A stretch of 64,000 nucleotides of DNA, from NCBI GenBank assembly GCA_965645245.1, contig OZ287068.1, forward strand, positions 62,001 through 126,000. The letters run 5' to 3'. This document shows positions 1 to 64,000 of the stretch, in pieces. The position numbers and the translations under genes are program-made. Below the pieces are notes generated by a model. The model made no database searches, was not told the DNA's origin, and saw nothing but the letters and a program-made list of their open reading frames with translations. Positions within the stretch are counted from its first letter, which is position 1. Every line of letters begins with the position of its first letter. The stretch is from Massalongia carnosa. Its lineage: Eukaryota.

Positions 1-830
1 CATTTTTACTCCGTGAGCTAGAACTGCATAGCCTTCTTTGCGTATCGTCGCTGATGCAGCAACTCTCTTTATCCATTCCGAGTGTGCTTGCAAGGTTTCC
101 TTGACTTCCGGTGTTTTTACGTGAATTTTTAGATCTCCACTTGGTAGTCGTCGGATGCCCGTCACCTCTTCGTTGGAGACTCGTAGGGCGTCTACTATTT
201 CCTTTGTGGTCTTTTTACCTAGGGCTTCCTGCTCCTTGGGGTCTTCTACTCTCACTATGATTTCCTTCATTTTTCTCTTCTCTCTGAGGGTGTTTTCCTC
301 GTTGAAGCCTTGATTCTTCACTTCGGTTTCCTGTCCGCTTTTACGCTTTCCTGCTGCGACCGCCGCGTAGCTGAGAGCCTTGCCGTTATTCTCGCCCTGT
401 TTTTCTATCTTCTTCAATCTTTGCTGAATATCCTGTAATGTATCTTGAAAATTTTCCTTCGTCGACGCGTCGAGCGCGTCGCGTTCCGATGAAGTTTTTT
501 CTTTGAACTCAACAAGATCGAGTATCTGTCAAATTATAGAATAACTAATCCTAAATATCAGTGGTAACTCAGGATGATATATCCGAAAGGTTATTCCGGT
601 CCGACTAGACACGTGGCCTCCCCCCTTAGATAGATTCCCACTTTTCCGCATCCTCCACAATACAATCAACATCTACCCAATTCCCTGATTATGCCTTTTG
701 ACCCTTATATGTTTAACAGTATCCAACGCCTCGCCTCCGCGCCGGCTACAATCACATCTGCTCTTTCCAGAAATTCTCTTGCTTTGCTTGTTAGCTCGTG
801 AGTTTCACTTATCTCTTGCCATTGGGCGTC
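1..830 (-). pseudogene. Tad1-like LINE ORF1 (gag-like) fragment, split by a solo LTR and running off the window edge
   Basis: Removing 527-718 plus one TSD copy restores one minus frame: WQEISETHELTSKAREFLERADVIVAGAEARRWI|LDLVEFK...SYAAVAAG...EIIVRVED...IRRLPSGDLKIHV...GYAVLAHGV. This resembles LINE ORF1 at 43684-45369 (RVLPSGDLQVIV...FGLIAHFV). No in-frame ATG is visible upstream. Confidence 0.75.
527..718 (+). mobile_element. Solo LTR of the Copia-1 family
   Basis: TG...CA, 192 bp. Near-identical to the reverse complement of the LTRs at 6689-6880 and 11900-12092. 5-bp TSD GTATC at 522-526 and 719-723. Confidence 0.95.
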
Positions 831-1218
831 GACACTCGTTGTCGTATTTATTTTTCTGATATTACATTTGTGAGGATTGTGTTAAATGAATTATTTAATC
901 AAGTGAAAACTAACAATTCAACTACATTAGATAAAACATTAAAAACTAACTCTTTCTTTTACTTCAAGTCCTTATGAAAATTTCAACGCGAAAAAGATAC
1001 GACAACCTTTAGGAAAAAATGGCCAGAAATTAAGCAGATCGAACGATAGAAAAGCAATGATAATCTACTACGCTAGGATTTCTCAATTACAATCTCCTTC
1101 ATCTTAAATTGTGTCTTGCATTCCGCATATTTCTTTTAAGAAGAAAATAGAAGACTATTTGAAAGCAACTGTAAATGAAGCATCTCTATTGTATTGATGA
1201 TTGATGAAGGACTTGATA

Positions 1219-4200
1219 TCAGCAAGGTTTCATGGCTGCCTCCAGCAACTGCAAAACCCTCTCGTGAGATTTCCTCAATGCCTGCAGCGAGCTGTCTTTC
1301 ACGTACATGTTCTCTCCTTCATCCAACAACCACTGCATCGTCTTCTCGTAACCTTCCCTTGATGCCTGCAGCGAGCTGTCATTGACGTTCACCCCGTTAT
1401 TCAACAAAAATTGCACTGCCTTCTCGTGATATCTCGATGATGTAGTCAGTAATACGATATCGTTAATTTCCCATTTTTCCCCTAAGCTGCTCTGTATTAT
1501 CCTTATGTGACCTTCCGACAATGTCATTACCAGCAACTTGTCGTTAACTTGCGCTCCATTTTTCAACAAAAACTGCATCGTCTTCTCTTGACCATATATG
1601 CATGCCTTCTGCAGCGCGCTGTCATTTACTTCCGCTCCATTATTCAACAGCAACTGCACGACTTTCTCGTGACCTTCGGACGATGCCGCCTGCAGCGCGT
1701 TGCCATACTCTCCGCCTTGCGCGTTTATGTTCGCTTCGTTGTTCAACAGCAATTGCACGATTTTCTCGTGACCTCCGAACGATGCCGCCTGCAGCGCGTT
1801 GCCATACTCTCCGCCCTGCGCGTTGACGTCCGCTTCGTTTTTCAACAGCAACTGCACGATTTTCTCGTGACCTCCGCACGATGCCGCCTGCAGCGCGTTG
1901 CCAAAGTGTCCGCCTTGCGCGTTCACGTCCGCTTCGTTGTTCAACAGCAACTGCACGATTTTCTCGTGACCTCCGGACGATGCCGCCTGCAGCGCGTTGC
2001 CATACTCTCCGCCTTGCGCGTTCACGTCCGCTTCGTTGTTCAACAGCAACTGCACGATTTTCTCGTGACCTCCGGACGATGCCGCCTGCAGCGCGTTGCC
2101 AAACCGTCCGCCTTGCGCGTTCACGTCCGCTTCGTTGTTTAACAGCAACTGCACGATTTTCTCGTGACCTTCGATCGATGCCGCCTGCAGCGCGTTACCA
2201 AACCGTCCGCCTTGCGCGTTCACGTCCGCTTCGCTGTTCAACAGCAGTTGCACGATTTTCTCGTGACCTCCGTACGATACCGCCTGCAGCGCGTTGCCAA
2301 AGTATCCGCCTTGCGCGTTCACGTTCGCTTCGCTGTTCAACAGCAGTTGCACGATTTTCTCGTGACCTCCGTACGATGCCGCCTGCAGCGCGTTGCCATA
2401 CTCTCCGCCTTGCGCGTTCACGTTCGCTCCGCTGTTCAACAGCAGTTGCACGATTTTCTCGTGACCTCCGCACGATGCCGCCTGCAGCGCGTTGCCATAG
2501 TATCCGCCTTGCGCGTTCACGTCCGCCCCTTCCTTCAATAAGATCATGATAATGAAAAGATGACCGTATTGACTTGCAATATGCAGTAATGATTCATTAT
2601 TCTTATTACGTGTCTCGACATCGAAAACAGCCGTTTCCCACCAATCAAATATGATTTTATTAAATCCAAATGCTGATATTGCCAGTAAAGTTAAAGAAGA
2701 TGGACTAATACTATCAAATACTTTATATACCAGACTGGTACTAAACACCTGCACATCACGATATCTCTTATCTATATCCTTGTCTATTATTTCATGCCAA
2801 CTCTTGTACGCTGGGCTGCTTTCGTTGAAGGATCCAAGGAATTGCTTTAAAAATTATCGTTAAACGAGAATCAATCCTTTCTTTATCGTGGTTTTGTACG
2901 TGATCTGCCCAACAGAATCTTGCGTAGCGAATAATATCGTCGAGTTCTTTGTTTTCGTCTTGCAATTCGGTATTCCGTTTTTGTTGAACTGGATCATCAA
3001 CAAAGACAAACATACTTTCGCTATTAGAGCATTCGCATCATAGTATCCCCAGTGTCTTTCCAGATATTCTTGAACTGATAAGTGGGAAAATCGGCAGATA
3101 TGAAGCTTAGAATCAACGACGATTAAGTTTTGACAAGCGTCGAGAACAAAATCGATATCGACATCCACAGGGTCGACAACGTCCGTGTTGTGATCTTGAC
3201 AAACCCCAGCGATTAATGCTTCTGGCGATAAGGGGACAACGGAATACATAATCCATTGCAATGCACGGTCGGCAATTTCGGGCGCACTTCCATCCTGAGC
3301 CTTAATTCTGCGATATATTTCGTCATATGCCGCATCAAGGTCCTTAGGAAGTTTGCCTAGTCGCTCTTCAATATCGCGTCTACGGGGCAGGAGTTTATGT
3401 AGTTGAATAATCTGCAGAGACGCCCACTGAAACCTATTCTACCCTTAGAAAATCAATGCTAGTGGCCGACGGTTATAGAAACTTACATTCCGTCGCTTTT
3501 GCTCACCAACGTCTCGGAGATGAGCTCTCTAAGTTCGGAACTTATCTTGCAATACCATTCCTTTTTATCTTTGATCTTGTCGTCAACAAACTTTGCTATG
3601 TCCTTCTCATTATCCGTTGCCCTGATTTCCATGTTTAGTCCACCACTAAATCGGTGTTTGATATCTAGGTCTGGCCTGCTCGAGATGAAAATTTTTACGA
3701 AGTTGGAAGACTTGCCGCTGACCAAGATGTCTAACATTTCCATGAAAGGGGCCCTCGTTTCCTTGTTGCACTCATCCAAAGCGTCCACAACTAGCGTGAT
3801 TTGAGGATAAATTTCAACTAGCTGACGTAGAAGATCAAAACTTTCCTCAATCTTGAGCCCTCCTGAGGCAAAGGCATTTCTCTGCTTCAAATCATACCTT
3901 TGAACGATCGGACGCTGGATCTTATTGGTATTTTCGACTCCGGATAGTTGTCGCACAAAGCTGCTCATGATTAATGCTGGGTCTTGACGATTAGGCTGAT
4001 TGCAATCGCAATAAAAGTAAGCCAGCGCCTCGTCATTGGGTTGCTCAGCAAATGTTTTAATCAAGTCGTCGACGACTGTTGACACAAGTTTAGTTTTGCC
4101 AGCGCCAGCTAATGAACACAGTCAGTAGGAAATGCTAGATAAATTTATACACACTTACGCATTCCGTGCAGCCATAATATTGTAGATGCGCTAGACGCAC

Positions 4201-5407
4201 GCCATTCTACATGTCGTTCATGATTCAGCAGCCACTTTCCTGTTCCTTTTGTCCATCCTTTGCGAGCAACATAGTGGATTTCCTCGTAAGGAATGTCGGA
4301 TACCCAAAAAAGTATTTTATTTCGCTTGTCCACTTCATATTCATCGCTCAAAGCACTCACTCGAGCATCGACGCGCAAGATTGGGCTTCTCAAGTCTTCA
4401 AATAAGCTCTTTAGCTTCATATTTGCCTCCCGATCTTGTATGCGATCCAAATTTCTTGCCTCCCGATCTTGTATGCGATCCAAATTTCTTGCCTCCGTAT
4501 CTACTTGGTTTTCTAAGTCCTTGCAACTCTCAACAAATTCGAGAACTTTCGAACCCAACACACTCCCCAGAGTTCGAGATACAGATCCTTTATCATATAA
4601 TTTCTTCGCACGGGCAAGGAATCTTAACACAACGAGATACAAGGCTGTCAACGCCGTTGTCATGTTCTCCATAGCAAGTGTGGACGGTCCGGATACCTCA
4701 GAAGAAAGGTAAAGGCGTTCATATATTGTGCACCGATTGATAAGTTGCGTCCCCTTCTCTCCCCCAACAAGTAAAGCTGCCATCAACTCGCTTTCTCCCA
4801 CCGCCATCTTTTTCAGAGTTAGATCTTTTCAAGATCATGTCAAAGGAAGATCCAATCTCACCTGAAGCAAAAACCTGACTCCCGCCCATGGCAACGCAGC
4901 ATGAACAGGATCGAAATTTACCGCGACGTCTCCAATTTCCTTGAACTTGTTGAGCCCAAAAATAATTTTCTCCGCTAAATCGCGAAGGATGATCTCTCGG
5001 CCGTGAAAATTGAATTTCCATCGTTTCTTGAGGCATTCATCTCGCTTCTGCTGAACGACATCGTGTAACTGTTCCACGATCTCTAGTTTTAAATTCACGG
5101 ATATTTGCTGAATAGCTGCTTTCTCCTCTGACGATAGTTTCTGCAGCGCAATGTACCAGAGACCACTCTGTACATTCTGAGCTTGCGCACCCGTTGAGGA
5201 AGATGCTTCGATCGATCTCGCCTCTTCAGTTGAATCCGGAGCAGATTTAGAGCTCACCTTGACGGTTGACGTCAGAATAGAGGCAGAATTAGGTTTCGTT
5301 GATTGTGTTGTGGAAGATCCTTGCACTGAAACTCCGGTAGAGTCCTGTTTTGCCTTACTAGCCTTGTGACTAAACAAGGACCTACTTTCACGCGAAGAGC
5401 TTTCCAT
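1219..5407 (-). CDS. Fungal NLR-like protein: NACHT_N/Goodbye-like N-terminus, NACHT, ankyrin repeats (two compensating frameshifts near 2975 and 2850; possible pseudogene)
   Basis: Exons 5407-4862, 4807-4159, 4108-3487 and 3433-1219. GT-AG introns at 4861-4808, 4158-4109 and 3486-3434. Splicing reconstitutes Walker A HGMPGAGKT and [10 protein letters not shown]. Walker [11 protein letters not shown]-terminal [17 protein letters not shown] motif. C-terminal ankyrin array. Confidence 0.9.
1636..2526 (-). repeat. Nine tandem 99-bp (33-aa) highly conserved ankyrin repeats
   Basis: Unit A[DN][VI][21 protein letters not shown][IV]VQLLL, nine copies, near-identical at the DNA level and GC-richer than the rest of the gene. 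Confidence 0.95.
4423..4496 (-). repeat. In-frame 33-bp tandem duplication in NLR exon 2
   Basis: ttgcctcccgatcttgtatgcgatccaaatttc occurs twice plus a partial copy; encodes [11 protein letters not shown] twice. Confidence 0.9.
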
Positions 5408-6688
5408 CGAATCCTGCACTAGTAATGATAGTCGTAGCTTTACAACTGCAACAATAAGGCTTTGTGCTGGCAACAGTAGACTCACCAAAACAATACTGAG
5501 GTGTACTGATGGTCAAGAGAGAGTTAAAACTCTCCAAGATAGGTGGGCGCAGCCTGCTGCTTTCTTAGCACTAATTGGTTCAGCACGTTTCACTAGATGC
5601 ATCTAGGCGGCGTAGTCCGGACACGTCATCGCCAATGATTTTCGAGGCATGCCCGTCCTCGTCGGTAGAAAACATAAGGCTACGGAGTACATGTTGTTGT
5701 GAATGAAAGACCATCCATCACAATGAGAATTATTCCACAAGATGCTAATCGAGTTAAACGGGTACGAAGACATTCATGTCCTCCGCACTTCATCAAGTCC
5801 ACAGAATAGTACTAATGAATCAACTTCTCCGAGTATGCATGACCTGATTCTAACGCTGCTTGACGTAGAAGTCGACTTGTCGAATAATAATGTCCACAGC
5901 ACCACTCTTCTATGAGCAATAAGCATTCCCCCATTCTGTATCAAAGATTTCACGATCTGTGCGCGACAGCTCAATATCAAAAGAATGCGTTCTGCTTTTA
6001 AATCTACTGTGCTTTATGCTTACATACATAGCACTCTCCGCAATCGCTGAAGAGCCGAAAGTTACTTCGAGAGGTTCGAATCGTGACTACAGAGTACTGC
6101 CTCTTACTTTGGCATTATTCTTGTCATCATAACCGTCCGTTCTATGTATTGTCTCTTGAGATTCTCATCCATCACTAGGTCATGAGCACGGGTGTCTCTT
6201 TGGTCCCAACTTTGCGCCAAGGAACCCAAGCTTCAGCAGGTTGTTGTCGACAATCTCCTGCTTGTGGGCCTCCATCTCGTCGAAATCCCCAGTTCACACT
6301 GATAAAGCTACCAATTAGATAATCGGCTTTGGGGTCGCAAGGTAGAGCGAGACACCACCGGATTGGATACCCTTATCAAAGGCAAATGAGGTCATGAAGT
6401 CGACTACCGCACCGTGGCTTGTGTTGGTGTTTGGGCTAGGAGGCCAAACCAGAATGTGTCAGGCAGTTGGTGACTGCCTGTTTGGGCCTAGCGTGCATTT
6501 TGGAGTTTTGGTGAAATCTCTGCAGATAGTAAACAAATGAACTATCCCTTCTAAATATTCGTGTCATGCACCAAGGTGGTCAAGTCTCGACCCCAATAGG
6601 TTATAAGAACCCGGATGCACGTACGTACTGCATGACAATAGCATGATTAATTAGTCCACGAGTATTCTAATCGGGACTGTTGACCAGC

Positions 6689-6880
6689 TGTCAAATATAT
6701 AAGGGTCAAAAGGCATAATCAGGGAATTGGGTAGATGTTGATTGTATTGTGGAGGATGTGGAAAAGTGAGAATCTATCTAAGGGGGAGAGCCACGTGTTT
6801 AGTCGGGCTGGAATAACCCTTCGGATATATCATCCTGAGTTACCACTGATGTTTAGGATTAGTTATCCTATAATTTGACA
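6689..6880 (-). repeat. Copia-1 3' LTR
   Basis: Direct repeat of 11900-12092 with a few substitutions and indels. Confidence 0.95.
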
Positions 6881-6906
6881 CACCCCCTCAGATCTAGAAA
6901 CACCGT

Positions 6907-9900
6907 TTATAGATCTGGAATCAGTCCAGTATAATCCCTTATATTTCTCATCTTGATGCTTTGTCCTCCGAAACACGCCACCTGAACGCCCGATTGTGAA
7001 TGCATTAGACGATTTTTCAAACTTTCCATCTTTCGTATCGAGTCCAATCTTTCCGATATGTTTACCAATCCTATCAATCTTAAGAATCCCTCATGCTTCT
7101 GCCTTGATAAGGCCTTCGTCAATCCGTCCGCCGGCATCTTAGCTGTGGCCAACAATCTTATCGACACCCTACCGGCCTGATATTCCTGTCTCAACCAGTG
7201 ATTATGTATGTCCACATGGCGAAGCCGAGTTTGAAGCTTCATATCCTCACTAGTTATCAAGTTGATAGTCTGTTTGTTCTCGCAGTCGATGATCACCGGT
7301 CCCTCCAGTCTCACCTTGATGGCCTTTAACAGTCGTCTTAGATACATTGCTTCTTTGGTGGTGTCCGACAAGGCCAGCAATTCGGCCTCAGAGCTCGATG
7401 TGGTCACCGTCGCCTGTTTGCTTGCTTTCCATGCAACCGGTCCTCCGAACAGCGTCATTATATATCCTTGAGAATTTTTCCTATCCTTGTTGTCCGCGAA
7501 GGACGCGTCGCTAGCACATAGAAACCCTTGTATCCCTTCCTCTTGTTTTCCTTCATATTGAATCGCCAGGGTTTTGGTGGCGTATAGGTATTCTAGGACT
7601 CGCATCGCTGCCTGGTGATGTTCATCGGAAGGATTTATGGAGAATTGGGATAGTTTGGACACCGTGAATGCGATATCTGGTCTGGTGGTTATGGCTGCGA
7701 ATAGGGCTGTTCCCATCCTTTGTTGATATAAGTGAATGGACTGATGGGAAGCTATGTTTTCTGAGACTGTATATTGAGTTGATATCATAGGAGTATCTGG
7801 TAGTTTCTTATCTAGTTGAACATCGAATTTATTAGCCATCTTATCAATATACGCCTCTTGGGATAGCCATAGAAGTCGTTTAGACCTATCTCTTATGACT
7901 CTGATTCCTAAGAACCATTCGATTTCCCCCAGTGATTTCATGGTGTATATTGAACATAAATGCTCGATGGCTTTCAAGGCCTGACCCTCGATCGATTTGT
8001 GGTAACAAAATACCGTGTCATCTACATAATAGAATACTAGGATTCCGCCTCTCATCATTATACATGATTCTTGAGGTATGGCCCTAAATTTCATGGATTG
8101 AAATGTTTTTGACAGACGCTTCTGCCTTAGACATGGTGACCGTCTCAGGCCGTAGAGTGCTTTTCTCAGTCTTAACACATATTTTTGTTTTAGACCACAT
8201 CTCTGATTTAACCTCTTCCACCTTTGAGCTTTACTGTCCGGGACTATACCGATTCAAGGGTGATCAGTCCTTGTCGACTAGTTCTCCAGAATGGTTTCTC
8301 ACCTAGACTGGCCGCGTTTTCTCTTGGGTGTGAAGGACTTCCTTTTACAGAAGTCATCATTTCACCAGGGGTCGCCGCTGTTTGGTCTTCTGATAGAGTC
8401 GTCCTCTTTTCAGTGCCCGCCCGCTCGACGGCGAATGCGAATGCCTACCTGTGAATGGATAATATGGTGGAATACGTATGTATACCACCTCGTCCAGCGG
8501 CCAGTTGACAAATGCATTTACTGCATCGAGTTGTCTAGTTTCTAGATCATACTTCGCAACTAACGCCATCATGGACCTGAATGCTGAGCTGGCCAAAGTG
8601 GTGGCTCGTGTTGGTAGTTCCCCAACCTCTTGTTGATTCCCACATACTACTAATCTAGCTTTGCATTTTACCAAATAGCCATCACTGTCTGTCTCGTAGG
8701 TGAAAACCCACATGCAGTCCAGCACTTGATGTCTTATGGTATGCTTGCTTTCGACTAGTTCAAACGTCTCCATCTTCTCATGCTCACCGAGATGTTCTCT
8801 GATGGCATCGATGAAGTGAGACTCGAACATGTGACCCTCCAGGTCACGTATGGTTTTGGGAGGTGGGGGTAGATTCAACTTATGGAACTTACTGAACAAC
8901 CGACCAGCGGCAAATGCCCCGAGTTCTGATGTTTGGATGCGTGGTGCTTCTTTATTGATATAGATATTATCGTCGAAGTCACATTGAAAGCAGCTTGCCT
9001 CATGTATATCTTCAATTTCTAACCGAGCATGAAGTGCCATGGCTAATTCGCCATCCTCATCTGGTGGTGGTGTTGGTAATCCACGTTCTTGTTCCTCTGC
9101 TTGGCGTAGATCCTCGATCAATTTGTCTGGTCTATCAAGCCTATCGACGTCAGATATATCCTCTGCTTCATCATTATGATACTCCAGTATCTCCACATCT
9201 TCCTCTAAGATGCCTTCATTTATGGCTTCAGCCACTGGCAACTCGATCCTATTTATGATGGTCTCTCTCTCTACTTCAGACGTTCCTTCTTCGGGTAACT
9301 GTCCTTCGTAGAATCTGGACTCATCGAATATCACGTCTCGTGTGGAGATGACACTAAGTCTTTCTGGTATCCACACTCTAAAGATATTCGTCGATCGGTA
9401 TCCTACCAGGTGTCCTATATATGCACGGGGTTGGAGTTTCTGTCGTCTGTTCTTATGAAGTTGAGCGTCCTCAGTCATCGCATATGCTCTGCAGCCATAG
9501 GCCTTTAAATGGGCCAATTGAGGTTTGGTTTTGTAGAATGTTTCGAACGGTGATTTCCAGGACTGAGCCTCTCTAGGAGTCCTATTATGTAAATACGTTG
9601 ACGCATCTATTACCTCCTTCCAGAGATTTGATGGTAACTTAGCTCCTATTGACATCGCCCTCGCCTTCGTCACTATCACACCCCCTGAACGTTCCGCTAC
9701 ACCATTTTGTGCTGCAGTTCTAGGAGCGGAAGGTTCGAATTCTATCCCTACCGATGACAACCACTTGTTGGTACGCTTTCTATTCAACTCCAAATCTGAC
9801 CGTATCCTTTCTATCAGTAGGTTCCGTTGCTTGCACCACGCCATTAGGTCTTTGAGAATCTTGAGGGTTTCTGACTCCTCTCCGTGTGTTGACATGAAAT

Positions 9901-11815
9901 AAGGTATGACTAATCCAGTATATTTGTCTGTGATAAACATTGTTCGTATAAAACCATCCATGGCCTTATCGAAATCCGTCCAATCTATGTGCAGTTCCTG
10001 GAATGGCTTCGTTACTTTTCTATTTCCTGGCCGACGTGATATTTGTCTATGCATCTTTGCCAGACTACACGCCTCACACTGAGTGGTCGATGGCCCTAAT
10101 AGTGTAACACCTAATGAGTTCTCTCCTAGTTTGTGAAGGCTTATTGGTCCAGGATGTCCCATACGACAATGCCAGATGAAGGCATCTCCCTTTGAGGAGG
10201 ATCTAGGTTTTCCTGAACGACGACGATGTATTGGAGTTATTAGCAATGCGGCCTTACTAGATGAATCTGACCTTTGGAATGCAGGAAGTTCGTCAACTTG
10301 ATGAATCAGACAAATTGTCCTTCGTCCTTTATTAGTCTTCTTGTATAGAACATTCCTTTCCGTGTCCCAGTATATATCTCTCTTTCTTAGTTGTTGAAAC
10401 GACACTAGATTTACCACGAAGTCCACACAATATGCCACGTTCGATAGTCTCATCACCCCCTCAGATTTATCTTCTCGGAGTATAGGTATTCTGACACTAC
10501 CGTAACCAAGGATTGGAATGCTTGATGATCCGGCTTGTATGTATATGATCTTTGATGCTTTAGTGAAGTTCTGGAAACGAGCTATGTCATTGAAGACATG
10601 TATGGAGGCTCCGAAATCTAGGATGTCGTCAGGCCATGAAGAAGGAAGTGATGTTTCGGATTGATGATTTAGAAGGAATGCAGCGTCTATTGATTCGTTT
10701 TGATTCTGATGATCCACCGACGTTGATTCGTGAAGATCTTGGTGGTCCACCAACGATATTTGCTATGGTGGAATCTCCTCAACCTTCTTTTTATCCTTCC
10801 TTATCCTTTCGACTTCTTTTTTTAACTTCCTGTCCTTATCCACTCTATTGTTTACCTCTTTAGTTTTCCTTTTCCCTCGAGTGTAGTCATCTGGTTTCCC
10901 TTCTGGGAATATAAACCAACAGTTCTCGAGATCATGGCCTGGTCTTTCACACGCAGGGCATATCTTATCGTGCCTTTTCCCTCCACGGTGAGATTGTCCA
11001 GTTGTATTTGCCCTCTTTCTCTAAGTGGCTGTATTGGCTACTTCTTCTAGTAGGCCATCTTCGTCTTCGTCGTCCACTAACGTCTGGAACGCGGCTCCCC
11101 GGACCGTCTGCTTCACTCCATCTCTCAAGTATTCTCGGATTTCTCGTAGGACTTCTGGATATTGCGATATGTCATTTCTTGCGGCGTCGTTGCCTCTGGA
11201 TCGAAGTGCATAGGATAGTTCTGGTGCGTGTGGTTTCATCCACGACGACATATTTCCAAGCCATATTCCGTGCTTGAGCTCCGACAAATCGTGTTGTCGG
11301 GCCTTGGCTACTACCTTCTCCCACTTATCCAACCAGTCTAGTGGTTTCGCCTTCATCCTAAGCAACTTATCATATTTCTCCTTCGCCAACGCCATGAAAT
11401 GTCCCGTCGGAGGTGCCATAAGGTTTCTTAAGATAATGAGACACTCCTTTACTGACATACTTGCTTTCAGGCTCGTTCGGTTTGTGATCGGAACTGTTTC
11501 TACTATGTGTTTTCTTATCGTCGTCAACGAGGTTTCTTGTCTTATATAGTCTTTCTGATCCGACTCGTAAAGTTTTCCTGCATTATCGAACATTCGCTGA
11601 TTTGCGGCTGAGAGGTTTGTGTATAGTGTCTCTCCTTGTACTATATCTGCTACTACCGGCTTGTAGGGAGCTGCCGCAGGAAGAACAGTAGGTTGGTCTG
11701 GATCTGCCATATTCCAAAACTCGTTAGCTGATATCGTTTTCAATTCATCATACCACGTCTCCCAATCCTCTGATGTCTCGAGGATTGTCCTCATCGTTTT
11801 GGATTCTGCTGCCAT
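6907..11815 (-). pseudogene. Copia-1 gag-pol in pieces (11815-11021 gag; 10753-8357 PR-IN-RT N-terminus; 8178-6907 RT-RNase H)
   Basis: Zinc knuckle CPACERPGHDLENC (~10960-10918, shifted frame). ILDFGASIH protease. WHCRMGH...CEAC integrase HHCC and QNGVAER. KARLVVCGNQQ, LDAVNAF, KALYGL, YVDD. RNase H ASDASFAD...SSSEAE. Confidence 0.9.
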
Positions 11816-11899
11816 TTTCGCGATTACTGTCTCGTTGAATTTAAGAATCTAATGCTCTTGACGATTTGCGGTGTCTTTACGACTCTCCGGGCTCATAAC

Positions 11900-12092
11900 T
11901 GTTAAATATATAAGGGTCAAAAGGCATAATCAGGGAATTGGGTAGATGTTGATTGTATTGTGGAGGATGTGGAAAAAGTGGGAATCTATCTAAGGGGGGA
12001 GGCCACGTGTCTAGTCGGGCCGGAATAACCCTTCGGATATATCATCCTGAGTTACCACTGATGTTTAGGATTAGTTATCCTATAATTTGACA
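11900..12092 (-). repeat. Copia-1 5' LTR
   Basis: Direct repeat of 6689-6880. Confidence 0.95.
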
Positions 12093-13703
12093 GATGGCCT
12101 TGACTTTAGCTGGATCCATGCGCATGCCATCGACGCTAATGATTAGTCCCAAGTACTTGGTTTCCGTCACATGGAATTCGCATTTGTCCACGTCTGCTTG
12201 CAGTCCCGCTTCCCGAAGTTTGATCAGAACGAATCGGACGTGCTCCCGATGATCCTTCAGGTTCTTGCTATAAACCAGGATGTCGTCCAGGTAAGCCGTG
12301 CAGAACTTGTCCAAGTAGTCGAATAACACATCGTTGATGTAGTGTTGCCAGGAAGCTGGTCCGCCAGAAAGTCCGAATGGGAGTACCTTATATTTATAGG
12401 CACCAAAACGAGAGTTGCACGTCGTCAGGTCTTCAGACTCTATGGCCATTCTGAGCTTGTGAAATGCTTGCCGAATATCAATCTTCGAAAAGACCTTAGC
12501 TTCCTTCAGCTGTGCCAGAGTTTCTTCTATCAGAGGTATGGGATAGCGGTCTTTTTTTGACAGTTGATTCAGCCTTCGATAATCGACACAGAAACGCAGG
12601 CCTCCGTTCGGCTTTTTGGCCAACAGAATAGGGGAAGCACACGCTGCGTGACTGGCCTCAATGAATCCTTTTCGAAGGTTGTCCTCGAGGTATTTCTTGA
12701 CGAACTCCAGTTCTTTCTGTGACATGCTCCGAAGCGGACTATGTCCGTGAACTTTGTCTCCTTCCAGAATAATCCTATGATCATACGTTCGATGAGGTGC
12801 CAGAGTGTCAGATGCTATCTTGGAAAAGACATCTAGGAATTCGTGGTACTCTGAGGGAACTACCGTCTTCGGGTCAGTGGGTGGCTGGTCTTCCTTATTC
12901 AATTGGTACTCGATGTCTTTCAAAGAGATGGCGAATAACTCGACATTCTTTTGTTTGGAGAGCAGTCGGTACGCGGCAGCCCCTATCATCGCCATTTCTA
13001 TCGGCTCATCTTCGGGAGTCGGCTTATCCTCGATTCCAGAGTCTGCTGGTCTTCCTGATAGCCCTACGTCAGCTTTGTTAGCTAACACATCTGACGAACT
13101 GAGCTGTTCTGGACTAGTCCTCTCTGATTCCTTCGTGTCCGTTCTTGCCTCTTCGGGTCGTTTCAGTATTTTCATGATCGTTCTAGCCCCTTCGGACTCC
13201 CTCATCATCTTTTCCTCCTTGGGCAGCTGAGGAGCTCCAGGATGAGAACAATGACCAGGCCAGAAATTTATCTTGTCTGTGGCCATGTCAATAATCACTC
13301 CATGCTTTCTCATCCATGGTTTTCCCAATATCATCTTGTGTTGCCCCAACTGCGTGATTAGAAGAGGGGCTATTGTTTCCTTATGATTTTGTACGGTCAG
13401 GGTAGGGTAGATGGCATGGGTAATGTCTTTACCTCGTTTACCGTCGAAACCTTTGACTGGTTTCGGTCTTGTCAGTTTTTGAGGGAAGATCTGAAGCTTT
13501 TCACAAACTTCACGCGCTGTTGATTCATCAGTAAAAGCATGCCCAGTGGCACCTGTGTCCAATAGACCCATCACTTTTATTTCTTCGCTATTGCCCAGTC
13601 TACATTGTATGACCAGGGGTTCATCGGCGAACAAATCACCAGGTAAACAGCTCGACGAAATCAATACTGGTTCACCTCCATCTGCGTCTTTGATGGAGGT
13701 CAC
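12093..13703 (-). CDS. Gypsy-1 pol (protease, RT), truncated; probably expressed by -1 frameshift
   Basis: LLDTGATG, LRFCVDYRRLN, LPFGL, YLDDILVYS. Slippery G GGA AAA at 13712-13706, just before the gag stop. Confidence 0.9.
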
Positions 13704-15055
13704 TTTTTTCCCGAGTCAGCAATTTCAGCGATTTTCTGCACTTTCGCTGGCCGACTCTTCCTCTTCAGCTCACAATCTCTGGACAAATGTCCATGCTCCT
13801 TGCAAAAGAAACAACAACCTTCCCTGGTCAATCGTTCCTTTTCTTCATCCGTCATGTAGGAAGAGGACCTGGGGGTCGAGGCCGTGATGGCGGGACGGGG
13901 AGGGACATAGGTCTCGGTGGTGGAGGTTGTCGTCGTCGTGGTCAGTGCGCTAGAACTCGAGGCAGTGGTGCTGGGCCTTTTAGTTTCCGCATAACGGTCC
14001 ATATTGGCCTTGCTTCGGTCCAAGTCCTTGAGGTCCTGATACAAGCGCTGAAATTTATGCGCGAACTCATACCGGTCGGTCGGTGCCTCGGCGCCGGTGG
14101 CCAATTGCCGATTCATTCCCCAAGAAAGCTTGTGCTTCAACTCGCTAATTAGTGTAGCCTCGTTATGGTCCAGCTCAGCTGCCAGACGCTGAAACTCAGC
14201 CCAAAAGGTGTTGAAATCCTTGCTTCCTTGCCGAAGATACCGAAAGTCGTTCATCGCAGTTTGTTTTCGATTGGGGTCGCCGTATGTGCGTTCCAATTGG
14301 TCAAACATTTCCTCGGCCGTCAGAAAGGGCTTCATCGCGCCCTTTCGAAGTCGGGGTTCTAGGTGTCCCATTGCTTCTCCTCCTACCCGGTTCTCCACGT
14401 ATGCCTTCTTGAGCAGTTCCGACGGCATGTGGTCATCATTGGCTGCTAGTTTACTCCGCATCTTTGTCAGCCAATGGTCTATGGAGATTTCCTTTCCGTC
14501 AGTGAAGATAGGCGGGTCAGGCAGTTTCATCGACCTCTTCCTACCGCCGTCGCTGCGACGGCTGCTACGGGAAGGGGATGGGGTTCGTGGGCGAGACGGC
14601 TCTCGCGTCTGTTCTCGGCTCAATTCAGTGCTGGCCACGGGGGCCCGTCCTTGTAATTCTCTTATTTCTTCTTTCTGGTAGGACATCATGCCCTCCAACT
14701 GGTTCATTCTGGTCTGGAATCCCTCAGCCATATCAATAGCTCGGTTACCTCGTTCAACGGAGTCGTTGTATGCTCCCTTCAGGTTTTGAAGCATGTCGGA
14801 CACGGCCTGAGGGTCGTGCTCCATCCATGCCTTCAATTGTCGGAGGTTTATAATCATCAGAGGCGCCGTTACCTCTAGTTCGTCCTCTGTCTCTCTAGTC
14901 TCGGGGATTATCGAGTCCCGGTGTCTTGGGACCTCGGTCCCGGTTGATCGTGCCATGTTATAAGCTGGTATCTGGTTATCGGTGTCTGGTATCTTGGGTT
15001 CAGTTCCAGTGGTCGTCTCGTCTCTACGATGTTTAATTCTCGGTGTCGGTATCAA
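13700..15055 (-). CDS. Gypsy-1 gag
   Basis: KLPDPPIFTDGK, LRQG...F.AEFQRLAAEL retrotransposon-gag motif and CFFCKEHGHLSRDC zinc knuckle. Confidence 0.9.
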   Translation of the reverse strand: MIPTPRIKHRRDETTTGTEPKIPDTDNQIPAYNMARSTGTEVPRHRDSIIPETRETEDELEVTAPLMIINLRQLKAWMEHDPQAVSDMLQNLKGAYNDSVERGNRAIDMAEGFQTRMNQLEGMMSYQKEEIRELQGRAPVASTELSREQTREPSRPRTPSPSRSSRRSDGGRKRSMKLPDPPIFTDGKEISIDHWLTKMRSKLAANDDHMPSELLKKAYVENRVGGEAMGHLEPRLRKGAMKPFLTAEEMFDQLERTYGDPNRKQTAMNDFRYLRQGSKDFNTFWAEFQRLAAELDHNEATLISELKHKLSWGMNRQLATGAEAPTDRYEFAHKFQRLYQDLKDLDRSKANMDRYAETKRPSTTASSSSALTTTTTTSTTETYVPPRPAITASTPRSSSYMTDEEKERLTREGCCFFCKEHGHLSRDCELKRKSRPAKVQKIAEIADSGKK

Positions 15056-15139
15056 TATCTGGTGTCTTCGTGTTTGTCAGGTGAATTCTTTTATATCCTT
15101 CACATAGGATAACAGTTTGAAGTTTGATCTTTATTGTAA

Positions 15140-15373
15140 TGTTACGGTCTACCTAGAGGCTAGTCATAGGGACGCCATGAACGAAAACAATAAAGATGAA
15201 GAGAAAAGAAAGACTCGAAAGGTCTGACCCGTCCCTATATACCAACGCGTTCCCTTGCCCTCATGCAGTACGGTCGCGAAAGAGTTTTCCGCGCTATCTC
15301 GTGAATCTCGTTATCCGACCCGTAGGTGCTCGATTAGGTTTAGCTCCTAAAGGCGAGAGGTGGAATCGTGACA
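15140..15373 (-). repeat. Gypsy-1 5' LTR
   Basis: TG...CA with 7-bp imperfect inverted termini and a TATA-like TATATA. No partner LTR in the window. Confidence 0.7.
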
Positions 15374-15996
15374 ATTATAATAATTATAATACCCTTTGCC
15401 TTATTGTATCATTTTTAGCGCTTTCTTCAATAAGTTGTAGAAGAGATAATCGTCGGCTCGCTTACCTCCGGGATCCGACTTGAAAAAATGTCGACCGCAT
15501 TTTAGTCGGGGAAAGCGGTTGCATACCCTCAATGTTAGAATGTACAAATCAGGTTACTTCATTTCAGCCGCACTCACCTTCTACCGCACGAGTATGGCGC
15601 ACGCTAATGGCTAGACGTATCGCTAGTCTAATACTAGCATACCGTACATTGTCTATAAATCTAGCTATTCCCACTATATAGAACAATAGCAAGCGTTCTA
15701 TCCTCTATCTACTATACTACCTTTTGATAGGTTATGAGCCCGGCCGCAGGGCGCCTCTTTACATGTGTTTGCTTGTCTTACTTTACCTACCCTAACACAA
15801 GCCTCCTTACCGTCGCAAACAATTACCGTCGCGAATAATCTCCTACAAAAAAATCCGACACAAATCGACACATATGAAACAGTCGGCAGTGTTTGAGATG
15901 GCTAAGCACTACTATCGGGCGCCCGGCTTCTTCTTTGCCCCTTACTAAACGAACGCTAACAAATATTTTAACAGGCACCTCCTTGCACTTCGTTTC

Positions 15997-16321
15997 GATG
16001 TCTCGGATGATCTATATTCCCCACAAAAAACCGGGAATGTGACATCCAGATGTCTCGGATGATCTACGTTCCCAATAAAAAACCGGGAATGTGACATCCA
16101 CTTCACTTTGATGTCTCGGATGATCTACATTCCCAACAAAAAATCGGAAATGTGACATCCAGGTGTCTCGGATGATCTACATTTCCAATAAAAAACCGGA
16201 AATGTGACATTCACTTCGATGTCTCGGATGATCTACATTCCCAACAAAAAACCGGGAATGTGACATCCAGATGTCTCGGATGATCTACGTTCCCAACAAA
16301 AAACCGGGAATGTGACATCCA
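15997..16321 (+). repeat. Six ~52-bp tandem hairpin-forming repeats in the Copia-2 leader
   Basis: Unit GATGTCTCGGATGATCTACATTCCCAACAAAAAACCGGGAATGTGACATCCA, arranged as three pairs. Confidence 0.9.
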
Positions 16322-16924
16322 TTGGGATGAAACCAAATCTCCCTGTAATCGATTTTGCCCTCTATTCATAGTCAGCATCTGCGTATCAGTTATAAGACTG
16401 CAGGATTATGGCTTCGAGCAACAAAAAACGCTCTCGATTTATCAACCCCAAAGGCACAACTAAACGCCTCAAATCTATCTTTGCACCTGCATCTGCTTCT
16501 GCGTTTAGATCTATTATATCAATCACTGCCCCATTCCTACGTGGCACTCTTGCCGAGATCCAATGACTCTCAGAGCCTCAACCAAATAATAGGCCGGCAA
16601 CAAGGCTTGAACGGGATTCACAACATACATTACAGGCGGCTAGTGCGGAAATCGTTGCTTTCTCTTAGAGGATAACTCAGATCAATCAAAATTGGATTGC
16701 TTTGTACCATCATCCCTGAGCCTCCAGTCACTCCCGGTCAGTCCACATCAAAATCGGACCTAGAACCGCCCAGCGACTGTGATCCTTTCGATCTAAGAGC
16801 CAGAACCAAGTCACCAAGCACTTATAATAGCACTCCGTCGGAATCCGGTAAAACCAAACACCAGTTCAAGCCAGTCCGTTAACAAGGACAATCCATTAAG
16901 CTCTTCCAATAAACCCTTTCCATC

Positions 16925-19900
16925 ATGAGTGAAAAAATCTCTGGATCGGGGTCCTATAGCGCTATTGATAGGATCCCTAAGCTAGTGGACCACGAGGGTT
17001 ATCCAGCATGGAAGCGAGCCATGCGAGATTGCCTCAAAATGATAGATCTTTGGATCTATTGTGATAACACCGAAGCTGCACCACGCCCAAACGCTCCCAA
17101 TGATGGCTTCAACAAATGGAAAAAGGGCCAAGATAAGGCCTGCACTGCTCTACGATTAGCTTGTGAAGGAAATGCCTACACCGATATAGAAGACCATACT
17201 ACTGCTTCCGTCGCCTGGGACCTGCTTGAGTCAAACTATAAGCCTCGCGGTTCGGGATTCCTCAATGACACCTTTAGAAAATTAGACAACCTTATCCTAT
17301 CGGATTGCAGCAGCCCTGCAGACTACGTTACCCAATTTCGCGCCACGGTGAATAAGCTTCGCACCTTCTCAAGCAAGCTAAGCCTGGACGAAAACTGGCT
17401 TATCTATCGCTTCCATACCAATTTAGGCTTCGAATACAACAGCTATTTCGAACGATACGCTCAGGATCATGATCCTTTCAATGAAATGGGTGAACCCAAG
17501 CACACGTTAAGTCAGGCTATGCAGCATTTCCAAAACACGGTGACCAACCCAAGCAAGTCCAGCGATAAGGCCGTAATCGCAATGGCAGCTGTTTCAAACG
17601 CTCAAACCCAAGCAGGAGCTCAACCCGGAACAGCCCATTCTCGAATCATCACCAAGACCATCGAGTTCTGCAACCACTGCCGAAAAGACTATCACGTAGA
17701 GAGCGAGTGTCGTGAAAAATATCCACACCTCGTTAACCAAGACTCACAGCGTAAGTCCAATAAGCGTCGTAGGAATTCCAAAAGTCAAGGTCAAAGCCAA
17801 AAGCCAACCGGAAACAATGACTCAACCAAAGGAGCCTTCTGCGCCTACATGGCCACCGCAGATATAACCAAAATATCTAAGCTCTGGATCTGTGACTCTG
17901 GAACTAGCCAACATATTACCCACGATCGCTCCATCTTCACCTCATTCAAGACATCCGATTGCCCTCCAATTCAAGGTATTGGAGGAGTCTTAATTCCCAA
18001 AGGAATAGATAACGTCATGTTGCGGTGTGCCGGTAACGAGGGTCTTCGGGAGTTCCCTCTTTTCGATGTGTTATACGTTCCGGACGGAGGCCTAAATCTC
18101 ATCTCCCAAGGACAATTACAACGAGATGGATGTCCCCTGAAGATTGTACCAGAGGGAATTGAAATCGGGAACTATGGTATTATCGCTCGCCGCCAGGACA
18201 ACAATCTGTATATCCTGAATATGTGGAACGTCTCTGAAGCCGCTCTCGCTCTTGCTGCAATTAATAGCGAGGCGATAAAAATGTGGCACGCTCGTTTAGG
18301 CCATCTTGGAAATCAAAACATTCTCAAGCTCGCTGGCATGTCAAAAGGAATGGACCTCACCAAGCCCCCGCCCCAAGACGCCTGTCCTCCGTGCGCCATC
18401 GCTCAGTCCCAAGTAGAACCACACCGGGCCCCCATCCAACCAGGCAAGCACCCGCTGGACTTAATTCACAGTGATGTCCAAGGACCTTTCCCAGAAGCCT
18501 TGAACGGCGCCAAATATATGGTGACCTTTCTTTGCGATTTCGATAAACGGTCCCACGTCACCTTACTGCGCGTCAAAAGCGGAGTCCTTCAAGCTTTTAA
18601 AAACTACAAGAAGCAAAATGAATATGGGGACAAACGAATTAAGCGCTTGCGATCGGACTGTGGGGGTGAGTATGACTCCAAGGACTTCGAGAATTTCAGA
18701 AACGAGCATGGCATTCAGTGGGAACCTACCGTACCGGGAAAACCACCCATGAACGGGACAGCCGAGCGCCTAGGTCAAACGCTTCACAAGTTAGCCAGCA
18801 CCATGCGAGAAGGCGCTAAACTAGACATCAAATATTGGGCTGAGATGGTTCTCACTGCCAACTACCTAAGAAATCGACAACCAACTGCGGGACGCTCCAT
18901 CACCCCCTACGAGTCTCACACCGGCAGCCCACCAGAACTAGGACATCTAAGGATAATAGGACAGACTGGCTATGCGCAAAATCGCAAGCCCTCCACCGGA
19001 TGGAAGAAATTTCAGGAACGAGCCACCAAATGTACTTTAGTAGGATACGAAGGCGATCACATCTATCGAATGATAAATCCACGGGGCGCGGTCATGCGTT
19101 ATTCCAATGTTCAGTGGATAGATAACAACCCCCCAACTCCTCCTTCCTTATCATTCTCTCAAACTAAAAGAGCCCTACATGTTGGACAGTCAGGACCGCC
19201 CACAAGAAAGCAAAAAATTACCCATCATACGGACTCCCCTCATACGGACTTAGTCGACGCTCATGAATCCATAGAATCAATTCCCACTGGACCTCTCCCA
19301 TCAAACGCTGGAAAAGAGGCATTGGCAAACCAACTGCCCATTGAGCCTTGGTCCCAGGCAGATATTCTCTCTAAGCATCCAAAACTTCGCGCCCCCTCGC
19401 CTGACCCGCTTGCTCTTTTGGCTCTTCTTGCTCGAGCCAATGACCCGGAGCCATACGAGCCTAAAACCTATAAACAGGCCGTAGATAGTCGGGAGGAAAA
19501 GGATTGGCGAAGGGCAATGCAGGAAGAAATTGACTCTATCAACGAAAATGATACCTGGATCCTCACCTCCCTGCCCCCGGACCGCAAAGCCCTGCGAGGC
19601 AAATGGGTTTATAAAATCAAACAAGGCCCGGCTGGCGAGATTCTTCGTTACAAGGCTCGATGGGTAGTCAGAGGCTTTGAGCAACGTGAAGGCATTTACT
19701 ACAATGAGACTTTTGCTTCAGTAGTGAAGCCAATGAGCTATAAAGCCATCTTCGCTATCGCTGCAGCCAATGATTGGGAAATCCACCAAATGGACGTAAA
19801 AACAGCCTTCTTGTACGGAAGGGTGGACGAGGAAATCTACGTGGAGCAACCAACCGGTCTGGATGACGGGTCAACGAGAGTTTGCAAGTTGAAGAAAGCT

Positions 19901-21049
19901 CTTTATGGCCTGAAACAGTCGTCTAGAATCTGGTATGAAACGATCACTACTTTTTTCAAGTCTCATGAATTCGTTCCAGTCAACGCCGACCTTAGCGTTT
20001 TCGTTAAAGAAGGGGTTATCGTAGCCATTTACGTCGATGATTTAATCATCACTGGCTCTTCTTCTTCCGAGATACAACGTGTCAAGAAACTGCTGAGTGA
20101 CGAGTTCTCGATGGTTGATTTAGGCCCTATCAATTACTACCTGGGCATGACGATAACTCGGGATCGGGCTAATAGGATTCTTCGCCTTGGTCAGCAGGCC
20201 TATCTGGAAAAAGTACTACGCGACCATGGCATGTGGGACACTAACCCCGTGGCTACCCCGATGGATGGGCGACTGGAGGCTGCACCAGAGGGCCATCAGG
20301 CCACAGATGACTCTCGCCTCCGCTACCAATCAGCGGTGGGCTCTCTCATGTATGCTATGCTAGGCACTAGGCCTGACTTAGCCTACGCCGTATCGGTGGT
20401 CAGCCGCTATGCCTCGAACCCGACCGATACGCACTGGAAGGCAGTCAAACGCATCTTTCGATACATCAAGGGCACTCTACCGTTGCAGTTAACATACAAA
20501 GGTCACTTACAACCCTTGAACGGTTACACTGACGCGGATTGGGCCGGAGATCATCATACCCGAAGGTCTACCTCAGGCTTCGTGTTTAATGTGGGTAGTG
20601 GCGCTATTAGCTGGTCTTCCAAACGACAACCGACCGTAGCCCTATCTTCATGCGAAGCCGAGTACATGGGTCAGACTCAAGCCACCAAGGAAGCCGTCTG
20701 GCTGTCTAGTCTTCTCGACCAACTTTCAGCACCTCAAGTCCCTGGGATACACTCTCTCCAAACCCAGAGCACCTCTGTAGCCCTTGCCTGCTTGCCTACA
20801 TCTTTCGCCCTAAATGCTATCATCATTCACTGCGACAATCAAGGAGCAATAGCTTTGGCCAAAAATCCCCAGGCACACGCGCGGAGCAAGCATATTGACA
20901 TCCAATGGCACTACCAAAGAGAGAATATCGAAGACAAATTAGTGGAATTTCGCTATGTTCCTACCGAAGAACAGGTAGCTGACGGCCTAACCAAGGCCCT
21001 ACCAAAGGACAAATTTGTTGTCTTTCGAAAAGCTTTAGGCTTAGAATAA
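16925..21049 (+). CDS. Copia-2 gag-pol polyprotein (1374 aa)
   Basis: Uninterrupted ORF: CNHCRKDYHVESEC, WICDSGTSQH, WHARLGH, RLRSDCGGEY, YKARWVVRGFEQ, MDVKTAFL, YVDD, GYTDADWAG. Confidence 0.97.
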   Translation: MSEKISGSGSYSAIDRIPKLVDHEGYPAWKRAMRDCLKMIDLWIYCDNTEAAPRPNAPNDGFNKWKKGQDKACTALRLACEGNAYTDIEDHTTASVAWDLLESNYKPRGSGFLNDTFRKLDNLILSDCSSPADYVTQFRATVNKLRTFSSKLSLDENWLIYRFHTNLGFEYNSYFERYAQDHDPFNEMGEPKHTLSQAMQHFQNTVTNPSKSSDKAVIAMAAVSNAQTQAGAQPGTAHSRIITKTIEFCNHCRKDYHVESECREKYPHLVNQDSQRKSNKRRRNSKSQGQSQKPTGNNDSTKGAFCAYMATADITKISKLWICDSGTSQHITHDRSIFTSFKTSDCPPIQGIGGVLIPKGIDNVMLRCAGNEGLREFPLFDVLYVPDGGLNLISQGQLQRDGCPLKIVPEGIEIGNYGIIARRQDNNLYILNMWNVSEAALALAAINSEAIKMWHARLGHLGNQNILKLAGMSKGMDLTKPPPQDACPPCAIAQSQVEPHRAPIQPGKHPLDLIHSDVQGPFPEALNGAKYMVTFLCDFDKRSHVTLLRVKSGVLQAFKNYKKQNEYGDKRIKRLRSDCGGEYDSKDFENFRNEHGIQWEPTVPGKPPMNGTAERLGQTLHKLASTMREGAKLDIKYWAEMVLTANYLRNRQPTAGRSITPYESHTGSPPELGHLRIIGQTGYAQNRKPSTGWKKFQERATKCTLVGYEGDHIYRMINPRGAVMRYSNVQWIDNNPPTPPSLSFSQTKRALHVGQSGPPTRKQKITHHTDSPHTDLVDAHESIESIPTGPLPSNAGKEALANQLPIEPWSQADILSKHPKLRAPSPDPLALLALLARANDPEPYEPKTYKQAVDSREEKDWRRAMQEEIDSINENDTWILTSLPPDRKALRGKWVYKIKQGPAGEILRYKARWVVRGFEQREGIYYNETFASVVKPMSYKAIFAIAAANDWEIHQMDVKTAFLYGRVDEEIYVEQPTGLDDGSTRVCKLKKALYGLKQSSRIWYETITTFFKSHEFVPVNADLSVFVKEGVIVAIYVDDLIITGSSSSEIQRVKKLLSDEFSMVDLGPINYYLGMTITRDRANRILRLGQQAYLEKVLRDHGMWDTNPVATPMDGRLEAAPEGHQATDDSRLRYQSAVGSLMYAMLGTRPDLAYAVSVVSRYASNPTDTHWKAVKRIFRYIKGTLPLQLTYKGHLQPLNGYTDADWAGDHHTRRSTSGFVFNVGSGAISWSSKRQPTVALSSCEAEYMGQTQATKEAVWLSSLLDQLSAPQVPGIHSLQTQSTSVALACLPTSFALNAIIIHCDNQGAIALAKNPQAHARSKHIDIQWHYQRENIEDKLVEFRYVPTEEQVADGLTKALPKDKFVVFRKALGLE

Positions 21050-22658
21050 ACCAGAAGCCCGTTGTCGTAAAAAATTCGACCTTAACCCAAAAAAAAAAAA
21101 AAAAAAAGTATCACCCACAGCTGAGCCTGTGGGGGTGTTTTCGTACATCGCCAGCAGCATTAGCCTGCGGAGTACACTGACTCACCTGCAGGTGATCCAC
21201 TGGGAAGCATGATATTATACTGGAGTATGTGGGAGTTATTGAATTTCTCTTTATCATGTGGGAGTGCTATTTCAGTGCCTGAGTGGGAGTGTTAGAATGT
21301 ACAAATCAGGTTACTTCATTTTAGCCGCACTCACCTTCTACCGCACGAGTATGGCGCACGCTAATGGCTAGACGTATCGCTAGTCTAATACTAGCATACC
21401 GTACATTGTCTATAAATCTAGCTATTCCCACTATATAGAACAATAGCAAGCGTTCTATCCTCTATCTACTATACTATCTTTTGATACTCAAATTCAAATT
21501 TCTTCATCTTTTTGATCATTGACCAACAACCACATTGATTAAAAATCAGCCGATACCGTACATAGCTTGAAAATCATTTCTCCGACCCAACTGATTATCA
21601 ATTCAAATCCTTTCCTTTCGAATCAATCCCCCGAACCAATCTCCCCTTTCGAATCATGGATAACGACGCCTCCCTTGTCTCCACTCTCAACCCCATGGAA
21701 AATTGAAAAAGGCGAAGGAATTTCTGACAAATCATCCCAAAGAAAGTAAAACGACTGAAGCTAGAATCTACAATATCAACGTCAAAACTTTGACGTCTTC
21801 CATTCGTCGACCAGAAGGGAGGAAAATTGGAGGACAAAATCAGATACTGAGGGAGCATAAGGCAAGGTCAATCACTGGCTTTATTAAGTCCTTATTGATT
21901 CATGGAATTCTTCCTACACAGCAGATGGTTTTCAAGGCTATTGTAAGTCTGAAAAAGGCCTATAACCCCCTCGAGGTAGGCCCGTCAAGAAGATGGTTTC
22001 GGAGCTGGTGGAAATGTAACAAACTTCATAAAATAAAGACAAAACCACTAGCAATGATTCGTTATAAAGCTGCCCAAGAATCAGATGTGATGGAATAGTT
22101 TGAAAGGTATAGAGAGGTGTTGAAAGAGTTGAAAATTCGAAAAAGTCGGAACATTTTGAACTTTGATGAAGCTGGTTTTCGGGTTGGATGCATGAGGGGT
22201 CAGGAAATCATTGTTCCTGAGGAAATCAAACAATTCTACGCCGTCAGCCCGGAAAATCACAGATCTGCGACAGTTATTGAGACTATCAATGCTGCCGGCG
22301 ACTATCCCCCCCCTCCAATCATCGCACAGGGTCATGACATCATGGCCACATGGTTTCGGAAGGTGTGCCCTCGAACAGTGGTTTTACATCTGATAAGATA
22401 GCAATTGAATATTTGAAGCATCTTATCAAACATACAAATGCAGGACCTGATGCGGAATGGCAATTATTGCTGATGGATAATCATGGCAGTCATACAACCC
22501 CTGAATTTTCACTTTTGACCAATGAGAATCGCATTCGACCCTTTCCCTTTATACCTACGCCGCGGAATGGGTTGGGTTGGGTTGGGTTATTAAAATGAGA
22601 ACCCAACCCAATGAGTTTTGGGTTGGGTTGGGTTATCGTTGGGTTACCCAACAGAAAA

Positions 22659-22733
22659 GGGTACTGATATATGGACACCCCATCCGCTACCTAGACTCAA
22701 GGTAGCGGATAGGGTGTCCATATATCAGTACCC
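22659..22733. mobile_element. 75-bp hairpin MITE with 8-bp TSD
   Basis: 34-bp inverted arms with one mismatch and a 7-nt loop. ACAGAAAA at 22651-22658 and 22734-22741. Confidence 0.85.
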
Positions 22734-23890
22734 ACAGAAAAAATATGCGAGTGTAAATGATGACTACTAGCATGACTACCACAAAACACGAATGCAATAT
22801 TTATCACATGAGTTAGGATTTTCAATCATTGTAGATTTATTTTAATGACTATCACAAAGTAAAATGTAGATTATAGATAAAACATTTATTTCGTTGACGT
22901 CGAACTACCATAAAGACTATCACAAATTCATATGCTATCTTCTATCGAATATCGAAGTATGTCGCCCATACATCGCTTCCTATTCAAAACTCGTAAAGAA
23001 AGTCTCTCGCCATCTCTTCCTTTACTCTCCACCTTCTTGTCACCCCCACCCTCTCCACCCCCCACCTCTACCTCATCCTCCACCACACCCTCCTCCTCCT
23101 CCTCCTCCTCCACCTCATCCACTATACCCTCTTCCTCCTCCTCCTCCTCCACCTCATCCACCACACCCTTCTCTATCATACCCTCCTTCACCTCCTCGCT
23201 TGATGGAAGCCTACCCCTTCTTGTGCGCGTTGCAATCCTCTTATTCCTATCGCGTTGCTCGGAAATGGAGTTTCTGTTATTGTAAGTTCGTTTCTTACTT
23301 TTCTGTAGAATAATTAGCTCAAGAAGACACGAAAAGTAAGTGACTCGATGCTTACATCTCGCGCTGAGACCTGCTCAACCTGCGATGACCCGATCTGCGC
23401 TAACTGGTCCTCGTCATTGTTAGCGTCTTCTTCATCACTAATGTAGACCTTCTGAAAAACCTGTGTTAGGTCTTCATGTCGCCTTTGCATCTCATTAGTC
23501 AAATCCTCAAGACTCATGCTTTCTTCTTCTTCCAAATCTACGTGTAAACTTGCATCTGCATTCTCCTTCTGATCGTAGAAGCGAACCATCATCATCGCGG
23601 AGAATGTATCCGGATGAAAATTCTTGCGATGATCGTAAAGGACTGTAAGAGTCAGACCTGGCGATTATCAGACACCAGGCCTAGGGATATGTGACAATGT
23701 GAAGACACTAATGATTTGCTATACTAATATACTAAAAGAAGTATGTAGGTAAAGCGGAAGACTAATCGTTGAAGATTGCATCTCCCTCGAGCAGCCTCCT
23801 TATATACCCGGACCGAAGCCCTTGACCCTCTGGGCCCTTGATACTGTAACTATCTTGACCGCCCATTACTCCTACCGGATAAGCCGGCTA

Positions 23891-24005
23891 AACACTCTGC
23901 TGACAGCATCGTGGACACTGTGCTGACTGTATCGTAGACACTGTGCTGACTGTATCGTAGACACTGTGCTGACTGTATCGTGGACACTGTGCTGACTGTA
24001 TCGTA
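23891..24005. repeat. 23-bp tandem repeat (4 copies plus 1 degenerate) inside the Gypsy-2 LTR; same array at 29973-30087
   Basis: Unit GACACTGTGCTGACTGTATCGT(A/G). Confidence 0.9.
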
Positions 24006-24665
24006 CCATCCGCTCACTAATCGTACGAGCATCCTCGTATATCTCGATCGCTCGTACTATACTCTCGGCAGTAGATACCAGCCGCGTAACGCAGACCAAC
24101 TGCTTTCCATATGACTAAGCCTAGCCGTAGAACTAAGCCCCGCTTAGTTAGCTTAGCCCTTATTCCTTCTATGCCCTGACAATTGCCTCCTCTCCTATAG
24201 TGCTGGTCCTCCAGCACGTACAGTACTCGAACGCGGAAGGGAGTGTGTAGGGACGTGATAGAAGATGTCGCGTAGATAGCAAGTTTTTTGTGTAGAAAGC
24301 GCGAATACCTGGCGCTTGACGTAGGTAGATGTAAATATCACTAGCTTCTCGGTAATGCTGGGTCGCCGATGCCGCTCCGAGCGCTAGAAGTAGCGGAGAA
24401 GGGGACGATGGCGATTAGCAGCAGAGATCCGAGCTCGGTAACGCTAGCGTTGGTGGTTTGTTGATTTAGGTGAAGACGGTGAGGAGTACGAGATTGTTGT
24501 CTCCGAAAGCTCCTCCAGCGAGAGTCTCAAGGATAAAAAGGGTGATGAGGAGTCGGACGAGGAAGTAGAAGATACTGATGGTGATGATGAGGTGCCGGAC
24601 GAGAAAGCAGAAGGTTCCGATGGTGATGAGATGGCGAATAAGAAGGGTTTCGCTGGATTCAGCGA

Positions 24666-27600
24666 GTAACCTGTAGTTTCTTGATTCGCCTGCGCTTTGC
24701 TTTCGGCTTTGCATCGAAATCCTGCTTCAGTTCTAAGGCTCCATCCAGATCTTTCTCTGGTACCCACTCATCATATTCTTCAGGGTATCCTACCTATTTT
24801 ACCTTATAGAATATTTCCCCTTTCTCAGACCTTCTACCTATAATTTCTTCCACTTCCCATTCCTGTTCATCGTTAATAATTTCAGGTGGGGGTAGAAACG
24901 GTATATGCTCTTGACCATCTCTTCGCTTGTAAGGTTCTAGGTAAGAGACATGAAAGACCGGGTGAATTCTATAAGTCGTAGGAAGAGCAAGACGATACGC
25001 CTGCTTGCCGACTGCTTCTAGAATGCGAAAAGGACCTAAAAACTTATGTGAAAGTTTCTTACTAGGCCTTTTTTGTTTTAGATTCTTGGCAGATAACATT
25101 ACCAAGTCCCCTTCATTGAAATCTTTCTCAAGATGTTTCCTGTTGTAGTACTTGGCCTGCGCTTCGGATACGCTTTTCCAGCGTGCCTCTAAAGAATACC
25201 TGAACTCGTGTAATTGCTTTACTCGTTCTTTCGCAGCGGGCACCCTCTCCACAGCGACGTCGTCCCCGACTTCGTAGCGAATCTCCGGGTTATAGCCGTA
25301 CATACAATAAAAGGGGCTGCACCCAAGCGTACTTTGATAACTGACTTGGTAGACAAATTGTGCTAGGGGCAATAGTGCCACCCAGTTGGATTGATTGTCA
25401 GTGCAGTAAACTCTCAAATAGTGTTCAAGGTCTGGTTTTGTCGTTCGGTTTGGCCATCAGTTTGAGGGTGAAAGGCCGTGCTAAGCCGGCGTTTCGTCTT
25501 TAAATGAAAACAAATTTCTGACCAGTACTCACTGGTAAAGACCGACCCTCTATCCGATACTATGCCCTCAGGAGTGCCGAACTGTAATACTACCGATTCA
25601 AACAGAATTTCTGCAAGGTCCACTGCATTGATTTTTTTCGTAACCGGGATATATAGCGCCATTTTGGTATATCTATCCACAATTACTAGGCACGAGTCAT
25701 AAACCCGGCCGAAACGCTTGCTAGGTGGAAACCCAGTTATGAAATCCATAGTGATTTCTTTCCAAGGACCGGAAGGACGTGGAAGCGATTGCATAACCCC
25801 GTAAGGTCGGTGCCTAGGCGCCTTCGTCCTTTGACAAATGTCGCAGGATTCCATGTACTTCTTCACAGTCTTGTTAAGTCCTTTCCAATAGTATTTGCGG
25901 GTAAGCAACTCAGCTGTTTTCTCCGCACCAAAATGACCCGCGAGCTCGTCGTCATGATGACGCCGCAACAGCTCCGCACGAATAGATTCTTCATCGGGCA
26001 CGTAAATTCTGCCACGATGATTGAGAAGATCATTGCTATCTATAGTCCAAATTGCTTCGGGGGAGCGACCACCCTTGCGCTTCAAAGACTTAGCAACGGT
26101 CTCTCGCCTGCTAGACACGAATGCGTCTTTCCCCTGTAGCGCCTTGATGAGTTCAAGCACTGACTTGGAAGCACTTTCCAAAGGCTTTTCTTCATCTGAT
26201 AAGGCAACAGCTACAGCCCGGGGAATACATTGCGTCAAGCCGACTTCAAAAGTATCACTCTCTTCGTCAAGAGAAGTAATTGATTTAGAGGTTTCACCCT
26301 CTAAATTCTCCAGGGGTTCAATCCCGGACGAAGCTATCTTTGAGCGAAGATCATACCTAAGTGCGGCAAGCACCGTACGAATCCCCGGCGTATAACCTAC
26401 GCATAAGGAATCTATTTTGCTCAGCTTCTTTTGAAGAGTTGGCAACAATCTCGTCACCTCGGTGTTGATGCTCTGATAATCAGGGCGCCTAGACGGTGCA
26501 TCGGCAGGATTGGTCTTTCCCGAGCGATGCATGATTACGAAATCATAAGCGGCTAACTTCATAGCCCATCGCGCTTGCCGACCACTCAACACCTTAATAT
26601 TCATAAAACCCCTCAAATTGTTGTGGTCTGTCAGGACCTCAACGGGGTGCAGGCTACCCTCCAGGTAATGCCTCCAGTGTTTAAAACACATCACAATGGC
26701 CAGCAACTCTTGATCATGGGTTTCATAGTTGCGCTCGGCCGGTATCATCTTCCGCGAGTAGAAAGCGACGGGATGCCATTGTCCATCCTTCTGCAACTGG
26801 GAGATAATGCCAGAGATTCCGAAATCCGATGCATCGGTCTCTAGGCGAATGAGCAGTTCTGGATCGAAGTGAACCAAGATGGGCGCGCCCTGAAAGGCTT
26901 CTTTCAGCTTGCTAACCGCTTCCGCTCCTTCGGCCGTAAGATAAAAAGTACCCCTTTTTATCCCAGCCTGCATGCCTTTCAGCATGTCAGTCAATGGCCT
27001 AGTGATTTGAGAATAATGACGTATGAAACGTCGATAGAAATTGGCGAATCCTAGAAAGACCTGAATGTCTCGAAAGGACTGAAGTGCAGGCCAATCCCGC
27101 ACGGTTTCAACCCGGCGTGGATCCATGGAGATACCATCGCTGCTAATGATAAACCCTAGATATTCCACGGCCGGAGCAAAGAACTCGCACTTTTTAAGAT
27201 TTGCATAGAGATCGTGTTTCCTTAGACGACGTAACACCTCTTTAACATGCTCCACATGGCTGGTTCTATCTTTGGAAAATACCAATATATCGTCCAGATA
27301 GACTACGCAGAAAACATCCACGATCCCAGATAAAGCTTTATTGATATAAGCTTGAAAAGTTGCAGGGGCGTTGGCTAATCCAAAAGGCATAACCATATAC
27401 TCGTAGTGTCCGTAACGGGATCGAAATGCCGTCTTCCACTCGTCGCCCTTGCGGATTCGGAGACGATGATAAGCATCTCGCAAATCCATTTTGGTAAAAT
27501 AGGAACACCCGTTTAACTGATCCAGTATCTGCGTGATAAGAGGGAGCGGATGACGATTCTTTTTGGTCACCTTATTCAATCCTCGATAGTCAACGCAGAG

Positions 27601-28420
27601 GCGCAGAGTACCGTCCTTCTTAGGCACAAATAGTATTGGTGCACCTGCAGAACTGGTGGAGTGCCGGATCCAACCCTTCGCCAGGGCGTCGTCAAGATAT
27701 TCCCGAAGAGTCTTAAGCTCCGTATTCGATAAGTTGTATAAAGGACCATAAGGTGGATCACCGCCTTCTAAATCGATAGCGTGGTCACAGTCCTTGTGCG
27801 TAGCTAATTGATTGGCTCTGTCCTTAGAAAAAACATCCTGGAATTCAGCAAATTCCACAGGTATCCCCTGCGTTTCGTTGGTGTTCCGGCTGTTGTTCTC
27901 ATCAACAGCGCCAACATTAACAGGTTGTCTTTCGGAAGAAGGTGCAATGGGTTGAGCCACTATAGCATAGAGTGGTGCCCCGGAATCCAGGGTCTTCGCA
28001 AACTGTTTAGGCTTGCACAACTCGAACATATCAGACTGAAAGCCATAACGCCAGCGCTTCGCTCCATAATCGATTACGATACCCAGCTGTTTGAGACCAG
28101 GGAGACCCAACACCAAGTCAGGGCCCTGTTTGTCAATTGCGTAAAACACGCTGGTAAAGGTGCGCTGTCGCTGCCAAGTATCCTCGAGAGCAATTACTAC
28201 CTCATAAGCTCCATAGCAGTAAACCTCTTTACCATCCATGAATTGAGGAGCAGGTAGTTCGCTTTCAATAGGTCTAAGATCTGAAGCGACGGCGAATCCC
28301 TGATTAATCACATTAATCTCGGCTGCTCCATCAAGCAACACTGTCGCCGGGTATTTTTGGACTCCCCTCGTTATAGTCCCCTCAGGAATTAGGCTTGGCT
28401 CGCTTTCTACTGATCGTTTC
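24666..28420 (-). pseudogene. Gypsy-2 pol (PR-RT-RH-IN-chromodomain) with a frameshift at ~25415 and a stop in the chromodomain (3' end approximate)
   Basis: LRLCVDYRGLN, YLDDIL, LETDASD, HHDDELAGH...CDIC, TMDFIT, HPQTDGQTER, GPF motif. WEVEEI...YKVK*VGYPEEYDEWV, with TAG where Trp is expected. Slippery G GGA AAC at 28422-28416. Confidence 0.92.
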
Positions 28421-29648
28421 CCTCCATCGGCTGGCGAGCTTTCCGTGGAGGTTTGGCTTTTCCCGACTTTGCGACGGCGTTCACACCGTGCTTCGGCTCC
28501 TTGTCGTCTTTAGGAGGGTTGGGACACTTGTTGGCGTAGTGACCCTGTTCTCCGCAGCGATAACATGTCACCTCGTCGGTACTTTCCTTTGTCTCAGCAT
28601 GCTTTCTTTTCTGACCCCTTTTACCGTCTTTCGTAGGTTTTGGTTTGTCAGTGTCCTTTATCTCCTCGTTCCTCTTATCTCTATGTGATTTAGTGCGAGG
28701 GGGGTGAGAACCATTTGGACGCTCATGCTTCGACGTCGTTAAGACATCGTTTTCTCTTTTCTGATTGTTTTCCAGCCTACTGGCCAGAGTCACCAGAGCT
28801 TCTCTAGTCCTTGGAATATTCTGATAGTTGCCTATAGCTGCTCTAATAGACGGCCGCAACTTAGTAAACAGATGAGTCGCTCTTTGTTCTTCGGTATAGG
28901 AGGGCAACTGGTCCTCGAGGCTACTCAAGTGCGCCTCGAAAGCTCTTACCGTTTGCTTCTCTCCTTGCTTGGCTTCGGCAAATAATTGGGCCATATGCAG
29001 ACCTCGATTAACTGGGTCCTCGACAATATTTAACAAGAATTTCAAGTACTCTTCGAAGGTATAATTTTGCATTTCACCGTCTGCCTCATATCGATGCCAA
29101 GCTTCCTTAGGCTCCCCTTCCAGCGATTGCATTGCGAAAGCGATCTTGGATTCATCATCTGGGAAATCCTCTTTTGCCACGCGAAACGCCACTCTGCAGT
29201 TCCGCTCATAATCCAGATGTTCCTTGACCGTTTTTCCATGATAGGGACTGACTTTCTCGGGTCTAGCAGCGCGTCTCCTGTAAACAACAACAGGTACTGA
29301 CTGGCTACTCGTCATCTCTACATTGTCGTCAGAACGAGGGTTAATGGCTCCTCTCATTACCGGTTCCTTGGATGATCCGGTAGGGTTTGGAGGTTTCGAA
29401 GGCTTTTGAGTTTGTTCTTGCAGTTGCTCAATACTGGCTTTCAAATTCCTCAGACGTACTTCCTTCTTAAGTTCGCTACGCCTGCGCTCAGCTTGCGCTA
29501 TCTGTTCGTCCAACGTCAGGGGTTGAATGGGTTCGACTACTTTTTCCATTGGGGTCAGGGCTCCTCTTCCAGGGCCCTCAGAATCCGAAAGTTCTTCGAT
29601 CCGCTCCTCCGGCATCATGGTATCAGAGGCAACTTCTTGCGCGGACAT
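28407..29648 (-). CDS. Gypsy-2 gag
   Basis: AKQGEKQTVRAF gag motif and CYRCGEQGHYANKC zinc knuckle. Confidence 0.92.
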   Translation of the reverse strand: MSAQEVASDTMMPEERIEELSDSEGPGRGALTPMEKVVEPIQPLTLDEQIAQAERRRSELKKEVRLRNLKASIEQLQEQTQKPSKPPNPTGSSKEPVMRGAINPRSDDNVEMTSSQSVPVVVYRRRAARPEKVSPYHGKTVKEHLDYERNCRVAFRVAKEDFPDDESKIAFAMQSLEGEPKEAWHRYEADGEMQNYTFEEYLKFLLNIVEDPVNRGLHMAQLFAEAKQGEKQTVRAFEAHLSSLEDQLPSYTEEQRATHLFTKLRPSIRAAIGNYQNIPRTREALVTLASRLENNQKRENDVLTTSKHERPNGSHPPRTKSHRDKRNEEIKDTDKPKPTKDGKRGQKRKHAETKESTDEVTCYRCGEQGHYANKCPNPPKDDKEPKHGVNAVAKSGKAKPPRKARQPMEGNDQ

Positions 29649-32600
29649 GGCGGGACGATAGTGTATAGAAGGTGTATAAATGTGTCAACGGATCGTCACT
29701 CCTTGAAGGATAGAACGATTAGAATTGTAAGAGTCAGACCTGGCGATTATCAGACACCAGGCCTAGGGATATGTGACAATGTGAAGACACTAATGATTTG
29801 CTATACTAATATACTAAAAGAAGTATGTAGGTAAAGCGGAAGACTAATCGTTGAAGATTGCATCTCCCTCGAGCAGCCTCCTTATATACCCGGACCGAAG
29901 CCCTTGACCCTCTGGGCCCTTGATACTGTAACTATCTTGACCGCCCATTACTCCTACCGGATAAGCCGGCTAAACACTCTGCTGACAGCATCGTGGACAC
30001 TGTGCTGACTGTATCGTAGACACTGTGCTGACTGTATCGTAGACACTGTGCTGACTGTATCGTGGACACTGTGCTGACTGTATCGTACCATCCGCTCACT
30101 AATCGTACGAGCATCCTCGTATATCTCGATCGCTCGTACTATACTCTCGGCAGTAGATACCAGCCGCGTAACGCAGACCAACTGCTTTCCATATGACTAA
30201 GCCTAGCCGTAGAACTAAGCCCCGCTTAGTTAGCTTAGCCCTTATTCCTTCTATGCCCTGACAAGGACTCCCGCAACGCTAAAAACGCGCTCACATCCAA
30301 CGCCAGCGGCTGGTACAGCAAGGATGTCCCTGGCAACCATACTCATTTGTGGAAATTCCGGCTCGAGATCTTTCCACTGTTGTAGAATAGGACCCGAACG
30401 ATCATGCATCGCTGTGTATTGTAAATAAGTTGAACACAATGAGAAAGGACCTGATTTATTGTATCAGTTAACCTACCTCGCTGACGATAGCAGTTGAACT
30501 CGTCATCTAGAGCGAGCGGAGTAGCATTATTCGTACTCAGAAGAAGATCCAGATTATTCAAGTCTCGAATGACCGCGACATTACGCCCGCGTACTTGTGA
30601 GGTTTGAGAATTCTCGTAGATATCGAATTCCGCTTCCAGAGATTGCCAATATTGATCTTCCCATCGACTTTCCCCATAGGGCGCATCCCAATTGGGACCC
30701 TTGAAAATTAGGTCCTTCTTATTGGGAGATAGCAATGCCGCCTTTCCATATAGATAACCTAATAACCCCTGACTTTTAGAATAGTATTGACGTAATTTCG
30801 TTGCAGCCGCCTCGATGCCATTCAATAGCGCACGTTTCCACGATACTCGCTTACGAGATAATCTTGCGCGAGCTTGATCCAGATGATCGAACAGCTTATT
30901 GTAGATCTCGAACACCTGATGAATGGTCGCTTGCTTTGATTGACCAATCATCTTTGTGAAGACGCAGAATAGCTTCGTTTAAATCGATAAGATATTCTAT
31001 CTGTGACCATTCCACGTCGAGCAATCTCAAATACTCGGCTTCATGTTTATCATGATATCTATTCAGCGCTTGTCGCAACTTGAGCGCTCGAATTAACATG
31101 TGACATGTGGAGTCCCATCGAGTATTTACATCCTGAAAAAGGTTAAGTACTGTACCGCTGACCGAGTTTCCAGTGCGTCTCTCTTCGTCATTCAATGCTC
31201 GTTGAACAGCGTAGAAGTTCTCCTTACGTAAATTGCTACTGTTAATGTAAACAGCTAATGCTCGAACCTAATCGAAATTTAGAACGACTACCACAACGAC
31301 TATCACAAAATAAATCTTGCCTTAGCTAGCTTAAGGGGAACTCCAGGTGTCGGGTTTTCGAAATCCAGTCTATCTTGCTTATCATCCCAGCTAGTTTTGA
31401 AATCGGCATTTTTGGGATTAATGTGAATACACCCAAGTAGCTGTTTCACGGCAAGTTGAATTACATGCGATAAACAAGGCACTCGCTGTATCTCATTAGC
31501 ATCAGTGTGTAGAAGTGCCAAGGCTCGATTGCTTCGTATCATTCGTCGCAACTCATCTACCATCGTTGTGTTATTAGATGCACTGTCCGTGGTTAATGCC
31601 AAAACACGATCTTCAATAGAATATCTAATTAAAACGCTGTTCAATACTTCAGCAAGTTTTATTCCCGTGTGTGAGCCTTCAACGTGTTCGAAGGCAAGAA
31701 GCACTTCGTGATAATTCCATTTATCGTCAATGAAGTAAGCATTGATGGCCAGATAACCTTGACGATTAAATGACGACCAACAATCCAAAGCCAGAGAGAC
31801 CTTTGAACTACCCCTAGGTAGCCTCTCGAGCAAAAGCGGAATAATCTCTTGACTTCGGGTCATCAAGCGATTCTTGATTGTCGATGGTGAAGGAAACTGT
31901 ACATTATCGAGCAGACAGTTGAACGCTCTTTGCAATTCGACATTGGCGGCACTTCGTAACGGTAGCCCAAGAGCAACAATCATACGAAGCAATTGAGGCG
32001 TGAAATCATCCTTTTTTAGTCTACGCCCGTTGAGAGTTAAGGCCTCTTGTCTTTTTGCTTCAATCTAATATTGATTAGCAAAGCACGTAATGTGGTAGTC
32101 ATTGTGGTAGTCATACTTCGGCACGATATCCAACCTTTAAGGAAAGTTGCTTCATTCCTTTCAATGTCGACGTCTTTTTACAGGACTCGGAATTTATGTG
32201 ATTAGTCATGCAGTTATTTCCGGAGCCCAGTGAGGGAGGATTCAAGACCAGGGAGCATCGCGAGCAGATTATTTTGGGATTACCATCGCCCACAGTGGCG
32301 CCTTCCTGAAACTCTTTCCATTCCGCCGCCTTTCTTTTGGTCGATCCCCAATCGATCTTCTTCATCGCCTTTCTACTCTTCTCTTCATTAGCAACATGCC
32401 ATCTCGTACTTCGCCACCATTCCATAAACTCCTGGCTCTTCTCGGCCACATATGCGTAGCATCTGGTGGGTTTGCCCACAACTTGAAGATCGTATATCTC
32501 TGAATCTATCATCTGCGAGCTTCCCATTGTTGCGAATGACGAGGATTGTATATATAGGAATGTATATACAGGATGTAACATTAGGAATGTAGCTGTAGGA

Positions 32601-34877
32601 ATGTAACTTCATTGACTAGATTATGCTGCGATAAAGCATTAATAACTACGTTTACGTTCTAAACACTCAGTTAAATCCAACGCATGCATACATATTCCAC
32701 CTAAACTAGCCAACCAAACCTAGTCATACTGAACCTAACCATACCCAACCTAACCTAGTTGCCACGCGCGACCACTGATAACCTGTCTGCTTGTCTGTTT
32801 GCTTTTAGATATGGCACCGAAGACTCCGCGCAAGCGTACGCGCAAACCTGCGCGAATTCCAAACCGAACACTCGACAGAATACCCGGACCAGGTGCCAGA
32901 ACTGATGCGATAAGAAAACCAACCACCAGGAAGAGTATGCCTGGTGGTAAGTAGATGGTATAGTTGAGAATACATAAGATACTAACGCCGATCGCCACGT
33001 TGATAAGTCAAGGTCCATTACTAAGCATGTGATTTGGGTAACCCAATGAAAACCCAACCCGAACCCAACCCAACCCAACAATAACCCAACCCGAACCCAA
33101 CCCATCCCATTCCGCGGCGTATTTATACCGCATTTAACTCATTGCATGCAACCATTGGATGTGGGCGTATTTCAGCCTTATAAGCATTGGCATTGCAAAG
33201 CTATTGAGGAAGTCGTTGCGTCGTCATTTGTCGAGTATTCTCTGTCTCAATTTATACAGGACTTGACCAAAATCAGAAATCATACATTCAAGACTTCTAC
33301 GATTCGGTATGCATTTGAAAAGTCGGGAATGTGGCCGATTGATCCAAAGGCATGCATTCGTCAGCTGAAAAATTTCAATCCCAATGATCCCAATGATTCA
33401 TTAAACAGTCTGAATACGAATAATGAGCCCTCATTACCTCTACCCCCACCTCGTCAAATCCAACAGACAAAAGTAGCTGACATTGAGTATGGTTTGAGTC
33501 AATGGGGACCGAAAATCAGAAAATCCATGCAATGGAGTGATCCCGCTCGGGCTGAGGAATGGGACTCATTTGTAGACAATACAAATGAAGTTGTTTCGAA
33601 TACGATTATCGATGGCATGGAGCTGGAAATGCATCGAGAATCAAGAAGATGTCAGTTAAATAACAGTCGAATGTCTCGTAAACGTCTGAGACCAGAAACC
33701 GGAAGATTGGGAATCACAGCGGAAGATGCAAAGCAGGCTATAGCTATCAGACTACAACAGGATCAAGAGGCTGAGGAGAAACGAGCGAATAATAGCTTCA
33801 TGAAGCTATGGCGAATAGAAAGAGACGAAATGCATGTCAAGGGATAGGCTGCTCGAAAAACAGAAAGAGATCGAGTCAAACAGCTGAAAGAAATGCAGAA
33901 AATGCTCGGTCCCATTCCAATTGAGATGTATGAGAAGATTCCTGACCCCGAGGCATTATGGAAGGCCACGAATGAGGTATGGATAGCTGAGCAAGCGAAG
34001 AAGGAAATTAGAAAGAATCCGCGTGACAATGTCAATGAGGAAGATGTCACTTTTATTGTAGATAGCACTGGTCATGGAGATAATTCAATCCTTCCAGATC
34101 TTCAAGAAGGAGAAACATGGCTACGAGATCATTTCGTATCTTTCGATTTGGAAGAATCATTGAAAGAATTCGATTTAGAAGCATCTTTTCAACCAGGAGA
34201 TGCGAATAATTGGTAGAATGCGGGGTATGCGGGGTATGCGGAGTAAGCGGAGAATCAGGAGGGTCGGAGGGTCAGGGGGGTCAAGGGAAATGATTTTGAC
34301 GACGGTGATGATGACGGCGATGATTTTCAAGCTATGTACGGTAGCGACTGCTTTTTAATCAATGTGGTTGTTGGTCAATGATCAAAAAGATGAAGAAATT
34401 TGAATTTGAGGGGATGCAACCGCTTTCCCCGACTAAAATGCGGTCGACATTTTTTCAAGTCGGATCCCGGAGGTAAGCGAGCCGACGATTAATGGTTGAA
34501 AGTAAGTTTCGTTGATTGATTGATTGATTGATTGATTCATACACCGATCCAAGGGCCGAAGGCCCTTATGCGGGAGTGCTAAACTACATCGGGGGGTGTC
34601 CCAGGGGATGGGTATCTAAGTCTGCTGAGGGCAGAATTGCTGCACTAAGCGCTGAAAGTACAAAAAATACAAAAACTCTTTTAGCTGTACGAGGGGTTGT
34701 GAATGCAAGGAAGAGGGAAAAGAAGACACGAACAGAGGGACAAACCGCTTGAGACAAATCGATAAATAGAACTCCAACGCCACCCTCCTGGGCCCCTGTG
34801 CTTGGTGTTGATACATGCAAGCCCTACCATGGTAGAGACTATTCTGTGAGCGGGATAAAACAAGAGCCGGCCTGCCG

Positions 34878-37800
34878 TTAACTCGTGGATTGTTCGGTTG
34901 CTATCCTCACGTCTCCAAATTGGCCGAGGAGACGTGAGGATAGCATGAATTTGGATGCTGCCTTGGCCAGTCTGGGGGTGCTAAAAATTTCTTGGAGATC
35001 GAACACCTTCCGGCCTATCCAGATAGTCTCCATGCGCAATCGATGGTGCCTGACGCACTCTAGAAGCACATGGTGAACTGTTTGATAACCGAAGCCGCAT
35101 GGGCATTCGCCCGTTTCGGTGCGGCCTATATCTGAGAGATACTTGCGTAGACCAATCTTACCTGTTCTCATCTGCACCAGGGTGGAACTCATTGACTTGT
35201 GAAGCCCCTGGTAGAGCTGCAAGACCTTGTTAGTGGGCTGGGAGAGGAGCCTTTTCGTCATCTGTCCGCGTTTTTCTGCCTCCCAATCCCCAGCCCATTC
35301 TTTGCTGATCATTGTCCTCATGTTGCGTTTTATCGCCGACTTCACTGTATGTCCGAGGAAGTCGAAGTGGGTGATGGAGGGACTCTGGCCAGGTTCTAAC
35401 CAGCCTGATGCTTCTTTTGCTGCTAGGTCTGCTATCTCATTGCCTTCTACTCCCATATGCCCAGGTATCCAGCAGAGTCTGACTCTGGCCTGCATCTCCC
35501 GGCATGCGTGGAGTTTTCCAATGATCTCGCGTAGTATGAACTGACCTGATTGAGTTCCGGGGTCGGCTACTGATTTGATGGCTGATTGATTATCTGCAAA
35601 AACCGTTATTATCTCCCCTTGCCATCGTGCAATAGCCGCCGCCAGTCCCAGGTCGATGCCCACTAGTTCCGCGAGGTAAACTGTGGCTTCTTTGTTCGTT
35701 CCGAGGCGGGTTCCTACCCGTGTGTTGTCGCTGGGGATGACCGCTGCCGCACCAACTCCGAAGGGGTTATCACTCCCATCCGTGTATATGACTATTTGAT
35801 TCGGCTCTGATGTCATCTTGTCATGCTCTTTGATTGCTTCCTCTTTACTGGAAGCAATGTGCGTTTCGGGGGGAGACCACCATGGTTCCACTATGAATGG
35901 AAGAATGACCTCTAACCGCCAGGGTTGAGGGCATTTCCCCGAAGTCATTAAGCGGGACTCTAGCTTAGCTAGAGGGCTCCAGTATCGATAGTGGGAGTCC
36001 GCTTGGCTTGTCCAGGCGCGGATCTCACGTATTATGGCGTAAAGGGGGCTTGAACGTATGCGCAGTAGTGACTCGTTCACTGCCTGCTCCATGCGTTGCC
36101 GGCCAGGCAGGAGGTGAAGCTCCATATCCAAGGCCGGGCCCGAGGTTGTTCTAAATGCCCCTGAAATGATGAGTGCCGCCCGTCGCTGAATAGATCTGAC
36201 GGCTTTGAGCACGGCGGTTGCTTGCGTGATAGTCCCGTATCCGCCCTCGGGAACATACCATGCAGAGCATCCAAAGGTGAGTTGCGGTAGTATGGTGGCT
36301 TGATAGATCCTTCGAAGGCTCGCAAGACTGGTGCCCCATGTGGAGCCCGCAAGGCTGCCTAGGGCCCCCAGTCTCTTTGAGGTTTTGGCTTCCAGTTTCC
36401 TTAAATGGGCGTGCCATTTGAGCTTGTCGTCAAATGTGGCGCCCATGTAGGTGGCGGTATGCTGTGGCTTGATGGTTTTGCCCGCTAGGGAGATAGCTCT
36501 CTCCGGGGGGTTCAAATCCGTCTCTGAGGGTCCTTTGATGAAGTGCAAGAGCTGGAATTTGGCGGGGGCAAATTTGGAGGCGTGTGTGTCCGCCCATTTC
36601 TGCTCCCTCGTCATGAACGAGGCTTCGAGATTTCTACAGTTCTGTTCTGCTGAAGTTCCAATAATTAGTTTGGATATGTCATCGACATAGCCCAAGTTCA
36701 TCTTTTTGGGCCCTTCCTCTTCCATAAGGTCGGCGTTGTAGAAGAGATAAAGAATAGGAGATATAGGGGATCCCTGAGGGACTCCAAAGTTCGTGGTGAA
36801 TGGTTGCGAGGTGTATTCGGGCATGGCGATGGTCGTTTTCCTTTCCTGAAGGAAGCTTTCGATCCATTTAGCTATGTTGCCGCCTATTCTTCTCTTCCGT
36901 AGGTTGTGCAGTAGTCTTTCGTGGGATACGTTATCGTAAGCACCCGAGATGTCCAGCATGAGCACTGTGGCCACTTCATTGTTAAGCCAGGCTGCGTGGA
37001 TGGCCTCTAGGAGCAGATGGAGGGCGTGTTCGGGTGATCTAGCTCGCCTGCCGCCTATATGGAGTCTGGGGAGTAGGCTCTCGGTCTCCACCGCGTGATT
37101 GATTCTGGTTGCAATGATCTTCTCCATAGTCTTACCTAAAGTGTTGAGCAAGGCTATGGGTCTGTATGAATTCGGCAAACTGTAGTCGGCCTTAGCTGGT
37201 TTTCTGAGAACCACCGTGGTGGATTCTCTGAAAGCATTGGGGTGATGACCCAGTTCCCAGCTGGCGTTATACAGAGCTACAAGTGTGGGCATGATAAGCG
37301 GTAACACATCTCTGAGGATTCTATTAGGCAGTCCGTCGGGGCCTGGGGCCGAGAGTGGTGCTGCCTTTGTGATGGCTTTAGTTATTTCCCGAGCTGAGAT
37401 GGGAGCAAATTGGATTGGCTCTGGATAGTGATAATCGGCGATGTCTTCAAGATTGGTCGCGTCCGGGATAGGAAAAAAGTGTCTGCGAAGCAGTTCAGCC
37501 TTGCCCGAAGCCTCCGTCACTTTGGAGCCATCGCTTTTCATTAGGGTTGGGGTGAAGGCTTGGAATGGGGTCGACCTGTTCTTAGCCCATTTCGCAAGCT
37601 TCCAGAGACCATCTGGAGTGCTGGTGGCCTCCTCTACCCTGTCCCTATGTGTTGTCTTAAGAGCTTTTTGTACGATTTTGTTTTTGCCGTTTCTCGCCTT
37701 TCGGTAGGCTTCCCAGTCTTCCAGAGAGCGCGTTTCCTTATGCTTGCGCCTAAGACGTCTGCATAGGGTGACTGCCTCTTTGCATTCCGGGGTAAAGCCA

Positions 37801-38732
37801 GGTTTTGAATGATCGCACCCTCTAGAAAGTGGGACTGCTGTCTCCACTGCGTGCTGGATAGCTTCAACTAACTCATGGGCCAAGTTGTCGAGTTCTTGAA
37901 CTGTGCTCACGCTCCTAGGTGCCGGGAGCTTGTCTGTCATCGTGTCTAGTAGCTTTTTCCTATCAGTCTTAGACCACATGCGAGAGGACCTTATGGCCCT
38001 CTTAACTGTGGTGATATCGAATGCTGTGCCAATGGGGTAGTGATCTGAGTCACAATCCAACTCTTTTCTCACATCGCACATGAGTACGGCTGAAGCCACT
38101 GCGGGGGTTGCGAACGTTAAGTCTATCGTGCTCTGTGCTGATCTATGATCGTATGTTATGGTGCTAGGGGGGAGCAGAAGTTCTAGCTCGCTTTGATCGA
38201 GAATTTCCAGTAGTTGGTCTGCCTCCGGATGTTGATGATGGTAGTCTTCGCCAGTCCATAGGGGATGGTGAAGATTGAAGTCCCCTACCACTATGTGTTC
38301 TCCCTCCACCTCTAGCGCCTTGCTTAGGTCTGGCAAGGTGCTGTACTTTCCCTGAGAGGGGGAGGGATTGTAGATGTTATGGATATTGATGACTCGCTGG
38401 GTTTCGCCAGGAAGTTCCAAGTGCAAAGTCATCAGATCGGGAGAGTGGAAGGTTACCTTCCAAGAGGCGCTTGCTATGTCTTTGTTGACGAACATGCATA
38501 CTCTCGGAGGGAGCTCTTGTTCTCCTGTTTCGGGGGGATAGAGAAGGTGGAAAACATTTTTGACCGGATTGTGCGTGGTGTGTTGATAGGGGTTCCCCGC
38601 CCAGGGTTCCTGGATGGCCAGGATGCCGTATTTCATGGTTTCCTCCCTGCGAAGGAAGTCCGCCATGACAGTGTTCTTGGATTTGTTGCAGTTGTACTGA
38701 AGTATGGACAGATAGTGGGTGTATTCACTCAT
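34878..38732 (-). CDS. LINE ORF2: APE endonuclease, RT, RNase H, CCHC
   Basis: ILQYN, LAIQEPW, GDFNLHH, SDH. YRPIALLNT, GVPQGSPISP, YVDD. YTDGS...WIPGHMGVEGNEIAD. CPCG...HVLLEC. Confidence 0.97.
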   Translation of the reverse strand: MSEYTHYLSILQYNCNKSKNTVMADFLRREETMKYGILAIQEPWAGNPYQHTTHNPVKNVFHLLYPPETGEQELPPRVCMFVNKDIASASWKVTFHSPDLMTLHLELPGETQRVINIHNIYNPSPSQGKYSTLPDLSKALEVEGEHIVVGDFNLHHPLWTGEDYHHQHPEADQLLEILDQSELELLLPPSTITYDHRSAQSTIDLTFATPAVASAVLMCDVRKELDCDSDHYPIGTAFDITTVKRAIRSSRMWSKTDRKKLLDTMTDKLPAPRSVSTVQELDNLAHELVEAIQHAVETAVPLSRGCDHSKPGFTPECKEAVTLCRRLRRKHKETRSLEDWEAYRKARNGKNKIVQKALKTTHRDRVEEATSTPDGLWKLAKWAKNRSTPFQAFTPTLMKSDGSKVTEASGKAELLRRHFFPIPDATNLEDIADYHYPEPIQFAPISAREITKAITKAAPLSAPGPDGLPNRILRDVLPLIMPTLVALYNASWELGHHPNAFRESTTVVLRKPAKADYSLPNSYRPIALLNTLGKTMEKIIATRINHAVETESLLPRLHIGGRRARSPEHALHLLLEAIHAAWLNNEVATVLMLDISGAYDNVSHERLLHNLRKRRIGGNIAKWIESFLQERKTTIAMPEYTSQPFTTNFGVPQGSPISPILYLFYNADLMEEEGPKKMNLGYVDDISKLIIGTSAEQNCRNLEASFMTREQKWADTHASKFAPAKFQLLHFIKGPSETDLNPPERAISLAGKTIKPQHTATYMGATFDDKLKWHAHLRKLEAKTSKRLGALGSLAGSTWGTSLASLRRIYQATILPQLTFGCSAWYVPEGGYGTITQATAVLKAVRSIQRRAALIISGAFRTTSGPALDMELHLLPGRQRMEQAVNESLLRIRSSPLYAIIREIRAWTSQADSHYRYWSPLAKLESRLMTSGKCPQPWRLEVILPFIVEPWWSPPETHIASSKEEAIKEHDKMTSEPNQIVIYTDGSDNPFGVGAAAVIPSDNTRVGTRLGTNKEATVYLAELVGIDLGLAAAIARWQGEIITVFADNQSAIKSVADPGTQSGQFILREIIGKLHACREMQARVRLCWIPGHMGVEGNEIADLAAKEASGWLEPGQSPSITHFDFLGHTVKSAIKRNMRTMISKEWAGDWEAEKRGQMTKRLLSQPTNKVLQLYQGLHKSMSSTLVQMRTGKIGLRKYLSDIGRTETGECPCGFGYQTVHHVLLECVRHHRLRMETIWIGRKVFDLQEIFSTPRLAKAASKFMLSSRLLGQFGDVRIATEQSTS

Positions 38733-39168
38733 AGTTCCTCTTCTCTAGTTCGGCTATGCTGAGAGCTAGTGCGTCGTTAATCGAGACAGCTCCCGCTTTG
38801 ATTTCGGCACCGCATGGATCTCTCGGACGGCATAGATGTCTCAGCACCATAAGGATGTCTCAGCACGGCATAGAGATCTTAGCACCGCATCGATCCTTCG
38901 GACGACAGTTAGGTTTCGGATTTGTGTATGCCTTGCTATGGGCCGCGTTGATGGGGCATACTGGGATGGTAGAGTAGGACAAGGAGAATAGGAAGAAGAT
39001 ATATAAAGAGGAGGTCCCAGACGGTATCCCTCATCATCTCACATCTCAAGACAATCAAAAAGCATAGCATTTTGATAGCACTGTTTGCAACGTTTTCTTT
39101 TCACCCAATTCAAATTTATACAACCACTACACTTAAATTTACTCTATTCAAATCCCTCTCCTCCAAAA

Positions 39169-40323
39169 ATGGCCACCCGCATCTCCAACAGAATCACCAA
39201 GCCTACCTCCCGCACACAAGGCAGCACTCTAGCCCGTACTAGAACTAGAGCTAGGGCAAATCTAGCCAACTCCAACCCAGACGTCGAAGTACCCGACTCA
39301 CAAGACAGCACGGCAACCCTTCAAAGCCATCCTCAACCTTCTCCTCTTCCATCTTCAGCGTTTAATTCCTCCTCACAAGGGCCTGTTATACCGGAAACCC
39401 GTTCTCGCACCCCTGATGACATTATTGAACTTAGAGCACAACGCGAAATGTCCCGCAGGGAAGCCGAGGAAAGAGAAAGAGTAAGTCTTAGGCGGGATAT
39501 CGAAACCCAACAAGCACGTGCCCGAGACGTGGTCCCTGGGCCAGTAGCCTCAGCTCAACAGCCTTCCCTATTATTTCCGACATCATTTCCACCGCATCGA
39601 CCAAACTCATTGTATACAGAAGGTATGGATCCTCGTTTTGTTTCTCTTATGAACGAATATCCCACTATCAAGCCCATATGGATAAAGCAAATCTCCGAGA
39701 ATACGTTTGACCCAATCAACATTACCAAGCTATGTACCGACATCGACGGAGTTCAAACCAACTCTAGATACGTCAAACTCGGAGAAGGTCTGGAAATCGC
39801 CACGAGAGAAGAAGATGGCTCCTTAAAAGATATCAAAGGGATAGTTCATTTGATACGATGTCTCGGGGTATATTGGATGATACTACTACACTTTGCACAC
39901 CCCGGTCTCCAGATAAACCTGATGAGAGCCTTCATGGCTTATCAGGACCATCTTCTATCATTATACGCCTTCTACACCTGGGACTCGGTTCGCATCTTTC
40001 ATTTGAATTTCCACAAATCTCGAGCCTTTCGCGGGATTGACAACCCGGATGGATGGAAAGAAATGGACCATTCCTTGGAAAGGCATCTTGTGCGGAAACC
40101 GTCCGCTTACTTTGCAAAACCGGACGATAATTCTACGGCTTTCAAAACCTCAGGCGAAAAGATTATCTGTAAGAAATACAACTATGGCAAAGACTGTCCC
40201 GTATATTGTAGATTCCAACATGTGTGTGAGAAATGTGGAAAGCAACATCGGGCGATGGACTGTACAAATGGAAAAAATCAACCCTCTAACCCAAATTCGA
40301 TGCCTCTCCCATCAAGGCAATGA
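39169..40323 (+). CDS. Ngaro-1 gag-like ORF1
   Basis: First ATG at 39169. C-terminal Cys/His cluster CKKYNYGKDCPVYCRFQHVCEKCGKQHRAMDC. Confidence 0.85.
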   Translation: MATRISNRITKPTSRTQGSTLARTRTRARANLANSNPDVEVPDSQDSTATLQSHPQPSPLPSSAFNSSSQGPVIPETRSRTPDDIIELRAQREMSRREAEERERVSLRRDIETQQARARDVVPGPVASAQQPSLLFPTSFPPHRPNSLYTEGMDPRFVSLMNEYPTIKPIWIKQISENTFDPINITKLCTDIDGVQTNSRYVKLGEGLEIATREEDGSLKDIKGIVHLIRCLGVYWMILLHFAHPGLQINLMRAFMAYQDHLLSLYAFYTWDSVRIFHLNFHKSRAFRGIDNPDGWKEMDHSLERHLVRKPSAYFAKPDDNSTAFKTSGEKIICKKYNYGKDCPVYCRFQHVCEKCGKQHRAMDCTNGKNQPSNPNSMPLPSRQ

Positions 40324-41944
40324 CTAACCGCCCCATTCTTATCCATCGCGGAGTCCTTTCCATACACCTTGACGGACAATCTAACAAAGATCCCACCGGG
40401 CCCATTGAAGAAAGAAGGCTGGGAGAAACATTTGGCCAATCACCCGGATCGCACTTACACACAAACAATTATCGATATCATCACCTACGGTGCCAAAGTT
40501 GGTTATACAGGACCACATCAACTCATTATTAGCGATAATCTTGCCTCTGCAAATGAGGCACCGGAAGTTCTTACCAATGACCTCGAAGAACAAATAGCTA
40601 GTAATCGGTTGGAGAAAGTCAACAACATTCCTTCTTGCTTTATATGTTCCCCATTAGGCCTTGTACCAAAGGCTAACGGTGGTTGGCGGCGAATCCATCA
40701 TCTATCGTATCCGGAGAGTAGCTCAGTCAACGACCACATACCGGAAGACTGGGGCTCCCTGGAATATACCAGCTTCGACGAAGCCATTAGGTTGATTGAG
40801 CAACGCGGGCCAGGGTGTATTCTTATTAAAAGAGACTTTGCGGACGCTTTTCGCCACATACCAGTAGCAAAAAACGATTGGTGGTTACTAGGTTTCAAGT
40901 GGCAGGATTCCTTTTGGATGGATAAATACTTACCCTTTGGGCTGAGAACGTCGCCGTTCCTTTTTGATCTGTTCGCGAAGGGTATCAACTGGATATTGTA
41001 CAACTGTGGTTGGAAAGACGCTATTCATTACTTGGATGATTTTTTGATAATAGTCAGCACCGGACCAGATGCTGAAAAGTTTGATCAAGTTTTCCACAAC
41101 ATTTGTAAAGATCTTGGCATGAAAATCAAGCTCGAAAAGAACAGAACTGGAACGACTTGCGATTTCCTCGGCATTGAAATCGATACCGCGCTCATGGAAG
41201 CACGCTTGCCTTCCGAAAAGTTACTAAAAGCAAAGACCCTAGTATCGGCAGCTTTGAATAAAAAAGCCATACCTACCCAGGAAGGAACTCGACTCTCTTC
41301 TAGGATTCTTATGCTTTGCAGCCAGAGTGGTAAAACCAGGAAGAGCATTTCTACGCCGTCTTTTCAATGCTACGGCAAGCGTAACCTCTAAACTAATCCA
41401 TCTTAACAAGGACATGAGGGCTGATCTTCTATGGTGGCATCATTTCCTACCTAAATGGAATGGCATACATCTGCTCAACCGTACTAGACATACTATGAGA
41501 ATATGGACAGATGCGTCCGGCTCATATGGTATGGGCGGCTTTATCCTCAGCGAGGATCAAAATTTGCATAATATACAAGCAGCCCGGCAGGCTTTTAGCA
41601 CACGCTTTACTACGCGCCTTAGGGCAAAGCATATCAACGTCAAAGAAATGACAGCAATTCTTCAAGCTATGAAAAAGTGGCTACCTATATGCAAGGGTAG
41701 TCATTTAATCCTCTATTGTGATAGCTACGCTGTCACGAAAGGAGTGAATAAAACCTCTATACGAGGCCAAGCAATGCATGCCCTGCGGGCAATTACAATG
41801 CTAGCTGCATTACATGATATCCAGATAGAAGCGCGATGGATATCATCCAAAGAAAATTATATTGCTGATCTCTTGTCTAGAGGACTTTTGAAGAAACTGG
41901 CTGACAAAATCCCTCAGTTTCAGGCTCTACCCTCAGCAATATAG
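40324..41944 (+). CDS. Ngaro-1 RT-RNase H (in frame with gag; frameshift at ~41272)
   Basis: SPLGLVPK, WRRIHHLSYP, DFADAFRHIP, LPFGLRTSP, HYLDDF. WTDASG, INVKE, CD, NYIADLLSR. A TACC duplication at ~41268-41277 shifts the frame. Confidence 0.9.
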
Positions 41945-42960
41945 GACGCGATCCACCCCCATCTTGGTACAGTGAGGTACCTCTAGACGAAATCGCAGCA
42001 CGATACCTCTGGTGGGGCCTGGCCACTAAGACAAGATCTTTATACACAACGGCAAGAAAGGGATACGTTCTTTACTGTAGGGTAAACCTCAACGCGCCAC
42101 CATTTCCAGCCAACATCCGGACGCTGTCTTCGTGGATCGCAGCGTTGGGTGAACGACGCCTGCAACCAAAAACTATTAAGAGCTACTTGACGGGCATAAG
42201 ATCATGCCAGATAGATATGGGCCTCGGTAATCTCGACGTATTTCATCACCCGGTGTTAGATCGCATCCTTACTGGCATAAAGCGAAAGAACGGTGAAGCC
42301 GAGAAACGTGAAAGGTTACCAATTACTAGAGAGATCTTAATCAAATTGCTAAGTCGTCTTGATCAAACGAAAGAGAAAGGCGCAAATTTACATGCGGCGT
42401 ACTGCTTAGCGTTTGCAGGCTTCTTACGAGCCGGAGAATTTACTTACACAACGCAAGATGTACTAGACCCAAGCTTTGATCAATGGCACCTCACCAGAAA
42501 ATCTATTAGGTTCGAAGCAGATCACCTACAGCTCTCTCTACCAGTCTCCAAAACCGATCCCTTTCGCCGAGGCATAACACTGACAATTGCGGCTACCAAC
42601 GATGTTGCTTGTGCACTAGCTTCTCTTACAAATTTATATAGGCGATTCCCAAGTTCTCCGGCCGCACCACTCTTTAAAAACGGTCAGTCCTTCACTCGAG
42701 ACTACATTACAACAGCGATGAAATCCACCTTAAGGAACTTGGGCTATATAGGAAATTTCTCTGGCCACTCGTTCAGAAGAGGTGCGGCAACAACAGCGCG
42801 ACGGGCAGGACTCACCGAAGACGAGATTCAGATGCTAGGAAGATGGAAGTCAGACGCATACAAGCTTTACATACAAACCCACCCCACTTACCTTCTTAAC
42901 GCCTCAAAACGCCTTCAAACATTACCCACGGAACCTCACAATCCAGTCACTAGGTCCTGA
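41924..42960 (+). CDS. Ngaro-1 tyrosine recombinase (frame open from ~41905, no early ATG)
   Basis: AFAGFLRAGE (Arg), SKTDPF (Lys), GHSFRRGAAT (HxxR), LGRWKSDAYKLYI (Trp, Tyr). Confidence 0.93.
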
Positions 42961-43683
42961 ACAACACCGCAAGCGGGTCGTTCCATGTTGGGGATTGGGA
43001 GTCTGTTCACAGCCCAAGGCCTGCGAGAGGGTCTTACATTAGTAGACAGCAAGGCCCTTATCGAGTCCCCCTCTCGAGGCCGGGGGCTGTGAGCAATAGC
43101 CCAAACATACTTAGTAGCAATATAACGAGATTGACACGAACTAGCTAGTTCGGCTATGCTGAGAGCTAGTGCGTCGTTAATCGAGACAGCTCCCGCTTTG
43201 ATTTCGGCACCGCATGGATCTCTCGGACGGCATAGATGTCTCAGCACCATAAGGATGTCTCAGCACGGCATAGAGATCTTAGCACCGCATCGATCCTTCG
43301 GACGACAGTTAGGTTTCGGATTTGTGTATGCCTTGCTATGGGCCGCGTTGATGGGGCATACTGGGATGGTAGAGTAGGACAAGGAGAATAGGAAGAAGAT
43401 ATATAAAGAGGAGGTCCCAGACGGTATCCCTCATCATCTCACATCTCAAGACAATCAAAAAGCATAGCATTTTGATAGCACTGTTTGCAACGTTTTCTTT
43501 CCCACCCACCCACTCCAGTTCTTCTGTCGCTTAGATAGAGGGAGTCTGTTCACAGCCCAAGGCCTGCGAGAGGGTCTTACATTAGTAGACAGCAAGGCCC
43601 TTATCGAGTCCCCCTCTCGAGGCCGGGGGCTGTGAGCAATAGCCCAAACATACTTAGTAGCAATATAACGAGATTGACACGAA

Positions 43684-45360
43684 CTAGGTCTGAGTACTGG
43701 GCTGCAAGCGACGGGTTGCCGATCTGGTGGTCATTGAAGAACTATCGTCGTTCTCCTTATCGCTCAAGACTTCCACAGCCTTCGAGGAGGGTTTCTTCTT
43801 TCCCTTCTTAGAAGCTGCTTGTGCCATGCTCCTGTTGGTAGAACTGGGGTTGTCTGCCAGGGGATCTACCTCCCCATGCGCCCGCTTCTTCCCCTTGCGG
43901 AGAGTTGGCACGGTTTGCCAATCTTTCTCTCGTACAGAGCCCGTTCGAGGGCCCTGTTCCACCTGGGTTGAGGCTGGGGTCCCCTCACTGCTTGTCGTGA
44001 CCGTCGGCGTGGTCGATGCCGGCGGACTGCTCCGTTCTTGTTCCTGACCATTTAGGGTCTCCCTTGAGGAGGCCCTGAGAGGCCAGAAGGGGAGAGCTTC
44101 TTCTTTGGCCCGCTTCATTCGGGCCTTTTCCTTCTTTCGCTCCGGGCAAGACTCTGCGCTTGCCCCGTGGCCCTCCTTGCCACACGCATTGCATTTGAGA
44201 GTGACCGATTTGCAATCGGTCATGTGGTGACTTTCGGAACATTTGAAGCATGTTTGATGCTTCTGTCGGCAAGCATGGCTCGTGTGACCATACTTACCGC
44301 ACCGGAAACATTGCCTAAGCCTGGCCTCCGGAACATGTCTTTCCACCACGAAAGATCTCCCATCCAAATATAGCTGCGAGGCCAAAATGGCATTGCAGTC
44401 TAATTCGTTCTCAAAGTATACCACCATGAATCTAGCTGTGGCTCCTGCCTTACTCGTGCGGGACAACCATTCTACTCCTGTTACCCTATTCCTAACGGGC
44501 ATATGTGACTTATTTTCCTCCCAGAGGCGTTCCTTGATATCTGTCATGCTTAGATTAGCCGGTACAAAGTGCGCGATTAAGCCGAAGCTTGGCTGTATTA
44601 TATTAGCTTTGCTCGATAGCCTGATGGCCCATCGGGTATCTTTTCTTAGGCGTTCCGTGTCTGAAGCGTTGTTGACTATTACCTGTAGGTCTCCGCTAGG
44701 GAGGACCCTTGCTGCTATTGCTACGGCTGCTGCCTTGGCTGTGCCATTGGAAATAGGGGGGGCGGGAGCGTTTTGATTGGTCGGAATTCTCGTGTTGTTA
44801 TGATCCTTTAACGCGTTAGATATTGCCGCGTTGATTCTGTCTTTGAGCGCTGAGGAGGCCAGTTTGGCCAGATCTTTTGCTATGGCTTCGTTGTTCAGTT
44901 TGACGACGATTTCACGAGCTTTCTCTTCTAGTATAGGAGCGGGGATGGACGTCCCCGAAAGCGTAGAGATCGTTGGGGCCGAGGCAGCAAAGGCTGCCCG
45001 TTCTGCCCAGGTTATCGTCCTCTTGTAGCCAGTAGTGGCCGCGGAGGAGGTAGTGGGTGTTGTGCGGGCGGTGTCTTGCTTGCGCTCGACATAGGTGACT
45101 TTAGTGAGCGTTTGCTCTGTAGTGTTCTTTATTTGGTTGATGGTAGCTTGGAGCTGATCCATTGTGGGCTGGTTGCGCATCTTCTCCAGTAGGCTGAGCA
45201 TACTGGAGAGTAACGGGGTGTAAGACTGAACCTTCATAGGTCTTTGCTTCTGATATGCCTCGCAGTTAGTTAAGTTATTAAGCACATTGGTGAGGAAGTG
45301 ACGATGCTCGTCTAGTGAATCGGGGGGGGCGTCGTTGGGCACGACAAAAGAGCTCCCCAT
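43684..45360 (-). CDS. LINE ORF1 (gag-like, three zinc knuckles)
   Basis: QCFRCGKYGHTSHAC, CFKCSESHHMTDC, CNACGKEGHGASAESC. The current stop is supplied by the Ngaro-1 CTAG end. Confidence 0.93.
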   Translation of the reverse strand: MGSSFVVPNDAPPDSLDEHRHFLTNVLNNLTNCEAYQKQRPMKVQSYTPLLSSMLSLLEKMRNQPTMDQLQATINQIKNTTEQTLTKVTYVERKQDTARTTPTTSSAATTGYKRTITWAERAAFAASAPTISTLSGTSIPAPILEEKAREIVVKLNNEAIAKDLAKLASSALKDRINAAISNALKDHNNTRIPTNQNAPAPPISNGTAKAAAVAIAARVLPSGDLQVIVNNASDTERLRKDTRWAIRLSSKANIIQPSFGLIAHFVPANLSMTDIKERLWEENKSHMPVRNRVTGVEWLSRTSKAGATARFMVVYFENELDCNAILASQLYLDGRSFVVERHVPEARLRQCFRCGKYGHTSHACRQKHQTCFKCSESHHMTDCKSVTLKCNACGKEGHGASAESCPERKKEKARMKRAKEEALPFWPLRASSRETLNGQEQERSSPPASTTPTVTTSSEGTPASTQVEQGPRTGSVREKDWQTVPTLRKGKKRAHGEVDPLADNPSSTNRSMAQAASKKGKKKPSSKAVEVLSDKENDDSSSMTTRSATRRLQPSTQT

Positions 45361-45541
45361 GGTTGCCACAATGCAGCCACAACAGAAGGGACGATATAAC
45401 TTTCGGCCAAGATAGCTACAGAGTCGGGGAGCAATTCTACGTGATCACAATGACTATTGAGGGCTTGTATGGGTAACGAATGCAATTTCTAGTGCTAGCT
45501 AAAAAGTGCGAAAGTTGAAGTAAGTTTCGTGGTTTTGTTAG

Positions 45542-47285
45542 CTAGTTCGTCTATGGCGAGAGCTAGTGCGGGACCGATGCTATTCGGCTAACAGCGGATT
45601 CGGCTACCAGCGGATCGGCTACCAGCGGTTCTCCACGCATGACGGGGACAACAGTGATGCAAAATCCGGACCTCTTCGGTTTTGCACGGTTATCCGCCAG
45701 GAGCTGGTTCGGATAACGACGGGGGATCGGATAGGGAAGGATGGATGACAAGGGGGAGATGGAGGCTATATAGAGGGCCGAAGCAGTCCTACATCTCCTC
45801 ATCATTTCGGATTCGGAGGTAGCACTGCATAGTAGTTTTTGAGTCCGATCCAACAATCCTCCAACCTAACGAACAATCCATCCTTCTTCCCTTCTTCATC
45901 TTCGATAAAACACGTATAAACCTAGCTCCGCTCTACTCCCTTCCATAAACAGAATGCCTACTAGCCGCCGCATTGCGTCCACCGCCGACGATAGCGGCCC
46001 CACTGGCCCCCTCACCCCCCTTGTGCCTGACTCTTAGCCGACCTCCGCAACAATGCAGGCCGGCCAGCCAGCGGAAGAAGGGCCTACACGCCCCGGTACC
46101 CCTGATGAGCTACTTGAACTTCGCGTACAACGCCGAAATGAGAAAGCTTAGGAAGGAAATTGTCGACAGACAGGCCGCGTTGGAGGTGGAGGAGGTCCCT
46201 ACGGGATTTCAGCATGGGGGATCCCAACTGACAAATCAGGCCTTTCAGGCAAGTCTACGAAGAAATCTATCAATATCAGCAAAGGTCTGGAGGTCATTAC
46301 TGGCGAGGATGACGCATCGTTGAGCGACATCAAGGGTATCACCCACCTAAATCGTTGTCTTTTGGTATACTAGCAAGCGGAATTGCACTTTTCACAACCA
46401 AGTCTGTTCAAAGATCTAGTGTCAAATGTCAGCTATACTGGCATTAACCAACATTGGTCAACGGGCCCGTCACATGCCCGTCACATGACATTGCCACCGC
46501 GGCACAGGTAAAAATTCTTCATTCCCCACATTCTTTCTTCCTTCGGAGACATCTCTTGATCTATCCCCTGGCGGCATACCTAGCTAGAAAATCATCTATA
46601 GATCAATGCCATTCATTTCACCTCATCTGGTCAAGACGTAAATCATCTCAACTGATCATCAGGGCAAAAAGCCTCAGATCTAGCAAGGGCCTTCATGAAA
46701 TACGAGGACCGGCTGATTTTGCTTCACAATACCTACACATGGGAGTCGTTGCTGCAAGTTCATATGCTATTTCATAGAACGCTGTGGTATCAAGGAGTGG
46801 ACGACCCCGTAAAATGGAGGCAAAGCTACCCAGACTTGGAAAACACATACCTGGTTAAACGCGACAGGCCTCTCAATAACCTTCAAACCCGGACCGGATT
46901 TGGGGGATACACAACCAATTCAAACAGCAATACTCCAAGGCCCTACCCTTGCCATCGGTATAACACAGGCAAGGACTGCCGAGACTGCAGATATCAACAC
47001 GTCTGCAGCAACTGCGGGAGACAGCACCCAGCATTTAGTTGCAGGGGCAACAACCCCAACAATAGCAACCCAAGTAGCCAATCTCGTAACAATCCGAATT
47101 GGACACCGGTCAATAGGAAGGATTGACTAGCCGGCCCATATGACCATATCGCGGAAGGTTTTCCGTACAGACTGATGGACAAACTCGAGGCTCTTCAGCA
47201 AGGACCACTCATCCTCGCCGGCTGGAAGAAGCACCTAGAAACTCACCCCGATAACGTTTACAAGCAGGCTATTTTTGATATTATT
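45542..47285 (+). mobile_element. Degenerate 5' fragment of the Ngaro-2 family (A end, broken gag, start of RT)
   Basis: Starts CTAGTTCGTCTATGG and matches the reverse complement of 54599-56267, with deletions and an insertion. Confidence 0.9.
46420..46676. mobile_element. 257-bp TG...CA insertion, probably a solo LTR
   Basis: Absent from the homologous gag at ~55205. Flanked by GATCTAG at 46413-46419 and 46677-46683. Confidence 0.7.
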
Positions 47286-47286
47286 C

Positions 47287-48033
47287 CGTCGACGAATCCA
47301 ATGTCAGTCGTGCCCTCAGACGACTTGGTTGGAATCGAAAGAAGGTGAGACGTCAGGCAGCTCAACGGAATCAAACTCTACGCGACGGTTGGATGCAACG
47401 ACTAGGAGGTTGGACTGCCGAGCAATTGGTCTTCCTAGACGAAAGTGCCGCGTGTGAAAGAACCGGTATTTATCTTCCTATCTTCTTCTCATCTTTCTTC
47501 TCATCTCATATATAGGTGATCGTCGATACGGCTGGGCACCGGCCGGTGTTCCTGCGACCATGGTTCAGGATTTGAGAAGGTCAAAGAGATGGAGCATTCT
47601 TCCTGCATTTACGGTCGATGGATATATAGCTTGGGAGGTGCATCAGGGCTCCATAACTGCATCGATCTTCAATGATTTTGTTCTAAATCACGTCCTTCCT
47701 CATTGCACTGCCGACGGAGGTCCTAGATCTGTTTTAGTGTTAGATAATGCTCGAATTCATTGGAATGACGATCTCATTCAGATGTGTGAGGCTGCCAACG
47801 TCACCTTGGCAAGACTACCTCCTCATTCTCCGGATTTCAATCCAATTGAGACGTCGTTTGCATTGCTGAAAGCATGGATTCGTCGAAATGGAGAGATGAG
47901 TCTCTCATATACAGAGGTGTATGGAGAGTTCGGACAATTTCTTCGGGATGCAGTCAAAGAAAGAAGTCGAATGGGAGACCCGGGAAATTTATTTAGAATG
48001 GCCGGTATTCAGTATCCCACTATTCAGATCTAG
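47287..48033 (+). pseudogene. DD34E Tc1/IS630-family (DDE_3) transposase, 5'-truncated
   Basis: VSRALRRLGWNRKK...LVFLDES, intron 47466-47515, GDRRYGWAP, VLDNARIH...LPPHSPDFNPIE (34 residues between D and E). Confidence 0.9.
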
Positions 48034-48084
48034 ATCTAGATTGCTGTCTGCAGACATCTTGTCTGTCTCATTTCGAAATCTAAT

Positions 48085-50196
48085 CTAATATTCTTCTTCG
48101 GCATAGTCGTATTCTAGATTATACGTATTTTCCAACTCATCCTCCTCAATGGCATCTTCCATTCTCGGATCAACCCTTTTTATCTCCCCTAGTGTCTCAT
48201 CCACCTCTTCCTCATCCACCTCTTCCTCATCCACCTCTTCCTCATCCACCTCTTCCTCATACACCTCTTTTATGACCTGAGTATTGGCCTGAGTGGTCAT
48301 TTGCGAAGTTGGCAGGTAACGTGGACGTCGAGACATTTGCCGAGACGGGGGCGGAGGCATTCGCCGAGAGGAAGGCGGAGGCATTTGCATCTGCATCTGT
48401 CTTCCAAATTTGCTGACATCTCGTGCCAGCTGAATTCCGATGGAGGAATACTCAGCTTCGACCAGAAGGACTGATGCTCAATACCCTTTAATGTCTGGAT
48501 AGTCATTAAATCGTACCCACCTTCCATCAGTCGATCGTACGCATGCCTCAGTACGCCTTTCAGATGAGGTTTGGATTGGATATGCCAATTGACATAGTCT
48601 TCCAAAGCTTCCTCCACTGGACTGCTCGGAGCGGCGGGAGGGGCGACGACGGAGGGGGCATAACTTCCTTGACGATCTCTTCGATCCACAGGCGTTTCGT
48701 CTCGATGACGTCCGAAGTCGGAAGCTTGAGAAGGAGAATAAGAAGGAAACTGGGACGAATGAAGCTGGGGAAGTGGTGAAGAAGGAATAAATGCCGAGGG
48801 GTTGGCAAATGCTGAGGGGTTGACAAACGTCGAGGGGGGGGCAAATGCCCAGGGGGGGAAGGATTGATACGCGGGATGCTGATAGATGGGATGCAAATGT
48901 CTGGTCGAATCTTCCTGACTTTCCTGTTTCGGAGTCGATGATGCAGTCTTCCTTTTACCTTTTTGCGAATACATACTTTCCCTGATAGTCGATGGAGGCA
49001 TCTGAGAAGTGACTCCCGAAACGTCATCATCCAATGCCTTATTCCAAGCCACGAACTGATGACTGCTGATAATGTAATGTTGATCTCTTTCTTCATCGTT
49101 CCAACAGTATCGGCCGAAATTCTCACATGTCTTCTTCTTACAGACATGCAGAGATTGTAGAGCCGTCATTCTTTCAACTGTCTGACCATGAAGAATGGCC
49201 CTCTCCTCCAACTCCTTCTGCAATTTCAAGGTGGCCGTTCCCAACTTTTTGGAAACGGCAGCAGTCAGATCTTCTGGAATTTCACCGCTTTTGGTCCGAG
49301 CGAATTGATAGATTAGATCGACGGCCAAACTTTTTGCTCCATTCTCATATCGGAAAATCAAGACTTCTTCAATTGGAAGCCAAGACTCTTCCAACATCAG
49401 AGACATACGTTCTTGAGGTTTGATGCCATTCCTTGCAACAGTGGCTTTGACATTGACTAGTCGACAAGCAAAAGTTTTGTCATCTGCATGACGTTGAGCC
49501 TTTAAACTCATCTCATTGAGATGAGGTCTGAAAAAGAATCTCTTTTCGAATTCCGATTCCGAGTTAACTTTTCGAGTACTGGACATCTGATGAACGACAT
49601 CCTTTTCAAACATCACCGTCACATTCAGCAGGTAGGTGATGACAATGGGCGAGTCTGACGAGGGCGTCTTCTTGGTCTTGGTACGTGGATTTGACTTTGG
49701 CTTTCTAGTAGTGGCATTTTTGACAATCTTCTTTGCAGCAGAAACGAAAACATTCTCCTCAGCACTCTCGACTTCTTCCTCAACATTCCCCTCGGCAATC
49801 TCCTCGACATTCCCCTCGACACTTTCTACATCTACGTCATTCTCCGAGTCAATTGTATCATCTTCGTCATCCGGGACCATTAGGGATGCATAATAATTCG
49901 AGCCGGGAGGCGGCCTGGGCTTGATAATGGGAGGGGGCTTTGCTTTGGGAGGCTTTGCTTTGGGAGGCTTTGCTTTGGAAGACTTTGCTTGGGGGGGGCT
50001 TTGTCTTGGGAACGATCTTTTGCCAGCGAGATGCCTTCGGAGCTGAGGTTGGCGTCGATATGGGATCATCGTCGTCGACAGCATCTTTGCCCTTCGGCCC
50101 CGCCAAAGTCAGTTTTATCTTTGCCTTTACAGGCTCTGTCGAGGCATTTGGAGGCCCGGTATTCGCTCGTTTTGAGCGAGGACCTCTTAGTTTCAT
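48085..50196 (-). CDS. Uncharacterised protein A (Cys/His motif, SAM-like C-terminus), frameshifts at ~49995 and ~48440
   Basis: Long ORF pieces 50196-49995, 49995-48440 and 48440-48085. CKKKTCENFGRYCW...HY. Homologous by eye to 59960-61849. Confidence 0.7.
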
Positions 50197-50433
50197 GTCA
50201 AAGAATAGGGGGGAGACTTTGACGAAAAATAGAGCGGGCAAGGGCGAAGGAGCTGGGGATGGCAGTGACTATATTCTACAGCTACGAATTTCAGTACTAG
50301 AGCAGGTGACAATGCATAGTTACCACATAGACGGTGAGGGAAGTTTGGCTGGTTGGTCGTTATTTTCGCTAAATTTTGAGGTGTCGTGGCCATTTCAGGG
50401 TCCGCGCAGACCCTTTTGCAAGCGACAGTACGT

Positions 50434-51574
50434 TACCAGCTTTCGGGAGGGTCGCGTGCTAAGATTTGAGTAGAAGTTCCTGTAAATTGGGCCATTTGTT
50501 AGCGATTTTCTCCAATTTGCCCCGCGATAGGAGGTCAGCGAGCTCATTTGACTTTGTTGGGATCCAACGTATTTCAATCCGAATATCATGAATAGCGGTC
50601 AGCATTGCGATTGCCCGAAGGGGCCGCATAGCGTTTCCACGAATAGATGATTTCCTTATTCCTGACGTGACAGCAAAGTTGTCACAGTGGAAAATCACAT
50701 GGCTCCCTGCACAAAGGGGGAGCCATTTACGCAAAGCGTGTAATATCGCTGTCATTTCTTTGACATTGATGTGAGTTGGCCTAAGCCGAGACGTGAAACG
50801 TTCAGAAAGTGCATGCTCAGCAGGCATGGTAAAACTGGTATGATCCTCCACTAGGATGTAGGCCCCAATGCCGTACCCTGATGCGTCCGTCCAAAGACGA
50901 AATGTCTCGCGAGGACGGTCTAACATGCGAATGCCATTCCATTTAGGTAAAAAAAGATGCCACCACTGCAGGTCGGCTTTGATATTCTCGTTAATATGAA
51001 TATGACGCCCACGAGACATGGCTTTTGCGTTAAAAAGACGTCGGAGGAAAGCTCTCCCTGGCACTACCACTTTAGCTGGAATGACAAAAATCCCACCAAG
51101 GAGTCTAATTCCTTCCTTCTAATCGATGATTTTTGCAAGGCCTGTTTGACGAGGTCTTTGGCTTTCTGCAGTTTGTCTGGTGGTAGCCGTGCTTCCATGA
51201 GCATAGTATCCAATTCAATGCCTAAGAAATCGATCACATGACCAGTTTTATTTTTCTTTTCGTTGACTGCGATTCCAAGGTCTTTGCAAAGATCGAAGAA
51301 GTACCGAGTGAAAGCTTCCGCTTCGGGATTAGTGCGGCAAACTGCCAAGAAATCATCTAGATAATGAAGCACATCATGTTGATTTTGTAAACACATCCAA
51401 TTTATCCCCTTTGCAAACAAATCGAATAGAAAAGGAGACGTGCGCAAGCCGAAAGGTAGAAAGCGCTCCATCCAGTAAACATTATCCCATTGAAATCCCA
51501 GCAACCACCAGTCGCTTTTAGCCACGGGTATATGGCGAAAGGCGTCGGAGAAATCCCTTTTTACTAATATGCAC
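50434..51574 (-). mobile_element. Internal fragment of the Ngaro-2 family (RT C-terminus, RNase H)
   Basis: Near-identical to 53127-54267. Confidence 0.92.
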
Positions 51575-52156
51575 TAGAGGCGAAAGGGCGGATGCTGCTG
51601 TCGATCTTTTGACTAAACTGAGCGAAAGTGATGATCCACTTTTTGAGGAAGTGTCGTCCGATCCTTTTAGTGAGGATGAGGAGATGAGAGAGGAGGAAGG
51701 TGAGGAGGAGGAGAGGAGTGAGGAGGAGGGTAAAGAGGATGAGGGGGGGGAGGACGATGATGAGGAGTAGGATTTCGGGTAAAAGGAGTTTATTTAAATG
51801 AGCTCTTAACTTTTTATCATTATACCCGTTTGTAAAATTGTGTGCCGAACTTTGAACCCCGAAACTGCGCGGTAAAAAAAAAAAAATAAGTGACAGAATT
51901 GGACCACACATCAGAATTTGGTGCAGTAGTAAATGGCCCTCCTCCCCTTCTTACCGCCTTTTGCAGTCTATAAGCTAGTTCATGTGACCTCGTATTGCTT
52001 CTATTTCTAAGGTTGGCGGAAACACAGCGATCTGCACCTCGCTGGCGCCGTCACTCTCGCCGGCGCCTCTACCTAGCGCCCCCTTTCGGGCCTTGGTGCA
52101 GATCGCGGTGGATACTCCCAAGCCCAAGATGGAAACGGCTCGCGCGGCGATGCTGT

Positions 52157-53172
52157 TTAGGAGGCTGAGGGAGGGTGTTGAAAACGGCGTGAGGTGGCTA
52201 AGATGTGGGATTGATGCGTTTGGATATAAAGCTTGTAGGAGTCTGACTTCCACCGGCCTAGTAATTGAATGTCGTTCTCGCTAAGACCGACTTCCTTGGC
52301 CGACGTCGCTGCACCTCTTCGGAAAGAGTGACCTGAATAATTACCTGTTATGCCTAAGCTCTTAAGCCCTGATCGCATCGCGGTGGTCAAATATTCGCGT
52401 GTGAAAGCCTTTTGTTTATAGAATAAAGGGGAGGTTGCAGGTAGTGGAAACCGGGTGATCAAATTACGAAGGGATTTTACCGCGCAGGCCTCGTCCCCTG
52501 ATGCGGCTATCGTTAGCGCAATGCCTCGACGAAAGGGGTCGGTTTTGGACGCCGGCAAGGAGAGGAACAGCTTATCTGCTTCTAAGTGGACGGATTTCCT
52601 AGTTAAATGCCATGATTCGAAGCTTGGGTCTGTTAGGTCTCTGATAGTGTACGTAAATTCGCCTGCGCGAAGAAATCCTGCGAATGCCAGACAGTATGCT
52701 GCGTGTAGAGTGGCCTGCGCGTTGTCGGTTAAGTCCAATCGTTTCACTAAACGAAGGAGTATGTTTTTCGTAATGGGCATTCGCTCTTTCTTGTCGGCTT
52801 CGCCATTCTTTCGCTTTATGCCGGCAATGATTCTATTTAGTACGGGATGGTGAAACGTTTCTAGATCCTCAAAGCCCGTGTCGATTTGGCTGGACCGAAC
52901 TCCGGCTAGATAGGCCTTGATGGTTTTGGGCTGTATTTTGTGTTCTCCTAGCATCGCTATCCAAGATGACAAAGTCTGTATGGTTGCCGGAAATGGAGTC
53001 GCGTTCATTGATATTCTGCAGTGTGTTACATAGCTTCTTCTCCCTGTGTCATACAGACTGCGGGTTTTGACTGCCAAGCCCCACCACAGGTATCTAGCTG
53101 CTGGTCGGGATAGAGGTATTTCGCTATACCAGCTTTCGGGAGGGTCGCGTGCTAGGATTTGAGTAGAAGTTC
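52157..53172 (-). CDS. Ngaro-2 tyrosine recombinase
   Basis: AFAGFLRAGE, SKTDPF, GHSFRRGAAT, LGRWKSDSYKLYI. Confidence 0.93.
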
Positions 53173-54758
53173 CTGTAAATTAGGCCATTTGTTAGCGATT
53201 TTCTCCAATTTGCCCCGTGATAGGAGGTCAGCGAGCTCATTAGACTTTGTTGGGATCCAACGTATTTCAATCCGAATATCATGAATAGCGGTCAGCGTTG
53301 CGATTGCCCGAAGGGGCCGCATAGCGTTTCCACGAATAGATGATTTCCTTATTCCTGACGTGACAGCAAAGTTGTCACAGTGGAAAATCACATGGCTCCC
53401 TGCACAAAGGGGGAGCCATTTACGCAAAGCGTGTAATATCGCTGTCATTTCTTTGACATTGATGTGAGTTGGCCTAAGCCGAGACGTGAAACGTTCAGAA
53501 AGTGCATGCTCAGCAGGCATGGTAAAACTGGTATGATCCTCCACTAGGATGTAGGCCCCAATGCCGTACCCTGATGCGTCCGTCCAAAGACGAAATGTCT
53601 CGCGAGGACGGTCTAACATGCGAATGCCATTCCATTTAGGTAAAAAAAGATGCCACCACTGCAGGTCGGCTTTGATATTCTCGTTAATATGAATATGACG
53701 CCCACGAGACATGGCTTTTGCGTTAAAAAGACGTCGGAGGAAAGCTCTCCCTGGCACTACCACTTTAGCTGGAATGACAAAAATCCCACCAAGGAGTCTA
53801 ATTCCTTCCTTCTAATCGATGATTTTTGCAAGGCCTGTTTGACGAGGTCTTTGGCTTTCTGCAGTTTGTCTGGTGGTAGCCGTGCTTCCATGAGCATAGT
53901 ATCCAATTCAATGCCTAAGAAATCGATCACATGACCAGTTTTATTTTTCTTTTCGTTGACTGCGATTCCAAGGTCTTTGCAAAGATCGAAGAAGTACCGA
54001 GTGAAAGCTTCCACTTCGGGATTAGTGCGGCAAACTGCCAAGAAATCATCTAGATAATGAAGCACATCATGTTGATTTTGTAAACACATCCAATTTATCC
54101 CCTTTGCAAACAAATCGAATAGAAAAGGAGACGTGCGCAAGCCGAAAGGTAGAAAGCGCTCCATCCAGTAAACATTATCCCATTGAAATCCCAGCAACCA
54201 CCAGTCGCTTTTAGCCACGGGTATATGGCGAAAGGCGTCGGAGAAATCCCTTTTTACTAATATGCACCCTTTTCCTTGTTGTCTTATTTTGGCGACAGCG
54301 TCATCGAATGTGGGGTATTCCAAGGCCCCCCATTCCTGAGGGATGAAGTCATTTACCGACGATCCTTCAGGATGAGATAAATGATGGATACGGCGCCATG
54401 TACCATTTGATTTGGGTACGAGACCTAATGTGGATGATATGAACTTGGAGGGAAGAATATCTACTCGCGTCAATCGTCCCTTATCCCTCTGCTCCTCGAC
54501 ATCTTTAGTGAGTATATCAGGAGCTTTTTTTGCTGATAGTAGATTGGGGCTGAGGATGAATTGTTCTGGGCCGGTATACCCAATCTTGGCCCCATACCGA
54601 ATAATATCAAAAATAGCCTGCTTGTACACGTTATCGGGGTGAGTTTCTAGGTGCTTCTTCCAGCCGGCGAGGATGAGTGGTCCTTGCTGAAGAGCCTCGA
54701 GTTTGTCCATCAGTCTGTACGGAAAACCTTCCGCGATATGGTCATATGGGCCGGCTAG
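53152..54758 (-). CDS. Ngaro-2 RT-RNase H (1-nt frameshift at ~53770)
   Basis: LGLVPK, WRRIHHLS, LPFGLRTSP, HYLDDF, WTDASG, INVKE, NELADLLSR. Confidence 0.9.
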
Positions 54759-55953
54759 TCAATCCTTCCTATTGACCGGTGTCCAATTCGGATTGTTACG
54801 AGATTGGCTACTTGGGTTGCTATTTTTGGGGGTGGGTGTTGCCCCTGCAACTAAGTGCTGGGTGCTGTCTCCCGCAGTTGCTGCAGACGTGTTGGTATCT
54901 GCAGTCTCGGCAGTCCTTGCCTGTGTTATACCGATGGCAAGGGTAGGGCCTTGGAGTATTGCTGTTTGAATTGGTTGTGTATCCCCCAAATCCGGTCCGG
55001 GTTTGAAGGTTGTTGAGGGGCCTGTCGCGTTTAACCAGGTATGTGTTTTCCAAGTCTGGGTAGCTTTGCCTCCATTTTACGGGGTCGTCCACTCCTTGAT
55101 ACCACAGCGTTCTATGAAATAGCATATGAACTTGCAGCAACGACTCCCATGTGTAGGTATTGTGAAGCAAAATCAGCCGGTCCTCGTATTTCATGAAGGC
55201 CCTTGCTAGATCTTTGAACAGACTTGGTTGTGCAAAGTGCAATACCGCTTGCCAGTATACCAAAAGACAACGAATTAGGTGGGTGATACCCTTGATGTCG
55301 CTCAACGATGCGTCATCCTCGCCAGTAATGACCTCCAGACCTTTGCTGATATTGATAGATTTCTTCGTAGACTTGCTCAGAGTAACGTCACTGCACATCT
55401 TGGCGATATTGATGGGGTCAAACTTATTTTCCAAACTTTGCTTGAAATACAGCTGGTTTATGGCCGGAAAGTCACTTGTCAGAGGGAGGATTCTTGGGTC
55501 ATCCGTACCTTCGCTCTGAAAGGCCTGATTGGTCTGTTGGGATCCCCCATGCTGAAATCCCGTAGGGGCCTCCTCCACCTCCAACGCGGCCTGTCTGTCG
55601 ACAATTTCCTTCCTAAGCTTTCTCATTTCGGCCTGGCGCCCCTCTCGTACCAAAATGTCGCGTTGTACGCGAAGTTCAAGTAGCTCATCAGGGGTACCGG
55701 GGCGTGTGGGCCCTTCTTCCGCTGGCTGGCCGGCCTGCATTGTTGCGGAGGTCGGCTGAGAGTCAGGCACAAGGGGGGTGAGGGGGCCAGTGGGGCCGCT
55801 ATCGTCGGCGGTGGACGCAGTGCGGCGGGTAATAGGCATTCTGTTTATGGAAGGGAGTAGAGCGGAGCTAGGTTTATACGTGTTTATCGAAGATGAAGAA
55901 GGGAAGAAGGATGAATTGTTCGTTAGGTTGGAAGATTGTTGGATCGGACTCAA
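54759..55953 (-). CDS. Ngaro-2 gag-like ORF1 (frameshift near 54830; likely ATG at 55839)
   Basis: Homologous to Ngaro-1 gag (FDPINI.K.C.D, GEDDASLSDIKGI). CHRYNTGKDCRDCRYQHVCSNCGRQHPALSC. The copy at 46695-47126 shows the unshifted end ...PVNRKD*. Confidence 0.88.
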
Positions 55954-56350
55954 AAACTACTATGCAGTGCTACCTCCGAATCCGAGATGATGAGGAGATG
56001 TAGGACTGCTTTGGCCCTCTATATAGCCTCCATCTCCCCCCTGTCATCCATCCATCCCTATCCGATCCCCCGTCGTTATCCGAACCAGCTCCTGGCGGAT
56101 AACCGTGCAAAACCGAAGAGGTCCGGATTTTGCATCACCTGTTGTCCCCGTCATGCGTGGAGAACCACTGGTAGCCGATCCGCTGGTGGCCGAATCCGCT
56201 GGTAGCCGAATCCGCTGGTAGCCGAATAGCATCGGTCCCGCACTAGCTCTCGCCATAGACGAACTAGATAGTACGATTAATGATATCCTTTTGCTTGTCG
56301 TTTGTATAAACTTTCAACGTAGTTATTCCAGTCATCATGCCTCGAGAACC

Positions 56351-57770
56351 ACGTGGGTGTCAAAAGTTTTTACCTAATGGGGGTCAGGGCCCCTCACCAA
56401 AATTTTCAAGGCACCTCACCAAAATCATCAGAATTTACCATAGATCGGATTTTATTGCTTTGCTCTCCGTCGCTATTAATCTCTTACATCGATCAGGCAT
56501 CTCCTTAATTCGGGCCCGAATTTCATCTATAGATATTTTGTCCCATTCATCTAGAATCACCCGTTTTAACTCTCTCACATTGTTGCACCGTCGCCGTCTA
56601 ACTCGCTGTTTCAGAATATTCCATACCCCTTCCGTTGGATTGAGATCAGGGGATTGCGGAGGATGATTCAATGTTTCAATCCAGCTAGCTGCCTTGAATC
56701 TACGTACGATATTGTCTGTAGATCGTGTGCCGTGACTAGGATCGTTATCTTCTTGAAAGATGCAAAATCGATCATGAAAAACACGACATTCATGAATTTC
56801 AGTCATATAGCCGGGAAGCAGACGCTCCGTATAATAAGCTTGAGTCATGCTATTGCCTTTTGATTTAATCTCTAAATCGTGAGGTAGAGATGCCTCCCAT
56901 TCAGCTATTCGCTGACGATGATCATGCTCCGTTTCATACTTCGACTTGCGTGGTTTTCTGGGCTTGTGAACCTGAATTTCAGGCGCGTCGTGCTCGTCAT
57001 TGTAAATCGTCAGCGGCCCTTTATGATGCCACGAAATAGAAGCGGCCAAAATGCAGTTTTACTCCCTTCATGTCCGGCACCTTTTGCATGTTTTCTGACT
57101 CGTATCTAGTGCCTTACTCTCGAAGAACTCGCTCTTGGTACGTTTGATTCGGGTCGAAATGAGCCTCATCCGTGAAATGAACGTACGGCCAGAAATTCTC
57201 AATAGTATGATTTTCATGCTCTTTCCCGTATAGAACTCGTAGTCGCTCGTTTTTCTGACTGAGCGTTTTCACCTTCGCTTTTTTAAATCGAGCGGCACGA
57301 GGTTTACGAGCACTGAATGCTCTTTGCAGTGTACGTCGCGTTGCATCTATATGAAAGTGCTCTAATTGTACGGTGTACGGCTGATCGCGAACGCTATTTG
57401 TATGTGGATTCAGCATCTGATTTATCAACTGAGTGCTCACTTTTTTAGGTCGACCGCTACGAGAACGTCGTCGATAGGCGACGTCTTCAAGACGCTGGCG
57501 TTGCTTCAGCCAATATTTTCCTCGATCGAGCTTGATGCTCTCCTGCTCGCAGACATCTTTGATGGTGACATTTTCCGGCCGATGATCAATAGCATGAAAA
57601 AAGCGGGTTTTTCTGATAGTATCAGCATCAGGGGATTTTTTGGCCTGTGGTGGTGGAGTAGATGGTGCCATGGTTGATTGGAGGAGGAAATCTAAAAAAA
57701 ATTTCATCCACATGGGGGATTTTCGCTTAAAAATCCTACCTCATTAGGTAAAAACTTTTGACACCCACTG
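56351..57770 (-). mobile_element. Tc1/impala-like DNA transposon
   Basis: ~30-bp TIRs GTGGGTGTCAAAAGTTTTTACCTAATG at ~56353-56380 and ~57741-57768. Termini and TA TSD are degraded. Confidence 0.88.
56435..57671 (-). pseudogene. Tc1-like transposase (DD38E spacing) with a stop at 57114 and a frameshift at ~57050
   Basis: RSGRPKK, VHFTDEAHF, FQEDND...HPPQSPDLNPTE. Confidence 0.88.
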
Positions 57771-58302
57771 TGAACAGTCTTTTAAACAGCCTCTTAGACA
57801 GCCCCCCAAACAGCCCTCCAAACAACCTAGAAAACGGGCATCTACTACTGAGTTGCCTAGGAACTCAGCACCTCCATCCAAACAAAGACTTAGAATCAAT
57901 CCTCCTAGATCATCATCACCAGTTTTAAACACTTTGAACCCGACTATAGAACCTTCCTCTTCTGCCCGTATTACTGATCTTCTATCACGTCCACCTTCAC
58001 CATCCCCTCCAGCTTTGAAATCATCATGCTAGTTTTCATTATTCGAGCTCATGAACTAGTATTTAATGAGCTCTTTAATGATGAATGATAAATTCTCCAT
58101 AGCAACTCTTCATCTTATACATCAGGGTCATACATATTGTCATTTATACATAGCCATATAGTCATAATCATATACTTATTTCAACAATTTTAGTTTGAAT
58201 AGAATTTGACCGCTTATAAATACGCTCTCTATGCTTAGATAAAACAGCAGTGTTCAATTATTATAGTTTATCAATAGCTCGTACAGAGTTTTCTATCATT
58301 AT

Positions 58303-59623
58303 TGTAATACGGATGGCGCTAGAGGGATACGTGATCGCCTACGGCGGTTGCGGGATTAACTAGCATGAGCCAAGCCGTAGTACTTAGTCGCATAGCCGTC
58401 GAGGTTGACACGACGCCACCTTGCCACACAACTCCGAATTAGTTGTTACTACGTTCTAGACTGCTTACAGATCAAACACCTGCCGAGGCCGTGGTGGTAG
58501 ATTGCCATAGAGTAAGGCGAACTCCTGTGGACACTAGCCGTGAACTCTATATGGAATCTACTGGCCTACTCGGAGCTACTCGATCTCTTGATGGATCAAG
58601 AGTTGTAGCAGGAGGCATGGCTAGCTGGACGCAGCTTGAGCTCGGCCTCCCCGATGTAAACTTCAGCTTCAATCTTTATTGCTACGTTGGTAGTGATGTC
58701 GGCTGAATGAACCTACATGACCTTGTGGTCTAGACCTTGTGTCTAGAGGCAGGTCCGCAGTGTAGATAGAGATTCAGTCGGAGGTAACCTTCCATCGCTA
58801 CGTTGGTAGTGGTGACGGCGAAATGAAGCTACATAGCCTCGGCGTCTAGACTTTATGTTTAGAGGCAGGCTAGCAATGTAGCGAGGGATCTAGCCGGAGG
58901 TAGAAGTGTTCTACCTTGCAAGGGAAGATCTAGAAGGCTGCTCGAGGCTGACTAGATGATCCAGCGAACGTCGAGTTCGTAGATGGATCCTGAGGGATTG
59001 TTGGATGTAAGGCGATAAGGTCAGAAGTGGGTTGCAAGGCTCCTAAGATTCCAAGGCTCACAAGGCTATAGGCTTGGGATAAATACCAGAACGAATCCTG
59101 TAGTATTCGTTAGCAATTAGTCTTTATTCTATGAACAACCTACGTTTGGGTCTCGGACGAGATCTCTTGGTCTAAGCACTTCCACATCCATTAGTTCTTT
59201 GGATCACGTATACTCTCGGAGACTAGCACGTAGACTAGCACGTAGTAGCTATCTTCCACCTCTCACGCTGAGCATTTCCCCTTTCGAGATCAGTGTCGCT
59301 CGTGATTAGCTTACAGGTCTCGTAGCCCATTACAGTTATCAAGACTCTATTCGTATTGTGTCGAAAGATAGCCTTTCGAAATCTTACACAATCTGTAACG
59401 GTTCGACCATGCGTGGTGCGGACGGCAGGACCTACAGCGAACATAGGAGGAGTCCCACTTATAGTAGAATTGAGCTTGGTCTGCGGACTAAGTATTGTGC
59501 CTTTTGGTCGGGAAGGACAGGTGGCGCAATGGTAGAAATCTATTCACTATCTCGCTTCGTCACACAATCAAAACGAAATTCATGAGCGTGTGATAAATAT
59601 ACGACTTCAACAAAGTAACGACA
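58303..59623. mobile_element. Degenerate GC-richer TG...CA block, possibly a long solo LTR or non-autonomous element
   Basis: Sharp composition change against AT-rich flanks. TTAT on both sides. ~116-bp internal imperfect duplication (58681, 58797). No long ORF. Confidence 0.45.
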
Positions 59624-59959
59624 TTATAACAAGCTGTCAAAACTTTATTGTAATTTCATGAAAACGATATTTCAAAGAAGATTCAAGATATTATTTATTA
59701 TTAGCCTCATTCGCAATTGATTCATCGATGAAAATTCTAATTCTGTTACAAGAATCTAGATCGCTTCTATCACGTTTATTTGTATCGAAAGTAAAAGAGT
59801 ATTAGCGTATGCAAAATGATTTGCAATTTCGCTTATGAAAACACATACCACCAACATGACCCCACCATTCAAACTCCAAAATCTTAATTTTCCTAGATAT
59901 TCCCTACACCAAAATCCTAACATATTTTTATAATTTGGTAGACATCTATAGAAATTATT

Positions 59960-61849
59960 ATGCCTCCAAATAGACGGAGTAAAAACGGACCAGTTAACCA
60001 AGTTTTGCTGCCGGCACCGACTCGGGGGGGTCGTCGCCGCCAAGTTCCTGCTCGCCTACGAAGCTCGCCCACCCCTCTTGGTCCTAACCCTCAAACCCCG
60101 CTCCAGGGTGCACGCCGTCCCCATGAGAGCCCTCCTAATCCTCCTAACCCTCCTTCTTCTCCTCCTGTCGGCGCCCGTCTTCCAGCCCCTCCACTGTTTC
60201 CTCCCTTAGATGCTCGACCTCGACCCCCCCCCGGTTCCACGCCGCCCGAGTGCGCGTGACGACCATACACCGGTATTCACCATGAAAACGCCCAAGATTC
60301 CCGGCAATACTCGCGAGGGGAAGGCGGAGCGTATGTTATGGCGTGCACATTTGGAGAGAAGCAAGGAGGCCGCCGCGCGAGCAAGAGCGAGACGAGATAG
60401 GGAGGATGAAGAATGGGAAGCGGAGGTCAATCAATTCGGGGAACCGGAAGCCCGACGACGACGACTGGAAGAAATAGAGGTTAATAAAGAATTAGACAAA
60501 TTGACTACATCGAACTTTGAGGAAGATGAGGCTGAAGATCTAGTATCAGATCCTATGTTGACCGTTCATGCTAGACTTCGTGTCAATGGTAGAGTTATAT
60601 GGACCTCATCGCTAGGTTCTAAAAAACGAAGCGTTTCAGCATATGGGATTTCGAACAGACATTGGAGACTGAGATTGAGAAAAGGAACGGGCATACTAAA
60701 GGATAGACGACGACCTCCATCGTCGTCATTATTAAGGCCATTCATAGTCGGGCCAGGAATGTCCATCAAACCATTGATAATTATACTGAGACTGAATGGG
60801 AAAAGGCTCTAATTGTCATTGATGATGAATCTCGTAAATGGAAGCCAGATATCACTATTAAGATCGAAATTTCGATGGAAGAACCGAAGCAATCAAATCC
60901 CCCTGACATATTACTAGATGCAACTGAATCATCTACTATTATTACTACACCTACCTGCCGAAGGACTAGAACTCATCAATTATTAGAACGTCAACGAGAT
61001 CAAGGTGAGATCCTTATTAATGCAGGTGATTTTGATAGACAATTGGTGAATCGATGGGTTTGTCACGATGCTCGATGTACGAATCAAAATAACTTCTGTT
61101 TCGTTGATGAAGATGGGCTTCATTATGATCTTTCTCATACATTGCAAAGAGATTGGGCTAAGGCTCTCGCTCGCGGCGACATCAGTGCTTCCCTAGATAA
61201 TCCAACACCAACATTGTATAGGTTCATACTACGACAGGGGCCGGTGGGTCTCAACTCTAGGAAGACGAGAATACAGGAAGGACGGGAGGATTCCAGAAAA
61301 GATCGCAATGAGACGAAAAGCTTCATGGGTAAAATGATGCAATTCACAAAGCAATCGATGGAAATGCGTATGCCGGAATCGATGATGGACCAAATGGAAA
61401 GAATGGGTGAAAGAATGAGTAATGTTCGTCGCCCCCCTCCCCCTCCTGTTTATTCTCAACCATCATCTTCTTCGGTCCCCGAACCCATCATCCCCCCACC
61501 CCCTGCGGCACCGAGGCCTCGCTCGAAACCGTTGACTAGGTCAAGCCCCATATGCAACCCCGAGGATGAGGAGTTTGCTATGGAGGATTTCCTCAATTGG
61601 AAAGGGGAGGCATTGCAGAGTCAAAGAGCCAAGGATAGATGGAATGGGGTTAAGGAGATTGTTCAAAACGAGATGTGGTCTTTGGAGGATTTGAGAGATA
61701 TGTCAGAAACGAGCTCACATATATATAAACGGGCTATTCAACTGGGCATACCTGATGGATGGGCACGAGCATTCAGAACTGATCTCCGTACATTCAAACC
61801 GCAATGGCGACATGGAGTTGATGAGGGGATGTGCCATAGGAAGAGGTAG
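59960..61849 (+). CDS. Uncharacterised protein B (homolog of protein A), frameshifts at ~60228 and ~60645
   Basis: Pro-rich start, acidic tract, CHDARCTNQNNFCF...HYDLS...WAKAL, SSP...MEDFLNW, LEDL...QLGIPDGWARAFRTDL. Confidence 0.7.
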
Positions 61850-62125
61850 GAATAATTGGCTATATAGGTAGGGTTGGAAGGGTTGGAAGGATTATGCGTT
61901 TATGGATATTCGGGGTTAATCGATATCTTTTTTCATACTTATAATATGATGGAAACATTTGCATACATCAACACTCGTAATTCTAACAGCCGAATGGCAT
62001 CACACTATGCAAAAACACCTGTTTTTGGTGAGGTTTTACTAATTAGTTTACATGTAAATGAAGTCTTTTTTCTCGATTCTGTAATCATGTAATCAATATT
62101 TATAAACATTATAAATGATCAATAG

Positions 62126-63470
62126 TGGGGGTGTACATAGACACGAGGCTCAATTGGTCGGCGCACTACAAAGAGATACAGAAGAAAATGACGAGACAAA
62201 CGAGAGCGCTGACTAGAATCGCCGCAGCCACTTGGGGTGCGACCCTCCTACAAGCCCGTCACGTGTACACGGCGGTGGTACGCCCGGCAATGACCCATGG
62301 TTCTCTGGTATGGCACACGCCGGAGGAAACACAAAAGCACGTCAAAGTCACGAGGAAAAGCAAACTCGAGATCGTACAAAACAAATGTTTACGAGTAGTA
62401 GCCGGAGCGTACAGGGCCACACCCATCGAGGTGTTACAGGCGGAAACATTCATCTGTCCATTGACGCAACATTTGGATCATCTGCAGGCCAAAGGTAGAT
62501 CGAGGCTACAACACAACGGTCAGGCAAAAGTCATAGAACAGGCATGCGAGAAAATCAGAACGAGATTGAAAGGGAAAAGAGGGCGACAACGGATTATTGG
62601 AGAAACACCGGGAGCTCGTAGACAGAGATGGGTGGCCAAGCTGACAGCTGAAGTATCAACAAAGAGAAAGCCCAAACGCACACCACCATGGGAAAAAGCG
62701 GAGAATGCACAAGAGGAAAAACGAGCAGAATATGCCGCACTTCAAAGAGAAAGAGACGGAATCATAGCGAAACGATTTAAAGAAAAATGGAAGGACAAAT
62801 GGATAGCGTATCAATCAATACATACGCTTGATCCAACAATAGCACAGTCGGGTCCATTGCACAAAAACAGGTTGAACACGCACAAGCTGCTGAATAAGGC
62901 GCAAAGCTCCCTCGCAATTCAAATTAGAACAGAGAAAATCGGGTTAGCGAGTTTTCTATTCAAACGCAAGGTGCCAGACATTGAGTCCGCGGCCTGCCTG
63001 TGCGGAAGCCGCTTTCAAACGGCGAAACATGTGATAATGTTCTGCGGATTGCATAATAGAATCGATATGTTGCGTGCAGCTGGCTCGCTGGATTATCAAA
63101 AACTGATAACAGACCCCAAAGCGATCAAAATAATCACTGCATGGCTTATGCGTACGGGCATACTAACACAGTACACCATTGCCGCGCAAATGACGGAGCA
63201 ATAATGAGAGGAGAATTGGTTTTTTCTTCTACTTATTTTCTTTTCTTCTCTTTTATTCTTGCACTTACTCAGGCGCATAACGGGTATAGCGGGTTTCCCA
63301 AACCGTAGAGATCAACCCGGGGAAAGAGCGAGTCCTCTACAAACCTGGTACGCAGGAGCAGTTTTTTACCCGTTCGGGTTTTCTGCCTTTATATAGCCTA
63401 TGTAGTATCTCCCGCATGGGCCAGCTTCAGCTGGTGTCATATCGGCGTAAGAAAAATCAATCAATCAATC
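62126..63470 (+). mobile_element. 5'-truncated Tad1-like LINE (RT C-terminus, CCHC; no RNase H)
   Basis: GVYIDTRLNW, YTAVVRPAMTHG, GAYRATP, QIRTEKIGL, CLCG...HVIMFC (ORF ends at 63204). (AATC)n tail. 13-bp TSD AAATGATCAATAG at 62113-62125 and 63471-63483. Confidence 0.95.
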
Positions 63471-63640
63471 AAATGATCAATAGATCTTCTCAATATGCTC
63501 AGTTCGATTGTATCATAGAGTAGATTCAGGAGTGATTAATTTAATCAAAGATTTCCGAATTCAGGGGTTCTAGCCTAGATGTAGGTCAGATGTAAAATCC
63601 AGCCCAAAATCTGGTCCAGATCTGGTCCAGATTGAATAAT

Positions 63641-64000
63641 TCAATCAAAATCTATTTGCACCTCACCCCCATATAGCTCCCTTTCCAATTCAATGATGTC
63701 GGCCTCGAATATATACCCCCCACCCTCACCACTATGACTAAAGTGCTCTTTAGCGAAACGGTCACAATGGCTCCTGTCGATGGCAAATCGAATTAAATCG
63801 CTGAAGGTGCCCTCAAATTCAGAGGGAATTGAGGTATAATGGGTTCTAAACCAAGCCTTTAATACACTAAAACTCAACTCGATTGGATTGAAATCCGGTG
63901 AATAGGGGGGCAGATATCGTACTTCGCAACCGTGTCCACGAATGGCCTCCTCAATGCGTGGGTTGCAATGGATAGCGGCATTATCCATGACTATAACGCT
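63641..64000 (-). CDS. DD34E Tc1/IS630-family (DDE_3) transposase, C-terminal part (continues beyond the window)
   Basis: SVIVMDNAAIH...YLPPYSPDFNPIELSFSVLKAW; homologous to 47560-48033. Confidence 0.9.
   Translation of the reverse strand, partial: SVIVMDNAAIHCNPRIEEAIRGHGCEVRYLPPYSPDFNPIELSFSVLKAWFRTHYTSIPSEFEGTFSDLIRFAIDRSHCDRFAKEHFSHSGEGGGYIFEADIIELERELYGGEVQIDFD

Follow-up and report, generated by a model that had tools for sequence, protein, structure and literature searches.

In the avian leukosis/sarcoma viruses, the 5′ splice site for env lies a few codons inside gag, and Env starts at the gag AUG. Spliced RNAs are also made by the LTR retrotransposons copia of Drosophila and BARE of barley. 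The splices of copia, BARE and Cer1 give Gag alone or accessory proteins, and we know of none that fuses Gag to the integration enzyme. The C. elegans element Cer1 is likewise an LTR retrotransposon with a spliced RNA (PMC10309623). For the fungal Ngaro elements, which are not themselves retroviruses, the survey by Muszewska et al. 2013 (PMC3783388) places the tyrosine recombinase (YR) ORF either in the RT-RNase H frame or frameshifted from it and says no more; neither "intron" nor "splic" occurs in that paper. A full-text literature search turned up no account of Ngaro or DIRS elements being expressed through splicing; Goodwin & Poulter 2004 and that group's later reviews lay outside this search, and priority may rest there.

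We analysed a 64,000-nucleotide stretch of the Massalongia carnosa assembly (contig OZ287068.1, positions 62,001 to 126,000; the window), which holds two elements, E1 and E2. Both are Ngaro-type tyrosine-recombinase retrotransposons of the DIRS order, and their main features are as follows:

38745..43687, + strand: E1, a complete Ngaro element (repeat families D1 and D3, self-BLAST, Pfam)
38745-39107, 42997-43144, 43145-43508 and 43540-43687, + strand: E1 split direct repeats A1, B1, A2 and B2, respectively
39169..40323, + strand: E1 gag ORF, 384 aa, stop TGA, with pol in the same frame after TGA-CTA (translation)
40324..41944, + strand: E1 RT-RNase H coding region, broken in the window copy (Pfam)
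54820..55839, − strand: E2 gag ORF, gag ATG at 55839, in this copy with a frameshift within a C/A homopolymer stretch close to the 3′ end
54761-54755, − strand: TGA-CTA-G of the E2 pol frame
50434..51574, − strand: partial second E2-family copy from RT to the YR start, with CTAAC and CAG kept and CAA in place of the TAA of E2 (self-BLAST)

The split repeats of E1 have the order A1...B1-A2-B2, 38745-39107 matching 43145-43508 and 42997-43144 matching 43540-43687; this arrangement was read from E1, and the ends of E2 are directly adjoined by other copies. Reverse transcriptase and RNase H (RH) domains were found by Pfam (RVT_1, E 9.6e-15; RT_RNaseH, E 3.1e-8; RNase_H, E 5.9e-4). The downstream enzyme is a tyrosine recombinase, not a DDE integrase: the columns R...K...HxxR...W...Y are invariant or nearly so (alignment A1), Phage_integrase matches reach 20.4 and 18.3 bits against a Pfam cut-off of 27.1, and 1410 homologues were retrieved at E ≤ 1e-20, some of them named integrase. 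No methyltransferase domain or further Pfam family lies between RH and YR, and the RH ORF stops inside the start of the YR ORF. The lack of a methyltransferase separates Ngaro from DIRS1-like elements. E1 and E2 thereby resemble the fungal Ngaro elements described in PMC3783388, which share gag, RT-RNase H, YR, A1...B1-A2-B2 repeats, the missing methyltransferase and an offset YR frame. Compared with contigs of four runs (X1, X2, X5 and X6), the E1 copy in the window carries 4 extra bases at ~41270; in the family, therefore, gag and RT-RH form a single frame, with YR in the −1 frame. Over 39108-42996 no joints are listed for these contigs, whose library type is not given and which say nothing on splicing. 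In the genome annotation of the window, the recombinase appears only as a 247-aa piece (P0001).

Where E1 and E2 depart from the fungal Ngaro account of PMC3783388 is in the conserved intron and Gag(N)-YR fusion that we propose for them. The signals and their phases were observed directly (a slash marks the cut):

39169..39622, + strand: proposed exon 1 coding part of E1, Gag residues 1-151 and the first base of codon 152
39620..39628, + strand: proposed 5′ splice site of E1, AAG/GTATGG (GAAG/GTATGG), phase 1, cut 39622/39623
39623..41917, or to 41923 with the acceptor of the preliminary description, + strand: proposed intron of E1, containing the gag core, gag stop and RT-RNase H
41901..41905, + strand: branch-point-like CTGAC of E1, branch A at 41904
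41915..41917, + strand: first CAG after the E1 branch, 13 nt from branch A, phase 1, the spacing of most relatives
41921..41923, + strand: second CAG of E1 (TTTCAG/G, cut 41923/41924), 19 nt from branch A, phase 1
41918..42960, + strand: proposed exon 2 coding part of E1, tyrosine recombinase, with no ATG before "QIDM"
55503..55512, − strand: proposed 5′ splice site of E2, GAAG/GTACGG, phase 1, cut 55509/55508
53173..53195, − strand: branch-like CTAAC of E2 (53195-53191) and acceptor TTTACAG/G, cut 53173/53172, 19 nt apart
52157..53172, − strand: proposed exon 2 coding part of E2, tyrosine recombinase

The donors and branch/acceptor pairs that the preliminary description had reported in both elements were all found again at their coordinates. 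It had also put all four sites in phase 1, so that removal of the intervening sequence would join the Gag N-terminus in frame to YR. When joined by script from the coordinates, the frames are indeed open to the YR stop, giving 448 aa for E2 and, for E1, 496 aa via 41923/41924 or 498 aa via 41917/41918. The two donors, described as lying at a homologous codon, do fall at a Glu-Gly codon pair that aligns between the two gags, whose identity is 38%, and the E1 donor is the only phase-1 GTRNGN that is common to E2 at the aligned codon. In both elements the branch-like motif is followed at short distance by YAG, CTGAC or CTAAC lying 13 or 19 nt before CAG, and the 19-nt spacing is common to E2, the L009 group and L003. 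CTGAC itself contains the final stop of the E1 YR frame (TGA, 41902-41904). The choice of 41923 as the E1 acceptor stands only in part: a CAG lies there in phase, but a second in-phase CAG lies 6 nt upstream, where most relatives have theirs, and 41917/41918 is the likelier or an alternative acceptor.

We consider it probable that E1, E2 and their relatives make a Gag(N)-recombinase by splicing from the gag donor to the acceptor before YR, and from the signals we infer that the spliceosome would use these sites. The full-length transcript would be at once the genome, the messenger for Gag and, where the one in-frame gag stop is passed, the source of Gag-RT-RNase H. Some of this transcript would be spliced, from a phase-1 donor between the N-terminal coiled part and the core of Gag to a phase-1 acceptor, composed of a CTRAC branch point and CAG, 4-14 codons before the conserved recombinase N-terminus. 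Removal of the 2.3-kb intron would take out the Gag core and RT-RH, and translation from the gag ATG would then yield the Gag(N)-recombinase (496 or 498 aa in E1, 448 aa in E2). The common Gag N-terminus would be expected to bring the recombinase to the Gag/cDNA complex. As in the avian leukosis/sarcoma viruses, one transcript would be both genome and Gag/Gag-Pol mRNA, and the spliced form would combine the gag AUG and an in-frame donor with a downstream gene that has no AUG; unlike in those viruses, 110-210 conserved Gag residues would be carried rather than about six, and the downstream gene encodes a recombinase rather than an envelope protein. The likeness to copia, BARE and Cer1 lies in splicing that divides the genomic RNA and mRNA roles in a retroelement. 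At 2.3-2.9 kb, the predicted intron is long for fungi, which counts against this model.

Conservation of these signals was examined in 79 metagenome loci with a YR 38-56% identical to that of E1, where they recur far more often than expected by chance. The acceptor pattern was defined as CTRAY-N7-16-YAG just before the conserved YR N-terminus (RDPP..SWYSE). Among 76 YR starts from the window and the 79 loci, 69 have the pattern with a frame open to the motif, and 64 of these are in phase 1. In the motif-blind set, comprising 39 elements non-redundant by YR sequence, the pattern was in phase 1 in 34, in another phase in 2 and missing from 3; control windows had the pattern in 41/886 and in a fixed phase in 12/886. 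Read in the RH frame, the T of CTRAC ends an Ala/Thr codon; neighbouring third positions average 0.40 bits, in a set that was picked for the pattern, and the unbiased counts are those of the 39-element set. Since CTRAC and CAG are also codons of the conserved RH tail (Ala/Thr-Asp/Asn ... Pro-Gln), their conservation is partly a protein constraint. In the third clade, C, CTAAC...CAG is kept in phase 1 although CTAAC falls in other codons. A short intron from RH to YR was rejected as a candidate: no shared in-phase donor was found 20-690 nt upstream of the branch, and 17/30 elements have none there.

On the gag side, 20/25 non-redundant gags have a phase-1 GTRNGN no more than 45 codons ahead of the [FY]P core motif, at the boundary of the Gag N-terminal part and core. 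In this boundary window the phases 1/0/2 of GTRNGN number 32/4/2, versus 35/22/35 elsewhere in the same ORFs, and its density is 10.0 versus 1.19 per kb (Fisher p 1.9e-6); because the compared elements share descent, the p-values overstate their independence. Clade B keeps xGT-AYG in 15/15 (GTAYGT in 14, GTATGG in L076) while the flanks drift, and its donor codons are always GGT for Gly, AGT for Ser and ACG for Thr. At the corresponding position clade C has AATG/GTAAC, again in phase 1. As counter-evidence, a number of donors match the consensus poorly (GTATGG, GTACGG, GTAATG and GTAACC), and L001 has no good donor in the boundary window. A short intron within gag was also rejected, 18/20 donors being without a branch and acceptor 30-400 nt downstream; neither donor nor acceptor has a conserved local partner. 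Two Gag relatives of clade B are annotated in the truffle Tuber brumale, an ascomycete.

These motifs could be kept for reasons other than splicing, for example because the Gag and RH-tail proteins are constrained or because an RNA signal lies there. The overlap of CTRAC and CAG with conserved RH codons fits this explanation, and Gly-Thr/Met might be a motif of the Gag protein. Against it, codon choice is invariant at the signals (GGT, AGT and ACG in the donor, a third-position T in the branch) amid neighbouring synonymous sites that vary freely, the residue ahead of the donor alternates between Gly and Ser yet xGT is kept, clade C has its CTAAC in different codons, and the phases of the two distant sites agree in all three clades. 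We therefore regard constraint without splicing as quite unlikely. Donor, branch point and acceptor are kept against synonymous drift in three clades, about 25-39 non-redundant elements, with matching phases, as the preliminary description would lead one to expect if the sites are spliced.

The position of YR relative to RH bears on a further explanation, that ribosomes shift into the −1 frame in the RH/YR overlap of unspliced RNA and so make a Gag-RT-RH-YR polyprotein. YR does lie in the −1 frame of RH with a short overlap in E1, E2 and the relatives, and in its −1 frame, short overlap and missing start codon the downstream ORF resembles those reached by retroviral gag-pro-pol frameshifting. 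Unlike in the retroviral case, a conserved slippery heptamer was not found in E1, E2 and 38 relatives: X_XXY_YYZ is absent from the overlap in E1 and E2, and it occurs in only 11/38 non-redundant relatives, at non-homologous places and mostly with an unusual make-up. The RH stop has no fixed place, falling between −56 and +82 nt relative to the YR motif, the YR-frame stop within CTRAC restricts a possible shift to a short stretch, and the conserved gag donor would be left unexplained. On these grounds we consider frameshifting very unlikely.

The YR frame opens 42 nt (E1) and 30 nt (E2) before RDPP..SWYSE, without an ATG in either copy, and in most loci it opens 15-54 nt before the motif. No conserved YR start codon is observed: among 38 non-redundant relatives, ATG stands at the first motif codon in 8 and is absent in 30, the codon otherwise being L, I, F, Q, K or G. 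The ATG-less YR N-terminus of the preliminary description thus holds for E1, E2 and 30/38 relatives, but not for some E2-family copies, P0002 and the partial copy, which have their own ATG. In P0002 and that second copy (50427-50567), CAA replaces the TAA of E2 and leaves an ATG-led YR frame, with the ATG three codons before the acceptor. Together with the 8/38 relatives, these copies speak for a recombinase that starts by itself, whether at an ATG of its own or at a non-AUG codon, on an unspliced or internal-promoter transcript, or by re-initiation. Many database YR proteins also have a leading M, but this M can be a gene caller's rendering of GTG or TTG. Such a start is unlikely, in our assessment. 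In addition to the 30/38 relatives without the ATG, E1 has none before "QIDM", well within the N-terminal domain; in E2 the ATG falls between branch and acceptor, with a stop directly after it in the full copy (ATG-GCC-TAA at 53188-53180); and such a start would leave unexplained why donor, branch and acceptor are conserved and in phase.

A database protein, P0018 (513 aa), has the Gag N-terminal motif joined directly to YR without the Gag core, and matches E1 gag at E 6e-7 and E2 gag at E 2e-8 by BLASTP. It has the architecture predicted for Gag(N)-YR, and may be a gene-model artefact. A query with its residues 1-140 matched nothing beyond P0018 itself, and a protein atlas look-up with residues 1-200 gave only scores < 0.9, too low to be informative. 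A representative search with P0018 returned YR proteins with N-terminal extensions (P0141, P0239 and P0225) and long polyprotein models (P0133, P0138, P0165 and P0211). The profile of the clade-B Gag N-terminus matched 33 proteins, and the 7 inspected were ordinary Gag with no fusion. Loci without an upstream RH (L007, L035, L058, L059, L065 and L067), considered as processed intron-less DNA copies, proved to be 5′-truncated or ordinary copies.

If the splicing reading is correct, it would explain for the first time how elements of this order express an off-frame recombinase ORF that has no start codon. It would also be a parallel to retroviral sub-genomic mRNAs, would predict a common assembly module for Gag and recombinase, and would correct gene models such as P0001. 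We put forward more tentatively, as a possibility, the joint proposition that in at least three fungal Ngaro clades the recombinase is, as a rule, made solely as a fusion to a conserved Gag(N) through a conserved 2.3-2.9-kb intron, together with docking by Gag(N), a ratio set by splicing and possible copying in trans. If this holds, Gag(N) would be the module that tethers the recombinase to Gag assemblies or cDNA, and the Gag : Pol : recombinase ratio would be set by splicing efficiency. Since neither repeat terminus would be lost from the spliced RNA, copying in trans could give rise to daughters that have the recombinase but no RT, a path by which retrotransposons might have led to Crypton-like recombinase elements.

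Two Ngaro-type tyrosine recombinase (YR) retrotransposons, E1 and E2, lie in a region of the window that is a nest of transposons, where self-comparison also located two partial E2-family copies. The elements, their neighbors and the splice sites proposed for them are as follows (RT, reverse transcriptase; RH, RNase H).

38745-43687, plus strand: E1, complete element with split direct repeats and coding parts
38745-39107, plus strand: E1 split direct repeat A1
42997-43144, plus strand: E1 split direct repeat B1
43145-43508, plus strand: E1 split direct repeat A2
43540-43687, plus strand: E1 split direct repeat B2
39169 (ATG) to 40321-40323 (TGA), plus strand: E1 gag ORF
Between gag and YR, plus strand: E1 RT and RH (Pfam RVT_1, RT_RNaseH, RNase_H)
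Cut 39622/39623, plus strand: E1 proposed donor, GAAG/GTATGG
41901-41905, plus strand: E1 proposed branch, CTGAC
Cut 41923/41924, plus strand: E1 proposed acceptor, TTTCAG/G
55839-52157, minus strand: coding part of E2, same plan as E1
Cut 55509/55508, minus strand: E2 proposed donor, GAAG/GTACGG
53195-53191, minus strand: E2 proposed branch, CTAAC
Cut 53173/53172, minus strand: E2 proposed acceptor, TTTACAG/G
45539-47289, plus strand: partial E2-family copy
50434-51574, minus strand: partial E2-family copy
34881-38744, minus strand: long ORF beside E1 with endonuclease, RT and RNase H domains, a non-LTR (LINE-like) retrotransposon
43687-45444, minus strand: long ORF on the other side of E1, no Pfam match

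E1 was probably inserted into the LINE-like element. Its YR matches Pfam weakly (20.4 bits versus a cut-off of 27.1); it has 1410 homologues at E ≤ 1e-20, and the catalytic columns R...K...HxxR...W...Y are preserved in the YR alignment (A1). In E1, gag and pol occupy one frame, with a single TGA between them. Relative to contigs from all four sequencing runs compared (X1, X2, X5 and X6), the window copy of E1 carries four additional bases at 41270, which break RT-RH, and three further single-base differences (40874, 41046 and 41347). As the four surplus bases are absent from these contigs, gag, RT and RH form one frame in the E1 family. Summed word depth over the E1 contigs (39108-42996) was ~21,000 in X1, ~130-320 in X2 and 2 in X5 and X6, a difference that may stem from copy number, expression or the composition of the samples. 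E2 shares 64% DNA identity with E1 over 2.5 kb, 38% identity in Gag and 66% in YR, and its window copy has frameshifts at the 3' end of gag and within RT/RH. The plus-strand partial copy lacks 139 nt of E2 (55515-55377), a gap starting 7 nt ahead of the proposed donor, which is lost with it, and has ~257 additional nt further along.

The preliminary description proposed that a phase-1 donor within gag is spliced to an acceptor just before YR, producing a Gag(N)-YR fusion. The donor, branch and acceptor of both elements were found exactly where it had placed them, and all four cuts are in phase 1. When joined by coordinates, the reading frame starting at the gag ATG is uninterrupted up to the YR stop in both E1 (496 aa) and E2 (448 aa), and the two donors fall on aligned Glu-Gly codons of the Gags. 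This donor is the only GTRNGN site common to both gags, among seven in E1 (three in phase 1) and two in E2 (one in phase 1). Two CAGs of E1 are in phase: one at 41915-41917 lies 13 nt past the branch, the spacing seen most often, and the one originally chosen (41921-41923) lies 19 nt past it; E2 has only the 19-nt CAG because its codon at the 13-nt place is AAT. A perfect GTAAGT at 39481-39486 in E1 gag is in phase 0, is absent from E2 and is probably due to chance. The proposed intron is long for fungi, and a full-text literature search, whose scope lay outside the founding paper (Goodwin & Poulter, 2004) and later reviews, returned no description of splicing in Ngaro/DIRS expression.

Since the branch and acceptor double as codons of the RH tail, E1 and E2 alone are thin evidence, and the comparison was therefore widened to relatives. 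Scanning metagenome contigs with the YR alignment yielded 79 loci with YR 38-56% identical to E1, on which gag, RT, RH and YR were located by tblastn. They form three clades by YR N-terminus: A (RDPP..WY, like E1 and E2), B (QPP..WV) and C (PNPP.QF). Because these elements descend from a common ancestor, the counts do not represent independent events. The pol frame of clade C is open for ~1 kb across the entire YR ORF, which lies in another frame, giving ORFs of ~1000 aa that fully overlap YR.

L061, 1344-4304: clade-C overlapping ORF
L063, 1386-4391: clade-C overlapping ORF
L069, 1618-4620: clade-C overlapping ORF

At nearly all loci, the YR frame opens just 15-54 nt upstream of its conserved motif and is closed by the TGA or TAA within CTGAC or CTAAC, and a CAG 13, 17 or 19 nt past the branch A always leaves the YR frame in phase 1. 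The pattern CTRAY-N7-16-YAG followed by an open frame to the motif was present at 69 of 76 YR starts (phase 1, 64; phase 2, 4; phase 0, 1); the seven without it (L018, L020, L021, L034, L066, L072 and L076) are mostly copies with obvious rearrangements or mutations. When non-redundant elements were selected solely on the initial 150 nt of YR (39 elements, <85% identity), 34 carried the pattern in phase 1, two in another phase and three not at all. Of 886 equally sized control windows taken from the same elements, 41 had the pattern, 12 of them in a fixed phase. The predicted branch and acceptor are conserved among these relatives. Read in the RH frame, the motif encodes Ala/Thr-Asp/Asn ... Pro-Gln, with the T of CTRAC in third codon position. 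This T is invariant in pattern-bearing sequences, in which 22 upstream third positions average 0.40 bits; as these were preselected for the pattern, 34 of 39 is the unbiased figure. Protein constraint accounts for part of the acceptor conservation. In clade C, CTAAC spans different codons (Leu-Thr) and is still retained with a phase-1 CAG.

On the donor side, every GTRNGN was recorded in the 45 codons preceding the conserved [FY]P core motif of 25 non-redundant gags. The donor recurs in these relatives, with at least one phase-1 site in 20 of the 25 and an overall distribution of 32 phase-1, four phase-0 and two phase-2 sites, versus 35, 22 and 35 elsewhere in the same ORFs (29.4 kb). Phase-1 density was 10.0 per kb versus 1.19 elsewhere (Fisher p = 1.9e-6, for elements that share ancestry), and GTAYG[TG] occurred 19 times in this 45-codon stretch, always in phase 1, and ten times elsewhere in the ORFs. 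Of the five remaining gags, L009 and L003 carry a phase-1 G/GTAAT at the homologous codon, L020 has decayed, L048 is truncated and L001 lacks a site. All 15 clade-B elements have xGT-AYG 27 or 29 codons upstream of the motif (GTAYGT in 14, GTATGG in L076). Here codon choice is fixed, the preceding residue being Gly (always GGT) or Ser (always AGT) and the following one Thr (always ACG) or Met, while flanking codons vary freely. Clade C has a phase-1 AATG/GTAAC located 26 residues ahead of the FDP motif (28 for the E1 equivalent). Several donors are weak by consensus. Nine of the 15 clade-B elements also have a second phase-1 donor-like site, x/GTG[AG]GA, 14 codons before the gag FP motif; its place is homologous to the E1/E2 donor, and it may represent an alternative donor or an ancestral one.

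The claim that YR lacks a start codon held for 30 of 38 non-redundant relatives. In the other eight, an ATG falls between the stop of the YR frame and the first codon of the motif, in every case at the same codon, where the remaining elements have L, I, F, Q, K or G. The claim failed for some E2-family copies. The database protein P0002, an E2-family YR, begins M-A-Q-F-T-G, and a partial E2 copy in the window has CAA, as in P0002, versus TAA in full E2, a change synonymous in the RH frame; thus, the YR frame is ATG-led in some copies. That ATG sits between branch and acceptor, and such copies count against the splice model.

YR lies in the -1 frame and overlaps the end of RH by 40 nt in the E1 family. 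Production of YR by -1 frameshifting at this overlap is not supported, as X_XXY_YYZ is absent from it in E1 and E2 and occurs in 11 of 38 relatives at differing positions. Shorter introns were also considered. Within gag, 18 of 20 donors lacked a branch-acceptor pattern 30-400 nt downstream and the other two were out of frame. Between RH and YR, no RH-phase-1 donor 20-690 nt before the branch was common to even three elements, and 17 of 30 had none in that interval. Gag and pol share one frame with a single stop between them, TGA-CTA in E1 (40321-40326) and TGA-CTA-G in the E2 pol frame (54761-54755, minus strand). An RT match in the gag frame lies within 400 nt past the single stop (TAG, TGA or TAA) at 12 of 23 non-redundant loci, and clade B retains the context CGT-TAG. 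This arrangement suggests that Gag-Pol is made by stop-codon read-through.

A database protein, P0018 (513 aa; sources NCBI and Logan), has a YR 51% identical to that of E1. Its N-terminus carries the helix motif of the Gag N-terminus (E = 6e-7 against E1 gag, 2e-8 against E2 gag) and lacks a Gag core. By its sequence, P0018 shows, for a third family, the predicted Gag(N)-YR architecture; the sequence may stem from gene prediction and not from a transcript.

We propose that the full-length RNA would serve as genome and Gag mRNA, that Gag-RT-RH would be made from it via passage of the in-frame stop, and that a spliced fraction would be translated from the gag ATG into Gag(N)-YR. This is the same logic as in retroviral sub-genomic mRNAs, a close parallel being env of avian leukosis virus, whose translation starts at the gag AUG by way of a donor within gag. 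Clade-B Gag(N) is ~205 residues long, contains invariant blocks and a coiled stretch (Gag N-terminal alignment A2), and is predicted to be more than a mere leader. Similar to the integrase of LTR elements, which is tied by Gag-Pol, the recombinase would be tied through Gag(N) to Gag or the cDNA complex.

Follow-up and report, generated by a model that had tools for sequence, protein, structure and literature searches.

A probable two-gene DD34E Tc1-like fungal transposon, present as decayed copies of two sister lineages

The window analysed here, a stretch of 64,000 nucleotides of Massalongia carnosa DNA (NCBI GenBank assembly GCA_965645245.1, contig OZ287068.1, positions 62,001 to 126,000 of the forward strand), contains two far-diverged gene pairs in identical tail-to-tail order, each consisting of a Tc1-like transposase gene (Tnp1, Tnp2) and a gene of an accessory family (A, B). 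The features of the two loci are as follows, with the evidence in brackets.

45539..47289, + strand, 5' fragment of a DIRS-like retroelement (gag and start of RT) that truncates Tnp1 (repeat match, ORFs, junction)
47290..48033, + strand, Tnp1, DD34E Tc1-like transposase gene of which the 3' two thirds remain (DDE_3 match)
to 47465, 47466-47515 and 47516-48033, + strand, exon, GT..AG intron of 50 nt and exon of Tnp1 (sequence reading)
48034..48084, no strand, spacer of 51 nt between the convergent stop codons of Tnp1 and gene A
48085..50196, - strand, gene A, accessory-family pseudogene of the A-type clade (ORF frames, tblastn, homologs)
50197..50433, - strand, upstream region of gene A, candidate element end (ACAG then TA at 50425-50430)
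59641..59959, + strand, upstream region of gene B (the unit in common with organism C has its left limit within 59641-59800)
59915-59957, + strand, 43-nt leader of gene B (X3 record 13 and X4 record 18 both begin at 59915)
59960..61849, + strand, gene B, accessory-family pseudogene of the B-type clade (frames 59960-60259, 60210-60812, 60707-61849)
61850..62125, no strand, left part of the B-Tnp2 spacer, ending in the target duplication copy 62113-62125
62126..63470, + strand, 5'-truncated LINE insert, foreign to the element (ORF 62119-63204, (AATC)n tail, 13-nt duplication)
63471..63640, no strand, right part of the B-Tnp2 spacer (second duplication copy at 63471-63483)
63641..64000, - strand, Tnp2, DD34E Tc1-like transposase gene present with its last 119 codons and continuing beyond the window (DDE_3 match)

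Regarding the transposases, the Pfam family DDE_3 (PF13358) is matched by the Tnp1 reading frame 47458-48033 (+) at E 1e-24 and by Tnp2 at E 3.8e-17, and it is present in all transposase relatives P0160-P0279. The second D and the E are 34 residues apart in Tnp1, Tnp2 and P0170 (hand count on the translations; DNA...NPIE, E at +35), which makes Tnp1 and Tnp2 DD34E enzymes, as the first-pass annotation had read them. The two proteins share 42% identity over 77 aa. Tnp1 has lost its 5' end at 47289/47290 to the DIRS-like fragment, which equals 54596-56270 in reverse complement (91-98% identity) and whose ORFs repeat those of the full DIRS-like copy. A near copy of Tnp1 (P0160) is 98% identical, and the full-length relative P0170 (333 aa, 60%), which carries an N-terminal winged-helix region (PF13592), runs continuously across the intron position. 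Tnp2 has a fuller near copy in P0171 (298 aa), to which P0242 is 57% identical. The same window also holds a third Tc1-like element, Tnp3 (56353-57768), with one gene only and 30-nt TIRs.

Convergence of each transposase gene on its neighbour, claimed at first pass, holds for both pairs. The stop codons of Tnp1 and gene A lie at 48033 and 48085 with a gap of 51 nt, the start of Tnp1 being corrected to 47290. For the second pair, the LINE is flanked by a 13-nt target duplication (AAATGATCAATAG at 62113-62125 and 63471-63483), and contigs from three of four runs (X5, X10, X3) skip exactly the LINE piece by joining 62112 to 63471, exemplified by X3 record 14 (2032 nt; 60286-62112 plus 63471-63673); B therefore continues to Tnp2 without the LINE, across a spacer of about 433 nt. 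Both accessory genes are frameshifted pseudogenes. Gene A is broken near 48438-48441, since the tblastn alignment of P0001, an intact near copy, is split at 48438/48441, and a second frameshift probably lies at the G8 run 49991-49998; its homologs P0001, P0003 and P0117 are 98%, 57% and 25% identical. The frame of gene B breaks near 60224 and 60633, where contigs of other runs are without one base and have an extra T behind the position, respectively; P0004, P0005, P0006 and P0008 are near copies with 91-98% identity, and P0007 (632 aa), an intact relative, shares 46%. With A and B frameshifted, Tnp1 cut by the DIRS-like element and the LINE lying between B and Tnp2, both elements in the window are dead. 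The region is crowded with nested DIRS-like, LINE and Tc1-like pieces.

Judged by sequence comparison, A and B are homologous, weakly but above chance, and the similarity of layout that had first drawn attention to them is thus borne out. Direct blastp gives E 5e-4 plus a second colinear segment at E 0.03, the two genes being alignable around a Cys/His knuckle only; hhalign of the small family of A with that of B gives E 4.4e-5 (probability 69%, 131 columns), and the A-type protein P0117 is 21% identical to the B-type protein P0007 over 296 aa at E 2.9e-8. The family comprises 639 clusters (50% identity) at E<=1e-3 and 220 at E<=1e-10; its named relatives come from lichen-forming and other ascomycetes, and the gene is multi-copy, with near copies on at least 11 different large contigs. 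Its members are annotated everywhere as hypothetical. The ordered motifs picked out in the first-pass annotation prove to be conserved columns of the family alignments, and so does the C-x4-C-x-N-...-C-...-H knuckle: the C, C, N, C, H and W columns are at least 90% conserved among 98 sequences, and C39, C44, C51 and H59 are invariant, with N46 conserved, among 99. The knuckle motif occurs in 95 of 159 family proteins, many of the remainder being fragments that do not include the knuckle region. A Pfam search of the accessory proteins returned no family at E<=0.01, apart from stray sub-threshold matches, and it revealed no cellular parent gene belonging to a Pfam family.

The accessory gene has about 600-770 codons, and its product begins with a disordered, basic N-terminus followed by a coiled coil; next come a PB1-like beta-grasp module, an RTRT motif and a helix with the Cys3-His knuckle, and after these a long helix, a Pro-rich linker, the SSP motif and a five-helix SAM-like tail. 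The predicted model reaches pLDDT >95 in three modules and 87 in the knuckle module. Residues 181-293 match the PB1 domain of NBR1 weakly (2g4s_A; Z 6.6, rmsd 3.7, 86 aligned) and also streptokinase and staphylokinase (Z 5.6-6.5), while Foldseek returned for the same module weak superantigen rows only (E 4e-3 or worse). The SAM-like helical tail proposed earlier reappears in the prediction: residues 545-623 weakly match the SAM domain of tankyrase-1 (5jti_A; Z 5.5, rmsd 2.9, 62/63 residues, 23% identity), and among named Atlas clusters the nearest are those of SAM proteins (0.76-0.78, a lead only), with no Pfam SAM match (PF00536/PF07647) in the accessory proteins. The knuckle module, by contrast, found no match in the PDB structure search, the best VIA score being Z 4.5 and Foldseek giving E>2.

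Linkage of the two genes extends beyond the window. An organism represented in run X10 (organism C) shares B and Tnp2 with the window at no less than 88% nucleotide identity and has none of the flanks: it covers only 59641-62210 and 63496-64000, with zero depth over 56300-59640 and about none of the LINE. Its depth rises from 0 up to 59640 to 138 from 59641, X10 record 1 spans 59800-59937, and an internally deleted form in the same run joins 60066 to 61612. Near copies of B and Tnp2 share all six of the large contigs listed for the Tnp2 cluster. Among distant relatives, P0117 (A-type, 771 aa) and P0170 (Tnp1-type) both lie on an ENA contig of 4066 nt, and P0157 and P0009 (B-type, 644 aa) lie with P0242 and P0281 (Tnp2-type, 281 aa) on JGI contigs of 4016 and 6629 nt, co-residence being inferred here from equal contig sizes of the two proteins' sources, a kind of match that does not give orientation. 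Both genes together leave 748 nt of the 4066-nt contig and 1235 nt of the 4016-nt contig. Three of 13 sizes matched in this test (119 typed of the 120 transposases listed) where 0.15 are expected by chance, an excess with P of about 5e-4, or 0.01 without the doubtful match of P0264 to P0007 (3704 nt), which is probably fortuitous because its two proteins come from different sources and from clades that do not go together. None of 18 further contig sizes matched, a result that says little because it draws on the 120 listed of 1521 transposase matches. Pairing is congruent by clade, A-type with Tnp1-type and B-type with Tnp2-type, at identities of 25-56% within accessory clade A, 34-48% within accessory clade B, 58-62% and 57% within transposase clades 1 and 2, and 32-39% between the transposase clades. 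The accessory gene and the transposase travel together and have diverged together, and the two-gene unit put forward at first pass is thus upheld by the window pairs, organism C, two distant pairs and the congruent clades; linkage is known for four pairs among a family of 639 clusters.

One end of each element lies beyond the window or is destroyed. The position 50433, previously taken as an apparent element end, turns out to be the edge of the DIRS-like duplicate (50433/50434), which leaves it a candidate terminus at most. Repeats sought within 50197-50433 were not found, the upstream regions of A and B do not match, and no terminus common to the A side and the B side was found. The sole hint of a TIR comes from X3 record 15, a single contig in which 59915-59957, on the opposite strand, is connected to the Tnp2 side; this suggests an inverted copy of the 43-nt leader of B past 64000.

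Taken together, these observations make it probable that the window contains a two-gene fungal DNA transposon of the DD34E Tc1-like kind, in decayed copies that come from two sister lineages. Each element would have paired a DDE_3 transposase gene with a convergent accessory gene of about 600-770 codons. A chance juxtaposition of the genes in a transposon graveyard, with mere compositional similarity behind the layout common to A and B, would suit so crowded a region, where DIRS-like, LINE and Tc1-like pieces are nested, but it is scarcely credible given A-B homology that is significant in several independent comparisons, four pairs with matching clades and the excess of equal-size contigs (P about 5e-4, or 0.01 with the doubtful match left aside). 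It is also improbable that A and B belong to a host gene family or another repeat, just downstream of which a Tc1-like clade inserts preferentially and repeatedly. Such separate entities would be in line with the common termini of both genes not being in evidence, with the many family members found alone on contigs of 2.2-2.5 kb, and with locus L001, the only locus with flanks, where the 5' side of the family gene alone is seen and a host-like NLR-type gene lies 0.2-0.5 kb upstream. The spacer of just 51 nt between A and Tnp1, organism C with B and Tnp2 and none of the flanks, and the co-occurrence of near copies on all six listed contigs argue against it, and clade congruence would demand co-speciation of target and inserter.

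An anciently captured passenger, carried inside the transposon by transduplication and taking no part in transposition, is an unlikely account of A and B, although more can be said for it. The gene would persist by riding along or by serving itself or the host, for example through effects on chromatin or escape from silencing. Tc1-like elements with one gene work unaided, and Tnp3 in the window has this form. A winged-helix region at the N-terminus of the transposase itself (PF13592 on P0170) may make a DNA-binding helper needless. A comparable second ORF, in a 3.4-kb Tc1/Mariner element, was taken as captured in the part of Manning et al. (2013; PMC3538342) available to us. Against capture stand an association maintained, with congruent clades, down to about 25% identity, an architecture conserved at full length across 639 clusters, and the lack of any cellular parent gene with a Pfam family among those seen. 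Captured gene fragments usually decay, and the conserved accessory protein differs from them in this respect.

Returning to the two-gene transposon, its accessory protein may perhaps serve as a transposition helper, by analogy with the second protein of PIF/Harbinger elements. It would bind DNA or chromatin through the knuckle module, self-associate through the PB1-like and SAM-like modules, and in this way assist in recruiting the transposase to the element ends or in complex assembly. Tentatively, one can go further and envisage an ancient, fungus-wide branch of Tc1/mariner as a true two-component system, its DD34E transposase unable to move the element without an element-encoded Cys3-His/PB1-like/SAM-like protein that polymerises on the ends or on chromatin; the 639 or more clusters would then rank among the larger transposon protein families of fungi so far unrecognised, with the Pyrenophora 'transduplication' as a member and not a captured gene. 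Tc1/mariner is the textbook case of a minimal, host-independent one-gene transposon, and to this simplicity it owes its wide spread and its use as a gene-transfer tool. Our findings suggest a lineage that seems to need a helper protein. If that is true, the superfamily has also evolved helper-dependent forms, as PIF/Harbinger did; hundreds of fungal and lichen 'hypothetical proteins', now likely counted as host genes, would gain a name and a context, and the curation of fungal repeat libraries and gene counts would change.

Among known systems, the TBE and Tec elements of ciliates are IS630-Tc1 relatives with three ORFs. Compared by description, they resemble the elements proposed here in superfamily and in having extra genes beside the transposase, and differ in their hosts, in the nature of the extra proteins and in their much larger size. 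PIF/Harbinger elements encode a transposase and a Myb/SANT-like DNA-binding protein, a second element-encoded protein being needed beside the DDE transposase. The two-component cut-and-paste element of our working model is alike in this sense, yet its transposase is of a different superfamily (DDE_3, not PIF-type) and its accessory protein has a Cys3-His knuckle with PB1-like and SAM-like modules in place of a Myb/SANT match. Membership in PIF/Harbinger is rejected on account of the DDE_3 transposase and of accessory proteins without a Pfam family. One-gene fungal Tc1/mariner elements, of which the impala type is an example, share the DDE_3 core, the DD34E spacing and the SPDFNPIE motif (e.g., Tnp3), whereas the present elements measure about 3.5-4 kb compared to 1.4 kb for Tnp3 and have a second conserved convergent gene, linked in four pairs. 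The earlier statement that Tc1/mariner elements encode a transposase only stands as a description of the normal form and fails for a two-ORF element of Pyrenophora tritici-repentis, and the idea of a two-ORF fungal Tc1/Mariner element is not wholly new because Manning et al. (2013; PMC3538342), in the part available to us, described that 3.4-kb element, its 'Osmo_CC transduplication', as gene capture. According to the same part of that report, the element occurs in 46 copies, 31 with both ORFs, is transcribed, and has a similar tandem pair on AM-BAC-13 of Alternaria alternata; its second ORF received its name from a PF08946 match and was interpreted as a gene captured in one species. PF08946 was found in 0 of 10 accessory family members at E<=10 and is absent among the 25 families listed, of 58, for 98 members. 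Judged from that portion of the report, the Pyrenophora element, whose two coding regions lie between TIRs, resembles the present ones as a multi-copy, two-gene Tc1/Mariner element of a fungus and in its size, and it differs, the ORFs being compared by description, in that the accessory gene described here belongs to an old and widespread family that has co-diverged with the transposase.

The final 18 kb of the window consist of fungal repeats nested in one another, and within them two Tc1-like transposase genes, Tnp1 and Tnp2, each run tail-to-tail into one of two homologous accessory genes, A and B. This arrangement, observed in the first-pass annotation, is confirmed by the coordinates, the DDE_3 matches, the LINE insert in the second pair and the homology of A to B.

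Features of the two gene pairs and of the repeats around them (window coordinates)
40417-42881, upstream: older DIRS-like copy, 64% identical
45539-47289, plus strand: DIRS-like 5' fragment, equal to the reverse complement of 54596-56270
47290-48033, plus strand: Tnp1, 3' two thirds of a Tc1-like transposase gene (Pfam DDE_3, E 1e-24)
47466-47515, plus strand: Tnp1 intron, GT..AG, 50 nt; its removal restores the frame, and the full-length Tnp1-type relative P0170 is continuous across that point (...ERTGDRKY...)
50196 to 48085, minus strand: gene A, its stop codon 51 nt from that of Tnp1
50434-56270, minus strand: DIRS-like tyrosine-recombinase retroelement (gag 54820-55956, RT 53757-54758, RNase H 53152-53811, recombinase 52157-53179)
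56353-57768: Tnp3, one-gene Tc1-like element (ORFs 56435-57058 and 57114-57740, minus strand; 30-nt inverted ends 56353-56382 and 57739-57768)
59960-61849, plus strand: gene B, converging on Tnp2
62126-63470: 5'-truncated LINE between B and Tnp2, with an (AATC)n tail instead of poly-A and a 13-nt target duplication (62113-62125 and 63471-63483)
63641-64000, minus strand: Tnp2 (DDE_3, E 3.8e-17), continuing past the window edge

Counted in the translations, 34 residues separate the second Asp from the Glu in both Tnp1 and Tnp2 (DD34E). The two are 42% identical over 77 aa, and each is far more distant from Tnp3, the third Tc1-like transposase of the region. Both are ordinary members of the DD34E Tc1 group, and their departure from it is the linked second gene. 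The Tnp1 intron is of spliceosomal type, lies directly behind the first catalytic Asp region and is absent there from P0170 (60% identical); a read-through intron is apparently present in P0242, a Tnp2-type relative, at another position.

The similarity of A and B is significant in several comparisons. By blastp, the Cys/His region aligns at E 5e-4 and a second colinear segment over SSP...LED[YF]..W at E 0.03; profile-profile comparison of the A- and B-families, both small, gives E 4.4e-5 (probability 69%, 131 columns); and the A-type protein P0117 aligns with the B-type protein P0007 at E 2.9e-8 in a stretch of 296 residues that starts at the knuckle and reaches the C-terminal domain. The relatives of A are P0001 (98%), P0002 (97%) and P0003 (57%), those of B are P0004, P0005, P0006 and P0008 (91-98%) and the intact, 632-aa P0007 (46%). 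A five-sequence profile searched against 1.84 billion representatives retrieved 639 proteins at E<=1e-3, 220 at <=1e-10 and 36 at <=1e-30, matches that alone are no proof of A-B kinship because the profile holds both types. All named members are annotated as 'hypothetical protein', and their hosts are Polyplosphaeria fusca and the lichen-forming ascomycetes Cornicularia, Xanthoria, Calogaya and Pyrenula; look-alike clusters in the Atlas are mostly from Basidiomycota. A three-sequence accessory alignment found no relative in genome contigs or viral contigs, and a single locus, L001, in metagenomes. Pfam returned no family for the window pieces and only stray sub-threshold matches in 37, then 98 members, while the accessory profile recovered only low-complexity huntingtin and Crk rows among PDB sequences.

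Both accessory copies in the window are pseudogenes. The alignment of P0001 to A (tblastn) breaks at 48438/48441, and the N-terminal piece from 50196 is out of frame with a 603-codon ORF; we infer a second frameshift at the run of eight G (49991-49998) in their overlap. Gene B is spread over three frames, and contigs of other sequencing runs, with one base missing at 60224 and an extra T behind 60633, differ from it at exactly these two frame changes, so that intact or less damaged copies of B exist elsewhere. The acidic tail of A (48190-48260) carries a (GAG GAG GTG GAT)-type repeat encoding EEVD five times, expanded relative to P0001, which has fewer units.

The ordered motif layout that the first-pass annotation described for A and B is recovered across the family alignments as one architecture. 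A basic N-terminus, often MPP.R, is followed by an alpha/beta module, then by P..RRTRT..L and the knuckle W-x-C-x4-C-x-N-x3-7-C-[FWY]-...-H-[YF]-...-W-[AN]-x-A-[IL], whose three Cys, Asn, His and Trp residues are at least 90% conserved among 98 sequences. Next come a stretch that is helical and rich in Pro, SSP[IV], FF.W and the tail W...DLK.MS....Y..A...GIPDG..R.F...L..FK..[WY]R. The AlphaFold2 model of P0007, built from 98 aligned sequences, has a mean pLDDT of 77 and exceeds 95 in three modules (185-294, 319-407 and 542-631), with helices and disordered linkers between them. Compared with PDB structures, the first module resembles the PB1 domain of NBR1 (2g4s_A; Z 6.6, rmsd 3.7, 86 aligned) and streptokinase domain B (Z 6.5), and the last module the SAM domain of tankyrase-1 (5jti_A; Z 5.5, rmsd 2.9, 62 of 63 residues, 23% identity); at Z scores in this range, the modelled similarities may reflect mere common arrangement. 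For P0007 and P0117 alike, the closest named Atlas clusters are SAM-domain proteins (0.76-0.78), which we take as a lead only. Folded alone from window gene B (pLDDT 87), the knuckle module gave no fold match, the best VIA score being Z 4.5 and all Foldseek E values above 2. Weak Foldseek rows of the whole model to superantigens (rmsd 6-9) were set aside as generic beta-grasp resemblance.

That accessory gene and transposase travel together is indicated by several lines of evidence from beyond the window. Logan contigs of four sequencing runs (X3, X4, X5 and X10) were compared with 56300-64000. No RNA sample carrying the sequence is among the 23 runs listed. A LINE-less joint from 62112 to 63471 is present in contigs of three of the four (X5, X10 and X3) and was not found among the rows listed for X4. 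In X3, a 2032-nt contig reaches from 60286 across the remainder of B and the spacer without the LINE as far as 63673, within Tnp2. Such contigs may partly represent one locus in related strains and are mainly evidence for the LINE insertion and for adjacency. Coverage by the X10 run, from another organism (C), is confined to 59641-62210 and 63496-64000, with zero depth over 56300-59640 and near none over the LINE; this other organism therefore has B and Tnp2 at 88% identity or more, without the flanks or the intervening LINE. Besides the LINE-less joint, X10 shows a form with an internal deletion (60066 to 61612), and such forms are typical of DNA transposon families. X3 has no copy of the LINE family at 88% identity and X10 hardly any, although the B-Tnp2 unit is present in both.

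Co-residence was also assessed by exact size agreement between contigs carrying accessory proteins and contigs carrying transposases. A Tnp1+Tnp2 profile matched 1521 transposases, of which 120 were listed. A 4066-nt ENA contig size is common to P0170 (Tnp1-type, 333 aa) and P0117 (A-type, 771 aa), and JGI sizes of 4016 and 6629 nt are common to P0242 and P0281 (Tnp2-type, 281 aa) and to P0157 and P0009 (B-type, 644 aa); the non-gene remainder is 748 nt on the 4066-nt contig and 1235 nt on the 4016-nt contig. Chance would yield 0.15 such matches (13 sizes against 119 typed of the 120 listed), compared to the three seen. A second set of 18 contig sizes gave no match to the 120 listed of the 1521 transposases, which says little. 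The third of the three matches seen, of P0264 with P0007 (both at 3704 nt), is probably due to chance, given ENA versus Logan sources and mismatched clades. The clades themselves are congruent: accessory clade A (P0001, P0003, P0117; 25-56% identical) pairs with transposase clade 1 (P0160, P0170; 62%), and accessory clade B (P0004, P0007, P0009; 34-48%) with transposase clade 2 (P0171, P0242; 57%), the transposases being 32-39% identical between clades and the accessory proteins alignable only in part. Near copies of Tnp2 (the P0171 cluster) lie on six large contigs, all six of which also carry near copies of B, although these contigs are chromosome-sized and the evidence is correspondingly weak. 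Accessory gene and transposase probably constitute one two-gene mobile unit, a reading that is well supported if not closed. Of the two-gene transposon proposed in the first-pass annotation, the linkage stands on the joints, the X10 coverage, the contig matches and the congruent clades, and element ends that would enclose both genes are putative.

On the left, the A element has lost its end: the 5' part of Tnp1 is replaced at 47289/47290 by the DIRS-like fragment. On the other side, the boundary at 50433/50434, taken in the first-pass annotation as the element end, marks the start of a DIRS-like duplicate, a 1141-nt RT/RNase H piece repeated in tandem behind the 3' end of the retroelement (50434-51574 equals 53127-54267, 99.5%). 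The sequence ...ACAG TA CGT at this junction is at most a candidate for a terminus followed by TA. Comparison of the A and B upstream regions revealed no common termini, and short repeats within them amount to weak two-copy matches only. On its right, the B element extends past the window edge. In a 1093-nt X3 contig (record 15), 357 nt correspond to 63644-64000, and a segment of 43 nt is identical to 59915-59957 in the opposite orientation; 59915 is also the starting point of X3 record 13 and of X4 record 18. We read this one contig, for which the distance is not given, as a putative inverted copy of the B leader within about 740 nt beyond 64000. It would lie upstream of the Tnp2 start, as expected if the inner part of an inverted repeat drives each gene. 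At L001, the only locus seen with flanks, a B-type gene has a host-like NLR-type hydrolase gene 0.2-0.5 kb to its 5' side, and its 3' side is off the contig.

Neighbour of the B-type gene at the metagenome locus L001
364-1341, minus strand: N-terminal alpha/beta-hydrolase part of an NLR-like fungal gene (GLGADP..., GTPHRGT), head to head with the B-type gene

Tnp3, with inverted ends beginning CAC(A)GTGGGTGTC, represents the ordinary single-gene Tc1-like form, in contrast to A-Tnp1 and B-Tnp2. Two contigs of X5 pass from 56333 to 57786 and from 56349 to 57830 without it and look like empty sites. Further on, 58099-59564 has in X5, X4 and X3 a contig depth 10-20 times that of the adjoining sequence and in X10 a depth of zero, and many contigs break off with varied flanks at 59394 and 59564/59565. 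The interval contains no long ORF, Rfam gave no match on 57700-60000, and it looks like a very high-copy repeat.

The accessory protein is suggested as a transposon-encoded helper, one that would bind to nucleic acid or chromatin by way of its Cys3-His module, associate with itself by the PB1-like and SAM-like modules, and thus assist the transposase at the element ends. From the analysis at hand we regard this helper role as a tentative proposal, with somewhat less than an even chance of being correct. In PIF/Harbinger elements a Myb-like protein assists the transposase, and its assisting role is the model for the accessory protein here. The closest published parallel comes from Pyrenophora tritici-repentis, where Manning et al. 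2013 (PMC3538342) found a Tc1/Mariner element of 3.4 kb with a second ORF matching Osmo_CC (PF08946). This element is transcribed and present in 46 copies, and 31 copies retain both coding regions; a comparable tandem pair occurs on an Alternaria BAC, and the authors' term for the Pyrenophora element is transduplication. Compared by description only, its size and layout fit the A- and B-type elements. Pleosporales have accessory-family members (P0115), and PF08946 was found in none of 10 members at E<=10, nor among the families listed for 98 members. The Pyrenophora element may be of the same kind as the A-Tnp1 and B-Tnp2 elements. Searches of the literature outside Repbase and subscription journals, including passages of Muszewska et al. 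2017 (PMC5751038), yielded no description of the accessory family or of a helper-dependent Tc1/mariner element, and Manning et al. 2013 is the only two-ORF Tc1/mariner case within that scope. The new point is the nature of the second gene: it belongs to an old, large and structured family and, in two lineages or more, has diverged in step with its transposase. This argues for a standing two-gene transposon as opposed to recent capture.
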